Of a DNA stretch of 64,000 nucleotides, positions 1 to 64,000 are shown piece after piece (position 1 is the first letter of the stretch; each line of letters begins with the position of its first letter). Location: the NCBI GenBank assembly GCA_000004985.1, contig GG738877.1. The stretch is one strand, 5' to 3'. The notes under the pieces were generated by a model. That model did no database searches, was not told where the DNA came from, and was given only the letters and a program-made list of their open reading frames with translations. The DNA is from Naegleria gruberi (taxonomy: Eukaryota). The position numbers were made by a program, and so were the translations under genes.

Positions 1-1058
1 CTAGCAGAGTGAACAATAATTCTCACCAAAGTATAGGCACACAGAGCAGTAGCTAATATAATTGTAACACCCAATCTCAAATGTCTAATTGCAAACCATT
101 TGAATGGAACATAAACTTGTTCATCAGAGTAACCTAGAGCTCCATCTTCACTACCTGTCCACAAAGTTCTGATATATGTATTAAATCTGACTGACATTGT
201 TCTAATTGGTTTTAAGAATCTAATTTGCAACAGGGATGGAATCAGTAAAACAAAAACTGCAAAACAGCTCTCTAAAAAGTAAACCAATGTGAAAATGATA
301 TAGTCAATATAAATCTTGGCATCAACATTCTCGAAAATATTACAATTAATACCAAATCTCTGTTGCTTTTCACAATAGCACATGATGAGATTAGGAATAT
401 CGAAATATAAATTCGATCGGTAAGGGAATGATAATGGTGTTGCTGCCTCTGTTCCACAAATTGAGGTGGTACTAACTTGTGAGCTGGTCATCAACTTTTC
501 CTCAACATCTCTCCTAATGAATGGACAAGCTTGAGGATCCCACACACGACTTCTCAATGTATCATTATTATATCCACAATATTTGCAGTACATATCCGAA
601 AATCCTCCATTTCTCGTGGCATCCTCTCTCCAAAACAAGTAACTGCCAGCATAATCATCAGAAGGTCGAGGACAGAAATAATATTCACACATTTGATCGA
701 TGCTAATTGAACCACCACCAAATGAGAAAGTTTTCACATATTCACAAATATCTCTACTCCCACTCGTGAAATACATGATAGTATCGGCAAAATTATGATA
801 ATCTCCCGAAATGAATAAGAAAGTATCGATATAGACCTTATTAAAGCAAGGATAAGGTGTCGTATTGTTTTCACATGGTTCCACAAATATATCTGGAGAG
901 AAATAGATTGAATTATTATTTAAAGTTTGATTCACTGATAGATAAAATTGTCTTTTTGAAAGTAGTGTTGAATTTTGTGAAATGACAGGTGAATAATTCC
1001 AAACAAATAACAAGACAACAAGTAGTATTGAAATGTTTTTAACAAGAATGTATGACAT
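1..1058 (-). CDS. Partial CDS (3' end beyond window start): secreted/multi-pass membrane protein with a Cys-rich lumenal domain followed by TM helices
   Basis: Continuous minus-strand ORF from ATG at 1058-1056 to position 1 with no stop (>352 aa). It is absent from the ORF track because it has no in-window stop. The N-terminus MSYILVKNISILLVVLLFVWNYSPVISQ looks like a signal peptide. Multiple N-glyc sites and Cys pairs follow, then hydrophobic segments (IDYIIFTLVYFLESCFAVFVLLIPSLL; LGVTIILATALCAYTLVRIIV) typical of a polytopic membrane protein. This may be a Lung_7TM_R/GOST-like receptor, but the family is not established. Confidence 0.6.
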   Translation of the reverse strand, partial: MSYILVKNISILLVVLLFVWNYSPVISQNSTLLSKRQFYLSVNQTLNNNSIYFSPDIFVEPCENNTTPYPCFNKVYIDTFLFISGDYHNFADTIMYFTSGSRDICEYVKTFSFGGGSISIDQMCEYYFCPRPSDDYAGSYLFWREDATRNGGFSDMYCKYCGYNNDTLRSRVWDPQACPFIRRDVEEKLMTSSQVSTTSICGTEAATPLSFPYRSNLYFDIPNLIMCYCEKQQRFGINCNIFENVDAKIYIDYIIFTLVYFLESCFAVFVLLIPSLLQIRFLKPIRTMSVRFNTYIRTLWTGSEDGALGYSDEQVYVPFKWFAIRHLRLGVTIILATALCAYTLVRIIVHSA

Positions 1059-1617
1059 GTTTGCAACGGAGAGGAAATTATACTTCTCTATGATGAACTA
1101 GTTATTAAATTGATAAACGTCAAAAATCTCCTATTCAGAGATGTGTTTTCAATGTGAGTTTTTGTGTTATTTTTTTCTGGTTGATTGTTGACTGGTGCGG
1201 CTGTTGTGATTTCCAACGAGTGACATGAACGGTTGTAATTTCACATTTAAACAATAACAACACTATTTTCTTGAAAGAAGAAATGTAGAAATGCCATTCA
1301 CGCAACAACTTTCGGATACTATTTTTCACACAACCACTTTACAATGACCCAAATTTTCTTTTGTCTATCATAAACCCGTATGGTCAATTGTTGTTTCATG
1401 TCACAAAGTTTGCACATCCCTTATCAATCTCTCTCAATAATCAACGCACCCTCACTCGAGTAGTTTTTTCACTGCCACTAGTACTGTGCTAAATTGACTT
1501 CAGCAATTTTTTGAAGTTTTTTTGAAGAAAAAAAATCCAACACACGAGTCGGGACCAAATTTTCCTTGTCGGATCATCACAACTTATTATCATCAATTAA
1601 TTGTGTTTGCCAAAGAG

Positions 1618-4600
1618 ATGAATCCTACCGTTCCAGCATCAATTACCAATGCTCAAGAATTGGAGCAAGTTTTGCTCTGTTTGATGGTTCCAGACAGCAA
1701 TATTATTAAACAAGCCGAAGGTGTTGTTAAATTGTTCATGAAACAAAAGGAATGTTTAGTCGGATTTGTTTCTCAGATTAAGGGATCTTCACATATTGGT
1801 GTTAGACAATTGAGCGCAGTCTTGATGCGTTTAAAGTTGAAGAATCATTGGAAGAAAATTGAACAACAAACAAAGGAAGAAATTAAACAAAATCTTTTGG
1901 AAGCCTTGTTGGCTGAAGCTACGTAGGTTTTTATTATAGTTTATAGGTGGATATAATAATAATAATGATGATGATAACTATGGTGTGATGCCAATGTGAT
2001 ACTATGATAACATTAATACTATTACTATTTAACTATTATTTACTATTATTTACTATTATTAATACTATTATTATTACTATGATACAATGATATTCAATAT
2101 TGTTATCCTTTTTCTATAAAACTTGTTGCATATGCTACTGTATTAACTATATAATGTTAAATTTGGATTTTGAATAACCTCCTAAAAACAAATAACAAAC
2201 TCTACAATATTTGTGAATTTAACAATTAATAACAACAACATTATAATAATAACAAAATAATAACGACAATAATCATACGGACTTGGTATTTGACAAATTA
2301 CTCACTATTGATATTGGAAAATAGTCACCTTGTGAGAACATCATTAATTGAACTCATCGGTGTCTTGTCTTGTTATGAAATTTCGTCGTGGCCAGCACTT
2401 CCACAATTCTTGATGCAATGTGTACAACATGAACAATCTGCTTTTAGAGAACTTGGTGTTTCACTTTTCAACGTCCTTGTTGAAAACAGTCCAGAAGAAA
2501 TGCTTTCAAACTTTAACCAATTGTTGGGAGTTTTACAAAAGAGTTTGGTTGATACTGATTCCAATGTCAGAATTGCTGCTTTGAAGGGTATTCGTAACTT
2601 GGTTTTGGAAATTGAAAGTCCAAATGAAGATGAAGGACCAGCCCAACCAAATGCACAACTCGATGGTGTTATTCAAACTATTCCACAAATTGTTGAAGCT
2701 TTAAAGACTTGTATTGCTGAAGGTAAGGATGAAGAAGCTGCCAACTCCTTTGAAATTTTCGACGAATTGGTTGAACACAAATCAACTGCTTTCGATACCA
2801 TTGTTCCAAACTTGTTAAATTTCATGTTTGAAATTGCCCTTAACACTGATTTGAAGGAAGATTTGAGAGGAAAGGCCACTACATTTGTTGAATGGTGTAT
2901 TTCTTACAAACCAAAGTTGATGATCAAGATTGAAGTTATTCCACACATGTTGAACGTTGCTTTCAAATTGATGAGTGAAACCAATGAAGATGAACTTGAA
3001 GACAGTTATATTGCTGATGATGATGAATTAACTCCATACGATCTTGGTTCCTCAATGATTGATAATGCTGCTGTTGAAATTCCTAGCAAGTATATTTTCA
3101 GAGATATCATTGAAAGAGCTGTTCCATTGTGTCAAAGCGCCAATCTCTTTGAAAGAAGAGCTGGTATTACTGCTTTGGGTGTTGTTGCTGAAGGTTGTCA
3201 AGAACCTGCTAAGGCCAACTTGGAACAAATTATTGCTTTGATTGGTAGTGGTTTCAATGATCAAAGTAAGGTTGTTAGAGCTGCTGCTATTTTGGCTACT
3301 TCAAGCTTGGCTGAATTCTGTCAACCAGAAATTTTGGAACATGCTGACAAGCTTGTTCCTTTCATTATTCACAATCTTGATGACAAGTCATTCGAAATTA
3401 AGGAAAAGTCTGCCTACAGTTTGGACATTTTCACTCAACATATGGAAGGTGAAAAGATCAAGCCATACCTTGAAATGATTTTGCAAAAGTTCTTCTCTAT
3501 TTTGAATAGTAATGATAGAAAGGCTCAAGAAGTTGCTATTGCTGGTATCAGCGCTGCTGCTAATGCTGCTGGTAAATTCTTTGAACCATACTTTAATCAA
3601 TTCATTGTCATGATGAAGCAATTGATGGAAGCTGAAGGAAGTGACATTTTGGTCATGAAATCCAGAGCTACTGAATGTGTTGGTATTATTGCTTTCGCTG
3701 TTGGTAAGCAAGTTTTCGCTCCATATGTTCAACCATTCATGCAATTGGCCTTTGCTAACCTTCAAAAGAATAATACTTCTGAATTCAAGGAATATACCTT
3801 CATGTTCTTTGAAAGTATGGCCATGACTTTGGGTCAAGATTTCCTTCCATACCTCGAAAGTGTTGCCACTTATGTTATTGAACAAGTTTGTGCTGATGAT
3901 AACATTTTCGATGTTGAAGGTACTCAAGGAAACTCTATTGAATCATATGGTGCCAATTTGGCTGATGATGGTGATTCTGAAGATATTGATGAAGAAGATG
4001 ATGATGATATGGGTGGTTTCGATGGTTCTAACTATAAGCTCACTGTTAGAACTTCTGCTTTGGATGAAAGAACTGCTGCCATTTCTGCTGCTTGTCAAAT
4101 TGCTAAGGCTGTTGGTCCACACTTTGGTAAATATCTCCACCAAACTGTTGACGCTGTTGTTGGTTATGCTGACCACTTCCACTATTCCATTAGAAGACAA
4201 ACTATGACTTCTATCAGAAATCTTATCTATGCTGCTGTTCCAACTCTTGAAAATCAAGTTGACAATCAAGAACTCAACGAAGATCAATTAATTGTTGTTA
4301 ACAAGGTTTTGGACGTTTTGGTCAAGATTTTGACTACTGAAGAAGATAAGGAAACTGTTGCCAGATCATGTGAAAGTATTATTGAAATTTCTCACAAGTT
4401 TGGTCTCCTTGTTTTGGGTAGACATATTACTGAAATCATGGATGGTGTTATTCAACTTCTCAGAAATAACACTCCATGTAACAGTTCTGAAATGGAAGAT
4501 GAAAGTGATCACGACATTGTCCTCATTGACGTTGTTGCTGACATTGTTGACACTGTTGCTGGTCTCTTGGGTCCATCCTTTGCTCCATTCTTTGAAAAGG

Positions 4601-5271
4601 TTTTCCCAGATTTGATGAAGTACTTGCAACCAACTAGACCTGTTGGTGACAGAATTATGGCTTTGGGTACCATTTGTGAAAGTTTCAACTCTCTCCAAGA
4701 ACACATGAAGCCATACGTTCAACATGTCTTGCCAATTATTTTGAATACTATCAGAGATGATAACTACAATGTCAAGAGAAACTCAATCTATGGTGTTGGT
4801 GTTGTCGGTTTCTTCAATAAGGATGAAGTCCAACCACACATGATGAAGGTTTTGGGTGCTTTGCATCCAATCTTTGTTGAAAAGAGCAAGCATCATCCAG
4901 CTGTTGTTGATAATGCTTGTGGTGCTATTGCTAGATTTATTGCTTGTGGAATTCAAATGCCACTCGATCAAGTTTTGCCAGTCTTTTTAGAAGCCATGCC
5001 ATTGAGAGAAGATCACGAAGAAGCTCCAATTTGTTACACTGCTCTCTCCATGTTACTCGAAAATCCAACTCCAATTGCTTCAGTTTTACCAAAGGTCTTC
5101 CAAAAACTTGTAGAAGGTTTGTCCTTACCAGTTGAAAAGCTCAAGGATAAGCAAAAGCAAGGCATTGTTGAAAGTATCAGAAAATTCTCTCAACAATATC
5201 CACAACAAATCCAACAAATGATTTCAACTCTCTCATCTCAAGAACAACAAGCTCTTCAACAAATCCTTTAA
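1618..5271 (+). CDS. Importin-beta3 / karyopherin Kap121-IPO5-like, 2 exons: 1618..1922 and 2325..5271
   Basis: Exon 2 is the 993-aa ORF 2290..5271. It contains HEAT repeats and an acidic DDGDSEDIDEEDDDD insertion typical of IPO5/Pse1. Exon 1 encodes the importin N-terminal (IBN_N) region. This runs MNPTVPASITNAQELEQVLLCLMVPDSNIIKQAEG...SAVLMRLKL...LLEALLAEA and ends at GCTAC|GTAGGT. The join into ..aaaatag|TCACCTTGTG (phase 2, giving Thr) runs EALLAEAT-HLVRTSLIELIGV, which is collinear with Pse1. The intron is about 400 nt and contains a microsatellite. The alternative upstream ATG at 1522 is less likely. Confidence 0.8.
2010..2095. repeat. Simple tandem repeat (TACTATTATT-like units) inside the importin intron
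   Basis: actattactatttaactattatttactattatttactattattaatactattattattactatg is visible directly. It is flanked by an (AATAAT)n/(GAT)n run at about 1955-1978. Confidence 0.6.
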
Positions 5272-5960
5272 TTTATTCCAAATGTCTAACCAGATGATTC
5301 ACTGAACTGTATCATTAAAACAGCCTTCTCTCAAGTAAATAATAAAATCATTAAAATTTCTCAAACTCTTGCTCAATAATTTCCAAACCAATAAACCGAA
5401 TTTTTACTAAGGGAAAAAAATGAATCCACACCAACGACCAACACCAACAAGAACTTCTGTTTCTCTACAAGCAGAACAAGAATTAATGAAATCCATTCAG
5501 AAATTAAGGTTATCTGCTAGGGGAGATAGAATTAAAAACAAACAGGAAAGAATTCATTAAGAGAGTGCACCACGGATTCCATTTATTCGAAACAACAGTT
5601 GGTTCCAACTCCATCCATATTTCAACTGCAGCCACGGAATCCTTTCCAATCATTTTCTTCTTTTTAGGTGCCTTGCAATCACAACAACAAACCTAAAAAA
5701 ACAACAATAAACCTCATCAATGCTCTTCTATACGACTAAAAGAAACTTTATTCAATCCACCAATCAAGCCCTCCTCAAGGTTCAACAAAAGAGTAAAAGT
5801 GTTGTTTCCTCTGCTGCAAGATTGCACGCAAAGAGCTGCCCATGCAAGAATTGCCAACAAGTAATCTCCATCAAGTTCTAAGGAGCAAAAAGATGAAATA
5901 AAACCTAATACGAAATATGTATGAGGAGAAAGATCCTTGTATTAATTAAGAGTAATTTAT

Positions 5961-7504
5961 TTAAAAACAAAAAGTAACATCCGAAAGTGGTTTATCTTCT
6001 CTCAACAAGATCTTGTGCATCATCAAACCAAAAGACTTGTAACTAAGGCAGAAGAATGTAAAGTAATCGCCACAATCAATGTGTTGAATGTGATTTTCAT
6101 TAGTGAGACGAATATAGGATTGATCTAAATCCAATTCAGAAACTGTTGTGTTGGTAATTTGTCCAGATATACCTAATTGGCCAAATCTATTAGATCCTGA
6201 AACAAATACTCTCTTTTTTTCACAAACAAGAATTGTATGAGACTCTCCACAAGTGAGATGAGTGATACTGGCTACACTAGATCTTTCATTGATGAATTTC
6301 TCAATTTCAACCATTCTTTGGAATCCTTGTGGTACATTTCCAGCAGTGTAAATTTCACCTCCTGATGTTACAATAGTGATAAATCTGGCACCACTTGCCA
6401 ATTTTGCAATTTTCTGACCTGGTGGACTTTCGAATATCAATGTGCAACTATGAGCACGCTCTGATTCTAGATTATTACCAAATTGACCATTTCTGAAATT
6501 ATTGTAACTAGATTGCCAACAAGTATAAAATAATTACCTATTCATTCCAAAAGCATAAACCTTCTTTTCATCAACAGCCAATGTTGTGTGAAAATATCCA
6601 CATGCTAAATGAGTAATTTCTCCCTTTCCAATAACAGAAGTTAAATCAACATGAGTAAATTCTGGCATTGCAATTGGACGTCCACATTGTTGAAATCTAT
6701 TTTCTCCAACAGCCTGTTAAATAATTTGTCAAATTGAACGTTTTTAAATATTGGTAACACACTTACAAATATTTGATTTTCTGAGGTAACACAAATTGCA
6801 AATGAATGTCCACATTCAAAAAGTCTAATCTTCTTATTTAAAATTTCTTTTGAGGTTACCATTGTAGGTCTCGGAACTGAAATATTTTGAGGAAGAGACA
6901 ATTGACAATCATAATTTCTTCCACAAGCGAATAAAACATTATCTCCCATATATTCACAAATGAAATAAGTGAATGAATGTCCACATTTAACATTCATAAT
7001 TTTCAATGCCTTTGGGCATTCCACAGGAATCTCAATCCGAGTCATTAATGATGAATATGGACAAGTGCTCGATGGAATAGTCAATTGCCCATAAGAATTT
7101 TCACCACATGCATAAATTTCATCATCAATTGTTACAATTACAACAAAATAAGCTCCACACGCTACCAACTTGATTGGTTTTTGAATTTCACCTGAATTCT
7201 TATTATTTCTAACTGGAAGTGGTTTATAGGAATTATCCATTGTTGATAAACCTATTATTTTCATGATCGTTAATTTTCATCATCAATTAAAATATTTAAA
7301 TATTTTGATCAACTTGAGATATTTACCCAATTGTCCTTTTGCATTGTTTCCGAAGGCATAGAGAGCCTTATTAGCTGAACCATTTTGGAGTTGACTATGA
7401 TATAAATTTGATTCATATTGTTGATTGTACTTCTTATCGATCACAACGCCAATTCCTTTCACATTGGTCGATGAGGTATTGTTATTGAATGCTGATTGTC
7501 CCAT
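5961..7504 (-). CDS. RCC1-repeat (regulator of chromosome condensation-like) protein, 4 exons: 7504..7327, 7251..6767, 6713..6538, 6492..5961
   Basis: Repeated Y/F-x-x-G-x-N-x-x-G-Q-L-G motifs: YAFGNNAKGQLG, YACGENSYGQLTIP, FACGRNYDCQLSLP, YAFGMNRNGQFG, FVSGSNRFGQLGI. Introns are 75, 53 and 45 nt. Donors are GTAAAT, GTAAGT and GTAATT; acceptors are ATAG, ACAG and TCAG. Exon phases are consistent. The total is 456 aa. Confidence 0.8.
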
Positions 7505-7552
7505 TTTTTTTTAAATTATAATTATAGTAAATAATATGTTAATTATGATAAT

Positions 7553-9019
7553 TTAATAATTATTATTAAATACAAAACATCCAGTGTAGGCATGTCTGAT
7601 AGGTTCAGTTTTCCTCAATAATGTACGAATGGTATTGGATCTGGTGTTACCAGTTACCAAAGTTACATTTCTAAAGTATTGTTCGAAAATTTCCTTAAAT
7701 TCACCAATTGCCCAATCGATTAATCTATTTTCATCCAATAGGGTGAGGATTTTCATTCCATCTCTTGAACCATCCATTAAAAAGTCTCTAATTATTTCTG
7801 ACTCAGTGGCACTACTCGTATTTGGATGATGTAATTTGCAGTAAATCTTCCAATGCTTTAAGGTGTAGAGAATGAATTGGATGAGTACTCTACTCTTCTT
7901 TTGGTTTTCCTTCTTGTTTCTGGTTCTGAATTCTTTTCTCACACCAACGAACAGATACATCATATCTTGTAACAATCCAATAAAATCATTTCTTTTTTCT
8001 CCAATGCCATTGCTTTTAGAATTATTTCCATGAGCAAAGTTTCTTTCAAATAGATAGTTCAATCTTGTATGCTCATCAAACTTATCCAAAATAGCCATGA
8101 TCTTTGTAATCTCCCCATCAAAACAGGAGAGTAAGTCAATTTTCAAAGGATGATATCTTCCATGTTTTTCACGTCTACAATACTTGTGAATCTTGAGAAT
8201 ACTTTCTGTGATACGAAAATGGGTATCCTTTTCTAATTGCTTTTCAAATATCAACTTCCAGTCTCTGTGCTTATTGACAGACTTGGAGAACCTCTTACTG
8301 TCAAAGAGAATCTTATTCAATTTAGTATTGATATTGTTTTCAAATTGTTCTTCATCGTTTCCTAAGAACACAACTGGGCTATTGATGGATTTCAAAGTGT
8401 AGAGTGTTCTGTATAATCTGTTGAGACTCTTGTTTTGCTCGATATAGGTTTTCATTAGGGACATGTCAGTAAATTCTGTCTTTGGTGTCAACCAGTATGG
8501 AAACAATTTGTTAAGGTCAGAGATTGCACAATTCAAACGATAAAACACCTTTGATGAACTAAATTCACCAATCTTGGTTTGGACTCGTTTTTTGAAATCA
8601 TACTCAAATCTGTTGGTACATTTACCAACCAACAAATCCTTCTTTTTATCTTCTGAATAAGAATCCCATAAACCTTTAAGTCTATTTCCCAGTTTATCAA
8701 AATCACCTGTACGCTTGATGAATTTTCCTCTTTTCTGAACATATTTAATTCGTCTTTCAATATTGTTTCTGATTGAAAGGTATGCCATGGTTGTATAAAA
8801 TTGACTGCTATTCACAATATCCCTCTTATTTTCCAAATCATCAATACTAGATATTCCCAACATGTTCAAACTAATATTCTTACAAATTGTTAAAAATCCT
8901 TTAATACACAAATCATCGACCGATAAATGACACAAAATATCATGCATCACATCGGGAGAAAGCATAGCAAAAGTGCTTCCACCACAAGTGGCAGCAGGGA
9001 CAAGCTCATGTTGACTCAT
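7553..9019 (-). CDS. Hypothetical protein, lineage-specific family A (N-terminal F-box-like motif); tandem paralog of 9087..10514
   Basis: Intronless 488-aa ORF. The N-terminus has DVMHDILCHLSVDDLCIKGFL, which is F-box-like. Shared blocks with its neighbour include LNKLFPYWLT, ILFDSKRFxKSxNKxRxWKLxFxKQLEK, FLFERNxAxG and DFLxDGxRxxM. Confidence 0.7.
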   Translation of the reverse strand: MSQHELVPAATCGGSTFAMLSPDVMHDILCHLSVDDLCIKGFLTICKNISLNMLGISSIDDLENKRDIVNSSQFYTTMAYLSIRNNIERRIKYVQKRGKFIKRTGDFDKLGNRLKGLWDSYSEDKKKDLLVGKCTNRFEYDFKKRVQTKIGEFSSSKVFYRLNCAISDLNKLFPYWLTPKTEFTDMSLMKTYIEQNKSLNRLYRTLYTLKSINSPVVFLGNDEEQFENNINTKLNKILFDSKRFSKSVNKHRDWKLIFEKQLEKDTHFRITESILKIHKYCRREKHGRYHPLKIDLLSCFDGEITKIMAILDKFDEHTRLNYLFERNFAHGNNSKSNGIGEKRNDFIGLLQDMMYLFVGVRKEFRTRNKKENQKKSRVLIQFILYTLKHWKIYCKLHHPNTSSATESEIIRDFLMDGSRDGMKILTLLDENRLIDWAIGEFKEIFEQYFRNVTLVTGNTRSNTIRTLLRKTEPIRHAYTGCFVFNNNY

Positions 9020-9086
9020 TTTTTTTAAAGTTTTTTGTAAACAAGTTCACGGAATGAATACCGAAGAGTTGATATTATGTGTATTT

Positions 9087-10514
9087 TCATTTTCGAATTT
9101 GAGATCTATATCTGTATCTGGGATAGTACTTGATTTTTTTTCTTGCCAAATGCCAACTTCTTTCATTGCCATCAGATGTGGGAAAACAATCCTCAAAGAC
9201 AGTTGGGAATTGTTTGTAAATGTAGGAAAATCCGAGGTTGCTGATGAGTAGGGAAATATTTCTCATTCGAGGTCTTGGACCATCCAATAGGAAATCATTT
9301 AAAATTTCTCTTTCAGAAAAATCAAAATTATTGAGTTTGAAAAATAGTTTCCAATTCTCATAGACAAGCTCTGTAAACTCGACCAGTAAGTTTTGATAAT
9401 CTATTACATCATGGGACGGTTTGTGTCTATCAGGGTGAAGATTGGAAGTAAAATAGAGGACGTGTTGGTGCAGACTCACAAATTGATTGTTGAAATTAAC
9501 TTCTTTTTTCATAGAAGGACCAAGTTCTCCACATGCATAATTTCTCTCAAATAGAAAGAATATTCTTGTTCTCTCATTCATTCCTTTCAAAAGTTCAATA
9601 ATTCTTTTCAGGGGTGATTGGTACATGCGTTCATGAATGGTAATTCTTGACCTATTTGAGATGAGTTTGTTGAATTCTTTTACTAGAGAAACAAACTCGT
9701 GGTGTTTGGTCTTTTCCAACTGTTTCTGGAATACCAACTTCCAATTTCTTTCCTTATTTGAGGATTTCTTAAATCGTTTAGAGTCGAACAGAATCGAATT
9801 GAACTTCTCATCCAAATAAATTTCATAGTATTCTGTTTCTGTATGAGAGATATTACAACTCTTGATATCAAGTAATGCCCTATAAATATTACTAAGGTTA
9901 ATACTTGACTTGATATGTGAAACCATGAGTGCTGTATCAGAAAATTCGCTGTGTGAGGTCAACCAATATGGAAACAATTTGTTGAGCTCTCTAATTGCCC
10001 CAACAAATCTATAAAATAATTTAGAAGTCTTGTAATATGATTCTCCAATAGCAAGTTTTGTAAAATCCATATCCATCATTTCATAATCCAATTCACTCGC
10101 CCTCACTTCTTGAAATTTAATTTCCAATTTTTTCCTAGCCAACTCGGATAATCTCTCCAACACATTCCGAATAGAAAGAAATGTCATAGTTCTATAATAT
10201 TCACTCTGATCAATCAATTCCCTCTTCAATTCAAAATAAGCAAAATCTGATATTCCCAACATGGTCATACAAACTCCTCTTCCAATCTCCAAGAAGGAAC
10301 ACACAACACAATCATCAATCGTCAAGAAGCACAAAATTTGATGGAAAATCTCGGAGGGAAGTTTAGAAAATTGATCATGAATTGGCTTTTCAAATTTGTT
10401 TTTTTTGAATAAATTGAAAGATGAGGAGTGAGATGATTCTTTAGAGATGCAATTGTTTGGTGTATTATTATTTGTGATGAAAGTGATATCTTTTCTCTTC
10501 TTTGAGTTGAGCAT
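9087..10514 (-). CDS. Hypothetical protein, family A paralog 2 (F-box-like N-terminus)
   Basis: Intronless 475-aa ORF. It has LPSEIFHQILCFLTIDDCVVCSFL and the same conserved blocks as 7553..9019, at about 30-35% identity. It is in tandem and on the same strand. Confidence 0.7.
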   Translation of the reverse strand: MLNSKKRKDITFITNNNTPNNCISKESSHSSSFNLFKKNKFEKPIHDQFSKLPSEIFHQILCFLTIDDCVVCSFLEIGRGVCMTMLGISDFAYFELKRELIDQSEYYRTMTFLSIRNVLERLSELARKKLEIKFQEVRASELDYEMMDMDFTKLAIGESYYKTSKLFYRFVGAIRELNKLFPYWLTSHSEFSDTALMVSHIKSSINLSNIYRALLDIKSCNISHTETEYYEIYLDEKFNSILFDSKRFKKSSNKERNWKLVFQKQLEKTKHHEFVSLVKEFNKLISNRSRITIHERMYQSPLKRIIELLKGMNERTRIFFLFERNYACGELGPSMKKEVNFNNQFVSLHQHVLYFTSNLHPDRHKPSHDVIDYQNLLVEFTELVYENWKLFFKLNNFDFSEREILNDFLLDGPRPRMRNISLLISNLGFSYIYKQFPTVFEDCFPTSDGNERSWHLARKKIKYYPRYRYRSQIRK

Positions 10515-10579
10515 TTTTTTCTTTCGAATAATCCTGTGAAAGTTTTATTTAGCAGTATCAATTCTATTCGCTGTGTCTC

Positions 10580-13236
10580 CTAATTGATTTCAGGAATGCT
10601 ATGGTATGATTTCTTCCTCCTGTATCTTAAAATTCCAATGACCAACAAGACAACACAAATAACTAACAGGATGCACAACACAACTCCACCACTCACAGCT
10701 CCAACAATTGCAGCGTAAGGTGTTCCACATTGAGCTCCTGAAAAACCATTTTCACAAGCACAAGTATTGTTGAGAACACAAATTCCATGATTACTGCAAT
10801 TTGCAAATAAGCCATCACATGAAAATATAGAACAATTTAAAGAACCATTCCAACCTGGGTCACATGTGCATGAGTTATTGGAGGAACACATTCCGTGACC
10901 ACTGCAATTATGGAGGCCATCACATGAAATGGCAGAACAAGTGCTGGTTCCTCTCCAACCTGATTCACAAGAACAAGTACTATTCGAAATGCAAGTGCCA
11001 TGACCAGAGCAGTTTCTTTCACAAGAAAAGGTGCCACACATTGAATCTCCTTGCCATCCACTGTCACATTCACAAACACCTCGAATACAATCACCATGAA
11101 AATGACAAGTTTCCCTTAATCTGTCAATACAAGTTCCAGGATTTCCATTTGACAAAATTCTCAATCTTGATGAATCTGAGTAAATAAGATTACCATTGGA
11201 TGTAATTGCCACTCCTGAGAGTTCACCCATCATCTCATCATTTCCAATGAGTGTTACAATTGTTTCATTACTAAATATTTTCCTTACAACCTTATTAAAC
11301 GAATCTGCAATATAAACTTCACCAAATTTGTTGACTGCTATTGCCTTTGGATTATTAAGTCGTGCATAAATTGCTGGTCCATAATCTCCAGTATATCCAA
11401 CTTTTCCATTTCCTATTGAAATCTTTAGAAATTTTGAAGAAATTTAAAACGTACCTGCAATTAAAACAAAACCCTCACTAGAAGAGTACTTGAAAATTTG
11501 ATTTTCAAGAGTGCAAGCAATGTACAAATCGCAAGATGGTCCATAAATCAATTGTTGTGGCAAAAATTGTACTTTAAATGTTAAAAACGGTCAATAAAAA
11601 GGAAAACAAACCTTGATTTGGTGCTTGGATAATTGTTTGAATTGTAAAGTCATTGTAAACTCTTCTAACTCTATTATTCCATGTATCTGCAATATCAAAT
11701 AGAAACTCGCCTTCCATGCATTTAGGCGGTAGAGCTAAACCCATAGGTCTATTCAACAAACAATGAGAAGCTGGTCCACCATCTCCACCAAACCCTTGCT
11801 TAATAATTGTTTCTACCTAAATGTTTACAATAATTAATACTTACAATTCCTGTACCTACTAGGGTGGTGATAATTCCATTTCTGTCAACCATTCTAATTC
11901 TATTATTATTGGTGTCAGCAATGATAATCTCTCCTCCTTTCAACACAATTACAGAACTGGGATTTGATAACAAACTTTGATTAGCTGGGATGTGGTCATG
12001 AGTGTACCCTAGCTGCTTGAAAACTCCAGCAACAATATTCATCAATCCAGAAGTAAGATTAACCTTCAATACTACTGAAGAAAATGCTGGAAAGTATACT
12101 TCATAATCATTAGAGAACCATATGGCACCAACCTCTTCCAAATAATAACTTGTTGCTTCCATTTTTGGTTGTAATTGGTAAGGAAGATGACCAGCAATAA
12201 CCTGATCTTGTGTAACTGAGCTGGTTCCATGAACAGATAATAGTGCAATTTCTGTGTAGGGTTTTCTACAGTCAGTAAGATAATACACTTGACAATTCTC
12301 ATTGCAAATCAGAGAAAAGAAACTCACTCCATTCTTGCTTGAATGTAATCTCTTAACAGGATAAGGTTCAGTATACATTAACAAATAACTGTCATCGTTG
12401 GCAATTAACATGTTATTTTCAATATATTCCACTTGAGTTGGTCTCATATTAACTGGTGCACCATTAATTGACAGTTTCTTTACATAACCATTCATATCTA
12501 TTTGTAATATTCTTCTATTTCCAGTATCTGCCACTGTCATTAACCCATTAGGAGAAAAAGTGACACCTCTTGGATCATTTAGCTTACAATCTGTTGGAAT
12601 ATTTCCTAAACAATGGTCAATATTAACAACCTTATTATTTCCCATTACAATTGAGCAAATTGCAACATCTCTTACTTGTGTCAATTCTAATTTCCAAATG
12701 AAATTGGCATATGCATCAGCAATATAATAATCTGCATTAAACTTTGTCATTTGGACTCCCAAACCATACGTTTCATCTTTGGTTTTATATGTCAAAGTCA
12801 ACTTTGAAATATAACCAGATGTCAAGTCCAAAACTCTGATGCAAAACTCATCCAAGATGTAAAGACAATTGGTTGATGCATTAAAATAGAGTCCTTGTGG
12901 TCTAATCAATCTAGTTTCAATAGCTAATGAGTCATCTGGACTGTCAACATCTCGTCCACATATTCCAGTGCCAGCAATCACTTCACTGTAATTGCCTTGA
13001 ATTCTTCTGACAGTACACAAACTCACATCAGACACGAAAATAATAGGTTCAGCATTGGCATGTGTTTTCACCACATGTATTCCTCCATAACCAGCTTTCA
13101 AGGGAAAATCAAAGGAATGGAAAGAGTTTCCAATACTTCCACCAACTGTTGCAATGGTTTCATGACATTCAATATTAACACGCAGAATGAAAAGGATTAA
13201 CAAAAAGTAGCAAACTAATACTTGTGAAAGATACAT
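10580..13236 (-). CDS. Type I membrane protein with signal peptide, NHL-repeat region, 5-6 EGF-like repeats, TM helix and short tail; 4 exons: 13236..11860, 11816..11612, 11571..11455, 11412..10580
   Basis: The N-terminus MYLSQVLVCYFLLILFILRVNIECHE is a signal peptide. NHL-type repeats follow, for example IAGTGICGRD, NNRIRMVDRNGIITTL, GFGGDGGPASHCLLNRPMGLA and GYTGDYGPAIYARLNNPKAIAV. EGF-like repeats follow the pattern CxxxGxCxxGxCxCxxGWxGxxC, for example CHFHGDCIRGVCECDSGWQGDSMC. A TM helix VVLCILLVICVVLLVIGIL follows, then the tail RYRRKKSYHSIPEIN. Introns are 43 nt (the alternative reading is 28 nt), 40 nt (GTTTGT..AAAG) and 42 nt (GTACGT..ATAG). Confidence 0.75.
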
Positions 13237-13527
13237 GTCAATTTGATTTTTTTAATTTAAACTATTCGAAAGTTGCAGAAATGATAACACTGCAAAATTA
13301 GCAGGTGTTTCTGTAGAAACTCCGCTTTCCAAAAGAAATGAGACTGTTCCACATTCCATCACATGTAGGATTCGTACTAAACATTTGAATGAGCCTGCAA
13401 AATTGTATTTGAATATTAACCTAATAGAATCGAATAAGATTTTTAATATTTAAAACAATTAATAAATTTGAAATTAAAGAACTGTTATGAACTAGGTTGT
13501 GGTTGACCACAATTTTGATCAAAAAAA

Positions 13528-14889
13528 ATGGTTTCTGATAGTGAAGACGAATCATACAATGACGATTTTTTCTTTGATGATTCATTCATGAATGAAGAAG
13601 CAGAAGAAGAAACAATAATTAATAATAGCGAAGAAACAATCATTAACAGCGAAGAATTAATTTCCCTATTGTTCTACACTAAACATAATTTACCTACTTC
13701 TCGTAGTGGTTCCTTGCTGTTGGGATCAGAGAATGTCATGACACATTCGACAATATTATTCACGTATGGAGGTTAGTTTCGAATATTATTTTTCTCCAAA
13801 AAGAGAAATTAATTGGAAATTCTAGGAGAGCATATTCCAAGTAGAATTGAAAATGAGAATATTTACATTTTGAAATTATCAAATCTGATCAATCAATTAT
13901 CTATTTCATCATTAAATTATGAAACTAATCGAGTGGAATTAATTTGGGAGGAAATAATTCCAAATAGTGAAAAAAAACCAATTGGAAGAAAACATCCATG
14001 TCTTTCCTATGATAAATCTAATCAATTAGTTTACTTATTTGGTGGATATGAGAATGGAAATTATTTGAATGACTTGTGGGTATTTGAATTGAAAAGTAAA
14101 AAATGGTCAATGATTGAAACATTTGGAGAAATTCCAGTGGGAAGATGTGGAGGTGTTGCCAAGTTTTATTCGAATGGAATGTTTTATGTGTTTGGAGGGT
14201 ATAATCATAAGGAAAGAACGAACGCCCTTTTTGAACTGGATCTCAAGACAAGAGAATGGAAACAAGTGAATTATTCAGAAACAATTCCAATCATGACACC
14301 AATTAGTGAACTTTCGTATATTTCAGATAACGTACTCACAGTATTGAAAGTGGATATTTTACAAGCAAATATGTTTAAATTTAGTTTCAATACTAGACAG
14401 TGGATTATCAAAAGATATAGACAATTTCCTACTTCAGATACAATATGCTTGTGCTGGAGAGAATCTCAAAAATCCAGCAACGTTGGAGAAAGTGTCTTTG
14501 CACTATTTCAGGAATCTGGAATTTTTGATAGCAAAAAGGATAAATTTGTGCAAGGTACTGTACAAGTTATAGTTGAGTTTGATGGAGAGAAGGATAAACT
14601 CATTCTTCATAAGCTCCCGAAACGACTTGTTGAGAAACCATTTGAGGGGACATTTATGTTTGAACTCAATATGTTGTGTTGGGTCTGGATGGATCATTAT
14701 ATTACAGTACAACCAGTGAGAAGACCATTAAGAAGGTTGACAAACAAGGTGCAATTTCGATCATTGTTTGTGCTTGGTCCTGACGAATTGTGCTTGTTAA
14801 GAGTGAGAGGTAAATCGAAAACTGAATATTTCTTTAATAATTTGAAAGGAAGTACGAAATTTTCAGATTTACTAATCAAAGTTCAATAA
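13528..14889 (+). CDS. Kelch-repeat protein with acidic N-terminus, 2 exons: 13528..13771 and 13826..14889
   Basis: Kelch-type GG/W motifs: VYLFGGYENGNYLNDLWVFELKSKKWS and MFYVFGGYNHKERTNALFELDLKTREWKQV. One 54-nt intron (GTTAGT..CTAG) joins ...FTYGG|GEHIPS in phase 1. Confidence 0.75.
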
Positions 14890-15043
14890 TTTTCATACAT
14901 TTTGAAAATCGTTAGTGTTATTTCAAACTGTTGTTGTTAATTTCCCTAAGCAGGAAATTTGGGCTTGGATATTGGAAATATCTATCATCATCATCATCAT
15001 CGAATAGACAGTCCTGTTTTAATCCGTGTAACAATTGAGAGTT

Positions 15044-15748
15044 TTATTGATTTGGAGCAGTATAGGCCACATAGCTAACAGTTGATGTTTTATCCACAGT
15101 ATCCACAACAGTTGATGCAGAAGCATTCGATTCAATAGTTGAACTAACATTCCTCAGAGGTGCTCCTGTGCCATCAAACAGTGCACCATTAGCACTCTTC
15201 AGAAATGAAAGTGATCCAATCAATGAAATAATCCAAACCACACCCAAAATCAAAGCAAATATAAATGCAAAGGTTGGATCCAAATAGGTGAACGTGTTAA
15301 CCATTGTTGTGGTCACGCTCGTTGTGCTGGACATGATGGATTTCAACTTGTAGGGCAGAACTGTCTGATAGAATTCCCATAACGAAAATTCGATGGCGCC
15401 CTGAGTGGAAACAATGAATAAAATTGTTGGAATTAGGAAGAGTGTGCAACCAGAGTGGAGAAAGGAAGTTGTCTTTGCCTTGTCTTTGAGAGAGGCAATT
15501 TCAAAACCAACTAACAAGCCGAAAGTGCCTAAAATTATTAGAAACATATCGGCGAGTACTAGAAATACATTGTGGGTGGCATAAACTGCCATTGCATATG
15601 CGTACCATGGATAGAGTGTGGCCAAATGGTAGACGATCATTAGTAACCCTATTAATATTTGGAAAATACTCGAAACTTTGAGGACAAGCATTTCGACTCT
15701 CTTTTTTAGTATTGGAAACTCGATAGTGTGCTGGTTGAAGAGAAGCAC
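15044..15748 (-). CDS. Small 4-TM (tetraspan) membrane protein, paralog 1 of a divergent pair
   Basis: 234-aa ORF with four hydrophobic helices and a Ser/Thr-rich C-tail. It shares the motif LVLADMFLIILGTFGLLVGF with its partner 15970..16485, which has LLFSDMFLITVGFVGMLLFI. Confidence 0.6.
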   Translation of the reverse strand: MLLFNQHTIEFPILKKRVEMLVLKVSSIFQILIGLLMIVYHLATLYPWYAYAMAVYATHNVFLVLADMFLIILGTFGLLVGFEIASLKDKAKTTSFLHSGCTLFLIPTILFIVSTQGAIEFSLWEFYQTVLPYKLKSIMSSTTSVTTTMVNTFTYLDPTFAFIFALILGVVWIISLIGSLSFLKSANGALFDGTGAPLRNVSSTIESNASASTVVDTVDKTSTVSYVAYTAPNQ

Positions 15749-15969
15749 ATGGTCGGGAAAATGGAATGAAAATTAAAGTGGTTTGATGTTCTCAATGGTT
15801 GTTCGCTAATGTTGTTTTTTAAGCCGAAAGAATTCGAAATCAGTTCTAATAGAAGTTTTTTTTAGAGTTCGCCTTTCAGGTGTATTTCTTAGTGAGTATT
15901 GTCCCCAACTGAGTCCTTTTCGACATGATTCACCTGTAACTGCTTATTAGAAACAGTAACACTAAAAAA
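15749..15969. promoter_or_regulatory. Putative bidirectional promoter between the divergent tetraspan paralogs
   Basis: A 221-bp spacer lies between two head-to-head start codons. The call is inferred from gene arrangement only. Confidence 0.35.
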
Positions 15970-16485
15970 ATGGCCAATCTGCGTCCTCTATTCTTTGTTT
16001 CGAATGTTTTTCTCATACTGTTGGGTGTTTCATCTTTCTGTGCTCACTTTGCATTGATGATTTCTTGGTTTATGACAAACAGTTACTCTGGCCTCTATAA
16101 TGTGAGGACATACTCAATCTCGGATCTGTTTCTTCTCTTTTCTGATATGTTTCTAATAACTGTTGGCTTTGTAGGCATGCTCCTTTTTATTTCACCATCT
16201 TTCATGTCTGATTCGAAACTCAAAATCTTACAATACTTTCATTGCCTTGCCTCAATCTTTGGAGTATTCGGTGTGCTGTTCACCTTTCTAATAACTTGGA
16301 CCCATCAATTTGCTCTCTCTGTACTCTTCCAAGAGGTATTATACTCGGTGAGTGAGAGGGATATCATGTCCTTCCTCAATCCATCAGTGAATGCTTTGAT
16401 ATTTATATTGTTGGGTGTAGAATATTTGCTGTGCTCAATTTCTTCCTTCATTGTTTGTAAAGACAAGTATCCTAGCTTGTTTTAA
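15970..16485 (+). CDS. Small 4-TM (tetraspan) membrane protein, paralog 2, divergently transcribed from a shared 221-bp promoter
   Basis: 171-aa ORF. It has four hydrophobic segments and the shared SDMFLI-x-G-x-x-G-x-L motif. Confidence 0.6.
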   Translation: MANLRPLFFVSNVFLILLGVSSFCAHFALMISWFMTNSYSGLYNVRTYSISDLFLLFSDMFLITVGFVGMLLFISPSFMSDSKLKILQYFHCLASIFGVFGVLFTFLITWTHQFALSVLFQEVLYSVSERDIMSFLNPSVNALIFILLGVEYLLCSISSFIVCKDKYPSLF

Positions 16486-16631
16486 TCAGTCATTACTAAA
16501 TAAATTCAAATAACTAAGGAATAGGATCGTTAATAAAGGAAATTGATACAAAACAACCAAAAGCATAACTTTAGGTTAAAAGGAATATTATAATTTTTCT
16601 ATTTAATCTATTTTTGATTTTATTATTGAGA

Positions 16632-19600
16632 TTAATTTGTAGTGAGAGAGTCTGAAGATTCTGAAGGATTCAAACTACCACTGTCATATGATTTCCTAGC
16701 CAATCTTCTATTCTCTCTCCATTTGGCAAGAGTTTTGGCAAGATATCTGAATTTTTCAAGTACAAAGTTTTGAGAGGAAAAGTAAACCAATTTGAATAAA
16801 CTTGATGGTTTAACACAAACCATGGCAATGAATGCAAGAATTCTAAATAAGAAACCAAACGCCAACAAGACTAATGGATTAGTATCAATATTATCCCAAT
16901 TATATCCCATATTCTTCAAACTTGTATTCAAGTCATATAAATGTTTGTAGGATAGAATTTCATTGAGATAGATTGTTTCATGACTATATTTCAAATAGGA
17001 AACATCTGGGAAGTATTTGATTGGGAAATACATGTCCCTCAATGTTGGTAATGGTGTAGTCATACCACTGAAAATATTAATAATGAAAACAATCACTACT
17101 GTTGTCAATTGTGCATTACTTGGATTCACTAAAATACTCACTAAATATCCTAAACCAAATGAAACCCAATAATTCAATAATAAAGCATAATAATAATCCA
17201 ATACTGATGCAGTTGGTGCAACAGTTGTGTAGAAAATGGTCAAGAATACAAATGGAGCCAACAAGTTAATAAATAAATTAGAAATATCCTTTGCCCAATA
17301 ATAAGCAAAAGTTCCCAATCCAGATTGACTTTCACGATAGAACACCAAATATTCCTTTCCAAATACTTTCAATGCAGCCATACTTCCCATCAAAGCCATA
17401 GCCAGTGACATTAGTCCAGCAAATGAAGCAACTGGATCATCAATTGGTTGTTTACATACATCTGCTAATTCTCCTGGACATTGTGAATAGACATTCTTTG
17501 GTAATGGTCCAATGTAAACCTTATTATGGAATAGTAATGAAAGGAATGAAGCACAAATGAAAATCAATCCAAAATCTAGAGCTATACTTTGTAAACTTCT
17601 CAATTGTTGAACAAAACTTCTCTTTAAACACATTAAGAATTGCATTATATAATTCAATTGAGGATCTTCATAGACAGCCTTATTATTTCTCTTTGGAATT
17701 TGATATCCGAAACCTCCATCTAAAATGGATGTACTCCGTCTCTTACTATTATCATATTTCTGCTTGTGCTCTTCCCAATGTGAAGGTAACTCTTTAGGAT
17801 CAATATTATTCTCTAACCCAGCTGAAATATCCATCAAATAATCAGCAAAATTAATTCCCTCAGATTTTTCACATTTAAATTCCTCTTTGAAATATTCCTC
17901 AACTCTATTCACAGGTCCTAAATATATTGTTCTTCCTCCCTTTCCAAGAAGTAATAAATTATCGAACATTTTAAATATTTCATATCTAGGTTGATGGATG
18001 ACAGTGATAACATTAATACCAGTTGAGGCAATGGTTTGTAAAACTTCACAAACTTCCTTAGAGCTTGCACTATCCAATCCAGATGTAGGTTCGTCCAACA
18101 ACAATACTACAGGTGATGCAACTAACTCCATTCCAACATTAACCCTCTTTCTTTGACCTCCTGAAATACCACGATTTTCCTGATCTCCAATAATGGAGTG
18201 TCTGATATCTTCCAATCTTAATACTTTCAAAACATCATTCACAATGGCTTCTATTTCTGCTTTACTCTTTCTTTTATCTAATCTAGTTCTAGCCGAAAAG
18301 TATAATGTTTCTTCAACAGTCTTTGTGAATTACCAATGTTAATTGTCAATTTTTATATCAAATAAACTTACCATGGTTGTTAACATGATATCTTCTTGTG
18401 GCACGAAACCTATTCTTCTATTATATTTAGATAATGGTTCTTCTACACCATTTATATAAATACTACCAACAGTAGTTCCATAATAAGCTCTATTAGCGAG
18501 TGTTGTAATGAATGTACTTTTACCACAACCTGATAAGCCCATTACCTATAAATATACCAAAATAAGTTGTTATCAGTTTCTAATAATAAATATTCGAAAC
18601 TTACAGCAGTCAGTTGACCATGTTCAATTTTACCAGTCACGCCATCAAGTACTTTCTTACCAGAACCTCTCAAAATTAAACCCAAATCTTTAAATTCAAT
18701 ATCAACAGTAAAATCATCGTTAATAAAACTTCTAGTGGCCATATGTGTGTCATTTCTCTTCTTTGCCTTTTTAAGCAAATATCCTGAATGATAAACCTTA
18801 TTCTTTAAAGATTTCAAATATAAAGCATGAAGGAATTTGTACGTAATTCCAATTGCAAATAGTGAAATAATAAATAACACAAATAAAACAATTCCTCCAG
18901 CTGTCATTGTATCAGCACTTGATCCTTCTGGACATTGAGACAAAAACCATGAACATGATCTTGGTACTATAGAACCAGGAGTACAATAATAACCTGATGG
19001 GCATATTATCTTTCGAGATGGATCTGGACAATAATGACCTTTTGGACATAGCTCATAAGTCATGGATCCATTTGGACAAAATTGTTGTGGATCACATTTG
19101 GCTACTGTGTGAGGTGTTTCACAATAGTTTCCAGCTGGACATGGTCTGATAGAATTGTTAACATCCTTTCTATTACAGTAGTATAAAAATACTTACTTAT
19201 TGTCAACTGTTCCAATAGGACAATAATCCATTGATTTGTTTGAAAATTTACATGGAATTGGTTCAATCACTGATGCATTTGGACAATAAGTATCAGCAGG
19301 ACATCTAATATCAGCATATTCATGTCTCTTGTCTATTATCCATAATTAGAATACATATCATTTCAAAAAAACATACCTTCTTCAAATGCAAATCTGCCCA
19401 AATTACAATAATCTCCATTTTTACATTCCTTCAAATCTCTATCACTGGTATAATATTTAATATTCATATAATAACTAGGCGGAGCTAAAATTGGTTCAGT
19501 TTGAGTTGTATTGCAATAAGCAGAGTTTGGACATTGCTGAACTCTTGACTGTCCTTCATTAAAACAAGTATAAGTTCCAGTTTTCGAATAACTGAAACAG

Positions 19601-21624
19601 GGGTTAGGTTTAACTCCATAATCACATATTAAACCACTTGGACATGGAACTTTCAATCCATGAATGCAATAACTCCCAGATGGACAACGTTGCATTAAGA
19701 ATCCTTTCGAATACAGTCCATCATTAATGTCAGATGTAATACTTCTCTTTTTGATATTATAACAACTAGTACCAGGATTACAAGTGTTGGCATAATAAAT
19801 AAATTTGTTATCATCAAATGAGGTTGGTGGATTTGCCTTACAAATATCTGAGAAGGGTTTAAGGAAAATATTATCAGGATCTTTTTCTAATTTTTTACAC
19901 ACTTCTACATAGCGATTATATGAGGAAATATCTAAAATACTACGACTGGTTGTCACTAACAAATGTTGGTTGTTCTCTGAATGGTCCAAATATAGTATTG
20001 GACTTGGAAATTTCAAATTGTTAATCTTTTTCAAATTGAAATAACCCGTTCCTCCATTATCTTGTACAAATGCTAATGAAATTATATCAATATTAGTATT
20101 CTTTGTAGTGATGAATAGAGATTCTTGCCAATAATTTTGAAAGAATGTATAAAGATCATCATTTTCTGTTGTTTTTGTAAATATTTCAGTTTCAGTTTCT
20201 ACATTGTAAATAAAGTAACCATTATCATCGTAGTATTTTTCACTATTTGCTGAATCGGACTGACCAATATCAGTAAATCTAACAGAAACACTTTCAATTG
20301 GACCTGAAACATCAATGGCCTTCTCATTGGCAATGTAACATTTTCCATATTTGTAATATTGAATTACCGTGCAAGGGAAATTATTATTTCTGGAAGCAGT
20401 ATTTGTAATTACTGAATTATTGGATGAATAATCAGCAAATTCAGCAACATGATGAACTAGTAATATGTTTTGATTCTCATATCCAATTGCAATATAAATA
20501 TTTTGAGAAGTTGGAAACGTATAATTTTGAAAATCAATAAATGGCTTTCTAATAGTTTCTGGTATTAAAGTAGCAAATGAAATTGTTTTTGAATAGCTCA
20601 TATAGAATGTATTCAACCGATCTTCCTTATTAAAGTCAATTGGTTCAGTAGAATTATTTTCACTAAATTCATAAACTCTCACCTGATGTGGGGAATATAA
20701 GGTAACTAACATTCTTCCTGATGAATATCCATTAGTTATGAATAATTCTTGATCTATTCTCATTGGTGAATCATTTTTAATATCAATCATTTGGGTTGAT
20801 AATTCAAATTTCAATTCGGAATTAGATTTCAATAACCATTCATAAGCTTGATATTTTGAAATTTCATTAAATTTTAAAATGTAATCTGATGGATTCTTTA
20901 CATTTCTATGCAATGTTACAATGTAATTCTTTAAATTCTTTACATTTCTATATAATTTGAATTGTTTCAATTCGAATCCATCAATTCTACTGGTAACCAT
21001 AAATAGTAAATTCTTGTCAAGAAAAACCTTTAAAGTGTAATTAATATCTATAATTGCAAATATGTTATCATTCTTAACCTGATTCCACGAATTTAATCCA
21101 TCAAAATGTGTAATATTTGGATCTTTCATTGATTTTAACAATGTGTAGATGCTTGCAGAACCAGTTGTTTGATCATTCGAGGTAACAGTTAAACCACCAT
21201 CTTGAAATGCTTTAACAATAGTTAATACTTTCGATTTGGATCCAGAAAATGTTTTAACACCAATCAATGCAACACATTCACTTCCTCTACATTGATAATT
21301 AACATCATAATTGAATAAAGAATCGATGGATGGTGACGATTCCAACTGAGAATAACTTGTGGAGAATACATTTGAAATTGGACACCAATTAGTTCCCAAT
21401 TTTTGTGATCGGAAACTGTAGGCACAAATATCCTTCAATGAAACTCCTCTAAATAATCCATTCACACCACTCATCATGTGATGTTGTCCAATAATTATTA
21501 TCATGCATAATAATAATACTTGATAACAATTTAAAATTGATGATGAAACAATTCTTTTTCTATTAATGGTATGGATAGCACTGTTGTTGTTGCTGCCGCT
21601 TAGGTAGCAGCATGTGAACTGCAT
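16632..21624 (-). CDS. ABCG-type half transporter (NBD then TMD) with an ~850-aa N-terminal extracellular domain, Cys-rich repeats and an extra TM helix; 5 exons: 21624..19377, 19332..19197, 19145..18605, 18545..18372, 18320..16632
   Basis: Walker A is VMGLSGCGKST in exon 4. The ABC signature ISGGQRKRVNVGMEL and Walker B LLLDEPTSGLD are in exon 5, followed by a 6-TM ABCG-like domain. The upstream ORF 19363..21669 is joined through 44-nt, 51-nt, 59-nt and 51-nt introns (GTATGT, GTAAGT, GTAAGT, GTAAGT), all phase-consistent. The ectodomain begins with a signal or anchor (ILNCYQVLLLCMIIIIGQ) and ends with CPxGxYC-type Cys repeats, for example CPSGSYCIHG, CPSGLICDYG, CPAGNYCETP, CPKGHYCPDP and CPSGYYCTPG. 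A TM helix GGIVLFVLFIISLFAIGITY follows. The first true ATG is at 21624 (MQFTCCYLSG). The ORF-track start at 21669 is a TTG. Confidence 0.8.
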
Positions 21625-21911
21625 GGTGGTACTGGTAAATTTTTTTTTAATATGATGTGTAAATGTCAAGTTTTATGTGTAATAATGTACTGGAAATTCG
21701 AGATGGAAAGTCTTTGGAAACAGATTAAATTGTGTTATTACATGGATATTAGAAGATTAATAGACGCTTCTTAGATTTATTAATGCTCTTAATAGTAATC
21801 AGATGTTATATGTATTTCAGCTCTAGATATGGATTTGGAGAAGCAGATGTGAAGCTTGTTTAAGTGTAGAATCAAAAAGAGAATGTAAAATGTTTGAAAA
21901 TAAAAAGGAAA

Positions 21912-21984
21912 CGCCCACCGTGGGGGTCGAACCCACGACCACAAGGTTAAGAGCCTTGCGCTCTACCGACTGAGCTAGACGGGC
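21912..21984 (-). tRNA. tRNA-Lys (anticodon CUU)
   Basis: The minus-strand sequence is GCCCGTCTAGCTCAGTCGGTAGAGCGCAAGGCTCTTAACCTTGTGGTCGTGGGTTCGACCCCCACGGTGGGCG. It forms a cloverleaf with a 7-bp acceptor stem including two G-U pairs, a D-arm, an anticodon stem CAAGG/CCTTG with loop CTCTTAA (anticodon CTT), and a T-arm GTGGG-TTCGACC-CCCAC. It has no intron and CCA is not encoded. Confidence 0.9.
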
Positions 21985-22062
21985 TACACACAAATTATAT
22001 TTCTTCAAAAAAATAGACAACAATTTTAAGTTAAATCATTGTACGTTTTATTGGCTTAAAAC

Positions 22063-32926: not shown

Positions 32927-34253
32927 ATGAGTGAAGAAATTGATAAACACGTTCTCAGAAAGTACGAAATTGGACCAAAGTTAGGTAAAGGAGTAAGTAA
33001 TTTTTAAATGTAGGAATAATGATCTAATACAATGATCTCTGCTTTTTATGTTCATTACCAATGGTATTATTAATATCACCACTACAACAATATCATCATC
33101 ATCGTCTCTCGTACAATAATACATTACGATACAAAATTTTATTACTTTTTCTATTTTGTATTGGCATATCATCATCATATTAATTTGAATAATTAGGCCT
33201 ACGGTATTGTGTGGAAGGCTGTTGATAAAAAGACTAGACAAACTGTTGCTTTGAAGAAAATCTTTGATGCTTTCCAAAATGCTACCGATGCCCAACGTAC
33301 CTATCGTGAAATCATGCTTCTTCAAAATTTGCACCATGACAATATTGTCCGTTTGTTGAACGTACTCAAAGCTGATAATGACAATGACATTTACTTGATT
33401 TTCGAATTTATGGATACTGACTTGCATGCTGTTATTAGAGCCAATATTTTGGAAGAAATTCACAAACAATACAACATTTATCAATTGTTGAAGACATTGA
33501 AATATATCCATAGTGCCAATTTGCTCCACAGAGACATCAAGCCTTCAAACTTGCTTTTGAATTCTGAATGTCATATGAAATTGGCTGACTTTGGTCTGGC
33601 GAGGAGTGTTACCCAAGTTGATAAGGATCACGGACCTGTTTTGACTGACTATGTTGCAACTCGTTGGTATCGTGCTCCTGAAATTGTAAGTTATTATTTG
33701 AATATTTAATAGTTTTAATGATCAATACTTTCTCCAGTTGTTGGGTTCAACAAAGTATACCAAGGGTGTTGATCTTTGGTCTGTTGGTTGTATATTAGGT
33801 GAATTAATCTGTGGTAAACCAATGTTCCCTGGAACATCAACAATGAATCAATTGCAAAGAATTATTGCTGTGACAGGTCCACCAAGCGCAGAAGATATTG
33901 ATGCTATTCAATCTGCTTTTGCTTCATCTATGCTTGATTCTATTCCAGAAACTGAACAAAAGTCTTTACAAGAAATGTTCCCAAAGGCATCTCCAGAAGC
34001 TTTGGATTTATTATCAAAATTATTACAATTCAATCCTGAAAAGAGAATTGACGCTGAAACTGCTCTCAAACATCCATATGTTGCTCTTTTCCACAATCCT
34101 GCTGAAGAGCCAACTTGTGACAAGCCAATTTCTCTCTTCTTCGATGATAACAAGAAGTACTCCATAAATGAATATCGTGAAAGACTCTATGCTGAAATTA
34201 GAAAGAGAAGAGAAAAGAGACGTGCTAGGACTAAGGAAGATGAAAAGAAATAA
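32927..34253 (+). CDS. MAPK15: ERK7/ERK8-type MAP kinase (MAPK15-like), 3 exons: 32927..32992, 33197..33685, 33738..34253
   Basis: Exon 1 reads [22 protein letters not shown] and is joined to [43 protein letters not shown]. This is nearly identical in pattern to MAPK15 ([20 protein letters not shown]...TDAQRTFREI). The catalytic loop [14 protein letters not shown], and activation loop TDY precede [30 protein letters not shown]. Introns are 204 nt (GTAAGT..TTAG) and 52 nt (GTAAGT..CCAG). Confidence 0.85.
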
Positions 34254-34441
34254 CTCTTTTCTAAACAAAATTGTAAAGAAAAATATAAGAATATATAAAC
34301 AAGTGTAATTTATTTGTTGTTATCTACTGTTTGTCTTATTTCCTGGAAATTTGTAATTTGAAGCTGTTTGCCTATTCTATTTTTTGAATTGTTCACACAA
34401 AGCCTTATTCCATTTAAACAAATGGAACTATTCCAAATCGC

Positions 34442-35812
34442 CTAGTCTTCAACTTCCAAGAATTCACTATCGTCTTCAAGATCTTCTGTCATTGATTTTA
34501 ACTGGCCAACAAGTAAGCACATGCTTAAAATCTTTTTCAAAGCCTTCCTTTGTTGTATATCTTTTTCATCCATACTAGAACCCAAAATCTATGAACAATA
34601 ATAGGTAAGAAATCAGTGAGACTATTCCACTTACATTTAAAAGAGCACCTATAGAATTGACTTGAAGGGTTGGGTCTTCTGTTGAGAATATTGCTGTTGT
34701 GAGAACTGCTGTTCCATTATTTTCCTGAATGGCGTCTCTTGCCTTATCAACTCTAGAAATGTTTTGCAAGCATCCAGCAGCTGATGAAGCAATTGCAATA
34801 CTATTCTGTTTAAGAAGAGCAATAATTGAGGGTATTTCTCCCAATTCATGGATAATCTGTACCACTACAATATCAGATGTCAAGTTGTGAATGGTACTAA
34901 TTGTTTTCTTTTGCACATCCTTATTGTTATATTTGAGAAGTTTGCAAAGCTTTGGAATACCATTCGCCTCAGTAATCATTTTCCTTCCAATATCTTGAAA
35001 ACTAATACTCTGAAGTGCACCAACAGCAGCTAGTAACACTTCCTTATTTTGAGAATCGAAAAGTAATTCCACAAGTGCAGGAACACAATTTGTATTCGAA
35101 AGAGACGAAATATTTCTCCCCTCAAAACAAATATTCAACAATACTGAAATGATTCAATAACAATTAGTGAAGGAAAAGAAACATACCATTTGATCCTTCG
35201 GATGCGATTTCTGCATTTTGGTCCTTGTTTTCCTGTAATATTCTAGAAATTGATTGAACTAGTCTAAGAGAGACATTTTCTCTGTTTTGTTTCTTCATTG
35301 TTTCAATGAGCTAATTTATAACAACTATTACTATTTACCTTTCTTGCTAATATTCTCAAAGTCTTTAATGATTGCGTCACAATATCCTCATCATCACAAT
35401 GTAAATCCAAAACGTCAAGAATAATATTCGGTGAGTCAGTTTTCTTACACTTATAGTTGGATGATCTTTTTAATTCCAAATTGTTCCTTACAAACTTTTG
35501 TAGAGCTGCCAAAACTTTTGTAGAACTGTGCATGTATTGAACTAAATGTCGTTCCAATTCTGCATAACTTGAAGAGGATGATGCTGATGGAGCATTGATA
35601 GGAGTTAGTTTTTCTGGTGGTTGACTTTTTGAAAAGAGGCTACCATTCAATCCACCATTTGTATTACTATTATTATTCTTATTCAAAGATGTATTCAAGC
35701 TACTATTCTCACCACTCCTATTCAATGATGATGATCCCGATGATGAAGAACCTCCTCCAATAACAGCAAACTTTGAAGTTTTGCTTGTTGAGGGGAGTGA
35801 GGACATGAGCAT
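34442..35812 (-). CDS. Armadillo-repeat protein, 4 exons: 35812..35339, 35292..35187, 35143..34635, 34588..34442
   Basis: ARM-type repeats, for example CVPALVELLFDSQNKEVLLAAVGALQSIS, GIPKLCKLLKYNNKDVQKKTISTIHNL and GEIPSIIALLKQNSIAIASSAAGCLQNIS. Introns are 46 nt (GTAAAT..GAAG), 43 nt (GTATGT..TCAG) and 46 nt (GTAAGT..ATAG), all phase-consistent. The last exon was found by hand (ILGSSMDEKDIQQRKALKKIL...EFLEVED*). The plus-strand ORF 34384..34578 is antisense to that exon. Confidence 0.7.
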
Positions 35813-36033
35813 TTTTTTTCGGTTGTTGATGACTTTTTGGCGCCTTAATTTGAAACTGTATTTAATAAAATCTGAATACTATCATCATTCATAATACCAA
35901 TTTATATATTGAAACAAGAATCTATATATGAGTTTGATTCTGCTGAATTGCTTTATTGTCTGATGACATTCCAAAAATCAATATTAAATTTTCAATTCAA
36001 TTTTTGTAATTTTAAAAAAAAATTTGAAAAAAA

Positions 36034-37404
36034 ATGACCACAACAAACAATGCCGGATGGTACCTCATGAAGCACTTCAGAGGTCTCGCTAGTAGAAAAG
36101 GTGCCTACGTTCCTCCACTTATTTATAAATGTATGTTGAAGGTTCCACCACCAGTCAAGTATGGTATTCCTACAGAATTTGGTAAATTGAAGGAACTCAG
36201 CTTCCCTGATGACGCTTTGAAGGGAAAGATTGAAAAGAAATCTAAACACAAGAAGCAACTGATGAAGTCTGGTTTCACACCTCTTCCTTTCTGGTTCACC
36301 CGTAAATTGAGAGACAATGCTGTGTCAAGAGTTCGTGAATTGATGGAACAAGGAATGACCGAAGAAGATGCTATTCAACGTTGGGACGAAGAATTCAGCA
36401 GAGAAATTCAAATACAACAAAGAGAGTGTAATTTGCTCTCCGAAGCTGCTCTTAAAAATAATGAAGTGCTTTCCGTTCAAGATACACTCAACATTTTGAA
36501 GACAATAAGAGATACACAAAAGGAACACGATATTAGACAAGGTAGAAAACTTAGAAAGATTGTAGCTAAACTTGAAATTGAAAGAAGAAAGTTGTTAGGA
36601 CTTGATATTGAAGAATCTTTATTGAGAGAAGCCGAACATGAGGCTGAAGTTTCTTTTGACAAATTATTGGATGTTAAACAAGTTAGTCAAAGAAATGCTA
36701 TCAAGATTGAAAATCGTGTTAACCAAACAGTTTTACGTAAAATTGCTCAAGCCATTGAAATTGAAAAGATTGTGATAGAAATTAGAGAATTGAAGCGTCA
36801 ATATGGTCCACAAAATGCTGCTCTCTCAGAAGGAGAACACATTTCACCATTCGATTTTATTGGAGCTTATGTCAAATCCTTTGATGTTAACAAGATTGGA
36901 GCTACCAGTGCAGAATGGGGCAAGGATCGTGAAATTTACAAGGCTTATATTGATGGCAAGAAGGTTCACGACATTTTGAAAGAAAAATACGAATTATTGA
37001 AAGAAAAATTCTCTCGTTTTGTTAGATTGAAGGAAATTAGAACGGATTTGTCTAAATTCTTAACTTCTATCGATGTTATGAATACTAAGACAGAAATTGA
37101 CATGAATGCACCATTAGCTAAGTACTCTAAACGACCAAACAGTGAAGATGATCTTGAAAAGTTGTTAACTAATTTGAACATTGAATCTATGGATCTCACT
37201 CCAGTTATGGATGAATTGAAACAATTTGGATGGCAAGGAATGTCCAAGATGAAGGAAGACCAAGCCAAGATGGAAGAAATGTTCTTGATGCTCGAGCTTG
37301 GTTGTTATATTTATAATTCTGGAATTGTTGGTGCTTATTCACCAAAGTATGTTTTGAAGAAGGAAAACAACACAACTGATCTCATAAGCTACTTGAAAAA
37401 GTAA
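36034..37404 (+). CDS. Hypothetical coiled-coil/charged protein
   Basis: 456-aa intronless ORF beginning MTTTNNAGWYLMKHFRGLASRKGAYVPPLIYKCMLKVPPP. It is rich in K/E/R helical segments. It could be a mitochondrial ribosomal or assembly factor, but no confident match was made from sequence alone. Confidence 0.5.
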   Translation: MTTTNNAGWYLMKHFRGLASRKGAYVPPLIYKCMLKVPPPVKYGIPTEFGKLKELSFPDDALKGKIEKKSKHKKQLMKSGFTPLPFWFTRKLRDNAVSRVRELMEQGMTEEDAIQRWDEEFSREIQIQQRECNLLSEAALKNNEVLSVQDTLNILKTIRDTQKEHDIRQGRKLRKIVAKLEIERRKLLGLDIEESLLREAEHEAEVSFDKLLDVKQVSQRNAIKIENRVNQTVLRKIAQAIEIEKIVIEIRELKRQYGPQNAALSEGEHISPFDFIGAYVKSFDVNKIGATSAEWGKDREIYKAYIDGKKVHDILKEKYELLKEKFSRFVRLKEIRTDLSKFLTSIDVMNTKTEIDMNAPLAKYSKRPNSEDDLEKLLTNLNIESMDLTPVMDELKQFGWQGMSKMKEDQAKMEEMFLMLELGCYIYNSGIVGAYSPKYVLKKENNTTDLISYLKK

Positions 37405-37470
37405 AAACCAGTTAAAAATTTGTAAAATTTAAAATAATATTTAATTTTTGGATTGTAATTTTATTTACTT

Positions 37471-37854
37471 TTATTGGTCGTGGAAATGGTTGGCACCAAA
37501 TGATGGGTCTGGCATGGCGATATTTCTTGTCCTATTAGTATTTAAACTTTGATTTCTAAACATTCCGCCCACAAATTCCTTAGAGAATGAATGTGAGCTT
37601 CCGAAATATTCTGTTGGTTTATGTACATCTTTTAATGGTTTAGAACCATAACTTGCATTTGAGGTTTGATAGAGTGGATTATTTCCCTTTTCCTTTCGGG
37701 CTTGATAAAGTTGAGAGTTATGAATCTCGGCAGAGTCTAACTGTTGAGTTCCTGATTGTCTTGTCGAGCCTAACGATGATGTTGATTGAGGGAGTGGCTT
37801 TGTCTCCAACCCAAGAGGAGTAATTGCTGCCGAGCTAGTTTGCATTCGAGACAT
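37471..37854 (-). CDS. Hypothetical low-complexity (S/T/Q/N-rich) protein
   Basis: 127-aa ORF with start ATG. It is convergent with, and 66 bp from, the stop of the 36034 gene. The composition is biased and no domain was found. This could be a spurious ORF. Confidence 0.35.
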   Translation of the reverse strand: MSRMQTSSAAITPLGLETKPLPQSTSSLGSTRQSGTQQLDSAEIHNSQLYQARKEKGNNPLYQTSNASYGSKPLKDVHKPTEYFGSSHSFSKEFVGGMFRNQSLNTNRTRNIAMPDPSFGANHFHDQ

Positions 37855-38426
37855 TTCTTTTGTTTTTTATTTGAGTTATTTACAAATTTTGGCGCCAATC
37901 CTAACTTACAACTGTATTTTTAAATTCCGAACATTATTCAAGAGATAATGATTACACTTGGTAGAATCACTTCCTCTAAGAAGAATGGGTAGATTCTCTC
38001 GATAGTTCAAATATTATCATGTCAGAATAATAACTCTTGTCTTTCAAGAAGGAGCTGTTGTTAAAAACAGGTCCATACAGTAGGGGTGCAGATGATCTTG
38101 GTGTTTTTTGTTTGTTCAATTAGGTTAAGTTGAATTGGTGGGGATGAATTGGTGGGGATGCTTTACAACATTGGAAGGTTATTATTATTCATTGTAAAAT
38201 GTATTTAACACTGTAAAGTACAGAAGCAAGGTGGTGGACAATCTCTAGAGGACTTAACTCCAGGGAGAAGGAAAAAATTAAGAAGGTTACTGATCTTTCC
38301 AAGCTCTCCTTAAACACACCTCTCTTTGATAAATATAAAATGCGCAAGATAACAAATGATCAAAACACAAAACAATAAAAAAACAACAAATCAATAGCAA
38401 CATAATAGCATAATACATTGATAAAG

Positions 38427-39074
38427 ATGAATTTCAATTATAGCTCAAATCAACCTCCTCAACAACAACAACCACAACAACATGGCTTGTATGGTTTCAA
38501 CGCTCAACCTCATCCTGGAGCTACTATTTCAACCACAAATGGAATGTATGTTCATCCACAGCCTTTTGCTCAACCACAAATGTACATTCAACCACAACCA
38601 CAAACCTACGTTCAACCAACTTGTAATTACTCATCAACCGTGTCATGTGGCATCTCTCATCAACCTCAAATGAGTTCTGGTGGCTCATTAGCTCAACAAA
38701 TCCTTGCTGCCTGTAGAAATTCTTCGTTTGACAGTGACAAAGTCAAAGCTGTTCAAAATTGTTCCACCTCTCTATGTTCACCTGTTAGCGCCAATGACTT
38801 GGTTAGCATTTTGCACTTTTTCGGAATGGATAATGATAAAGTTAAGGTTTTGAATCAATTGAAACAAACAAACAACATTGCCTTAATGACAGGATCTGAA
38901 GCTGCCTCAATTATCAGAACTTTCAACTTTGACAATGAAAGAATTAGAGCATTGGATGCAATTGTCAATTCCATTTATGATAGAAAACAAAATCAATCTG
39001 AGGAAGCTGTTGTTGCAGCATTTGGTTTCTCTGATGATATTAATAGAGCTAGAAATTTAATGCAAACTCGTTAA
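38427..39074 (+). CDS. Hypothetical protein with Q/P-rich N-terminus and a repeated C-terminal domain
   Basis: The first true ATG gives MNFNYSSNQPPQQQQPQQHGLYGF. A poly-Q/P tract follows. The C-terminal half contains two similar units (SFDSDKVKAVQNC...LVSILHFFGMDNDKVKVLNQLKQ and ASIIRTFNFDNERIRALDAIVNSIYD). Confidence 0.5.
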   Translation: MNFNYSSNQPPQQQQPQQHGLYGFNAQPHPGATISTTNGMYVHPQPFAQPQMYIQPQPQTYVQPTCNYSSTVSCGISHQPQMSSGGSLAQQILAACRNSSFDSDKVKAVQNCSTSLCSPVSANDLVSILHFFGMDNDKVKVLNQLKQTNNIALMTGSEAASIIRTFNFDNERIRALDAIVNSIYDRKQNQSEEAVVAAFGFSDDINRARNLMQTR

Positions 39075-39194
39075 GGAAGGTTTCATTTTCGAAAAATGTG
39101 TAAATATAAAATTGTTTTGTATTTTTTGTAATTTAATTTACTTTTTAATTTTTAGTTAAATTTCCAAGTTGAAATTGTGAAAGATCTCAAAAAA

Positions 39195-40347
39195 ATGGCA
39201 AAACGTAAAAAGACACCATCAGCACCAACAACGAATAAACCTTCATCACTAATAGAAATTCTGCAAAGTTTCGGAATTATAGTCAAGACAAAAGTAAATT
39301 TTCACGATAGGAGAAAGGTACAAAGTTTAGAACAACAATTTACTGAACACTACATGAATGAAAGTTTATTGATACTTGATGAACCTAATGAAGATCATTT
39401 CGAGGAAATTAATCATCAAATTGTTAATGGAAATTTATATTCAGTTGGTTATCGTAAGAATCAGTTTTTTGTAAATATTAAGAAATCGAAATTACTTATT
39501 CGATTTAAATGTGATTTTGATCATTCAGGTTTATTTGATAAGGTAGATGATTTTTTTTCTGATAAATCTACAGAAATGGTAAAGAAGGAGATGTTCTATT
39601 CGATTGTTAATTCGGAGAGAAAGAATACTAATGTGATGCATATTGAATTTGATTTGAAATTTGATTCTTTTGTGGAGATTGTTAAATATCTGAATATTTC
39701 AGAAAGTAGGATTGGGGATTTCATGTTAGAAAATGAAATTCTTTCAAGATTAGTTGAAATTCTTGATGTTGACCAAGAAAAGAAACAAGTGTATATCAAA
39801 CTCAAGGCATTTGGCATTGATGCAACAGCAAATGTATCAAGTTACTACTTGATGGGAAAAATTGATGGTAGTCAATCATGTTTCATGCTCGATTTATCTT
39901 ATTACATGGACAGAAATCCAAACCTTTCAACCATTGACAGCATTTACAGATTTTTCACACCAATCCATATCAAAAATCGAATTTATGACAAAGGAACACC
40001 ATCTACATTCCATGATTGCAAGAATATTGGAATTTATAGAGTATTAATTGGATATTTCTTTTGTGCAATGACGGATTCAGATGCAGGAAAGCACGTTAAG
40101 AGAAATAACATTCATCCATATGATATTACATGATATGTTGGATCCACAAGCTCTTCTCTCAGGAAAGCACAGAATAATTACAGAACTATCGACCAAAAAA
40201 TATTTTTATGATTTCAGGCACCAATTTTACACATACGGAGGAATAGTTGATACTGGATTTTACAAATTCGAGTTAAAGCCAATGTGTAAATTTGAGAACT
40301 ATTGGGGAATGAATTTTAAGAGAGAAATTTATCATTTTTCATTGTAA
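39195..40347 (+). CDS. Hypothetical protein, probably 2 exons: 39195..40040 and 40081..40347, joined by a 40-nt intron
   Basis: ORFs 39177..40133 and 40081..40347 overlap in different frames. Removing the 40-nt segment GTATTAATTGGATATTTCTTTTGTGCAATGACGGATTCAG (phase 0) fuses ...KNIGIYR|MQESTLREITFIHMILHDM... into one protein of about 370 aa. The first real ATG is MAKRKK at 39195. The function is unknown. Confidence 0.45.
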
Positions 40348-40869
40348 AAAGAGTTCTAATGGTAAAATAAATTAAATAGGCTGTTAAAAGCCACTCAATC
40401 ACCAACTTGTTACTCTGACTACTCCACCATCTCTAATAATTTCAGCAAATGCTCCTGTAGTAACTGATTTGTTGGAAGACATACTCGCTATTCCATTAGC
40501 CTTATTTGAAATTGAGTCTTCACAACAGAATCTTGGAAGGAGCGATATTTGCTCGTATTAAGACATCATATCTCCCTGCAGACAATTCTTCAATAAATAT
40601 TATTGACAAGCATTAATCAAATACTATATTAACACATTCTAAATATTAAGGAGAGTCTGATATCGGTTTGATTTCTATCACAGTTCTTTAGAAATCAATT
40701 TTCAAGTCACCAATATCTATAGCTAAAAAGAGTGTTTGGAACCCTGAACATGTATATCCACACCTAGTATTTTCCCTCTGATTGAGGAACTAGTGAAAAA
40801 ACTGCGCACCAGATGCGATAATGCATTGAGATTACGAGTGCTGAAATCAGCAAAAAGAAAAAAAGAGAG

Positions 40870-43020
40870 ATGAAAAATAGTCTCAATACTCAAAATCATC
40901 AAATAATTGATGAAGAGGGCTCTGCTTCCCAATATCAACTCGTCGAAGGAGATCAATCATCCATGGAAATAATTGAAGGGAATGCACAATCAGGCTTCAG
41001 AGGCAAATTTCAAGCTCAAAAGGCAAAATTCATCAAATTTAAGAATAACCTCTATGTTAAACGAGTAACAGCTGTGGTATTGTTCTGGTTCAAGTTATTA
41101 TCTGGACCAGTAATGGCATTGCCATTCTTTTGTGGTGCATTATCTGGCTGGGGATCCACAGTCGATATTGACAGATGTGCTGGAATAACCGCTTGGTTGG
41201 CTTGCTATTGGATTCTTCAACCTGTTCATGTAACAGTAAGTAATCTTCATCATCAATTGTTTAATAATGAACATAATTAGGTAACAAGTTTTATGCCTCT
41301 GATTTTGTTTCCATTATTGGGAACTACAAGTGGAAAGAATATGGCCAGTGCTTACTATAATGACACTTCAATTCTTTGCATTGGTTCGTTTATTGTGGCA
41401 GCAGCAATTGAAAAGTGGAATATTCACAAGAGATTTGCCTTGTTTGTGTTGAGTTTTATTGGATTGAGACCTAGAATACTCTTATTTGCCTTCACATGTT
41501 TGGTTGGATTCATTACCATGTGGATTTCGAATAGTGCAACCACTGCAATGTTTATTCCAATGGCCAATGCTGTTATTACCAGTATTAGAGTTAGAAATGA
41601 AGAGAATCCAAATAAGCAAGAAAGAGAAAGGGAGGAAATCAAGATTAAAAAATTTGCCAAAGCACTTTTCATGATCATTCCATTTGCTAGTTCAATAATG
41701 GGTAGTTCAACCTTAATTGGCACTACAACAAATTTAGTTATTGGACAAGTATTGAATTCTCAATTCAAGAAGCTTGCCACTTCCACTAATAATCCAGTAA
41801 CTTTTCTTAATTGGTTCATTTATGCTTTCCCACCAATGATTGTACTATTAATTATAACATTCCTTTACTTCTTGATTGTATTGGTAAGAACTATTAATCT
41901 CAAAGAGGAAGAACCTATTTTAACAGAAATTGAATTGGGTCAAAATAATTTGAAGGAGAATTTACTTGAAGAATCTGAATACTATGTCGAAAATATCAAC
42001 GAAGACCAAGAACCAATTGAGAACAATGATAAGCTCTTGTCTGTGGCCACAAGCGAGAGTGATTCAAACACTTCCAAAAAGAAGAAGAAAGACAAAAAGA
42101 AGAAACTTCCAAATGTCTTCAAGAAGGAATATAAGAAATTAGGAAAAATCAAGTTTGAAGAAATAGTTATTTCCCTCCTTTTCTTGGTAATGTGCTTGTT
42201 GTGGTTGTTGAGAGATCTCTCATTTGGAACAACTCGAATTTCTTGGTCATACTTGGTGTTTTTCATGAGTGGTAAACCAGTCAAGAAACAAGATACAGTA
42301 ATGGCCTATCCAACGGATGGAACTGTAGCTATAGTTATTGGAATTTTACTATTCTTCATTCCATCTTTCAATAGAGCTGAGGCACCAATTGTTGAACAAG
42401 AAAGTGACAAATCTCTCACTCGCATGCAACGCTTTAAAGCACAGCTTTTTAAATGGAGAAACACAACTGGAAGAATTATGGAATGGAAAGAAGTTCAAGA
42501 AAAGCTTCAGTGGGATATCTTAATCCTATTGGGTGGCGGTTTTGCATTGGCTCAAGCTTTTAGTGATTGTGGATTCTCAGAATTCGTTGTCAATGTTATG
42601 GTCGTTAAACTTGATTTGGCCAATAAGGTAGCTCCATACACATTAATGTTCGTTATTGTTTTTGGTATTAGTTTGTTAACAGAGTTGACTACCAACACAA
42701 GTATTGCTGTTCTTTCAATGCCTGTTTTGGCTGTTCTTGGTCCAAAACTGGGTCAGAATCCAGTTTTCTTCATGGCATCTGCAACATTGGCTTGTTCGAT
42801 GGCTTTCATGACTCCAATTGGTACCGGACCAAATTTGTTAGCATTTTCTGCTAAACATTATTCTATTTTTGATGGTTTATTACATGGTGGTGTGATAAAT
42901 ATCATTGGTGTTGCAGCAATCATGTTGGGTTCTATGGCCATGTTTCCAACCATTGGAGTTGTCCCTAATGTTATACCAGATTGGGGAAAAACAAATTCAA
43001 CTACCCATTCGATATTTTAG
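40870..43020 (+). CDS. SLC13/DASS-family Na+-coupled anion (sulfate/di-tricarboxylate) symporter, 2 exons: 40870..41235 and 41281..43020
   Basis: Conserved SLC13 N-terminal segment: CAGITAWLACYWILQPVHVT..SFMPLILFPLLG (compare YWCTEVIPLAVTSLMPVLLFPLF). Both hairpin SNxxTxxMxxP motifs are present: WISNSATTAMFIPMANA and TELTTNTSIAVLSMPVLA. There are 11-13 TM segments and a charged central loop (KKKKKDKKKK). The intron is 45 nt (GTAAGT..ATTAG). An alternative GTAACA donor 6 nt upstream would avoid a VT duplication. Confidence 0.8.
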
Positions 43021-43340
43021 TGAACTATAAAAAAGAAGAATTTAAATATTATAAAACTGTAAACCCTATTCAAAAGTCGGAGAATTGTCATTGTAATTGT
43101 TGATTCAAACTAGCACGATAAATATTAAGAATCAGTGAACCCTGTATCACTCTAAATGAAAGTCCTCGGAGTGTATCAAACAAACAATATCCAAATCTCA
43201 TGCATTCATAGAAGTAACAATTGATAATACAATTATTATAATTCCAAGATTGGCTCTATAAAAATCCCGCCATGTCACCTTCAAAACAACTTTAGATTCG
43301 CATACATGCAGAGATTACTTATCAACTTTGAGAAAAAAAG

Positions 43341-44417
43341 ATGGCAACCACTCTTTCCATTGATCTTCTTGCTTCTAATATCTTTGCTTACGCAGTTGAC
43401 CTTGATGATGCTAGTGTTGGAAAGGACATTCTAAACTATAGTTTAGTTTGTTCACATTGGGCTCAATGTTTTATCAATGTGAAGAGAATTGTATCTAATC
43501 AAGATGTTGCTGAAGACATGCAATACGAACAAGAAGCATTCTGGAAATTGTTATTCTCAACTTTACATTCCAGAACAGAATTTGAAAAACATGAAACATT
43601 CAATTATAGAGAATTGTACATGTTGAATACCATCCCAACCTTAGATTTTGAAAATCATGAACAAACTTTTATTGATGGACCATCAGGAAATCATCAATTG
43701 TTCTACAGTGGATCTTTGAATAGTTGCAATCTTCTCTCTAATTCGTTGAAGAATTTGCAAATTCACAAATTGGTGATGAGAAGAGTATTGAGAAGTTCTT
43801 ACGAAACTTTCATCAAGGATGGTAAAATTCTTGAAACAATGGTTGAATTCTTTGCCAATAGAGTGGTCAACCGTGAAGTTCCAAATCAAGAGTTGACTGA
43901 ATTTGATGTTCAATATGCTAAGGATGTTGAAGAAAGAATTACACAACCATTTAAAAAGTATCTCCTCTCCAAAGAATCTAACCCAAGAATTGGAGATTTC
44001 ATTGTTTCAAATGGTGAAAAATTCATTGAGAGATTCGAATATGCTGTCCATTATATGAAAACAGGACACAAGACTTGGGATGATTACTACTTCTTTAGAA
44101 TGAGAAAAGCTCTCTATCTTCTCATCCTTAGTGGAAAGGTTGATAATTTGAGTATTTTCGATAGTGCACTCATCATTCCAAGAGATTTTGATGGAATGGA
44201 AAGAGAAATGGAAGAGATTCCACCTCAACAATATGGAATTCCATTCCCAACCAATATGGAAGAGTTTAAAACATTCCTTGATGAAAATTGTTCCATAATT
44301 TTGGAAAATCCATTTTGTTCTGGTTATCATGGAAGCGTTGATTGTATTAACTTTTTAATCTTTTCTAAAGTTAAAAAGGGTTGTGGTTTTTACATTAACA
44401 TTGAAAGTACATCTTAA
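43341..44417 (+). CDS. Hypothetical protein with F-box-like N-terminus
   Basis: 358-aa intronless ORF. The N-terminus reads LSIDLLASNIFAYAVDLDDASVGKDILNYSLVCSHWAQCF, which matches the F-box pattern LxxDLLxxIFxYL..D..xLNxSLVCxxW. Confidence 0.55.
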   Translation: MATTLSIDLLASNIFAYAVDLDDASVGKDILNYSLVCSHWAQCFINVKRIVSNQDVAEDMQYEQEAFWKLLFSTLHSRTEFEKHETFNYRELYMLNTIPTLDFENHEQTFIDGPSGNHQLFYSGSLNSCNLLSNSLKNLQIHKLVMRRVLRSSYETFIKDGKILETMVEFFANRVVNREVPNQELTEFDVQYAKDVEERITQPFKKYLLSKESNPRIGDFIVSNGEKFIERFEYAVHYMKTGHKTWDDYYFFRMRKALYLLILSGKVDNLSIFDSALIIPRDFDGMEREMEEIPPQQYGIPFPTNMEEFKTFLDENCSIILENPFCSGYHGSVDCINFLIFSKVKKGCGFYINIESTS

Positions 44418-45613
44418 TTTTTAGTGAATTAAAGTGAATTTGATTTAAGTCCAACAGCAATCTTTTAACCTTGCAAAAAGCAAAAAGACAACAGCTACAT
44501 GATCGGGATTGAACTTACAGATGATAAAAGCTTAGTATGATGAAGTGTGTATGAAAATTCCAGTGATTGTATTTGAATGGAAGAAAGTGGAAGAGGACGA
44601 AAACTACCATAATTTCGAGAAGAAGCCATCTTTCAATTTTGCCATTATTACTATTCCGCCCAGTTACTAAAATTGAAATATTCCAAAATGATGATGAGCT
44701 AATTGAAATACTAACAGTGATGAGTTGAGGTATTTGTTATTAAACAACGCTACTAGGAGGACTTACAAATATTTTTGGAAATTTCTTTTCCTTAATAGAA
44801 ATCCAAAAACTAACTAGTTAGTTTTAATTTACATTCCAATGAAATAATGTAGTGTTGAGTATTAAATATGAACCGTTTGTACCGAGTGAAAATTTCAGCG
44901 GTCAATTCTCAACGATCTATTGTAAAGAGTAGAAATTACGTAATCAATGACATCACATTTTCTCTTCTTTCATCATCAATCTTACTTCATCCAATTCAAC
45001 GAACATTGAACCATCCACACAAAGCAACAAATCCAATTCGAAAGTTGTGTGACATTTAGGGCCAACATATTTTATGATTCCACAAGTTCAAACGAATTCC
45101 CTTCGAGAGAATTTATTGTATTCTCAGCATGATTTTGAAGATCTTCCGTGATAATACAAAGTTTCTAAAATATTCATCTTCTCACCAATAAACACAATTG
45201 TTATTTTAGTGAAATCGCAAAGCTCATTGAGGAAGGGTAAATAACGTAATTTATTGGTTGTTTTTAAAATGCAATTTAAAAATAGCATCAAGTGTTGCTT
45301 GCAATGTCGTTCGCATATGTTCTTCTCGCTCAAATCTATCTTGAAAAAAAAGACCAAAACTTCATACCCCCCAAAAGCTTCCCTGCCTTTTTGCAAGCGG
45401 GAACAAGGAACTAAATTGAACCTGAACAAACTGCAAATTCACAAATTAACTAGAAAAACCTTTTGGATTAAAATACGAGAATTGTTTGAACATCAAACTC
45501 ACTCTTGATTGTTACTTTTTGAACAATGCTAAATACTTCATAGTTATTCTCTTCTTTTCCAATCTCTCTCACAACTTTGTAAACACTCCGAACGATAACT
45601 CTCTCCAATAGAA

Positions 45614-47032
45614 ATGAATCCACAAAACAATAACTTATTTGATAATAATCCATCCACACCATCCACTCCAACCTCCTCCTCGAGGAAAGCCAATGGTAAC
45701 AGATACCGTCCAACTAATCTCATAATTCCAAGTGTAATAGATGAAAACCATGTTGTAACGGTGACTTGTTTAACAAACAATAGCTCTGTCACTAGTCACG
45801 GTAATGCCTCAATGACTCCTTGTGAAAGTTGTCATTCGAGTTGCCTTTCTAGTGTTTCCTCTCCTTCTCAAACTCCTTTTGTACAAACATCCACGCTTCT
45901 CAATCAACATGAGAAGGAATTCTACAACTCTATGGGTTTTGAACTGGTAAAATCTTCGGTAGCCAAAGGAATTACAAGTACCGTTAATTTGGTGAGAAGA
46001 ATTGCTCCATTTTCAAATTGCACTGAAGAAGAAGTTGTTGAACAAGAATGTGGTGGAGAAGCTGCTGTTTCCTCAATTCCAACCTCCTCGTCTGGTTCCT
46101 ACTCTAAACCAGATCAATATCCAATCTCTAATTCATCCCTCTCCCCTGATAACGAAGACTCCCAGGAATCTCTCTACGAAGAATCAACTCTCTTCGCTGA
46201 AAAGGTTATTAGTCTCAATTCTGAACATACCAATCACTCACTGACAGACATTGAGCGTGAAGAACGTTGCTTATTAAAGTGTACTTCTTCACCTTACATT
46301 GTCAACTTGTACAAATCAACTCGATCAAGCAAGTACCATCACCGTTTCTTCTTGGAATACATTGATGGGTGTACAATTGCAGATTTAATAGAATCAAGAA
46401 GAGATGCCATTTGTGAGAAGGAACTTGCCTTGATTGCTCAACAATTATTACGAGCTTTAGTATTCCTTAAAGAGAAAGGATTACTTCACAGAGATATTAA
46501 AAGCGAGAATATTATGCTCTGTAAGAATGGTTGTGTCAAGTTGATAGACTTGGGACTTGCCATCGAATTGGACCAAGTCAATAATAACCGAGTTACTTCA
46601 CCTCATTCCAGTTCTACCTCTACAGAACCAGAGTCAGTTATCACAAAAGGTACCTACTCATTCATGTGCCCTAACAAATTACTAACTGGCAAGGAAAGTT
46701 TTGAAAGCGATTTATATAGTATGGGAATGACTCTTTTGGAACTCTTCCTTGGTCATTTACCTTTCGAATTTGATCAACAAGCAAACACTGATAGTTCATT
46801 CCCATTGGCAGACATTGTATCATTCGATATCGAGGAATATTGCATGCCTCTTGTTGAATCTGGAAGAATGAGCAATGAATTGAAACATTTTTTGACTTTG
46901 TGCATGAACAGGGATTGTGAAATGAGACCACACGTCCATTCATTACTTTCTCACCCATTCCTTTCTCATACCTTTGAAATGAGTCATTCTGAATTGTGTA
47001 TTTGCTTGAAAAGGCTTTTTACAGAGCGATGA
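45614..47032 (+). CDS. Ser/Thr protein kinase (divergent; Ser/Thr-rich N-terminal half)
   Basis: 472-aa ORF. The catalytic loop is LLHRDIKSENIML. It also has DLGLA (a DFG variant), APE-like MCPNKLLTGKESFESDLYSMGMTLLELFLG, and a conserved LSHPFL at the end of the kinase domain. The N-terminal 220 aa are S/T/P-rich. No canonical Gly-rich loop was recognised. Confidence 0.7.
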   Translation: MNPQNNNLFDNNPSTPSTPTSSSRKANGNRYRPTNLIIPSVIDENHVVTVTCLTNNSSVTSHGNASMTPCESCHSSCLSSVSSPSQTPFVQTSTLLNQHEKEFYNSMGFELVKSSVAKGITSTVNLVRRIAPFSNCTEEEVVEQECGGEAAVSSIPTSSSGSYSKPDQYPISNSSLSPDNEDSQESLYEESTLFAEKVISLNSEHTNHSLTDIEREERCLLKCTSSPYIVNLYKSTRSSKYHHRFFLEYIDGCTIADLIESRRDAICEKELALIAQQLLRALVFLKEKGLLHRDIKSENIMLCKNGCVKLIDLGLAIELDQVNNNRVTSPHSSSTSTEPESVITKGTYSFMCPNKLLTGKESFESDLYSMGMTLLELFLGHLPFEFDQQANTDSSFPLADIVSFDIEEYCMPLVESGRMSNELKHFLTLCMNRDCEMRPHVHSLLSHPFLSHTFEMSHSELCICLKRLFTER

Positions 47033-47082
47033 AATAAAACTCAAAACAATTCTCAACAAAGCTGAGCGGTATTCTAAATTAT

Positions 47083-48126
47083 TTATCTGTAGAGTTGCAC
47101 TCTATTGTTGTAAGTGTCAGCCACTAGTAACGTCTCACTAGCATCATCAAAATAGACTCCATAGGGTTTTCTGAATTGAGAATTAGTTACTCCAAAAGTT
47201 CCAAAACTGTTTACAAACTCCTCCCTCTTACAATCGAAAAGTTGTACTCTGTGATTCGATTCATCTGCCACAAATATCAAACCTTTCTTTTTTGATAATG
47301 AAATTCCTCTTGGCAATTTTAAATTACAAAATGAAGAGCCTCCCTTACCAAATGATTTCTGGGAATATTCAAGATTATTTGATGTGATAGATTTTTTAAA
47401 TTTCACAATTCTAAGACAATGACCATTCATATCGCTCACATATAGAGATTTTGTAGAATCATCAAAATCTATAGCAAATGGTTTTCTGAATGGATTATTG
47501 TTTTCTAATTGTATATTTCCTATTCTGTTCACTTCTGTTCCATCTTTAGAATTCAACATTATTACTGACTCAGAGGAAGTGTCACAAACTAAAATTATAT
47601 TCGAATTATTTCTATATGAAACACACAACCCAGTTGGATATCCTACACTAATATATTTCCAATATGTATGGCCAGATTTAGTACCCTTACGTATCTTTAG
47701 TTTCAATACTTGATTCATAGAAGTTCCAACAATCAAGGCATCCCTTTCCTCTCCTTTTTCTACACACAACGACAATGGTTGACCACTTAGCAACTGGATA
47801 GTCTCCTCCAAAATCCTTGTCAATAAATTAAATCCCAATATTCTTCCATTGTAATAATCACCAACAAGTATCAATTGTGAAGAATGAGAAACTGTAACAC
47901 ACCAAGGACAAGATATCAATCCATCTCCAATCGTACCAACATATCGGAATCCAATTGCAGAAAGTGATCTCATCCTCGAACAGAGTAACTGAAATAATTC
48001 CCTATCATCAAATAAATGTTGATTACATTGTTTTAATGATGACGATGAATTAATAACTTTTTGATTTGGAATATTTGAATAATTTTCCTTCTGTTGCACA
48101 AAATCCACCAGAATAATTCTTGTCAT
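47083..48126 (-). CDS. NHL-repeat beta-propeller protein
   Basis: 347-aa intronless ORF. NHL-like repeats include YVSDMNGHCLRIVKF, IFVADESNHRVQLFDCKREEFVNSFGTFGVTNSQFRKPYGVYF and LLVADTYNNRVQLY. Confidence 0.7.
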   Translation of the reverse strand: MTRIILVDFVQQKENYSNIPNQKVINSSSSLKQCNQHLFDDRELFQLLCSRMRSLSAIGFRYVGTIGDGLISCPWCVTVSHSSQLILVGDYYNGRILGFNLLTRILEETIQLLSGQPLSLCVEKGEERDALIVGTSMNQVLKLKIRKGTKSGHTYWKYISVGYPTGLCVSYRNNSNIILVCDTSSESVIMLNSKDGTEVNRIGNIQLENNNPFRKPFAIDFDDSTKSLYVSDMNGHCLRIVKFKKSITSNNLEYSQKSFGKGGSSFCNLKLPRGISLSKKKGLIFVADESNHRVQLFDCKREEFVNSFGTFGVTNSQFRKPYGVYFDDASETLLVADTYNNRVQLYR

Positions 48127-48260
48127 TTTTTTTTGTAACTTGAAATCTTCTACTATTTATACCTTCTAGGTAAGTTTATTATCTTTCCTAGACAAATGTT
48201 AAGAAAATTGTTGTTACTCAAATACTACCAATCAAAGTGTTTACAATTTTTTTGAGATGA

Positions 48261-50792
48261 ATGAACTCTAAACAGCAAAAGGATTTGAAATTTATTTTTA
48301 GATCACAAAAAAATAGCACACAAATGACAACAGAAGCAACAACATTACTTCCTGATTATGTTTTGAGAGCCGAGTGTAAGGGACATATTGATCAGTGTCG
48401 TACGATTTGTGCTAATCCACTTGTGGATGGAGGTATTGTCACAGGATCATTGGATTGTACAGTGAAAACATGGGCTCCTAATCCAAATTATAAGGAGGAA
48501 CAAACTAATATCGAAAATACAATGTTTGATGGTGAGGAATTGAACAATGCTAGAAAGCAAAGTGAATATCAATGCTCTTTGACAATGGTTGGACACGAAA
48601 AATTCATCACATCTATTGATTATCTTCCTGATCATTATGTAGTTTCCGGATCACACGACAAATCACTCATTGTTTGGAATGTTGTTGATGGAACTCCAGT
48701 GAAGAGTTATCCAAATGCTCATAGCAATGCAGTCAGTTGTTTATCTGTTGACAAATATACAAACACTATAATTTCAGGTTCTTGGGATAAGTAAGTACTT
48801 TTAGTTTTTAAAAAATCGATTTATTCACACTTAACAGATCTGCAAAGACATGGCATTTTGATAAGGATGCAGCCATTTCCGAATTGAAGGGACATGAACA
48901 AAACGTTTTGTGTGTTCTAGGCTTACAAAATGGTATTATTATCACTGGTAGTGGCGATGGAAGTATTAAATTCTGGGAAAATGGAAAGGAAACTCGTGAC
49001 ATTGCTGCTGCTCATTCATCATGTGTTAGATCTCTCAAAGAATTACCAGGTATTGGATTTTTATCAGCATCAAATGATGGTACTGTTAAAACCTGGACTT
49101 TACAAGGAGATTGTATTGGACATATTCAAGCACACAATACATTAGTTTATTCTGTTGAAGTAGCACCATCAGGAGAAATCTTGACAGCCAGTGAAGATAA
49201 AACTGTTAAAATTTGGAGAGGTGATTCTTTGGTACAAACCATTGAACACCCAGGATGTGTCTGGCAGGTTGTTTGTCTTCCAAATGGTGATATTGCTACA
49301 GCTTGTTCTGATTGTGTTGCCAGAGTATTTACTAAAAATCCAGAAAAGGTTGCCAATCCACTAATTATTCAAAGCTTTAATGATAATATTGCAAATTCAA
49401 AGAAAAAGAAGAGTGGAGTTGATCCAACTAAATTGACTACAGAATTAGCCTTGCAAAATACAAAGGGTACATCAGATGGTGAAATCAAACTTGTCAATAA
49501 TAGTGGTATTCCAGAAGCTTATTCTTGGAATGCTGCTCAACAAAAGTGGGATAAACTTGGTGAAATTACAGATGGACCAGGTGTAGGAGATGGATTCTCT
49601 CAAAGAACTTTCTACAATGGTAAAATGTATGATTACGTTTTCGATGTAGAACTTGAACATGGAAGTGGAATGAAGACTTTCAAACTTCCATATAATAAGG
49701 GTGATAACCCATATTTTGCTGCTCAACAATTTATTTGGGATAATAATCTTGGACAAAACTATTTGGAACAAATTGCTCGTTTCGTTATGGATAATGCTGA
49801 TGCTCATGATACTGTACCATCAGACTTTGTTGCTGGAGATCCTTATACTGGTCACCAAAGAGAAACTTTCGCTGCCAAGCGTCCAGGTACTGAATCAAAC
49901 CCAACTACTTCCTCTCCATTCTCTCAAGAACAAGATAAATATCAAAAGGAATTAGAAGAAAGAGAAAGACAAAAGAAGGTCAAACATTTCCCAGCTACCA
50001 CCAAGGTCTTTGATCAAGCCAACTATGATGGTATCCTTAAAAAGCTCAATGAATTTAATGAAAATGTAAAGACATCTGATGCATCTCTTGCTCTCTTACC
50101 AACTGAATGCACTACTTTGACACAATTATGTACAATTCTCAAGGCCGGTCAAGGTGAAAAAGTCACTTTAGCACATGTTGCTGTTGTTGAAAAAGATGCT
50201 TAACTGGCCAATTGAAAAAGTTTTCCCAGCTGTAGATTTATTCAGATTATTGATTTTAGCCAACCCAGTTGCTAATCATTACTCTGAACAATATAAGAAT
50301 GGCACCAATATTTTGATCAAATTGGTAACCTTGTGCTTTAACCCAACAACCACATACGCTGCTTTGAAGATGCTGGCTTTTAGAGCTTTAGCTAACATGT
50401 TCTATACACAACAACTTAAATTCATTATTTCCAAGCATGCCCAGATCGTCATTGACAATGCTGCTAAATCTGTTGATACGACCAATGCCAACATGAGAGC
50501 AGCCTATTCATACTTTTTGCTTAATACTGCTGTCAGTATTCACACAAACACTCAATCAGATGCATTGAAAGAGAAACTCTTGGCCTTAATCATCCAAGGT
50601 ATTCCTGATGAAACAGATCACAATATCCTGTATGACTTGTTGTGTGCTGCTGGTACAGTTTTGACAGGAGCTAGCGAATCTATAAAGGCTATTGGAAAAC
50701 AACACATTCAGACATTTGCACAAAAATCAGCCAATCCAACAGCTAGAGTAGCAGCTGCTGCTTTCCAAGTTGTTTCCCTGTTAAACCAATAA
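48261..50792 (+). CDS. PLAA: Phospholipase A2-activating protein / Doa1-Ufd3 homolog (WD40 - PFU - PUL); exon 1 48261..48790, exon 2 48838..~50172, then a +1 frame change into 50175..50792
   Basis: Seven WD repeats. The signature GSWDK|SAKTW is split by a 47-nt GTAAGT..AACAG intron. The PFU domain reads KLPYNKGDNPYFAAQQFIWDNNLGQNYLEQIARFV. The PUL/ARM domain reads MLNWPIEKVFPAVDLFRLLILANP...., in a different frame. The human alignment [24 protein letters not shown] versus EKVTLA-[H/Q]-LLLLKKMLNWPIEKVFP is gapless only if one nucleotide is removed near 50170-50176. Confidence 0.8.
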
Positions 50793-50836
50793 ATTGTACA
50801 TTTACTCATTATCTTTATTTTGGAAGATAATTTAAA

Positions 50837-52196
50837 TTATTCGATTCTCAGTAAATACTCTGATTGAAAAGCCATTGTTACAAAATTTAGATCCTTGTCA
50901 GCTTCAGCTGTTTTCCCAATTCCATTAAGCAATTGAGATCTAAACTCAATTAACGTTAGGAGTTTGTATTCATTTTCAACTGCAGATCCATCAATATTCT
51001 TAATTCCTTGATCAACAATGGAAATAGCGTCTTCAAGTGAATTTGAAGAGCATGCTTGTGTAATGTAAATTGTATAATTTTTTGGGTATTTCTTGCTTAA
51101 TTCCTCTAATTCTTCCTTGAATTTTTGTTTCGAATAGGCTTTATAAGGATTATTCCTTAGCATTTTTTCCAGAGCCGAGATTCGTTCAACTTCCATTACT
51201 TCCACCTGATCAGGGTTTGTGACAAATTTCAATACTGTCTCACTATCTTCCACAATCTGAGCGTAATTATCCGTTCTAGCATTTGTAGACATTCTGTTAG
51301 AGTAAACAAGTATATAGTTAGAGCAATTTTCAACAGCTTTACCTAAATATTTAAGTGCTGTTTCAGATTCCGTGTTAATATAACAACATCCAATATTGTT
51401 ATAGCATAGTGCTCTTCCCACCTTGAGTATTCTTTCTTTATGCTCTGGATAGTAAAAATTTGGAACATTACAACCATTTTCCAAGCTTGTGATTGCATTT
51501 TCAAATTCTTTGATTGCATCAGCATATAAATCAATATCCATCATAACACAACCAGCGTTGAAGATTGAAAAGAATGGTGTAAAAATATCAAACAATGAAT
51601 ACATTGTTTCTGCCATATTTCTTGATATCGAATAAAATGATTGATAATATTCCAATACTGTTTCCTTTTCAATTTTAAAAGCACTCAAATATAAATCTTT
51701 AGATTTTCTATAATTTTGTGCAACCTATTATTATTTAATTTCAATATGAAAGTAAATTAAAAACTGTTGTAATATTATATACATACCTCCTCTATATATC
51801 CATCACATAACAAAGTCCAAAATGGATGTCCTCTACAAACGAATTTTGTGATCGTGACAGCCCGAAGCATTTCCTTTTGATTACTTGTCTGAAAATACAG
51901 TAGTGCTCTCTTATAATAAGCCTCTATTAAATTAATAATAATACCAATATAATTCCTATCATCACTCCGAACTAAAACTAACCTGGTTGGAATGGGCATA
52001 AATCAATAGCCTTCAATAATTCATCATGTGCTGCTTTAAAATTCCTTTCAAACCGAACGGAATCAACAGAAATCATCACTTGACGATACTTTTTTCCGAT
52101 TTCTATTAATTCCTCCTCTTTCCAATCTTTTAGAGATGGTGCTCCATTGATCAATCCAGTTTCAGCGATTGGAGGAGCCAATCCAATGTGTTGCAT
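50837..52196 (-). CDS. TPR-repeat protein; exons 52196..~51986, ~51985..51787 (frame change near 51985), 51724..50837
   Basis: The N-terminus is MQHIGLAPPIAETGLINGAPSLKDWKEEE, followed by the TPR-like motif RFERNFKAAHDELLKAIDLCPFQP. The next TPR helix, NYIGIIINLIEAYYKRALLYFQ, is in another frame and lies within ORF 51775..51999. A 62-nt GTATGT..AATAG intron then joins to VAQNYRKSKDLYLSAFKIEKE.. in ORF 50837..51688. No canonical intron explains the first frame change. Confidence 0.6.
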
Positions 52197-52250
52197 TTTT
52201 TTTAAATAAATATTAGAAAATATATGTTGTAAATTTTTATTATTTAAAGA

Positions 52251-55200
52251 TTACAATAAATGAGTGATTACTTCCTTGCCACTTCCCTTGATGAGTAATA
52301 TTTTGGAGGAAATATTTTGAGTGAGATGTTTCAAACATAGTACATAATCCAAATTTGAAAGATTTGATGTTAATGAGGGAAGGTTTACAATGACAAGTTG
52401 TGTATCTTTTGGAGTGGAATGTTGTCGAATGATGGTATTGATTCTTGATGAGGTATTCAAATAGTCAGTAATGGTCAGGTTGGGAACATTCGAATATTGA
52501 GTACTCAATTCGTCAGTTGGGGTTGTTGGATTATTTTCAATATTAATGGAAACTTCATCTGCATTTTGTTGCGGTGTCGATGGAAAATTGAAAACCAGAG
52601 AATCTAATCCTTCATGATACGACATGGATCTCACATCTCTAAAGATGGACTTGTTAATTTTGCTTGAGGGTTTCAACATTCGTTCTCTTTCTCTTTGGTC
52701 ATGTGTCACAACGAATGGAGAAACATCGTGTGGTCTCATGTAGAGAACGTGACACTCTGCTTCAAATCTTAAATGATATAGGATATCGTGAACTCCTTCC
52801 TTAATCATTTCTAAACTAGAAGTATCATCAACAACAGTATAGATTCGTATTTTGCACTTTCTCCAAACTTTGTGTTTTTGGAGTAAGAAAGTTATGAGTA
52901 ATTCGAGTCCTCCTTCATAAATAATCCAATAGAGATCTATGAATCCACATTGTTCTTCCTCTCCAAATTCTCCCTTAGCTATAATAACAGCTTTTCTACT
53001 AATTTCTGCGTATTTTAACATTTCAACAAAGTTTCTAGCACTGATCTTGTCATCACTCATTGGGAATCCAGAAACAATTGTATTGGGAGTTAGAGGACCC
53101 AATCCACAATTCTGAATCAAATGATTGATACCCTCCTGAAAATTCTTAGCCACAATGACTTGAGAAAATCCAGTAATTGACTTCTCTTTCATTTTCAGGG
53201 AAAGGGCAAGTTGTTCCTTTCGAGCAATCTTGAACTTTTTCTTGTAATTTCCTTCAATGATGGCTGCAACTACACACAGACCTTGTCCCTTCTTGAGTTG
53301 GTTTGCAACATTGAGAATATCAGCATGTGAAATGGTATTGTTTGGAAGAATCTTTACGAGACACAAGAGTTGAGGTCTCCAATTCGACTTCTCGTGATAG
53401 GAACTGGTGGAGGAGTTAGGGTTTGTTTCACATGAATAGAGAGCATTGAGGGCAGTTTGCAATTTAACTCCACTCATAGCATCGCCAAATGCATTGGTTT
53501 CATTACTGACCTCAATAAGAATGTACAACAAGAGGCCAATGATGGCACATAACAGAGTCCAATACCATCCAATTAAAAACATGCAAATAGCACATACAAA
53601 GAATCCAAATACCCCTAACGACCAATGATAATACATCCACCTAGGCCTCCAATTAGGGCTAATACTGGCAACAAAAGTCGAAATATTGAGGAAAGCAAAT
53701 GAGAAGAGAATGAGCATGGCAATAAACGTTGAGATACTTTCCAAATTACCTAGAAAAAGGGGGATGATAGCAAGGAGAGCAGAAAATAAAGTAGCCTTCC
53801 TCATATTCACTGAACCCTTGCTTGTTAAATAGTGCAATGGAATGAATGAAATAATATTCTCGTCAACAATGGCTTGTACCACTCGAGGTGCAACCACAAG
53901 AGCTTGGATTCCTTCTCCCAATATTGCAATCAACATGCCAACTTTTACAATATAGGTTCCAATCGATAAACCAAAATCTGGAAAGGCAACCAGAGCAAAA
54001 TAAGCTGTATTCTCTCTCATCTCATCTCTCTTTCCAACAAAGCTCAACAGAATGAAAATTAGTACATACACAAAAGTGGAGGTAAGCAGTGAGGCAATAG
54101 TTCCAATAGGAATATTTCTTTGAATATGTTTAACATGCCCTGATCGATTGATTCCTGCCAAAATTCCAACTACACTTGGAAATATGACAGCCATCACTGA
54201 AAAGAAATCTTGTCCATGCTGGAATTGAGGTGGAAAATTTGCAACAAAATTATTCCACTTTGCTGATGTTATATGATATTCTGTTTTGACAGTTACAAAA
54301 CATCCAATGATAAATAACAGAATTGTAATGAATGTTGCAATAATAAAGATCAATTCAAATCTTACAACATGTCTGAAACCAATGAAAACAAGTAGGAATA
54401 TTAAAAATAGGAATCCAATGGCTAGAATAATTAAATCCCAGTAAGGATGTTGTAAATCAGAATCTATCATTTTGAAATACGGATAGTATATTCTGATGGT
54501 TGACATTAATAAATCTGCAGCTGCAAATGAGTGAAGGGACAATAGGAAAATGAAACCAACAAAATAAATCAGACCCAAACTTCCAGCAAATTGATTTCCA
54601 AGCACTCTTGACATAATGGCTATCGTTCCACCAGATTTTAACAATCCATTTGTAACTACACTTGTTAAGCTTAACCATGTTAATATAGCACAAATTACTG
54701 ATATGAAAATATACAAGAGGGAGAATGCCAATCCAGCATTTGCCAAAATCCAAGGTACTTTCAAGAAAAGAATAGTACCAAGCACTGAAGAAATGCAAGG
54801 AATATAAACTCCCTCAATTAGTCCATACTTTTTCTCTTCTTTTGGTTTGGTATTTGGTGAAATAGCAGCAGTACTGGAAGAAGGAGGAATTTGATTGGAA
54901 GGAGATGTTATCGATTCTTGTTGTAGAGAAACCACAGAACTTCTTCTCTTTTCCAGAGTTTGAGACATTCTCGAAAGTGGATCAGTGGAAATAATTTCAT
55001 TGAGGGTACTTTTAGATTTTTCATCTTGTAAAATGTTTACAATAGATGGTCTATTGTAAAACCCTTTCATTTCTTTGTCCAAATTTGAAATAGGTATAAT
55101 ATCGCTTTCCTTAAAACTTGTTTGGGAAATTGCATCCTCATCCTCTGTATGTATAGATAAATCATCACCACCAGAAATTACATTATCTAAATCCCACTTT

Positions 55201-55535
55201 TCCATCAAATCAGTTGTCTTTACACTATCAGCATCACTCAAATTCTCCGATTGTGAATAATCAGTACTAATCTGATTTGGTGGAGGAGAGGGTATTCTAA
55301 CATTTGATTCTTCATTCCATCTCAAAGATTTAGAACCAATAACAGGTTCTGCACTCGTTGCCTCGGCCTTTCTTAAAATCGATGAAGGGGAAGGCCTCAA
55401 AGTGTAACTATCCAATGTATTGTTATCAATTACATTGGTATTATTACTCTCATGAATCTGGGCAGAGTTTATCAAGTCTGGTGTGCTAATCGACCGTCTG
55501 TGTTGATGGATTGGTTGAGGTGATTGTGGCTGCAT
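52251..55535 (-). CDS. SLC12 cation-chloride cotransporter (KCC/NKCC-like)
   Basis: 1094-aa intronless ORF. It has a Ser-rich cytoplasmic N-terminus and 12 TM helices. Conserved SLC12 blocks include GTILFLKVPWILANAGLAFSLLYIFISVICAILTWLSLTSVVTNGLLKSGGTIAIMSRVLGNQFAGSLGLIYFVGFIF. The large C-terminal cytoplasmic domain is typical of CCCs. Confidence 0.85.
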   Translation of the reverse strand: MQPQSPQPIHQHRRSISTPDLINSAQIHESNNTNVIDNNTLDSYTLRPSPSSILRKAEATSAEPVIGSKSLRWNEESNVRIPSPPPNQISTDYSQSENLSDADSVKTTDLMEKWDLDNVISGGDDLSIHTEDEDAISQTSFKESDIIPISNLDKEMKGFYNRPSIVNILQDEKSKSTLNEIISTDPLSRMSQTLEKRRSSVVSLQQESITSPSNQIPPSSSTAAISPNTKPKEEKKYGLIEGVYIPCISSVLGTILFLKVPWILANAGLAFSLLYIFISVICAILTWLSLTSVVTNGLLKSGGTIAIMSRVLGNQFAGSLGLIYFVGFIFLLSLHSFAAADLLMSTIRIYYPYFKMIDSDLQHPYWDLIILAIGFLFLIFLLVFIGFRHVVRFELIFIIATFITILLFIIGCFVTVKTEYHITSAKWNNFVANFPPQFQHGQDFFSVMAVIFPSVVGILAGINRSGHVKHIQRNIPIGTIASLLTSTFVYVLIFILLSFVGKRDEMRENTAYFALVAFPDFGLSIGTYIVKVGMLIAILGEGIQALVVAPRVVQAIVDENIISFIPLHYLTSKGSVNMRKATLFSALLAIIPLFLGNLESISTFIAMLILFSFAFLNISTFVASISPNWRPRWMYYHWSLGVFGFFVCAICMFLIGWYWTLLCAIIGLLLYILIEVSNETNAFGDAMSGVKLQTALNALYSCETNPNSSTSSYHEKSNWRPQLLCLVKILPNNTISHADILNVANQLKKGQGLCVVAAIIEGNYKKKFKIARKEQLALSLKMKEKSITGFSQVIVAKNFQEGINHLIQNCGLGPLTPNTIVSGFPMSDDKISARNFVEMLKYAEISRKAVIIAKGEFGEEEQCGFIDLYWIIYEGGLELLITFLLQKHKVWRKCKIRIYTVVDDTSSLEMIKEGVHDILYHLRFEAECHVLYMRPHDVSPFVVTHDQRERERMLKPSSKINKSIFRDVRSMSYHEGLDSLVFNFPSTPQQNADEVSINIENNPTTPTDELSTQYSNVPNLTITDYLNTSSRINTIIRQHSTPKDTQLVIVNLPSLTSNLSNLDYVLCLKHLTQNISSKILLIKGSGKEVITHLL

Positions 55536-55621
55536 CTTTTTCTGTTTATTTTTTATTATTGGAAAATTGCTTTAAATGGTTGGCGCCAAATGTTATTAAA
55601 GAAATTGTAAAATGAAAAAAA

Positions 55622-57627
55622 ATGCCTTCTTCCAACAATCACAAGAATGAACGACCAATTGGCCTTCATGAGTTGTTTCAAAATTTAAATAGGATTGGCA
55701 AACAAAAGGTGAAGGAAAGATTTTTTGGAAGGTTGAAAACACTTTCTATTGATCCGATTGTGTGGGATGGAAACTCTGCAAATAATATCGTAGATGAACA
55801 AATTATGATTGATTGTTCATCATCTCCAACAGGACAACAAGAAGTAATTAATAGTATTGAACCTGGAGAAAAGATTAATGACTCGACGGGAGAAATTCAG
55901 AATGCAAACTCATCATCACTTGTGGAAATATTAACTTCATCATCTGTTCATTCGGAGGAGCCTTTGGAAATTAGTAGTGTGGAAGAAGTTGAAACCATAC
56001 TTGTTCAACCTACACAAATTGAGGATGTAGGACCAATAGATCCAACAATTTTGGCCCAACACAGTCACCAATATCCTCATCAAAGCTCAACTTTTAAAGG
56101 TTTCAAGGCAAGTGAATTTCAAAAAGCGGTTCTCGACCACTGCGATAAAGTTAGAGGAATACTCAAACATAGTACTGGTTTGATAGTTTTAGCCACAGGA
56201 TTAGGTAATTATTCTCAATATTTGATTTAATCCATTGAGTAGGTAAAACTATTCTTGTTATTTTAGATATTGAACGAGAACTCACAAGGTTGAAGGATAC
56301 TAACGACTTTAAATCCTTTAAATTACTATTTCTTGTACACTCAAAGGTAATTAGAGATGGCACCTACCAAAAATTCAAAACTCAATTTTGTACGGATTTA
56401 GAAAGTGAATGGGATTTTACTGACTCTGATTTTCTAAATATCACAGAGAATGAGACACAAAAGACTATTGATTCAAAGATGAAAAGGGCAAAATTTATAT
56501 TTTGTTTATTTCAATCATTCGATAAGATTTCATCAATCAAATGTACCCATTGTGTAATTGATGAGGTACACCACGTTGTTGCCCAAACATATAATAAGGT
56601 CTTTACACAACTATCCAATTTACCATCTAATCGTTATATGCTAGGGTAAGTATGGAAATTATCCTTTTAATTAATCCAGCCATCTAGCATGACTGCAACT
56701 CTCATTCACAGAGATGATCCAACTGGTGAGAATTTGAAAAAATTATTTAAGGATATTGTCTATGTTGATTTGCCTTGGAGATTAGCTAATAATCTTGGAT
56801 TTTTCCCACCAGTCGAATATCTAGAATATTTGCCATCAACAATCAACTCGTCTTTGGACATTTTAACTTACCAACAAATATTTAAAGAAGCTTTTGATAT
56901 TTACAACAATCCAAAGAGACAACTTCCAAACTTTATTAACAAACTTGAGAAATCCCTCATTCAATTAGGAATGAACACTGACGAGCAAGTGAAGAAAAAA
57001 CTGACACCAGAAAGTGTAACCAACGTTCTCTTTCAATTCTTGCAGGAACAAGTGAATGCAGGACTTGCCGCCAAGAAAAAAATCATAATTGTACGTAATA
57101 TCTCATGTATTTCCAAACTAGAACCCTGTTAGTTCGCTAATAGTTGTGAAAATGCAGACCAAATAGAAGGTCTCATCAACAAGAAATCCAAAACATCTGT
57201 CCTTGCGTTAAAATGCTCATCTGTACATTATAAGAAAGGTACTAAACAAACTAAGCAGATACTTGAGGATTTTGAAACAGGAAAGTTGAATGTTTTAGTG
57301 AATGTAATGATGGTTAGTGAAGGTTATGACGTAAAAGACGTGGATTGTTTGGTTTTGGCAAGACAAACCGAATCTGAAATTGTTTTCTTACAACAACTAG
57401 GAAGAGCACTCAGAAGAAGTACAAACAAGACTGTAATTGTTATTGACCTAGCATTGAATCTTAGAAAAAGATGGAAACGACTCTTTAATGATGAATTCCA
57501 AAATGAAGAGGAGCTTAAAAGGATGATCACCGAGTTTTGGCAAGGTATGTATGATTCTGATGTCATCTCTAACCAATTAAATTCAGTCGAAAACTTTATT
57601 GGAAATCCAAGCTCCCTTATACAATAG
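55622..57627 (+). CDS. Superfamily-2 DEVH-box helicase, 4 exons: 55622..56204, 56243..56645, 56688..57090, 57133..57627
   Basis: Walker A is reconstituted only by splicing a 38-nt GTAATT..AGTAG intron: ...GLIVLATGLG|KTILVILDIERELTRL. Motif II is CVIDEVHHVV. The helicase C-terminal domain is VLVNVMMVSEGYDVKDVDCLVLARQTESEIVFLQQLGRALRRS. The other introns are both 42 nt (GTAAGT..TCTAG and GTACGT..GTTAG). All exon phases were verified against ORF-track anchors. Confidence 0.75.
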
Positions 57628-57843
57628 AAGAATTGACTGTTAATGGCTCGTGAATTGTAAACATCACTAATGGCACTATGTAGGTACTCATTCCGTTTCT
57701 GTGGAAGGTTACACAACGATGGCAATTTTGTCTGCGATGTATGACGTTTAGTGACAAAGTGGAACGAGTCTATGTGCAAGAATTTCGCTGCATGTAGTTA
57801 GTAAGGCAATGACATTCACAAGACTAAATACACAGAAGAAAAA

Positions 57844-60800
57844 ATGTCTCGCAATAATGTCCACAATGGATCCACTGGTTGGACTCGTCGAGTAACCAAT
57901 CATCCAATGGACCACTCTTCCTCTTCTTCATCGTATAGTAATGGATCACCTGATCAACAACAGCAACAACAAGGAACACTTCCTCCTCCCCTACCACCAA
58001 GACGAGCAACCACAATTTCAACAAGACAGCAAGGGATTGAAATATCGAACGGAAATTCATCAACAAATAATACTTTAGTTTCTCAATTTGGTAATAGAAG
58101 TGATTTTTCTAGTAACATTCTTACAAGAAACAAATACGAACCCCATTCATCAACCGAGAGTAACAACAATCAATCTGCCTTTAATAATGAGAGTTATCAA
58201 AGTTATGCAGGTGTTGATGATCTAAATAGTACTTCTTTCAATAGATTTGAAACAAATCATCCATCTAACCAAACAAATGCTCCACCTAGCATTCCACAAA
58301 GGAAACCCAAATACCATTCACCCTCTCTGCTCAACAAATCTCCTCCTCCACCAATACCTCAAAAATCTATTAACCACATCCAACATGATTCTCCTTCAAA
58401 CAGCTCACCAACCTCTCCAAAATTCCTCAATAGAAATCCTCCCCCACCAATTCCAGGATCCCTCAAAGGGATAGACACTGACATTCGTTTAAAGGATGAT
58501 GAACAAAAGGAGGAGGTATTACCCAAACGTCAAGATATTGTGTCCTCTTCCATCAACATCAACTTTTCGGGTGATAGCACTGATGAGAACCATACGAAAC
58601 CAAAGAAAAATCGACCACCATCCATTCCATCATACTCTAGAGGATTTAATTCTGGTGCTGCTAATAGTAATTATTCTTCTATTGATCAAAGTTTGACTGG
58701 TAATAGTGCTGTTACAACAACTCCACCACCTTTGCCAATCAGAAAGATTGTTAACGATAAGAAACTTCTCGACTCACCAAACAGTGTAAATAGTGTTGGA
58801 AGTAATAGTAGTAGTTGCAGCTCATCTCTCAGTGATTCGTGCAACATTCTCAGTTATTTACATTCCAAACAGGGAGGAAATTTGAATATGGATTACCTAG
58901 ATACAGGCGACGAAGGTTCTCTGATGCAAGATGTGGAGTCAGAAGGAAATGATGAGTTTAGTTTTCCAAGCAATTCATATGAGGCAGAAAACGATCTGTC
59001 ATCACCTGGAAATGGTCAATCAGCCAAACCAATCGATTTTTCAGTAGACGAGGCACTCTTCAGACGAGTCAACTCAAAAGTGAAAACACTCTCTTTAAAT
59101 GGCATTTCTCGTTCTTCTTCATTGACTAGAAAAACATCTAGAACCCTTCACTACTCTTCACAAAACAAATCACACAACACCTCCTTTGTTGAATATCAAC
59201 AACAACATAATCACTCACCAACTGCTGCTTACACCTCTTCCGATCAATTTGGAAGTAGTAGTAATTCAACCAGCACAACAATTTTACCATCCGAAAGAAT
59301 TGAACAAGCAATGGAAATTGAAACGAAAAACAAACCTTGGTCACAAACAGATAAGACCTTGTCAGCTGAGGAAGAAGAATTATTGGCAAATTCAAGAGTT
59401 TCTCAACCTCATCTTCTTCAAGCCTACAAAGTTTTTAACACACCATTCCATATTATGAAACGAGTACCTGTAAAATATATGCGAGCACCTTTCCAGCCTA
59501 CTTTTGATGAAAACGATGGAATTGACCATAGTCATAATTATTGTGATAATTCAGAATCTTCTGTTTCTTCAGCACCAAAACAATCTTCTTCCGACTCCAG
59601 TGATGATGAATCGTCAACTAATACTGAAGAAGAAAGTATTACCACACCAAGAAATAGAAAGAGTTACTTTTTGAAATTGTCAGAAATTGATAAAATTTCT
59701 CTTGGTCAAACAGAAGATTCAGACCATCACACTATTCAGCAATCTCCTAGAAATAGTGTAACACCTAGAGCATCAATAAGAAGTAAAACAATTATTGGTA
59801 TGATAGGAGGAAACACGGAAAAGAAGGCAGTTGACGGTTTTGATGAAATTCAAGTTTTGGAAGCAAAGAAAAGTCTTGTCGAATTTGCCAAATATTCTGC
59901 TGGTAAAAAGAAGACTGACATTATTGAAAATATTGAACCAAAGAATGGAACTGTAATGGTAGTTAAAAACCCAGGATTAGATGCTGTGACAGAGACCATT
60001 ACTTCAAAAACACGTTTGATGAGTTGTTTAAAACCTGATTACATGTTCAAACCTTTGGAAGCTTCAATGTGCCAAAGAGTTTCTGATTTAGCTTATCCAG
60101 TTAAAAGAAAGACCAAATTCTTCCTTCAATGTACAAGTTTAAGATTTGAAAATATTCAAATGAAAGATAGAGAATTATTATTCTCATCAGTTGCCTTATA
60201 CGATATTCAATATGGTAGAAAATTATCAGAAGACTACCATTTCCATTTATTGCCTAATCAACAATTAAGCGATCTTCCACCTCTATTCAGAGATGAACTC
60301 AAAATTTATGAAGATGCAAGAGATATTTATTCTTCAATAATAGTTTCTCCAAAAAAGTTATTCACTGTTAGTTATCCAAATGACGAGGTCTATCTCGTAG
60401 CAACAATCTATAGAATTCCTACATCATCTATCCATGAGGCTGTTAAAATGTATTCTAAAGAAAATAAGAATATTGATAAGTGGTCTGATCAATACAATCA
60501 ACTTAAGGCCAAGCTAATTAGATTCAGACAGCCATTTTTATTTGGATTTACATCTTTATTTGTTAAGGAAATGATCAATGTTAAAGGGAAACAGGTTGAA
60601 TCTTTCAAATTGGAAGGTTCAAGATATGACATCAAACCATTCTATGAAGTTGATGGCGATTTTAAAAATCCAGTAGATTTTGTGACAATTATTAGAAACT
60701 CAATCAAGGATAAGAAAATTAAGAATAATCAAGTTCAAGGATCTATGCTGTTCACTGCTGAACTTCTTTCAAATTCTAGTTCTCAAAGTAATTATGAAAT

Positions 60801-63800
60801 TCAGCAAAAAATCCAAAATTCTAAATCAAGATTCTTAACAAGTCAAGGATCGAGATCTGATTTGGATTCCTCATTTGGGTCCCCAAGCTCAAGCTCTATT
60901 CTCGGATCAAGTACAGCATTCAGCTCACCAAGATCTGTTAATGAAAGTATAATATCTAGTTATGAGCATGATGGAACTGAGAGCCTTGTAAATCAAGAAC
61001 AACTCAATCAAGTTCAAGAATTTCCACTCCTCTCCTCTAACTATCCTAATCTATCCATGCAAAATACTTTGTTTATTTATCCTCAAAGTTTTATTATTGA
61101 AGGTGCATCCTCAGCAAAGAACATTTTTGCTGAAGTTTATTTTAGAGAAACAGACACAGCTCCTCCTAAAGTTGAAGATATTGATGGAAAAGCTGAAAAA
61201 AGATTTATTGCTTGGTTAAAGAAGGAGAGAACAACTTCTTTAATAACTTCCCTTTCGGTCGATTCGAGACAGCAAATATTATTGGATGAATTTAGATTGG
61301 AACTTCCAATGTATCCTATGGAAAAGCACCATTTATTATTTGTCTTTTACCATGTTGATATTGACAATAAGCATTCAAAGAAATTGGAATATGCAAATAG
61401 TTCCTTCGATTCAAGAAAAGAATTCTTTTCAACATCTGATAGAGCTATTATTGGATATGCTTTCCTCCCACTCACTAAGAGTATTCAACCAGATGAATGT
61501 GAGTACACTTTGAAACACAACCTTATCTACTTGCCTGATTGTAATGATGATATTACAATCTACAAGAAGGACTCTTTTAAGAGTAATTATTTGTCTGAGA
61601 ATAGTCTCAAACCTCTAAAGAGTTCAAAAATCAAAGTTAAAACCAATTTAGTATCGACTATACACCCTAGAGATCCAACTCTTGCATTATTTTATGCTTC
61701 TCTGACTGATCTCTACACAGCCGCTCCTGGTAAAACAATTGAAATATTGGATTTCTTGGAAGGTTTTGTTCTTCAAAAGTTTAACGAAATTGAATTCTCA
61801 GAGTTGTTACCTCACTTCCCAATTTTAATGAACCTACTTTTTGAATTGATGTGCAGAGTTTCTGAACTTACAACTGATGAACAACAAATTGAAAGCTTGG
61901 AAAGCTCTGTCTTTGAATCATTACTTGTTTGCCTAAGAGGATCCTACCACTTTACCAAACATCACACAAGAAGTAACAAGTATTTTACTAGTTATGTTAA
62001 ATTCATGTTTGAAAACATCAAGGGTAATCCACTTTTCTTGAATTTACCAAGAATAATAACAAGATTTATTTATGTTCCAGAAGGCAAGGAACTTGAGCCA
62101 GCAGAAGAAGGCAAATATATTAAGGAAATGAACAGGCTCAGTAAAAAGTATGGCAAGTCAGTCATAAAGAAAACTACCAGTTTGGAAAAGGATAAAAAGG
62201 AATACGAAAAGAAAAAGAATGAAGTATCTCCTCATGATCCTATCAGATTTTCTTGGTTCCTTTTCGATATTACTATCAAGAGTATAATTCTTTCAGGAGT
62301 GCCTAGCTCAGAAGATCACCACACTATGGATTACTTTACAGAAGTACCTGAAGACCTATTCTTCATATCATTGAAACAATTAATTGACAACTTTAATACA
62401 TGTGTCAACAAGTTAATGTTGAGTGATGGTACTGGAAGAAATAACATTGGGTTGAATGGTAATAGAAACTTGGCATTGTTCATTAGAGATTTGATCCCTA
62501 TTCTCAAAAGAGAACATGTGCTCAAACTGGTAAAGAAATACTTTAAATTCTTTAATGGATCGGATGAGAAACAACTTCGTTTGAAGAGTGAATTCATTAC
62601 TATCCTCAGTGACTATGAGCATTGGATTCCTATCAACAATTTATCATTGGAAGGAGGAAACTTTGGTGTCAAACATTTCAGCACGTTATTCTATCAAATT
62701 GTGGACAGTAAGAAGGATAGATTAATTAAGAAGATGACAAAGGTCTTACTCAACCACCTTTGTAAACTTGATTTTGACTCTAGATATGTTCATGAAAACT
62801 CAAAAGCCAATGTTTGTGAAATTTATCTCATCTTTGTTGATTTGTTCTTTGAAAAAGATGAGTACCTCACAATTTTCCAAGATGATGAGCTGTTTGTTGT
62901 ATTTTCATGCATTTTGTTGTGGATAATGAGAGGCTTATCAAAGCAAAGGTTAATTTCTTGGTTCAAGGTTCTACCATTCTTCAAGATTTTGAATATTTTG
63001 AACTTTTTGGACTATGTAACTATTGCTATTAACAATCTCGATTATGATCCAAAATCTAGAGTTGAAGATGATAGATCTCTTCGTACCGAAGTTTCCCTTG
63101 TTATTAATTACTTGATTTCTGTAATTGTATCAAATGTCACCTCAGACGGAGGATTTATTGATGAGCTGCAAATGCAAAGCGACAATATTGATCTTCTCTC
63201 TAATATCCAACTTGCTGATCCAAGTTTACTGAGACAAAGACAACTTGTATCCTACTATGAGGCAAAAAGCTTAAAGCAACAAGCTCCTCTTATTGGTCTA
63301 TTCTTTAGACAGATTTGTAGAGTTTTGATGAACAGTGTTCTTCAATTAACCTTGAGAAAGGAATTAGACTTGGTATATATTGTATTTAGAGAATCACTTT
63401 TACCTCTTATCAAAGAATGTACCAGTAAACTTGTGGTAAATGAGCTCTATGATCCAAACATTCCAAAGAAACAGAGAATTCCTATTGCTGAAAAGAGACA
63501 AGTCGAACAAAAGTGGAGATGGTTATTGGGTGCTGTTATGCTTCACTCAGGATTTACATCTGAAGAAGAGCAAAATGCTTATCCAATTGTCAAAGAATGT
63601 CAAAAACTTTTATTAGAACCTTTCAATAATGAACTGTTCAATGTGCAATTAGATAGTACCGATATTGAGGATGGTGATTTGCTATTGAACAATGAAGAGC
63701 ACAATATCAAAGCAGGTACATTCAAAAAACTTGTCGAAAGATTGCTTGACGTGGATACAAATCAAATTGACAAGGAGAGTCACAAGTATGGAGAAATCTT

Positions 63801-64000
63801 CCTCCTCACTTGCGCCTCTTTCACTCAACCAATTAATTTACTCACCCAACTTATTGAAATATTTAAAACAGCCGAAGAAACAGTCATCAAGCTCAGAGTT
63901 GAACAATTTATCAGCAAGTGGGTTAGATTCGGATTCCATGATTTTGACAATAATGTTATTGCCAAGCTTGTTACATTCCTTTCCAATATTTCTGGAGTTA
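57844..64000 (+). CDS. Partial CDS (continues beyond window end): >2050-aa protein with Pro-rich N-terminus, DOCK-type DHR-1 (C2) domain and a downstream RasGEF-N (REM)-like motif
   Basis: By manual translation the frame is open from ATG ~57844 to 64000 with no stop. It is absent from the ORF track because there is no in-window stop. The N-terminal 500 aa are S/N/P-rich with PxxP motifs (PPPLPPRR, PPPPIPQK, PPPPIPGS, PPPLPIRK). DHR-1 runs from about 60120 to about 61500: NTLFIYPQSFIIEGASSAKNIFAEVYFRETDT...DEFRLELPMYPMEKHHLLFVFYHVDID...IGYAFLPL. Compare DOCK180 NDLYVYP...ARNIAV.VEFRDSD...DEIKIELP..LHEKHHLLFTFYHVSC...VGYAWLPL. Near 63690-63960 it reads AGTFKKLVERLLDVDTNQIDKESHKYGEIFLLTCASFTQPINLLTQLIEIF...KLRVEQFISKWVRFGFHDFDNN. 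This resembles the RasGEF N-terminal domain (GTLxKLIERLT...FLLTYRSF..P.ELL..L). Confidence 0.65.
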   Translation, partial: MSRNNVHNGSTGWTRRVTNHPMDHSSSSSSYSNGSPDQQQQQQGTLPPPLPPRRATTISTRQQGIEISNGNSSTNNTLVSQFGNRSDFSSNILTRNKYEPHSSTESNNNQSAFNNESYQSYAGVDDLNSTSFNRFETNHPSNQTNAPPSIPQRKPKYHSPSLLNKSPPPPIPQKSINHIQHDSPSNSSPTSPKFLNRNPPPPIPGSLKGIDTDIRLKDDEQKEEVLPKRQDIVSSSININFSGDSTDENHTKPKKNRPPSIPSYSRGFNSGAANSNYSSIDQSLTGNSAVTTTPPPLPIRKIVNDKKLLDSPNSVNSVGSNSSSCSSSLSDSCNILSYLHSKQGGNLNMDYLDTGDEGSLMQDVESEGNDEFSFPSNSYEAENDLSSPGNGQSAKPIDFSVDEALFRRVNSKVKTLSLNGISRSSSLTRKTSRTLHYSSQNKSHNTSFVEYQQQHNHSPTAAYTSSDQFGSSSNSTSTTILPSERIEQAMEIETKNKPWSQTDKTLSAEEEELLANSRVSQPHLLQAYKVFNTPFHIMKRVPVKYMRAPFQPTFDENDGIDHSHNYCDNSESSVSSAPKQSSSDSSDDESSTNTEEESITTPRNRKSYFLKLSEIDKISLGQTEDSDHHTIQQSPRNSVTPRASIRSKTIIGMIGGNTEKKAVDGFDEIQVLEAKKSLVEFAKYSAGKKKTDIIENIEPKNGTVMVVKNPGLDAVTETITSKTRLMSCLKPDYMFKPLEASMCQRVSDLAYPVKRKTKFFLQCTSLRFENIQMKDRELLFSSVALYDIQYGRKLSEDYHFHLLPNQQLSDLPPLFRDELKIYEDARDIYSSIIVSPKKLFTVSYPNDEVYLVATIYRIPTSSIHEAVKMYSKENKNIDKWSDQYNQLKAKLIRFRQPFLFGFTSLFVKEMINVKGKQVESFKLEGSRYDIKPFYEVDGDFKNPVDFVTIIRNSIKDKKIKNNQVQGSMLFTAELLSNSSSQSNYEIQQKIQNSKSRFLTSQGSRSDLDSSFGSPSSSSILGSSTAFSSPRSVNESIISSYEHDGTESLVNQEQLNQVQEFPLLSSNYPNLSMQNTLFIYPQSFIIEGASSAKNIFAEVYFRETDTAPPKVEDIDGKAEKRFIAWLKKERTTSLITSLSVDSRQQILLDEFRLELPMYPMEKHHLLFVFYHVDIDNKHSKKLEYANSSFDSRKEFFSTSDRAIIGYAFLPLTKSIQPDECEYTLKHNLIYLPDCNDDITIYKKDSFKSNYLSENSLKPLKSSKIKVKTNLVSTIHPRDPTLALFYASLTDLYTAAPGKTIEILDFLEGFVLQKFNEIEFSELLPHFPILMNLLFELMCRVSELTTDEQQIESLESSVFESLLVCLRGSYHFTKHHTRSNKYFTSYVKFMFENIKGNPLFLNLPRIITRFIYVPEGKELEPAEEGKYIKEMNRLSKKYGKSVIKKTTSLEKDKKEYEKKKNEVSPHDPIRFSWFLFDITIKSIILSGVPSSEDHHTMDYFTEVPEDLFFISLKQLIDNFNTCVNKLMLSDGTGRNNIGLNGNRNLALFIRDLIPILKREHVLKLVKKYFKFFNGSDEKQLRLKSEFITILSDYEHWIPINNLSLEGGNFGVKHFSTLFYQIVDSKKDRLIKKMTKVLLNHLCKLDFDSRYVHENSKANVCEIYLIFVDLFFEKDEYLTIFQDDELFVVFSCILLWIMRGLSKQRLISWFKVLPFFKILNILNFLDYVTIAINNLDYDPKSRVEDDRSLRTEVSLVINYLISVIVSNVTSDGGFIDELQMQSDNIDLLSNIQLADPSLLRQRQLVSYYEAKSLKQQAPLIGLFFRQICRVLMNSVLQLTLRKELDLVYIVFRESLLPLIKECTSKLVVNELYDPNIPKKQRIPIAEKRQVEQKWRWLLGAVMLHSGFTSEEEQNAYPIVKECQKLLLEPFNNELFNVQLDSTDIEDGDLLLNNEEHNIKAGTFKKLVERLLDVDTNQIDKESHKYGEIFLLTCASFTQPINLLTQLIEIFKTAEETVIKLRVEQFISKWVRFGFHDFDNNVIAKLVTFLSNISGV

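Follow-up and report, generated by a model that had tools for sequence, protein, structure and literature searches.

Divergent F-box-like genes and an unrelated orphan pair in a 64-kb window of the Naegleria gruberi genome

The F-box/FBA2-DUF38 families of Caenorhabditis elegans and the FBA/FBK families of plants comprise tens to hundreds of copies, and positive selection on them has been documented. In Trypanosoma brucei, the cyclin F-box proteins CFB1 and CFB2 are lineage restricted, are encoded by neighboring related copies, and carry an F-box most similar to that of cyclin F. CFB2 binds VSG mRNA, and the HNPY or HDPY sequence at the C terminus of CFB1 and CFB2 is an MKT1-binding motif (PMC8051951). 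Our literature search for an F-box census in Naegleria found nothing usable. We analyzed a window of 64,000 nucleotides (nt) from N. gruberi contig GG738877.1, in which six genes with N-terminal F-box-like motifs had been predicted to form a local, rapidly diversifying expansion of substrate adaptors.

An exact protein match and the gene neighborhood identified the window as nuclear chromosomal DNA of N. gruberi. The flagged genes are spread over 37 kb and are surrounded by eukaryotic housekeeping genes (importin-beta, ABCG, Snf7, COMMD, PLAA, SLC12, and a kinase). The neighbors and the exact N. gruberi match also ruled out a giant-virus origin, a candidate given the AT-rich sequence and dense open reading frames (ORFs). 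All six predicted ORFs exist where they had been placed, except that the upstream copy of one pair (family B) starts at an ATG at 24410 and not at a GTG at 24422. Three of the six match annotated single-exon N. gruberi proteins. The products were expected to represent a single expansion; comparison separated them into four mutually unrelated families, namely, two tandem pairs (families A and B) and two singletons (C and D). Both pairs have the predicted architecture: their members lie on the minus strand as uninterrupted ORFs, are 33% (family A) and 32% (family B) identical, and contain the sequence blocks quoted in the original prediction (LNKLFPYWLT and LFERN; ICHHVM, FAKFFL, and IYGFxxCxF).

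The upstream copy of family A (9087..10514, minus strand) encodes 475 aa, with a basic, low-complexity N terminus followed by an F-box-like motif (residues 49 to 89, nt 10248..10370, FSKLPSEIFHQILCFLTIDDCVVCSFLEIGRGVCMTMLGIS) and a helical C-terminal region. The downstream copy (7553..9019, minus strand) encodes a 488-aa protein that is 100% identical to NAEGRDRAFT_80251 (P0001). Its motif (residues 17 to 57, nt 8849..8971, FAMLSPDVMHDILCHLSVDDLCIKGFLTICKNISLNMLGIS) is degenerate, with LSP in place of LP, and aligns in every column with its counterpart in the paralogs. The two proteins align with an E value of 3e-68.

Similarity to F-boxes was evaluated against the Pfam models PF00646 (F-box) and PF12937 (F-box-like), with the curated gathering cutoff as the criterion, and by hhalign against an F-box profile built from 15 seeds. 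These seeds were validated only by retrieval from the PDB, where all 46 matches at an E value of 1e-3 or lower were F-box-type proteins by name. Two hundred column shuffles and 190 natural windows, each 62 aa long and drawn from other genes of the 64-kb stretch, served as controls; the maximum score of the natural-window background was 16.7 for single sequences. The scores of A, C, and D were reached by none of the 200 shuffles and none of the 190 natural windows. When an independent F-box HMM was applied to the 221 stop-to-stop ORFs of at least 60 aa in the window, singletons C and D ranked first and second, and the upstream family A copy completed the top three.

None of the six family A members reached the Pfam cutoffs, the best E value being 0.0071. 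The upstream copy scored 14.2 bits against the F-box model (E = 0.043), with F-box and F-box-like matches covering residues 49 to 74, and the downstream copy matched no Pfam family at an E value of 1 or lower. In hhalign, the family A profile aligned with the F-box profile at 95% probability (E = 2.4e-8) over helices 1 and 2 only; taken singly, the 475-aa and 488-aa copies scored 27.7 and 23.0, respectively (61% probability for the latter), both above the background maximum. The N-terminal profile of family A, searched against the PDB (177,635 distinct sequences), returned F-box proteins as five of its six best matches: cyclin F, FBXL17 (two entries), KDM2B, and FBXL5, each aligned at its own F-box. 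Given the specificity of this retrieval, the hhalign probability, and the separation from all controls, the predicted F-box-like N terminus of family A was borne out. Helix 3, for which the F-box signature is V(S/C)(K/R)xW, reads ISKNI or ISRNI in family A; the conserved tryptophan is replaced, and the alignment requires an insertion of two residues.

Singleton C (26205..27083, minus strand, 292 aa) was the sole flagged gene to reach the Pfam F-box cutoff, with 20.7 bits against a threshold of 20.5 (E = 3.7e-4). Its F-box (residues 61 to 93, nt 26805..26903) aligned with the F-box profile at 77 to 80% probability, has LVNKFT at the helix 3 position, and is followed by about 200 aa without a known domain. 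Singleton D (43341..44417, plus strand, 358 aa, NAEGRDRAFT_69253) scored 13.5 bits against the F-box-like model, below the cutoff of 24.3 (E = 0.065). Its hhalign score of 20.2 corresponded to a probability of 27 to 35% and was above that of every shuffle and natural window. The motif of D (residues 10 to 45, nt 43368..43475) includes LVCSHW at the helix 3 position, and the ORF is intact in a metagenome strain with 98.8% identity. ENA sample ERZ929261 attests to the existence of further strains of the N. gruberi group. Searched as single sequences, the N termini of C and D had no matches in the PDB; the prediction of F-box-like N termini in these two genes stands on scores that exceeded all controls. 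The Kelch gene at 13813 was also checked for a hidden F-box exon in its upstream sequence, and none was found.

The same prediction failed for family B. For the upstream copy (23262..24410, minus strand, 382 aa counted from the ATG), the existing annotation is no more than a truncated model of 282 aa, and the downstream copy (22063..23178, minus strand, 371 aa) corresponds to NAEGRDRAFT_50191. The paralogs align with an E value of 4e-58, and their N-terminal 48 residues are 66% identical, compared with 34% elsewhere. This conserved block (residues 5 to 48, nt 24267..24398, in the upstream copy; nt 23038..23166 in the downstream copy) has LISRTF at the helix 3 position. Against the F-box profile it gave a probability of only 6.7%, with a score within the background range that was reached by 4 of the 190 natural windows. 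Neither gene had any Pfam match, and the N-terminal profile search of the PDB returned a single noise match and no F-box. In a search of limited sensitivity, the two genes of the window were the only family B members, and the family was seen in N. gruberi alone; since a single-sequence search missed even the neighboring paralog, which is 32% identical, this absence elsewhere is weak evidence. The JGI metagenome contigs that we scanned contained no relatives of B or C. The conserved N-terminal block of family B is not demonstrably an F-box, and the two genes form a separate orphan pair.

The helix 1-2 core LPxE(I/L)xxx(I/L)xx(F/Y)Lxxx(D/E), which resembles that of bona fide F-boxes, is found in A, C, and D. 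Thus, the claim of six genes with F-box-like motifs holds for the family A pair and the two singletons, by profile-profile alignment with controls, but not for the family B pair, and by Pfam cutoff it would hold for C only. As judged from sequence comparison, the N termini of A, C, and D bear a weak but real statistical similarity to F-boxes.

The C-terminal parts were predicted to match no known fold and, consistent with this, none matched a known domain in Pfam or in profile searches of PDB sequences; full-length family A profiles retrieved nothing, or noise at E values above 1, from the PDB. Family A shares the conserved blocks LNxxFPxWL, KxRNWK, LFERNYAxG, HWK, and DFLxDG. AlphaFold2 was run on two-sequence alignments of each pair, but the models were too poor for fold recognition. 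For family A (mean pLDDT of 46), the C-terminal region of the 475-aa copy, about 380 aa, was predicted to be entirely alpha-helical, and short helices (residues 54 to 62, 66 to 69, and 73 to 85) were placed where F-box helices are expected, with a local pLDDT of about 40 to 50. The family B model had a mean pLDDT of 44. With the two models as queries, Foldseek retrieved nothing from the PDB below an E value of 0.6, with TM scores below 0.25, and no fold was therefore assigned to either family.

When 1.84 billion representative proteins were searched exhaustively with HMMER, family A was found only in Naegleria (four representatives), in agreement with its predicted lineage specificity. N. gruberi carries three copies and N. 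lovaniensis two types, the latter present singly at nonsyntenic loci that share no neighbors with the window and contain no relatives of B, C, or D. The relatives outside the window (P0003, P0004, and P0005) have basic N termini and end in RGG repeats, a tail that is absent from both window copies. NAEGRDRAFT_65299 is a protein with an RGG tail. These features suggest a nuclear or RNA-protein-particle setting.

We consider it probable (about 0.6) that four of the six flagged genes, namely, the family A pair, C, and D, encode divergent FBXO-type proteins with Naegleria-only tails that act as putative ubiquitin-ligase adaptors. The N-terminal helical motif (LPxEIxxxIxxFLxxxD...ISK) would dock onto Skp1, which would make the protein part of an SCF ubiquitin ligase with Cul1 and Rbx1, and the Naegleria-specific C-terminal region, all helical and about 400 aa long in family A, would select the substrate. 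Family A is a small, fast-evolving, genus-confined family whose longer relatives, with their basic N termini and RGG/RG tails, may operate in the nuclear or RNA-protein-particle setting; the window pair would stem from a local duplication within the lineage of N. gruberi and would have lost the RGG tail. A bolder version, which we regard as quite unlikely, makes family A an undescribed, Naegleria-restricted class of SCF adaptors that combines a half-degenerate F-box, a new helical substrate-binding fold of ~400 residues, and, in members of the ancestral type, an RGG tail; such a protein would tie ubiquitylation to the nucleolus or to RNA-protein particles, as a functional analog of trypanosome CFB2, with the window pair as RGG-less derivatives that have new targets. 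Alternatively, the motifs may be relics or F-box-shaped helices that do not bind Skp1, in Naegleria orphan helical proteins with a role outside ubiquitin ligases, which for family A could be nuclear or RNA associated in light of the tails and basic N termini of P0003 to P0005. The subthreshold Pfam scores of family A, the alignment of only half of the F-box, the lost helix 3 tryptophan, and the lack of any F-box signal in family B are all compatible with this alternative. We nevertheless find it somewhat unlikely, because the retained LPxEI...L...D part is, in published Skp1-Skp2 structures, the Skp1-contacting half, because the motif is among the more conserved blocks of family A (mean pairwise identity of 0.44 versus 0.29 for the rest), and because it retrieves F-boxes specifically. 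It is barely credible that chance ORFs or duplicates in decay, and not functional genes, account for part of the set. The likeliest candidate is the unannotated ORF at 9087..10514, whose product is in no public protein set (a search of 5.8 billion proteins returned its paralog only and no self match); the degenerate LP motif of the 488-aa copy also fits decay. However, intact ORFs of 292 to 488 codons in a genome with 33% GC and frequent stop codons, blocks conserved across species, and dN/dS ratios below 1 all argue against it, as does the comparison of two strains, in which not one of the 33 indel positions lay within SLC13, D, kinase, or NHL, the four ORFs examined.

The original prediction also attributed the diversification to conflict, that is, to an adaptor expansion under positive selection in host-pathogen or self/non-self interactions. 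Family A identities are low within the genus (25 to 35%), its copies cluster by species in a neighbor-joining tree, consistent with independent duplications, and no relative of family B was detectable beyond N. gruberi. Gene D differs between strains by three nonsynonymous changes and one synonymous change, too few to test on their own, as opposed to 5 and 13, respectively, in the pooled neighbors (one-sided Fisher P of about 0.12, calculated by hand). These patterns could be read as signs of conflict, but the word expansion hardly applies to about three copies of family A per genome and two of family B, when conflict-type expansions run to tens or more. The suggested dN/dS analysis of the paralogs gave gene-wide ratios of 0.26 to 0.7, below 1 but uninformative because dS was saturated at about 2.2 (YN00 fails). 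No relatives of family A or B were found in the viral contigs scanned, the loci are interspersed with housekeeping genes and do not form a variable island, and the genes belong to four families, not one. We therefore hold conflict-driven diversification under positive selection to be very unlikely. Neither copy number nor selection estimates nor viral homology lend support to the arms-race reading, and the feature as a whole is an ordinary small gene family.

If the link to Skp1 is true, Naegleria possesses a few genus-specific adaptors of ubiquitin ligases that go unnoticed in standard domain annotation, because no family A member reaches a Pfam cutoff and one copy is unannotated. This would be of use for annotating Naegleria genomes, including that of the pathogen N. 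fowleri, and would provide a small example of F-box motifs decaying below detection thresholds; it has no bearing on a major open question.

Like the C. elegans and plant F-box families, the window families show tandem duplicates, a conserved F-box, putative in this case, with a diverged C-terminal region, and a restricted taxonomic range. Those expansions, however, run to tens to hundreds of copies with documented positive selection, whereas the window families have two to three copies and no evidence of positive selection. T. brucei CFB1 and CFB2 resemble family A in being lineage-restricted proteins of a discobid protist, encoded by adjacent copies, with a cyclin F-like F-box. A link to RNA is a further likeness, in that CFB2 binds VSG mRNA and relatives of family A carry RGG tails, but for family A it is suggested only by these repeats, which the window copies lack. 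There is no sequence homology: the exhaustive family A profile search matched no kinetoplastid protein, and no family A C terminus contains the HNPY/HDPY motif. Another close likeness is to F-box proteins of the FBXO class, which are SCF substrate receptors that combine an F-box with a domain other than WD40 or LRR. They share with family A an N-terminal helical motif of ~40 residues, LPxE(I/L)...(I/L)..(F/Y)L...D, a longer unrelated C-terminal domain after it, and better conservation of the motif than of the remaining protein, and the best PDB matches to the family A motif are themselves F-boxes. Family A differs from them in scoring below the Pfam cutoffs, in having a helix 3 without the conserved tryptophan, and in a C-terminal helical domain with no detectable relative outside Naegleria. 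A, C, and D are probably new, divergent F-box proteins of the FBXO type.

All six ORFs of the original prediction were found in the window together with the motifs quoted for them. Family A comprises an upstream copy at 9087..10514 and a downstream copy at 7553..9019; the two lie 67 bp from each other on the minus strand and share 33% identity across 448 residues (E = 3e-68). Family B comprises 23262..24410 and 22063..23178 (also minus strand, 83 bp apart; 32% identity, E = 4e-58), so that the predicted same-strand tandem pairs of about 30-35% identity were recovered. All-against-all BLASTP detected no similarity among family A, family B, gene C (26205..27083, minus strand) and gene D (NAEGRDRAFT_69253; 43341..44417, plus strand), nor any further paralog of these genes within the window. 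Thus, what had been described as a cluster of six is two tandem pairs and two singletons belonging to four unrelated families. The spacers between successive minus-strand genes at 9020..9086, 10515..10579 and 23179..23261 span just 65-83 bp, which leaves very little space for a terminator and a promoter, and a run of A (AAAAAAAATG) lies 5' of each ATG.

The product of 7553..9019 is 100% identical to NAEGRDRAFT_80251 from a 394.7-kb N. gruberi scaffold. Its clear paralog at 9087..10514 is an intact 475-codon ORF, the product of which had no self match in a homology search of the public protein collection and was not found by exact look-up; the ORF is probably an N. gruberi gene that escaped annotation. 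For the upstream family B copy, whose ORF encodes 382 aa, the sole record was a 282-aa model with 73% coverage, and hence the conserved N-terminal block of this copy appears to be absent from the annotation. No record matched the 292-aa product of gene C exactly.

The window has a GC content of ~33%, and the neighbors of the flagged genes encode ordinary eukaryotic proteins: importin-beta, RCC1, a teneurin-like EGF/NHL receptor, Kelch, ABCG, MACPF, Snf7, COMMD, ATP23, SLC13, a protein kinase, PLAA, SLC12 and a DOCK-C2/RasGEF protein. The last is an ORF of >2,065 codons (57805..63999, plus strand) with a DOCK-type C2 domain and a RasGEF N-terminal motif; it continues past the window end. The minus-strand ORFs 10580..11233 and 11800..13236, one with a signal peptide and NHL repeats and the downstream one with teneurin-like EGF repeats and a transmembrane helix, resemble an intron-split pair of exons from a single receptor-like gene. 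NHL, EGF_TEN and a kinase domain occur together with a transmembrane segment in an N. lovaniensis gene (contig L002, 19688 onward). The Kelch-repeat gene (13528..13776 and 13813..14889, plus strand) appears to begin with a short acidic exon followed by an intron, and since no F-box was found upstream of it, it is not an F-box/Kelch protein.

Six N-terminal F-box-like motifs had been predicted. Against Pfam, gene C barely exceeded the F-box cut-off (20.7 versus 20.5 bits, E = 3.7e-4), whereas the 475-aa family A copy (E = 0.04) and gene D (E = 0.065) did not reach it, and the 488-aa family A copy and both family B genes had no match. The best F-box value over six family A members was E = 0.0071. 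When a profile of the family A N termini was compared with 177,635 distinct PDB sequences, five of the six best matches were cyclin F, FBXL17 (two entries), KDM2B and FBXL5 (E = 0.03-1.5 for the F-box matches), each at the F-box position of the protein.

For profile-profile comparison, a reference F-box alignment was built from 15 seeds and validated through its PDB matches: the 46 sequences recovered at E ≤ 1e-3 were all F-box-type by name. With hhalign, family A matched this reference at 95% probability (E = 2.4e-8) over 25 columns corresponding to helices 1-2; the probabilities were 77% for gene C, 27% for gene D and 6.7% for family B. None of 200 column shuffles per query scored as high as family A (37.8 versus a maximum of 16.4), gene C (26.4 versus 18.8) or gene D (20.2 versus 17.5), while a single one of the 200 attained the score of family B. 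Natural 62-residue segments, 190 in all and taken from 26 other long ORFs of the window, scored no higher than 16.7, compared with single-sequence scores of 27.7 and 23.0 for the family A copies, 26.3 for gene C and 20.2 for gene D; the family B copies (13.1 and 14.2) fell within the tail of this background. An HMM built from the reference gave its three highest ranks among 221 stop-to-stop window ORFs (≥60 aa) to 26205, 43341 and 9087, with family B outside the top 40. By these sequence criteria, the N termini of A, C and D are F-box-like, and the resemblance is statistically real. The by-eye F-box alignment of the family B block (ICHHVM...LISxTF...FAKFFL) is indistinguishable from chance. 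Even so, no other part of family B is as well conserved (66% versus 34% identity elsewhere), and the block is hence some functional module.

We estimate a probability of roughly 0.6 that A, C and D are Skp1 adaptors of the FBXO type. The N-terminal motif would bind Skp1 and thereby recruit Cul1-Rbx1, and substrates would be bound by the lineage-specific C-terminal domains. To our knowledge, SCF components are universal in eukaryotes. A less probable reading, though one to be taken seriously, is that the motif is a nonfunctional relic in orphan proteins. Confident alignment of family A to F-boxes stops after helix 2; helix 3 reads ISKNI where F-boxes have VSKxW and requires a two-residue insertion, and in the 488-aa copy LSP replaces LP. 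The separation of A, C and D from both controls favors the adaptor reading.

The conflict-driven diversification originally proposed is improbable. Paralog dN/dS, suggested as a check, did not bear it out: by NG86, dS was ~2.2 and dN 0.57-0.72 (YN00 failed), and with dS saturated the comparison shows just a gene-wide ratio below 1. The flagged genes of this free-living amoeboflagellate are, moreover, interspersed with housekeeping genes rather than gathered in a specialized island. A 5,344-bp metagenomic contig (ENA ERZ929261, k127_90000) carrying the SLC13 end, gene D, the kinase and NHL was collinear with window positions 42385..47728 at 98.8% identity, evidence that the environmental sample contained a second N. 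gruberi-like strain. Gene D differed by three nonsynonymous and one synonymous changes, against 5 and 13 in its pooled neighbors, and all 33 indel positions were intergenic, with none in the ORFs compared (SLC13, D, kinase and NHL). The pattern is consistent with gene D being truly protein-coding and somewhat relaxed in its constraint, the difference not being significant (one-sided Fisher p ~0.12, by hand); that the flagged genes are pseudogenes has very little probability.

The claim of lineage specificity held for family A: of 1.84 billion representative proteins searched exhaustively with its profile in HMMER, four matched, all of them from Naegleria: the 488-aa gene of the window, NAEGRDRAFT_65299 (610 aa), which lies on another N. 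gruberi scaffold, and two N. lovaniensis types, 685 and 675 aa long. A second copy of the 675-aa type (98.8% identity) lies on a different contig and is a recent duplicate or else a haplotype of the assembly. The three N. gruberi copies are 34-35% identical to one another, identity between species was 25-32%, and copies clustered by species in a neighbor-joining tree. The N. lovaniensis genes (contig L002, 10001..12058; contig L003, 9544..11571) are uninterrupted and single-copy and share no neighbors with the window; thus, the tandem arrangement is specific to the N. gruberi lineage. RGG/RG repeats end all family A relatives outside the window and are missing from both window copies; a basic stretch precedes the F-box-like motif in NAEGRDRAFT_65299 and the N. 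lovaniensis protein P0004. The RGG tails of these relatives suggest nuclear or RNA-protein-particle targets for family A. For family B, a 5.8-billion-protein collection, searched twice, yielded the two window genes only, and metagenome and viral scans gave no match, a weak negative because the first search missed the known paralog.

In line with the by-eye reading, the C-terminal parts matched no known domain, with neither Pfam families nor PDB sequence relatives. Structure prediction from shallow alignments provided secondary structure but not a fold: AF2 models were all alpha for family A (pLDDT 46) and, for family B (pLDDT 44), helical through the N-terminal half with a short beta segment after it, and Foldseek with these models returned nothing meaningful.

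Lineage-specific C termini and tandem duplication are common among eukaryotic F-box proteins. The novelty here is modest: a genus-restricted family missed by Pfam, an apparently unannotated copy and one truncated gene model. The closest analogy to family A is found in trypanosome CFB1/CFB2, adjacent lineage-restricted cyclin-F-box genes of which one binds mRNA and Skp1 (PMC8051951); family A differs in sharing no homology with these genes and in lacking the MKT1-binding motif.

Follow-up and report, generated by a model that had tools for sequence, protein, structure and literature searches.

The PUL domain is the part of PLAA/Doa1/Ufd3 proteins that binds p97/Cdc48. Human PLAA (PDB 3EBB) and yeast Doa1 share a three-part architecture of WD40 propeller, PFU domain, which binds ubiquitin, and PUL domain, and the gene analyzed here, from the reference genome of Naegleria gruberi NEG-M, is built in the same way. 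Unlike these proteins, however, the one in the NEG-M reference has its coding sequence interrupted by a surplus A inside PUL, and the protein deposited for it, of 610 aa, is without most of the domain.

Two kinds of described frame break offer a comparison. Known +1 programmed frameshifts of eukaryotes are those of antizyme (UCC-UGA), yeast Ty1 (CUU-AGG-C) and Euplotes (AAA-UAA/UAG). The second kind comprises heterolobosean genes, for example Ndc80 of Naegleria clarki RU30, that are conserved but split by a small indel in deposited sequence and were recognised only by homology. For N. clarki the reported discrepancies concern Ndc80 in the genome assembly, and for other heteroloboseans they concern transcripts or HiFi reads (bioRxiv 10.64898/2026.08.18.745565). 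One of the latter, in a Trinity transcript of another heterolobosean, lies in an A run, as in NEG-M PLAA. The discrepancies in those heteroloboseans were checked with reads, whereas NEG-M PLAA is known here from the deposited sequence and its relatives.

Gene structure and deposited annotation

The stretch analyzed, referred to below as the window, comprises 64,000 nucleotides of NEG-M contig GG738877.1 and holds roughly 47 long open segments (about 53 kb). Three open pieces form a single-intron orthologue of PLAA/Doa1/Ufd3 of the WD40-PFU-PUL type (Table 1). The N-terminal WD40 beta-propeller is matched by the Pfam WD40 family on both N-terminal pieces (E=1e-15 and 9e-22), and the central PFU domain by PF09070 (E=1.7e-36, profile positions 2-111 of 113). 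Exon 1 is 80% identical to that of N. fowleri and starts where the RefSeq model XP_002675538.1 starts (MTTEATT...), with a further in-frame ATG at 48261. The intron links frame 0 to frame 2, and splicing restores the WD40 motif GSWDK/SAKTW, the slash marking the junction.

The closest homologues are FDP41_008927 of N. fowleri (807 aa, 76% identity) and ABK040_013817 of Willaertia magna (816 aa, 64%), each over 96% of the query length. The TPR-like neighbour downstream of the gene in the window is conserved in N. fowleri as well.

Table 1. Features of the NEG-M PLAA/Doa1 locus in window coordinates, with the two contigs of a related strain that span it
Feature	Position or length	Strand	Frame or basis
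Open piece 1	48261-48794	+	frame 0
Open piece 2	48884-50203	+	frame 2
Open piece 3	50175-50792	+	frame 0
Exon 1, WD40 repeats	48324..48790	+	ORF, Pfam WD40, full agreement with the RefSeq protein of 610 aa
Spliceosomal intron, 47 nt, GTAAGT...CTTAACAG	48791..48837	+	sequence; spliced product equals the RefSeq protein
Exon 2, frame a part: remaining WD40 blades, PFU, linker, first part of PUL	48838..50189	+	Pfam, orthologue alignment
PFU domain	about 49463-49804	+	Pfam PFU
PUL domain, frame a portion	from about 50009	+	Pfam PUL profile 9-54
TAG, frame b	50169..50171	+	upstream limit of the frame-change interval
A5 homopolymer, GTTG-AAAAA-GATG, with the one surplus base	50190..50194	+	codon alignment, ENA contig L003
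Exon 2 remainder, frame b (+1) only: rest of PUL (to about 50735)	50195..50792	+	Pfam PUL 65-263
Premature TAA, frame a	50201..50203	+	ends the annotated 610-aa protein, ...VVEKDA and stop
True stop TAA	50790-50792	+	frame b
ENA contig L003	2958 bp		99.36% identity to window
ENA contig L004	2313 bp		98.8% identity to window

In the reference, the gene is represented by XP_002675538.1 / D2VK35, a 'WD-40 repeat-containing protein' of 610 aa that ends ...HVAVVEKDA at the premature stop. Exact look-ups of the 205-aa ORF (from 50175) and the 198-aa ORF (from 50196) found neither in the protein collection, so the PUL-encoding remainder appears to be unannotated. To obtain independent sequence evidence from NEG-M, exact look-ups were extended to the 439-aa genomic ORF of the A5 form and to the genomic and mRNA ORFs of a form with four As (635, 806 and 827 aa); all were absent from the collection, in which only the 610-aa model was found, and these look-ups yielded neither reads nor transcripts of NEG-M.

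The reading frame breaks inside PUL

Frame a (codon starts at 2 mod 3) reads ...GEKVTLAHVAVVEKDA and then meets the TAA at 50201-50203. In frame b (0 mod 3), which reads HMLLLLKKMLNWPIEKVFPAVDLFRLL..., no stop occurs between 50172 and the TAA at 50790-50792. The 206 open codons of this frame would arise with a probability of about 3e-6 at the stop frequency of the window, so chance does not account for them, and the frame matches PUL with E=1e-28. The frame break in PLAA that the original prediction reported from these two frames is therefore real. Because a TAG in frame b and the TAA in frame a enclose it, the change of frame lies within 50172-50200 and is of the +1 type, with one base skipped.

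As deposited, PUL is divided: frame a contains profile positions 9-54, and frame b contains positions 65-263. The break consequently falls inside this domain, and not between the PFU and PUL domains as first described. The human PLAA sequence that had been quoted for comparison agrees with the 3EBB alignment, and the claim that removal of one base yields a gapless alignment with human PLAA holds as well. With one A removed, a single PUL match runs without interruption over profile positions 9-263 (141.3 bits), and the repaired PUL aligns with human PLAA without a gap across the break (E=7e-16).

Close relatives place the surplus base in a run of As

All one-base repairs are equal in length, so neither the human alignment nor the Pfam score can place the site. 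The PUL scores are 141.3 bits for repair at the A run, 139.9 bits for repair at 50176 and 137.2 bits for a shift at the stop codon; these values hardly separate the three and are not decisive alone. Only close relatives can place the lesion. At this site the N. fowleri protein reads ...GEKVTTSHIVVVEKILQWPIDKIFP... and that of W. magna ...GDKVTTNHISIVEKLLQWPSDKVFP..., so that the peptides across the break are HIVVVEK-ILQWP and HISIVEK-LLQWP, respectively. Both orthologues continue uninterrupted in a single frame and are without an intron at the site, unlike the NEG-M reference. The corresponding codons are GTC GAG AAA ATC CTC CAA TGG in N. fowleri and GTA GAA AAG TTA TTA CAA TGG in W. magna, against GTT GAA AAA G ATG CTT AAC TGG in the window. 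Frame a (LAHVAVVEK) agrees with the orthologues up to the Lys, that is to 50194, and frame b agrees with them only from MLNWP (ATG at 50196). This alignment, together with the open frame of both orthologues, places the surplus base in GAAAAAG, and the base concerned is one A of the run at 50190-50194. The functional form of the run is A4 (GAA AAG ATG = E K M), and the true product is a WD40-PFU-PUL protein of 806 aa that reads ...HVAVVEK-MLNWPIEKVFP... across the site.

The original prediction had instead removed a base at 50176 (GCACAT/GTTG), which gives ...TLAQLLLLKKMLNWP, within a suspected interval of 50165-50180. Such a repair does align with human PLAA without gaps, and its PUL match is continuous, yet the closest orthologues and the related contig described below keep HVAVVEK, in frame a, right up to the A run. 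The peptide that it produces, LAQLLLLKK, is a wrong-frame peptide and loses a His that is found in 8 of 8 heterolobosean homologues examined, and its score is below that of the A-run repair. A surplus base at 50176 is accordingly of negligible likelihood; the site was rejected on the orthologue codon alignment and the related contig, and the interval misses the lesion by about 10-15 nt.

A near-identical strain carries an intact gene

Two overlapping N. gruberi-like contigs of the ENA metagenome assembly ERZ929261 (run ERR1078381), k127_210463 and k127_553977, here called L003 and L004, cover window positions 47715-52883. Their DNA is 99.4% and 98.8% identical to the window over 5.2 kb, and they have the intron and the neighbouring genes in common with it, the intron being 46 nt long. 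With about 0.5% substitutions the ENA sequence represents a different strain and is not a read-out of NEG-M DNA. The exon-1 ORF also occurs on an ERZ929261 contig.

L003 has GTTG-AAAAG here, with A4 as opposed to the A5 of the window. When merged and spliced, L003 and L004 encode an intact WD40-PFU-PUL protein of 806 aa. The A4 of the ENA contig fixes the lesion to the A run and shows that in the N. gruberi species complex the functional gene is in frame. Six other indels separate the ENA contigs from the window (48189, 48810, 51780, 51926, 51942 and 52224), all of which we read as lying in intergenic or intronic DNA. An exact-pattern scan of JGI metagenome contigs, in which either A4 or A5 was allowed, gave 0 matches.

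Compared with the repaired NEG-M coding sequence, the ENA strain has 5 synonymous and 3 nonsynonymous differences. All three of the nonsynonymous differences are found between the PFU domain and the break, and the sequence beyond the break accounts for 2 synonymous and 0 nonsynonymous differences. Relative to N. fowleri, identity amounts to 76.8% upstream of the break and 76.3% downstream. Neither these comparisons nor the 206 open codons of frame b gave any sign that the sequence after the lesion has acquired other disabling mutations or is under weaker constraint. An old pseudogene is excluded by this equal conservation before and after the break and by the intact downstream frame.

Splicing and programmed frameshifting

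A tiny or non-canonical intron could in principle restore the frame, since the gene has one real short intron of 47 nt and GT...AG pairs of length 3n+1 (10-34 nt) do occur near the site. The enumeration covered every GT/GC...AG and AT...AC excision of length 3n+1. Each of these removes residues that the orthologues conserve (HVAVVEK or NWPIEKVFPAVDLF), and 0 of them have a GTAAGT, GTATGT or GTTAGT donor, the sequences with which most other introns in the window start (one starts with GTAATT). Candidates that keep the flanks would be 10-34 nt long, against at least 46 nt for the window introns that were measured or estimated, and both the orthologues and the ENA contig are without an intron here. 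Repair by splicing is thus rejected, on loss of conserved residues and poor splice sites, and we regard it as barely credible. In this respect the original prediction, which had ruled out an intron, was borne out.

Programmed +1 ribosomal frameshifting, or transcriptional slippage, at GAA-AAA-G would allow full-length PLAA to be made from A5 by movement of the P-site Lys-tRNA from AAA to AAG. As in the known +1 systems, the shift needed is +1 and the P-site AAA could re-pair in the +1 frame; re-pairing of this kind gives the conserved peptide VVEK-MLNWP, and a 0-frame stop stands two codons downstream. Unlike in those systems, however, the NEG-M slip position has neither an A-site stop or rare codon nor a stimulatory structure. 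Conservation of the shift is lacking even within the species complex: the gene is in frame in the 99.4%-identical contig, as it is in N. fowleri and W. magna. GAT, the codon that stands in the A site in frame 0, is a common one (41 per 1000 in the long ORFs of the window), so the slip site offers neither a 'hungry' codon nor a stop. The RNA downstream folds with an MFE of -18.6 kcal/mol, against -14.9 +/- 2.7 kcal/mol for shuffled sequences (z = -1.37); with 18 of 200 shuffles folding at least as well, a stimulatory structure downstream is not significant. A run of five As is also too short for efficient transcriptional slippage. A Euplotes-like +1 shift at the TAA stop was considered and rejected: it would give VVEKDANWP where the relatives have a hydrophobic I/L-L, and of the three repairs it scores lowest against PUL. 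The one paper found in which 'Naegleria' and 'ribosomal frameshifting' co-occur (PMC2938197) concerns tRNA wybutosine-modifying dioxygenases.

Programming of the shift at GAA-AAA-G is therefore highly improbable, and programmed events and introns taken together remain very improbable. The locus holds an ordinary single-base indel in a public reference, with no evidence for a new recoding mechanism. The original prediction had offered an assembly indel, a recent mutation and a programmed +1 frameshift as origins; the first two survive the present analysis, and the third is unsupported given that the shift is absent from relatives, that GAT is common and that no significant structure was found.

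Error in the reference or recent allele

A non-programmed surplus of one base in the A run, of either origin, is almost certain. The run at 50190-50194 has five As in place of the four of the functional gene, and this one extra A puts the final 199 codons, and with them most of PUL, in the +1 frame and gives rise to the TAA two codons downstream. How the extra A came to be there, as distinct from where it lies, we infer from the following observations.

A consensus error in the reference, made in base-calling or assembly, is the most likely origin, with about an even chance of being correct. The lesion lies in a homopolymer, and A4 is seen in the independent sequence of a different, near-identical strain; this intact copy and the in-frame orthologues favour an error, as does the presence, 10 kb upstream, of another conserved gene with a +1 break.

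That second break lies in NAEGRDRAFT_69251, whose RefSeq protein of 312 aa (39195-40133) ends ...HPYDIT and stop, with further coding sequence in the +1 frame, extending through 40081-40347. In homologues of 396 and 382 aa the two pieces form one stretch. At the junction there is no intron with a canonical donor, and the best candidate would delete the conserved motif YRVLIG. It is the second one-base (+1) break in 64 kb and is situated at 40120-40133, outside any homopolymer. Seven guessed repaired proteins and the neighbouring ORFs were looked up for an ENA counterpart, and only a contig of 972 bp for the upstream gene, too short to cover the break, was obtained. The break suggests a non-trivial indel load in the NEG-M reference; it is compatible both with an appreciable rate of indel errors in the reference and with a mutational load of the clone.

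Several points count against an error. Sanger consensus at several-fold coverage seldom miscounts runs as short as 4-5 As, the second break has no homopolymer at its site, and the other ORF junctions inspected in the window are all clean, canonical introns apart from that of NAEGRDRAFT_69251. Since those junctions are clean, gross error rates in the NEG-M assembly are excluded. NEG-M is listed as Sanger-sequenced, with a genome of 40.9 Mb and 35% GC (Table 1, PMC9928731).

The alternative is a genuine insertion in NEG-M, in which replication slippage turned A4 into A5 in one haplotype or in all copies and truncated PLAA within PUL. To this we assign somewhat less than an even chance, and the event would have to be very recent. 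Homopolymer slippage is a common type of mutation, Sanger data rarely misread A4 or A5, and the second frame break could equally mean mutational load in the clone. Yeast can dispense with DOA1, and NEG-M has been maintained axenically as a laboratory clone. The strain dates from 1969 (Table 1, PMC9928731), and Naegleria is described as mainly a heterozygous diploid with mitotic reproduction (PMC9928731); in such an organism a recessive allele with loss of function could be retained and could be the one chosen in assembly. Against a genuine mutation stand the undiminished constraint downstream and the intact gene in the 99.4%-identical strain and the orthologues, although these points require only that the mutation be recent or heterozygous.

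It is unlikely, though less so than a programmed event, that A5 is real on all copies in NEG-M. The amoeba would then have a PLAA/Doa1 without most of PUL, or slight full-length rescue by +1 slippage of Lys-tRNA on GAA-AAA-G, and would represent a natural separation-of-function mutant of the ubiquitin/p97 pathway in a model amoeba.

Consequences for the NEG-M reference

The value of these results is mainly in curation. D2VK35 / XP_002675538.1 is truncated and without most of PUL, and should be replaced by the product of 806 aa; comparative studies that use the deposited protein could wrongly score N. gruberi as lacking the p97-binding module of PLAA/Doa1. Two split genes within the window suggest either that polishing with short reads would improve the Sanger reference of 2010 or that there is a load of frameshift alleles in the NEG-M clone.

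Annotation of PLAA and the adjoining gene

The correct product of the N. gruberi PLAA gene is 806 aa long and not 610 aa, the length of the public model (XP_002675538.1 / EFC42794.1 / D2VK35), which is cut off at the premature stop and covers only 48324-50203. The PUL-encoding remainder of the gene (50175-50792) appears to be without annotation, since neither of the two ORFs from it that were tried by look-up was present in the protein collection. At the other end of the gene, the annotated start at 48324 is probably right, judging from the sequence of the N. fowleri PLAA protein, which begins close to the position of the annotated MTTEATT of N. gruberi. An in-frame ATG (MNSKQQ...) also lies 21 codons 5' of this start, at 48261.

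The gene adjoining PLAA is the orthologue of an N. fowleri TPR-like gene of 471 aa, with identities of 41-77% per exon. In N. fowleri the same TPR-like gene likewise follows PLAA. Synteny is absent for the genes upstream of PLAA.

Coordinates of the adjoining gene and of the metagenome contigs
Feature	Window position	Strand	Remarks
Gene adjoining PLAA	50837-52196	-	Three exons; introns begin GTTAGT and GTATGT
L003	47715-50675		ERZ929261 contig
L004	50632-52883		ERZ929261 contig
Two further contigs			ERZ929261; 5344 bp and 972 bp

Comparison with a second strain

A second N. gruberi-like strain is present within the ENA metagenome assembly ERZ929261 (run ERR1078381, project PRJEB11402), against which the NEG-M reference can be checked independently. 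Substitutions between the two strains amount to around 0.5%. A literature search for PRJEB11402 found no paper naming the project.

Length polymorphisms between NEG-M and this strain were observed at 48189, 48810, 51780, 51926, 51942 and 52224, in DNA read as non-coding. That at 48810 falls in the PLAA intron, which is 47 nt in NEG-M versus 46 nt in the ENA strain. The indels at 51780, 51926 and 51942 (2, 8 and 3 nt) are located inside or bordering introns of the adjoining gene, while those at 48189 and 52224 are of one base each and are intergenic.

A second frame break in the window

A second +1 frame break was noted in a conserved gene, NAEGRDRAFT_69251 (39195-40347, plus strand), near 40120-40133 (CATATGATATTACATGATATG), a site outside any homopolymer. 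The RefSeq protein (XP_002675534.1) has 312 aa and ends in ...HPYDIT*, and the conserved C-terminus of the gene (...GGIVDTGFYKFELK...EIYHFSL) is found in the +1 frame, at 40081-40347. No plausible intron accounting for the break at 40120-40133 was found. Both pieces of the gene are covered without interruption by two homologous proteins, P0159 (396 aa) and P0160 (382 aa).

Follow-up and report, generated by a model that had tools for sequence, protein, structure and literature searches.

A predicted DOCK body carrying a SOS-like REM-CDC25 module in place of the Rho-GEF domain in Naegleria gruberi

The 64,000-nucleotide stretch of Naegleria gruberi DNA analysed here (contig GG738877.1, assembly GCA_000004985.1; referred to as the window) carries the first 2031 codons of the gene for XP_002675540.1. 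Judged from its sequence, this protein is a DOCK body in which a SOS-like REM-CDC25 module has taken the place of the Rho-GEF domain. The predicted order of parts is a disordered N-terminus with proline motifs, the DOCK pre-C2 region, DHR-1, the helical ARM region and the SOS-type REM and CDC25 domains. We consider it probable that the whole reading holds, i.e. that XP_002675540.1 is a DOCK body with SOS-type REM-CDC25 for DHR-2, belongs to a family of one origin and acts as a lipid-targeted Ras-family GEF.

ORF continuity and gene identity were established directly. Translation of the plus-strand frames revealed the last stop in the frame of position 57844 to be at 57802, the frame then being open over 57805-64000 (2065 codons); the remaining two plus frames contain 281 and 111 stops across 57000-64000. 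From the base composition of the window, the chance probability of an open run of 2065 codons is ~1e-68, and the claim that no stop interrupts 57844..64000 was borne out. The ORF (57844..64000, plus strand) begins at the first in-frame ATG, is a single exon within the window and passes the window end. Because residues 1-2031 of XP_002675540.1 aligned by tblastn to 57907-63999 without a break and at 100% identity, the ORF was identified as this gene, which is intron-less and encodes a protein of 2358 aa (UniProt D2VK39). The annotated start is the ATG at 57907, the next one after 57844, and two residue numberings are consequently in use: ORF numbering from 57844 (2052 aa in the window) and XP_002675540.1 numbering from 57907. 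The final 327 residues fall past the window end and are known from the public gene model. No tandem repeats were found in 56000-64000.

Domain content, the extent of the DOCK homology, the absence of DHR-2 and the recurrence of the layout were likewise established directly. Pfam analysis of full-length XP_002675540.1 returned DOCK-C2, RasGEF_N and RasGEF and no other domain. All seven peptide motifs quoted in the original prediction were recovered at their places, the DHR-1 set at nt 61063-61473 and the REM set at nt 63727-63948, and the spacing of ~800 aa between DHR-1 and REM in one open frame was correct.

The DHR-1 domain, a DOCK-type C2 domain at 61054..61677 (plus strand; PF14429, ORF aa 1071-1278), is genuine as predicted, with a score of 90.4 bits against a gathering threshold of 33.6. 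In the PDB, sequence matches were to DOCK6 and to the DHR-1 domain of DOCK8, the family profile reaching E 1.6e-37 with the latter, and Foldseek retrieved the DHR-1 folds of DOCK180 (3l4c, TM 0.71) and DOCK8 (7clx, TM 0.64). The DOCK8 pocket residues R570, K576 and R581 were compared, with residue roles according to PMC7893821, where R581 is essential to PI(4,5)P2 binding. In an L1-loop alignment, R581 was aligned to Lys1071 (XP_002675540.1 numbering; the AAG of SSAKNIF, nt 61117-61119), and a basic residue (K or R) stands at this position in 14 of 19 aligned family members. At the R570 position there is a Ser, which DOCK6/7 also have, and for K576, whose position adjoins a one-residue gap, no basic counterpart could be clearly assigned. 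From these alignments, the lipid pocket appears only partly conserved.

DHR-1 is followed by a DOCK-type helical ARM/TPR region (61678..63618, plus strand), assigned by profile homology and fold match. It contains the DOCK signature motifs FSWFLFDITIKSI (62248-62286), NRNLALFIRDL (62461-62493) and KLDFDSRY (62764-62787), and is closed by the family-specific KWRWLLG (63511-63531) at the DOCK-REM junction. Comparison of the family with canonical DOCK proteins over C2 and ARM gave a probability of 100% and E 2.8e-84 (hhalign), the alignment covering residues ~1036-1904 of XP_002675540.1 on DOCK11 286-1188, and ending ~90 residues short of DOCK11 lobe A and ~30 residues short of REM. The best full-length PDB sequence match of the family profile was DOCK6 537-1409 (E 5e-91), and PF28208 (TPR_DOCK9) is a precomputed annotation on the N. 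lovaniensis homolog. An AF2 model of window aa 1051-2052, built on a 16-row alignment (pLDDT 79.9, pTM 0.71), showed the ARM region to be all-helical; its best PDB fold matches were DOCK5 chains (E 1e-11 over ~1040 columns), with the DHR-1 domains of DOCK180 and DOCK8 next. An AlphaFold model of the N. lovaniensis ARM-REM-CDC25 segment from a two-row alignment had a pLDDT of 46 and was discarded. By hhalign, the DOCK6 profile and the DOCK5 fold, the helical region is homologous to the ARM/TPR of DOCK proteins, as expected of a member of that group.

The homology extends upstream of DHR-1 into a conserved region (59839..60780, plus strand) that is homologous to the same region of canonical DOCK proteins and carries the motif ALYDIQYGRKLSEDYHFHL at 60193-60249. 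It matched the upstream ORF of N. lovaniensis at 34% identity (E 2e-52, tblastn), and the family matched canonical DOCK N-terminal profiles over the pre-C2 region with a probability of 100% and E 6e-43 (hhalign). The isolated pre-C2 region, the ARM region and the N-terminal pieces gave no Pfam match even at E <=10; the pre-C2 and ARM homology to DOCK proteins is visible only via profiles and fold match.

The stretch following the solenoid is a genuine RasGEF_N domain in the same ORF, as predicted. REM lies at 63703..63978 (plus strand; PF00618, ORF aa 1954-2045) and scored 42.4 bits when the whole ORF was searched and 45.9 bits when only the C-terminal 200 aa were, at a cut-off of 28.3. In XP_002675540.1 numbering, RasGEF_N occupies residues 1933-2024 and RasGEF residues 2110-2297. 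The CDC25 catalytic domain expected downstream of REM is thus present, with 172.5 bits for PF00617 in the public protein model; it lies beyond the window end, at ~64234-64797 on the plus strand if colinear. The original prediction had allowed for the REM-like stretch belonging to the helical region of DOCK. A REM domain is a short, poorly conserved helical unit, and this one stands directly after a long helical solenoid, both of which would suit a chance resemblance. That reading is nevertheless wrong in all likelihood, and hardly any weight is left to it: RasGEF_N is above the Pfam gathering threshold, the full protein has the RasGEF match, the DOCK homology ends before REM, colinearity with the N. 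lovaniensis homolog extends through REM, with Pfam RasGEF in that homolog then at 1155-1315, and the family profile matched SOS1/SOS2 in the PDB over REM and CDC25 as one block (E ~1e-96).

The REM-CDC25 module occupies exactly the position of DHR-2 in a canonical DOCK protein. In reviews, DOCK proteins are defined by an invariant core of DHR-1 and DHR-2 (PMC5499878, PMC3620097), and the original prediction had placed DHR-2 beyond the window, as part of a dual Rho/Ras GEF with the Rho-GEF domain downstream in addition to the Ras-GEF module. The genuine DHR-1 and DOCK ARM speak for such an arrangement, since DHR-2 comes after them in all known DOCKs (PMC5499878, PMC3620097). However, neither full-length XP_002675540.1 nor any of 19 relatives matched the DHR-2 families PF06920, PF20422 and PF20421 in Pfam, and just 61 residues of XP_002675540.1 follow the CDC25 domain. 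When iterated HMMs were derived from DOCK11 lobes A, B and C, they matched 62-68 collected DOCK-like sequences and none of the REM-CDC25 proteins, and the only hhalign alignments to the DOCK profile touching the C-terminal REM-CDC25 part, ranked 2 and 3, had a probability of 0.1%. With REM-CDC25 found instead of any DHR-2 lobe, a second exchange domain is next to inconceivable. Nor would the pairing of Rho-GEF and Ras-GEF, put forward as novel, be without precedent, since SOS and RasGRF combine DH-PH with REM-CDC25.

The architecture was found in at least 19 proteins. Among the collected homologs, C2, REM and CDC25 occur together in 19 near-full-length proteins and C2 with DHR-2 in 59, and no protein combines CDC25 with DHR-2. 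Pfam on the 19 members detected RasGEF in 19/19, RasGEF_N in 19/19, DOCK-C2 in 17/19 and DHR-2 in 0/19. The family was recovered by an exhaustive representative search; a word-indexed homolog search with a window segment returned only two proteins, and a profile of the ARM-REM junction only ordinary RasGEFs. Named members are from N. gruberi (3 paralogs), N. lovaniensis, N. fowleri, Willaertia, Acrasis, Percolomonas and the jakobid Andalucia, whose member bears the automatic name 'Ras guanine nucleotide exchange factor J', taken from a Dictyostelium protein. All named members come from Discoba protists; the taxonomic range is uncertain because several other members are unnamed environmental sequences.

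This recurrence bears on whether the layout could be an artefact, with a truncated DOCK gene and an adjacent ordinary RasGEF gene merged by misassembly or read-through annotation. The CDC25 part rests on the public gene model beyond the window DNA, and in N. lovaniensis the annotation divides the counterpart into two genes, which lie in different frames. The N. lovaniensis split, however, lies upstream of DHR-1 and not at the DOCK-REM boundary, 6.2 kb of the window run without a stop, and the family-specific KWRWLLG is located at the junction itself. Moreover, C2, ARM, REM and CDC25 are colinear in the 19 proteins, the named ones being from at least six genera and from independent assemblies and transcriptomes. 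A merger of this kind is very improbable. The readings as a dual GEF, a chance REM and a misassembly or fusion were each rejected.

A neighbour-joining tree computed on the DOCK-homologous part, from saturated distances, set the family apart from canonical DOCKs by one split with a bootstrap of 146/200 (73%). We infer from this, with moderate confidence, a single origin, the family having most likely arisen once. By distance, the canonical proteins closest to the family are DOCK9-like ones from amoebae and other protists. The ancestor would have been a DOCK-C/D-like (zizimin-type) protein whose catalytic module was replaced in a single event.

After SOS, the next best REM-CDC25 matches of the family profile were RasGRF1, yeast Cdc25 and RalGPS1. 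The catalytic hairpin of XP_002675540.1, IYFTDLVFIEDGN, aligned to IYLTNILKTEEGN of SOS2, with a family consensus of YLTDLTFIEDGN, and family members throughout keep both this hairpin motif and the EIARQLT block. We take the helical-hairpin motif to be the 929-944 region of SOS1, the meaning of its residues being that known from established SOS-Ras structures. The allosteric-site residue W729 of SOS1 is apparently not kept and was aligned to Ile in XP_002675540.1; SOS-style allosteric feedback may therefore not apply here.

Catalytic activity, substrate class and lipid targeting are inferred from these resemblances. The DHR-1 and ARM body would recruit the protein to phosphoinositide-containing membrane, where REM-CDC25 would catalyse GDP release on a Ras-subfamily GTPase (Ras/Rap type) and not on Rac/Cdc42. 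A function as a lipid-targeted Ras-family GEF is likely on this basis, and exchange on Rac/Cdc42 appears unlikely for a protein devoid of DHR-2. The architecture could also be real and its CDC25 domain a pseudo-GEF, a binding module or a GEF for another GTPase class, the protein serving mainly as a scaffold. Non-catalytic CDC25-like domains do exist, such as that of yeast Lte1 (PMC2172978); BCAR3 and SH2D3C, whose CDC25-like domains are likewise non-catalytic, were weak matches of the family profile. Their E values of ~1e-6 to 1e-3 are, however, far from the 1e-63 to 1e-96 obtained with SOS, RasGRF, Cdc25 and RalGPS; together with the RasGEF score of 172 bits and the family-wide conservation of the hairpin and EIARQLT, this makes a scaffold role unlikely, and a Ras-family GEF remains our preferred reading.

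With the DOCK-C/D proteins (human DOCK6/7/8 and DOCK9-11), XP_002675540.1 shares the pre-DHR-1 region, DHR-1 and the whole ARM with its signature motifs, but it differs in having REM-CDC25 instead of DHR-2, by which DOCK proteins are defined catalytically and through which they dimerise. Neither the PH domain of DOCK-D nor the SH3 domain of DOCK-A/B was found, no Pfam match to either being obtained in the 2052-aa ORF (E <=1) or in the N-terminal pieces (E <=10). The likeness to SOS1/SOS2 lies in a contiguous REM-CDC25 from end to end, with hairpin and EIARQLT conserved; the accessory domains differ entirely, the DOCK body of XP_002675540.1 standing in place of the histone fold, the DH-PH and the proline-rich tail. 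SOS and RasGRF1 are dual Rho/Ras GEFs by virtue of DH-PH, in contrast to XP_002675540.1 with a Ras-type module only. As in the Dictyostelium Gef family, these are large RasGEFs of amoeboid protists with varied N-terminal accessory domains, but the papers searched contained no report of a RasGEF from Dictyostelium that carries a DOCK-C2/ARM body.

No published description of a DOCK body joined to REM-CDC25 was found. The sequences are already public and auto-annotated in GenBank/UniProt; what is new is the recognition, delimitation and spread of the architecture. The proteins retain a DOCK body of about 1,200 residues, with a Ras-GEF module exchanged for the Rho-GEF domain, which shows that the DOCK scaffold is modular; its lipid-targeting and regulatory parts could work with another class of GTPase. 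Such a family offers a natural experiment on the roles of DHR-1 and ARM independent of DHR-2, and its members are candidate Ras activators for Naegleria motility and phagocytosis, the pathogen N. fowleri among their carriers. As a tentative proposal, which we rate as somewhat less than an even chance, the DOCK body (pre-C2 region, DHR-1 and ARM) may be an autonomous and transferable chassis for membrane targeting and regulation that was re-coupled from a Rho-GEF domain to a SOS-type Ras-GEF in an early discoban ancestor, yielding undescribed phosphoinositide-steered Ras activators. If so, this class multiplied in amoeboid heteroloboseans, as in the three N. gruberi paralogs, and membrane lipid signals would switch Ras on directly in crawling or phagocytosis.

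The N-terminal ~640 aa of XP_002675540.1 (57907..59826, plus strand) are of low complexity and rich in Ser, Asn, Pro, Gln and Thr, which make up 41-61% of each 100-aa block. By composition, this region is probably disordered, and such a long disordered N-terminus is a feature of XP_002675540.1 that sets it apart from the DOCK-C/D proteins. Six PPxxPxx[R/K] motifs, which are not kept in the N. lovaniensis counterpart, lie within it at nt 57982-58746.

Translation of the plus strand revealed an open reading frame at 57844-64000 that runs off the end of the window. In this frame, the final stop was found at 57802, from where it remained open to base 64000 (2065 codons), with 281 and 111 stops being present in the remaining two plus-strand frames between 57000 and 64000. 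Based on the composition of the window (G+C 34%, stop-codon probability 0.073), a stop-free stretch of such length would occur by chance with p near 1e-68. The uninterrupted frame of the original prediction was thus confirmed; from the first in-frame ATG at 57844 it yields 2052 residues within the window. The product was identified as the N. gruberi NEG-M protein XP_002675540.1 (EFC42796.1, UniProt D2VK39), automatically named 'rasGEF domain-containing protein', and an exhaustive HMMER search returned D2VK39 (2358 aa) as a 100% identity match to window aa 1051-2052. Residues 1-2031 of XP_002675540.1 were placed by tblastn on 57907-63999 in a single piece at 100% identity, so that the gene is a single exon within the window; the last 327 residues fall outside. 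The public model uses the second in-frame ATG at 57907. Since the ATG at 57844, 21 codons upstream, comes after the last stop at 57802 and ahead of the annotated start, either ATG may be the true start.

Pfam analysis of the 2052-residue translation revealed a DOCK-C2 (DHR-1) domain at aa 1071-1278 (90.4 bits, cut-off 33.6) and a RasGEF_N (REM) domain at aa 1954-2045 (42.4 bits, cut-off 28.3), both on the plus strand, with the latter score rising to 45.9 bits in a scan restricted to the C-terminal 200 residues of the translation. The predicted co-occurrence of both domains in one frame was reflected by each exceeding its curated threshold and by the presence of all seven peptide motifs on which the prediction was based, those of DHR-1 at nt 61063-61473 and those of REM at nt 63727-63948. 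In XP_002675540.1, DOCK-C2 and RasGEF_N correspond to residues 1050-1257 and 1933-2024, and beyond the window a RasGEF (CDC25 homology) domain follows at 2110-2297 (172.5 bits), 61 residues before the C-terminus. No further Pfam family was detected in the full protein, with all three DHR-2 lobe families being absent. A DHR-2 further downstream, which would have made the protein a dual GEF and had been expected beyond the window, is therefore excluded by the full-length sequence; the outcome considered adverse to the prediction, a canonical DHR-2 and no CDC25 domain, came out reversed.

Searching PDB sequences with the profile of the DOCK-RasGEF family, SOS1 and SOS2 were matched over REM and CDC25 in one stretch with E ~1e-96, followed by RasGRF1, yeast Cdc25 and RalGPS1, and by far weaker matches to Epac2 and the RasGRPs. 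REM and CDC25 are thus contiguous as in SOS; this, together with the Pfam thresholds passed, excludes a chance resemblance to REM. Pairwise alignment with SOS2 revealed conservation of the EIARQLT block and of the catalytic helical hairpin (IYFTDLVFIEDGN versus IYLTNILKTEEGN in SOS2), for which the family consensus is YLTDLTFIEDGN. In SOS-Ras structures, the nucleotide site is opened by this hairpin; that it is conserved favours the prediction of REM-CDC25 as an active GEF. A non-catalytic CDC25 domain is disfavoured by the strong similarity to active GEFs. The position that appears to correspond to W729 of the SOS1 allosteric site is Ile, making allosteric feedback of the SOS type doubtful in XP_002675540.1.

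To define the extent of the DOCK body, two locally built profiles, one from the 19 proteins of this layout and one from 59 canonical DOCKs recovered by the same search, were compared with hhalign. XP_002675540.1 residues ~1036-1904 were aligned with residues 286-1188 of a DOCK11 sequence (probability 100%, E 2.8e-84), the match beginning shortly before the C2 domain, spanning the entire helical region and ending ~90 residues short of Pfam DHR-2 lobe A. DOCK signature motifs in common were FSWFLFDITIKSI (versus WFFFEL(I/V)KSM), NRNLALFIRDL and KLDFDSRY (versus KHDxDxRYQ). The REM-CDC25 part was touched by the DOCK profile only in hhalign ranks 2 and 3, at a probability of 0.1%. The 370 residues preceding DHR-1 were also DOCK-homologous (E 6e-43), including an ALYDxxxxxK(I/L)SEDxHF motif. 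Neither the pre-DHR-1 nor the helical region matched any model in the local Pfam copy; the N. lovaniensis homolog has PF28208 (TPR_DOCK9) among its precomputed annotations. Compared with a canonical DOCK, XP_002675540.1 retains the entire DOCK body and is without DHR-2. The first 640 residues are of low complexity; six SH3-ligand-like PPxxPxx[R/K] motifs in this probably disordered N-terminus (window 57982-58746), none of which is found in the N. lovaniensis counterpart, may represent a species-specific feature for adaptor binding.

Against PDB sequences, the family profile matched DOCK6 residues 537-1409 with E 5e-91 and the DOCK8 DHR-1 with 1.6e-37, far exceeding the match to the DOCK1 DHR-1 (2.6e-7), and by distance the closest canonical relatives were proteins of the DOCK9 type from Balamuthia and further protists. 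On these comparisons, the DOCK body is affiliated with the DOCK-C/D (zizimin-type) branch. Window aa 1051-2052 were modelled with AlphaFold2 from a 16-row family alignment (mean pLDDT 79.9, pTM 0.71), which gave a beta-sandwich leading into a long solenoid of helices. Foldseek against the PDB returned three DOCK5 chains at the top (E 1e-11 to 1e-9, ~1040-1090 columns), then the DHR-1 domains of DOCK180 (TM 0.71) and DOCK8 (TM 0.64), with generic HEAT/ARM proteins ranking lower.

Homologs were collected by database searches and sorted with iterated local HMMs. C2, REM and CDC25 were found together in 19 near-full-length proteins and a few fragments, C2 with DHR-2 lobes A, B and C in 59 proteins, and CDC25 with DHR-2 in none of the collected sequences. 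Pfam detected RasGEF and RasGEF_N in all 19 family members, DOCK-C2 in 17 and DHR-2 in none. Members are D2VK39, D2VVW0 and D2V9U1 of N. gruberi, three proteins of N. lovaniensis, two of Willaertia magna, and proteins of N. fowleri, Acrasis kona, Percolomonas and the jakobid Andalucia godoyi; the others derive from environmental or read-archive assemblies. In one environmental member (2896 aa), the DOCK-type ARM region and REM are separated by an inserted protein kinase domain.

A fusion artefact could be suspected because the annotation gives the N. lovaniensis counterpart as a pair of genes. This break sits upstream of DHR-1, however, and both the 6.2 kb reading frame and the recurrence of the layout across many independent assemblies and transcriptomes make this reading unlikely. 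The two genes (1127 aa and 1372 aa, same strand, 24 bp apart) lie at positions 6594-14196 of the locus extracted from PYSW02000012.1, where the frame changes near 9865-9975 in a Ser-rich stretch by what looks like a one-base change. Since the N. gruberi frame stays open across the equivalent point, the split is probably a frameshift, an assembly error or an annotation split. When the DOCK-homologous part (756 columns) was analysed by neighbour joining, one split set the DOCK-RasGEF family apart from every canonical DOCK (bootstrap 146/200). The tree lends moderate support to a single domain swap at the origin of the family, which would be older than the split between heteroloboseans and jakobids provided that the Andalucia protein is an ortholog.

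Reviews describe DOCK proteins as having a fixed core of DHR-1 and DHR-2, to which SH3 or PH domains may be added, list Dock and Zizimin genes for Naegleria, and do not mention a RasGEF hybrid (PMC5499878, PMC3620097). Full-text searching of the literature found no description of a protein with DOCK-C2 and RasGEF. The sequence itself is known, as are the automatic public labels 'rasGEF domain-containing protein' and 'C2 DOCK-type domain-containing protein'; new are the recognition of the architecture, the retention of the whole DOCK body and the traced spread. XP_002675540.1, which lacks the domain defining DOCK proteins and was positive in the sequence tests for the CDC25 family, should be classed as a RasGEF whose body derives from DOCK.

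With the observed architecture and homologies, the DHR-1 and ARM body would localise the protein to a phosphoinositide-containing membrane, where REM-CDC25 would activate a Ras-subfamily GTPase. The PI(4,5)P2 pocket of DOCK8 is formed by R570, K576 and R581, with binding being abolished by K576A or R581A (PMC7893821). At the R581 position, XP_002675540.1 has Lys (K1071), and 14 of the 19 aligned members have K or R; the R570 position is Ser as in DOCK6/7, and for K576 the alignment revealed no clear basic counterpart. This partial conservation makes DHR-1 a plausible candidate for lipid binding.

Elsewhere in the window, the DNA is eukaryotic in character and poor in introns, and carries ordinary genes including those for importin-beta-like, SLC12, kinase, Na/sulfate symporter and PLAA/Doa1-like proteins, in keeping with Naegleria. 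Directly upstream of the DOCK-RasGEF frame, on the minus strand, lies the SLC12-type cation-chloride cotransporter gene (1094 aa, 52251-55535). The PLAA/Doa1-like gene (48884-50792, plus strand; WD40, PFU and the start of PUL) appears as two overlapping ORFs (48884-50203 and 50175-50792), pointing to either a short intron or a change of frame. The sole tRNA gene found within the window was tRNA-Lys(CTT) at 21912-21984 (minus strand), and a 503-aa ORF at 24644-26155 (plus strand) gave a weak MACPF/perforin match (E 6e-5, 23.7 bits) slightly over the cut-off.
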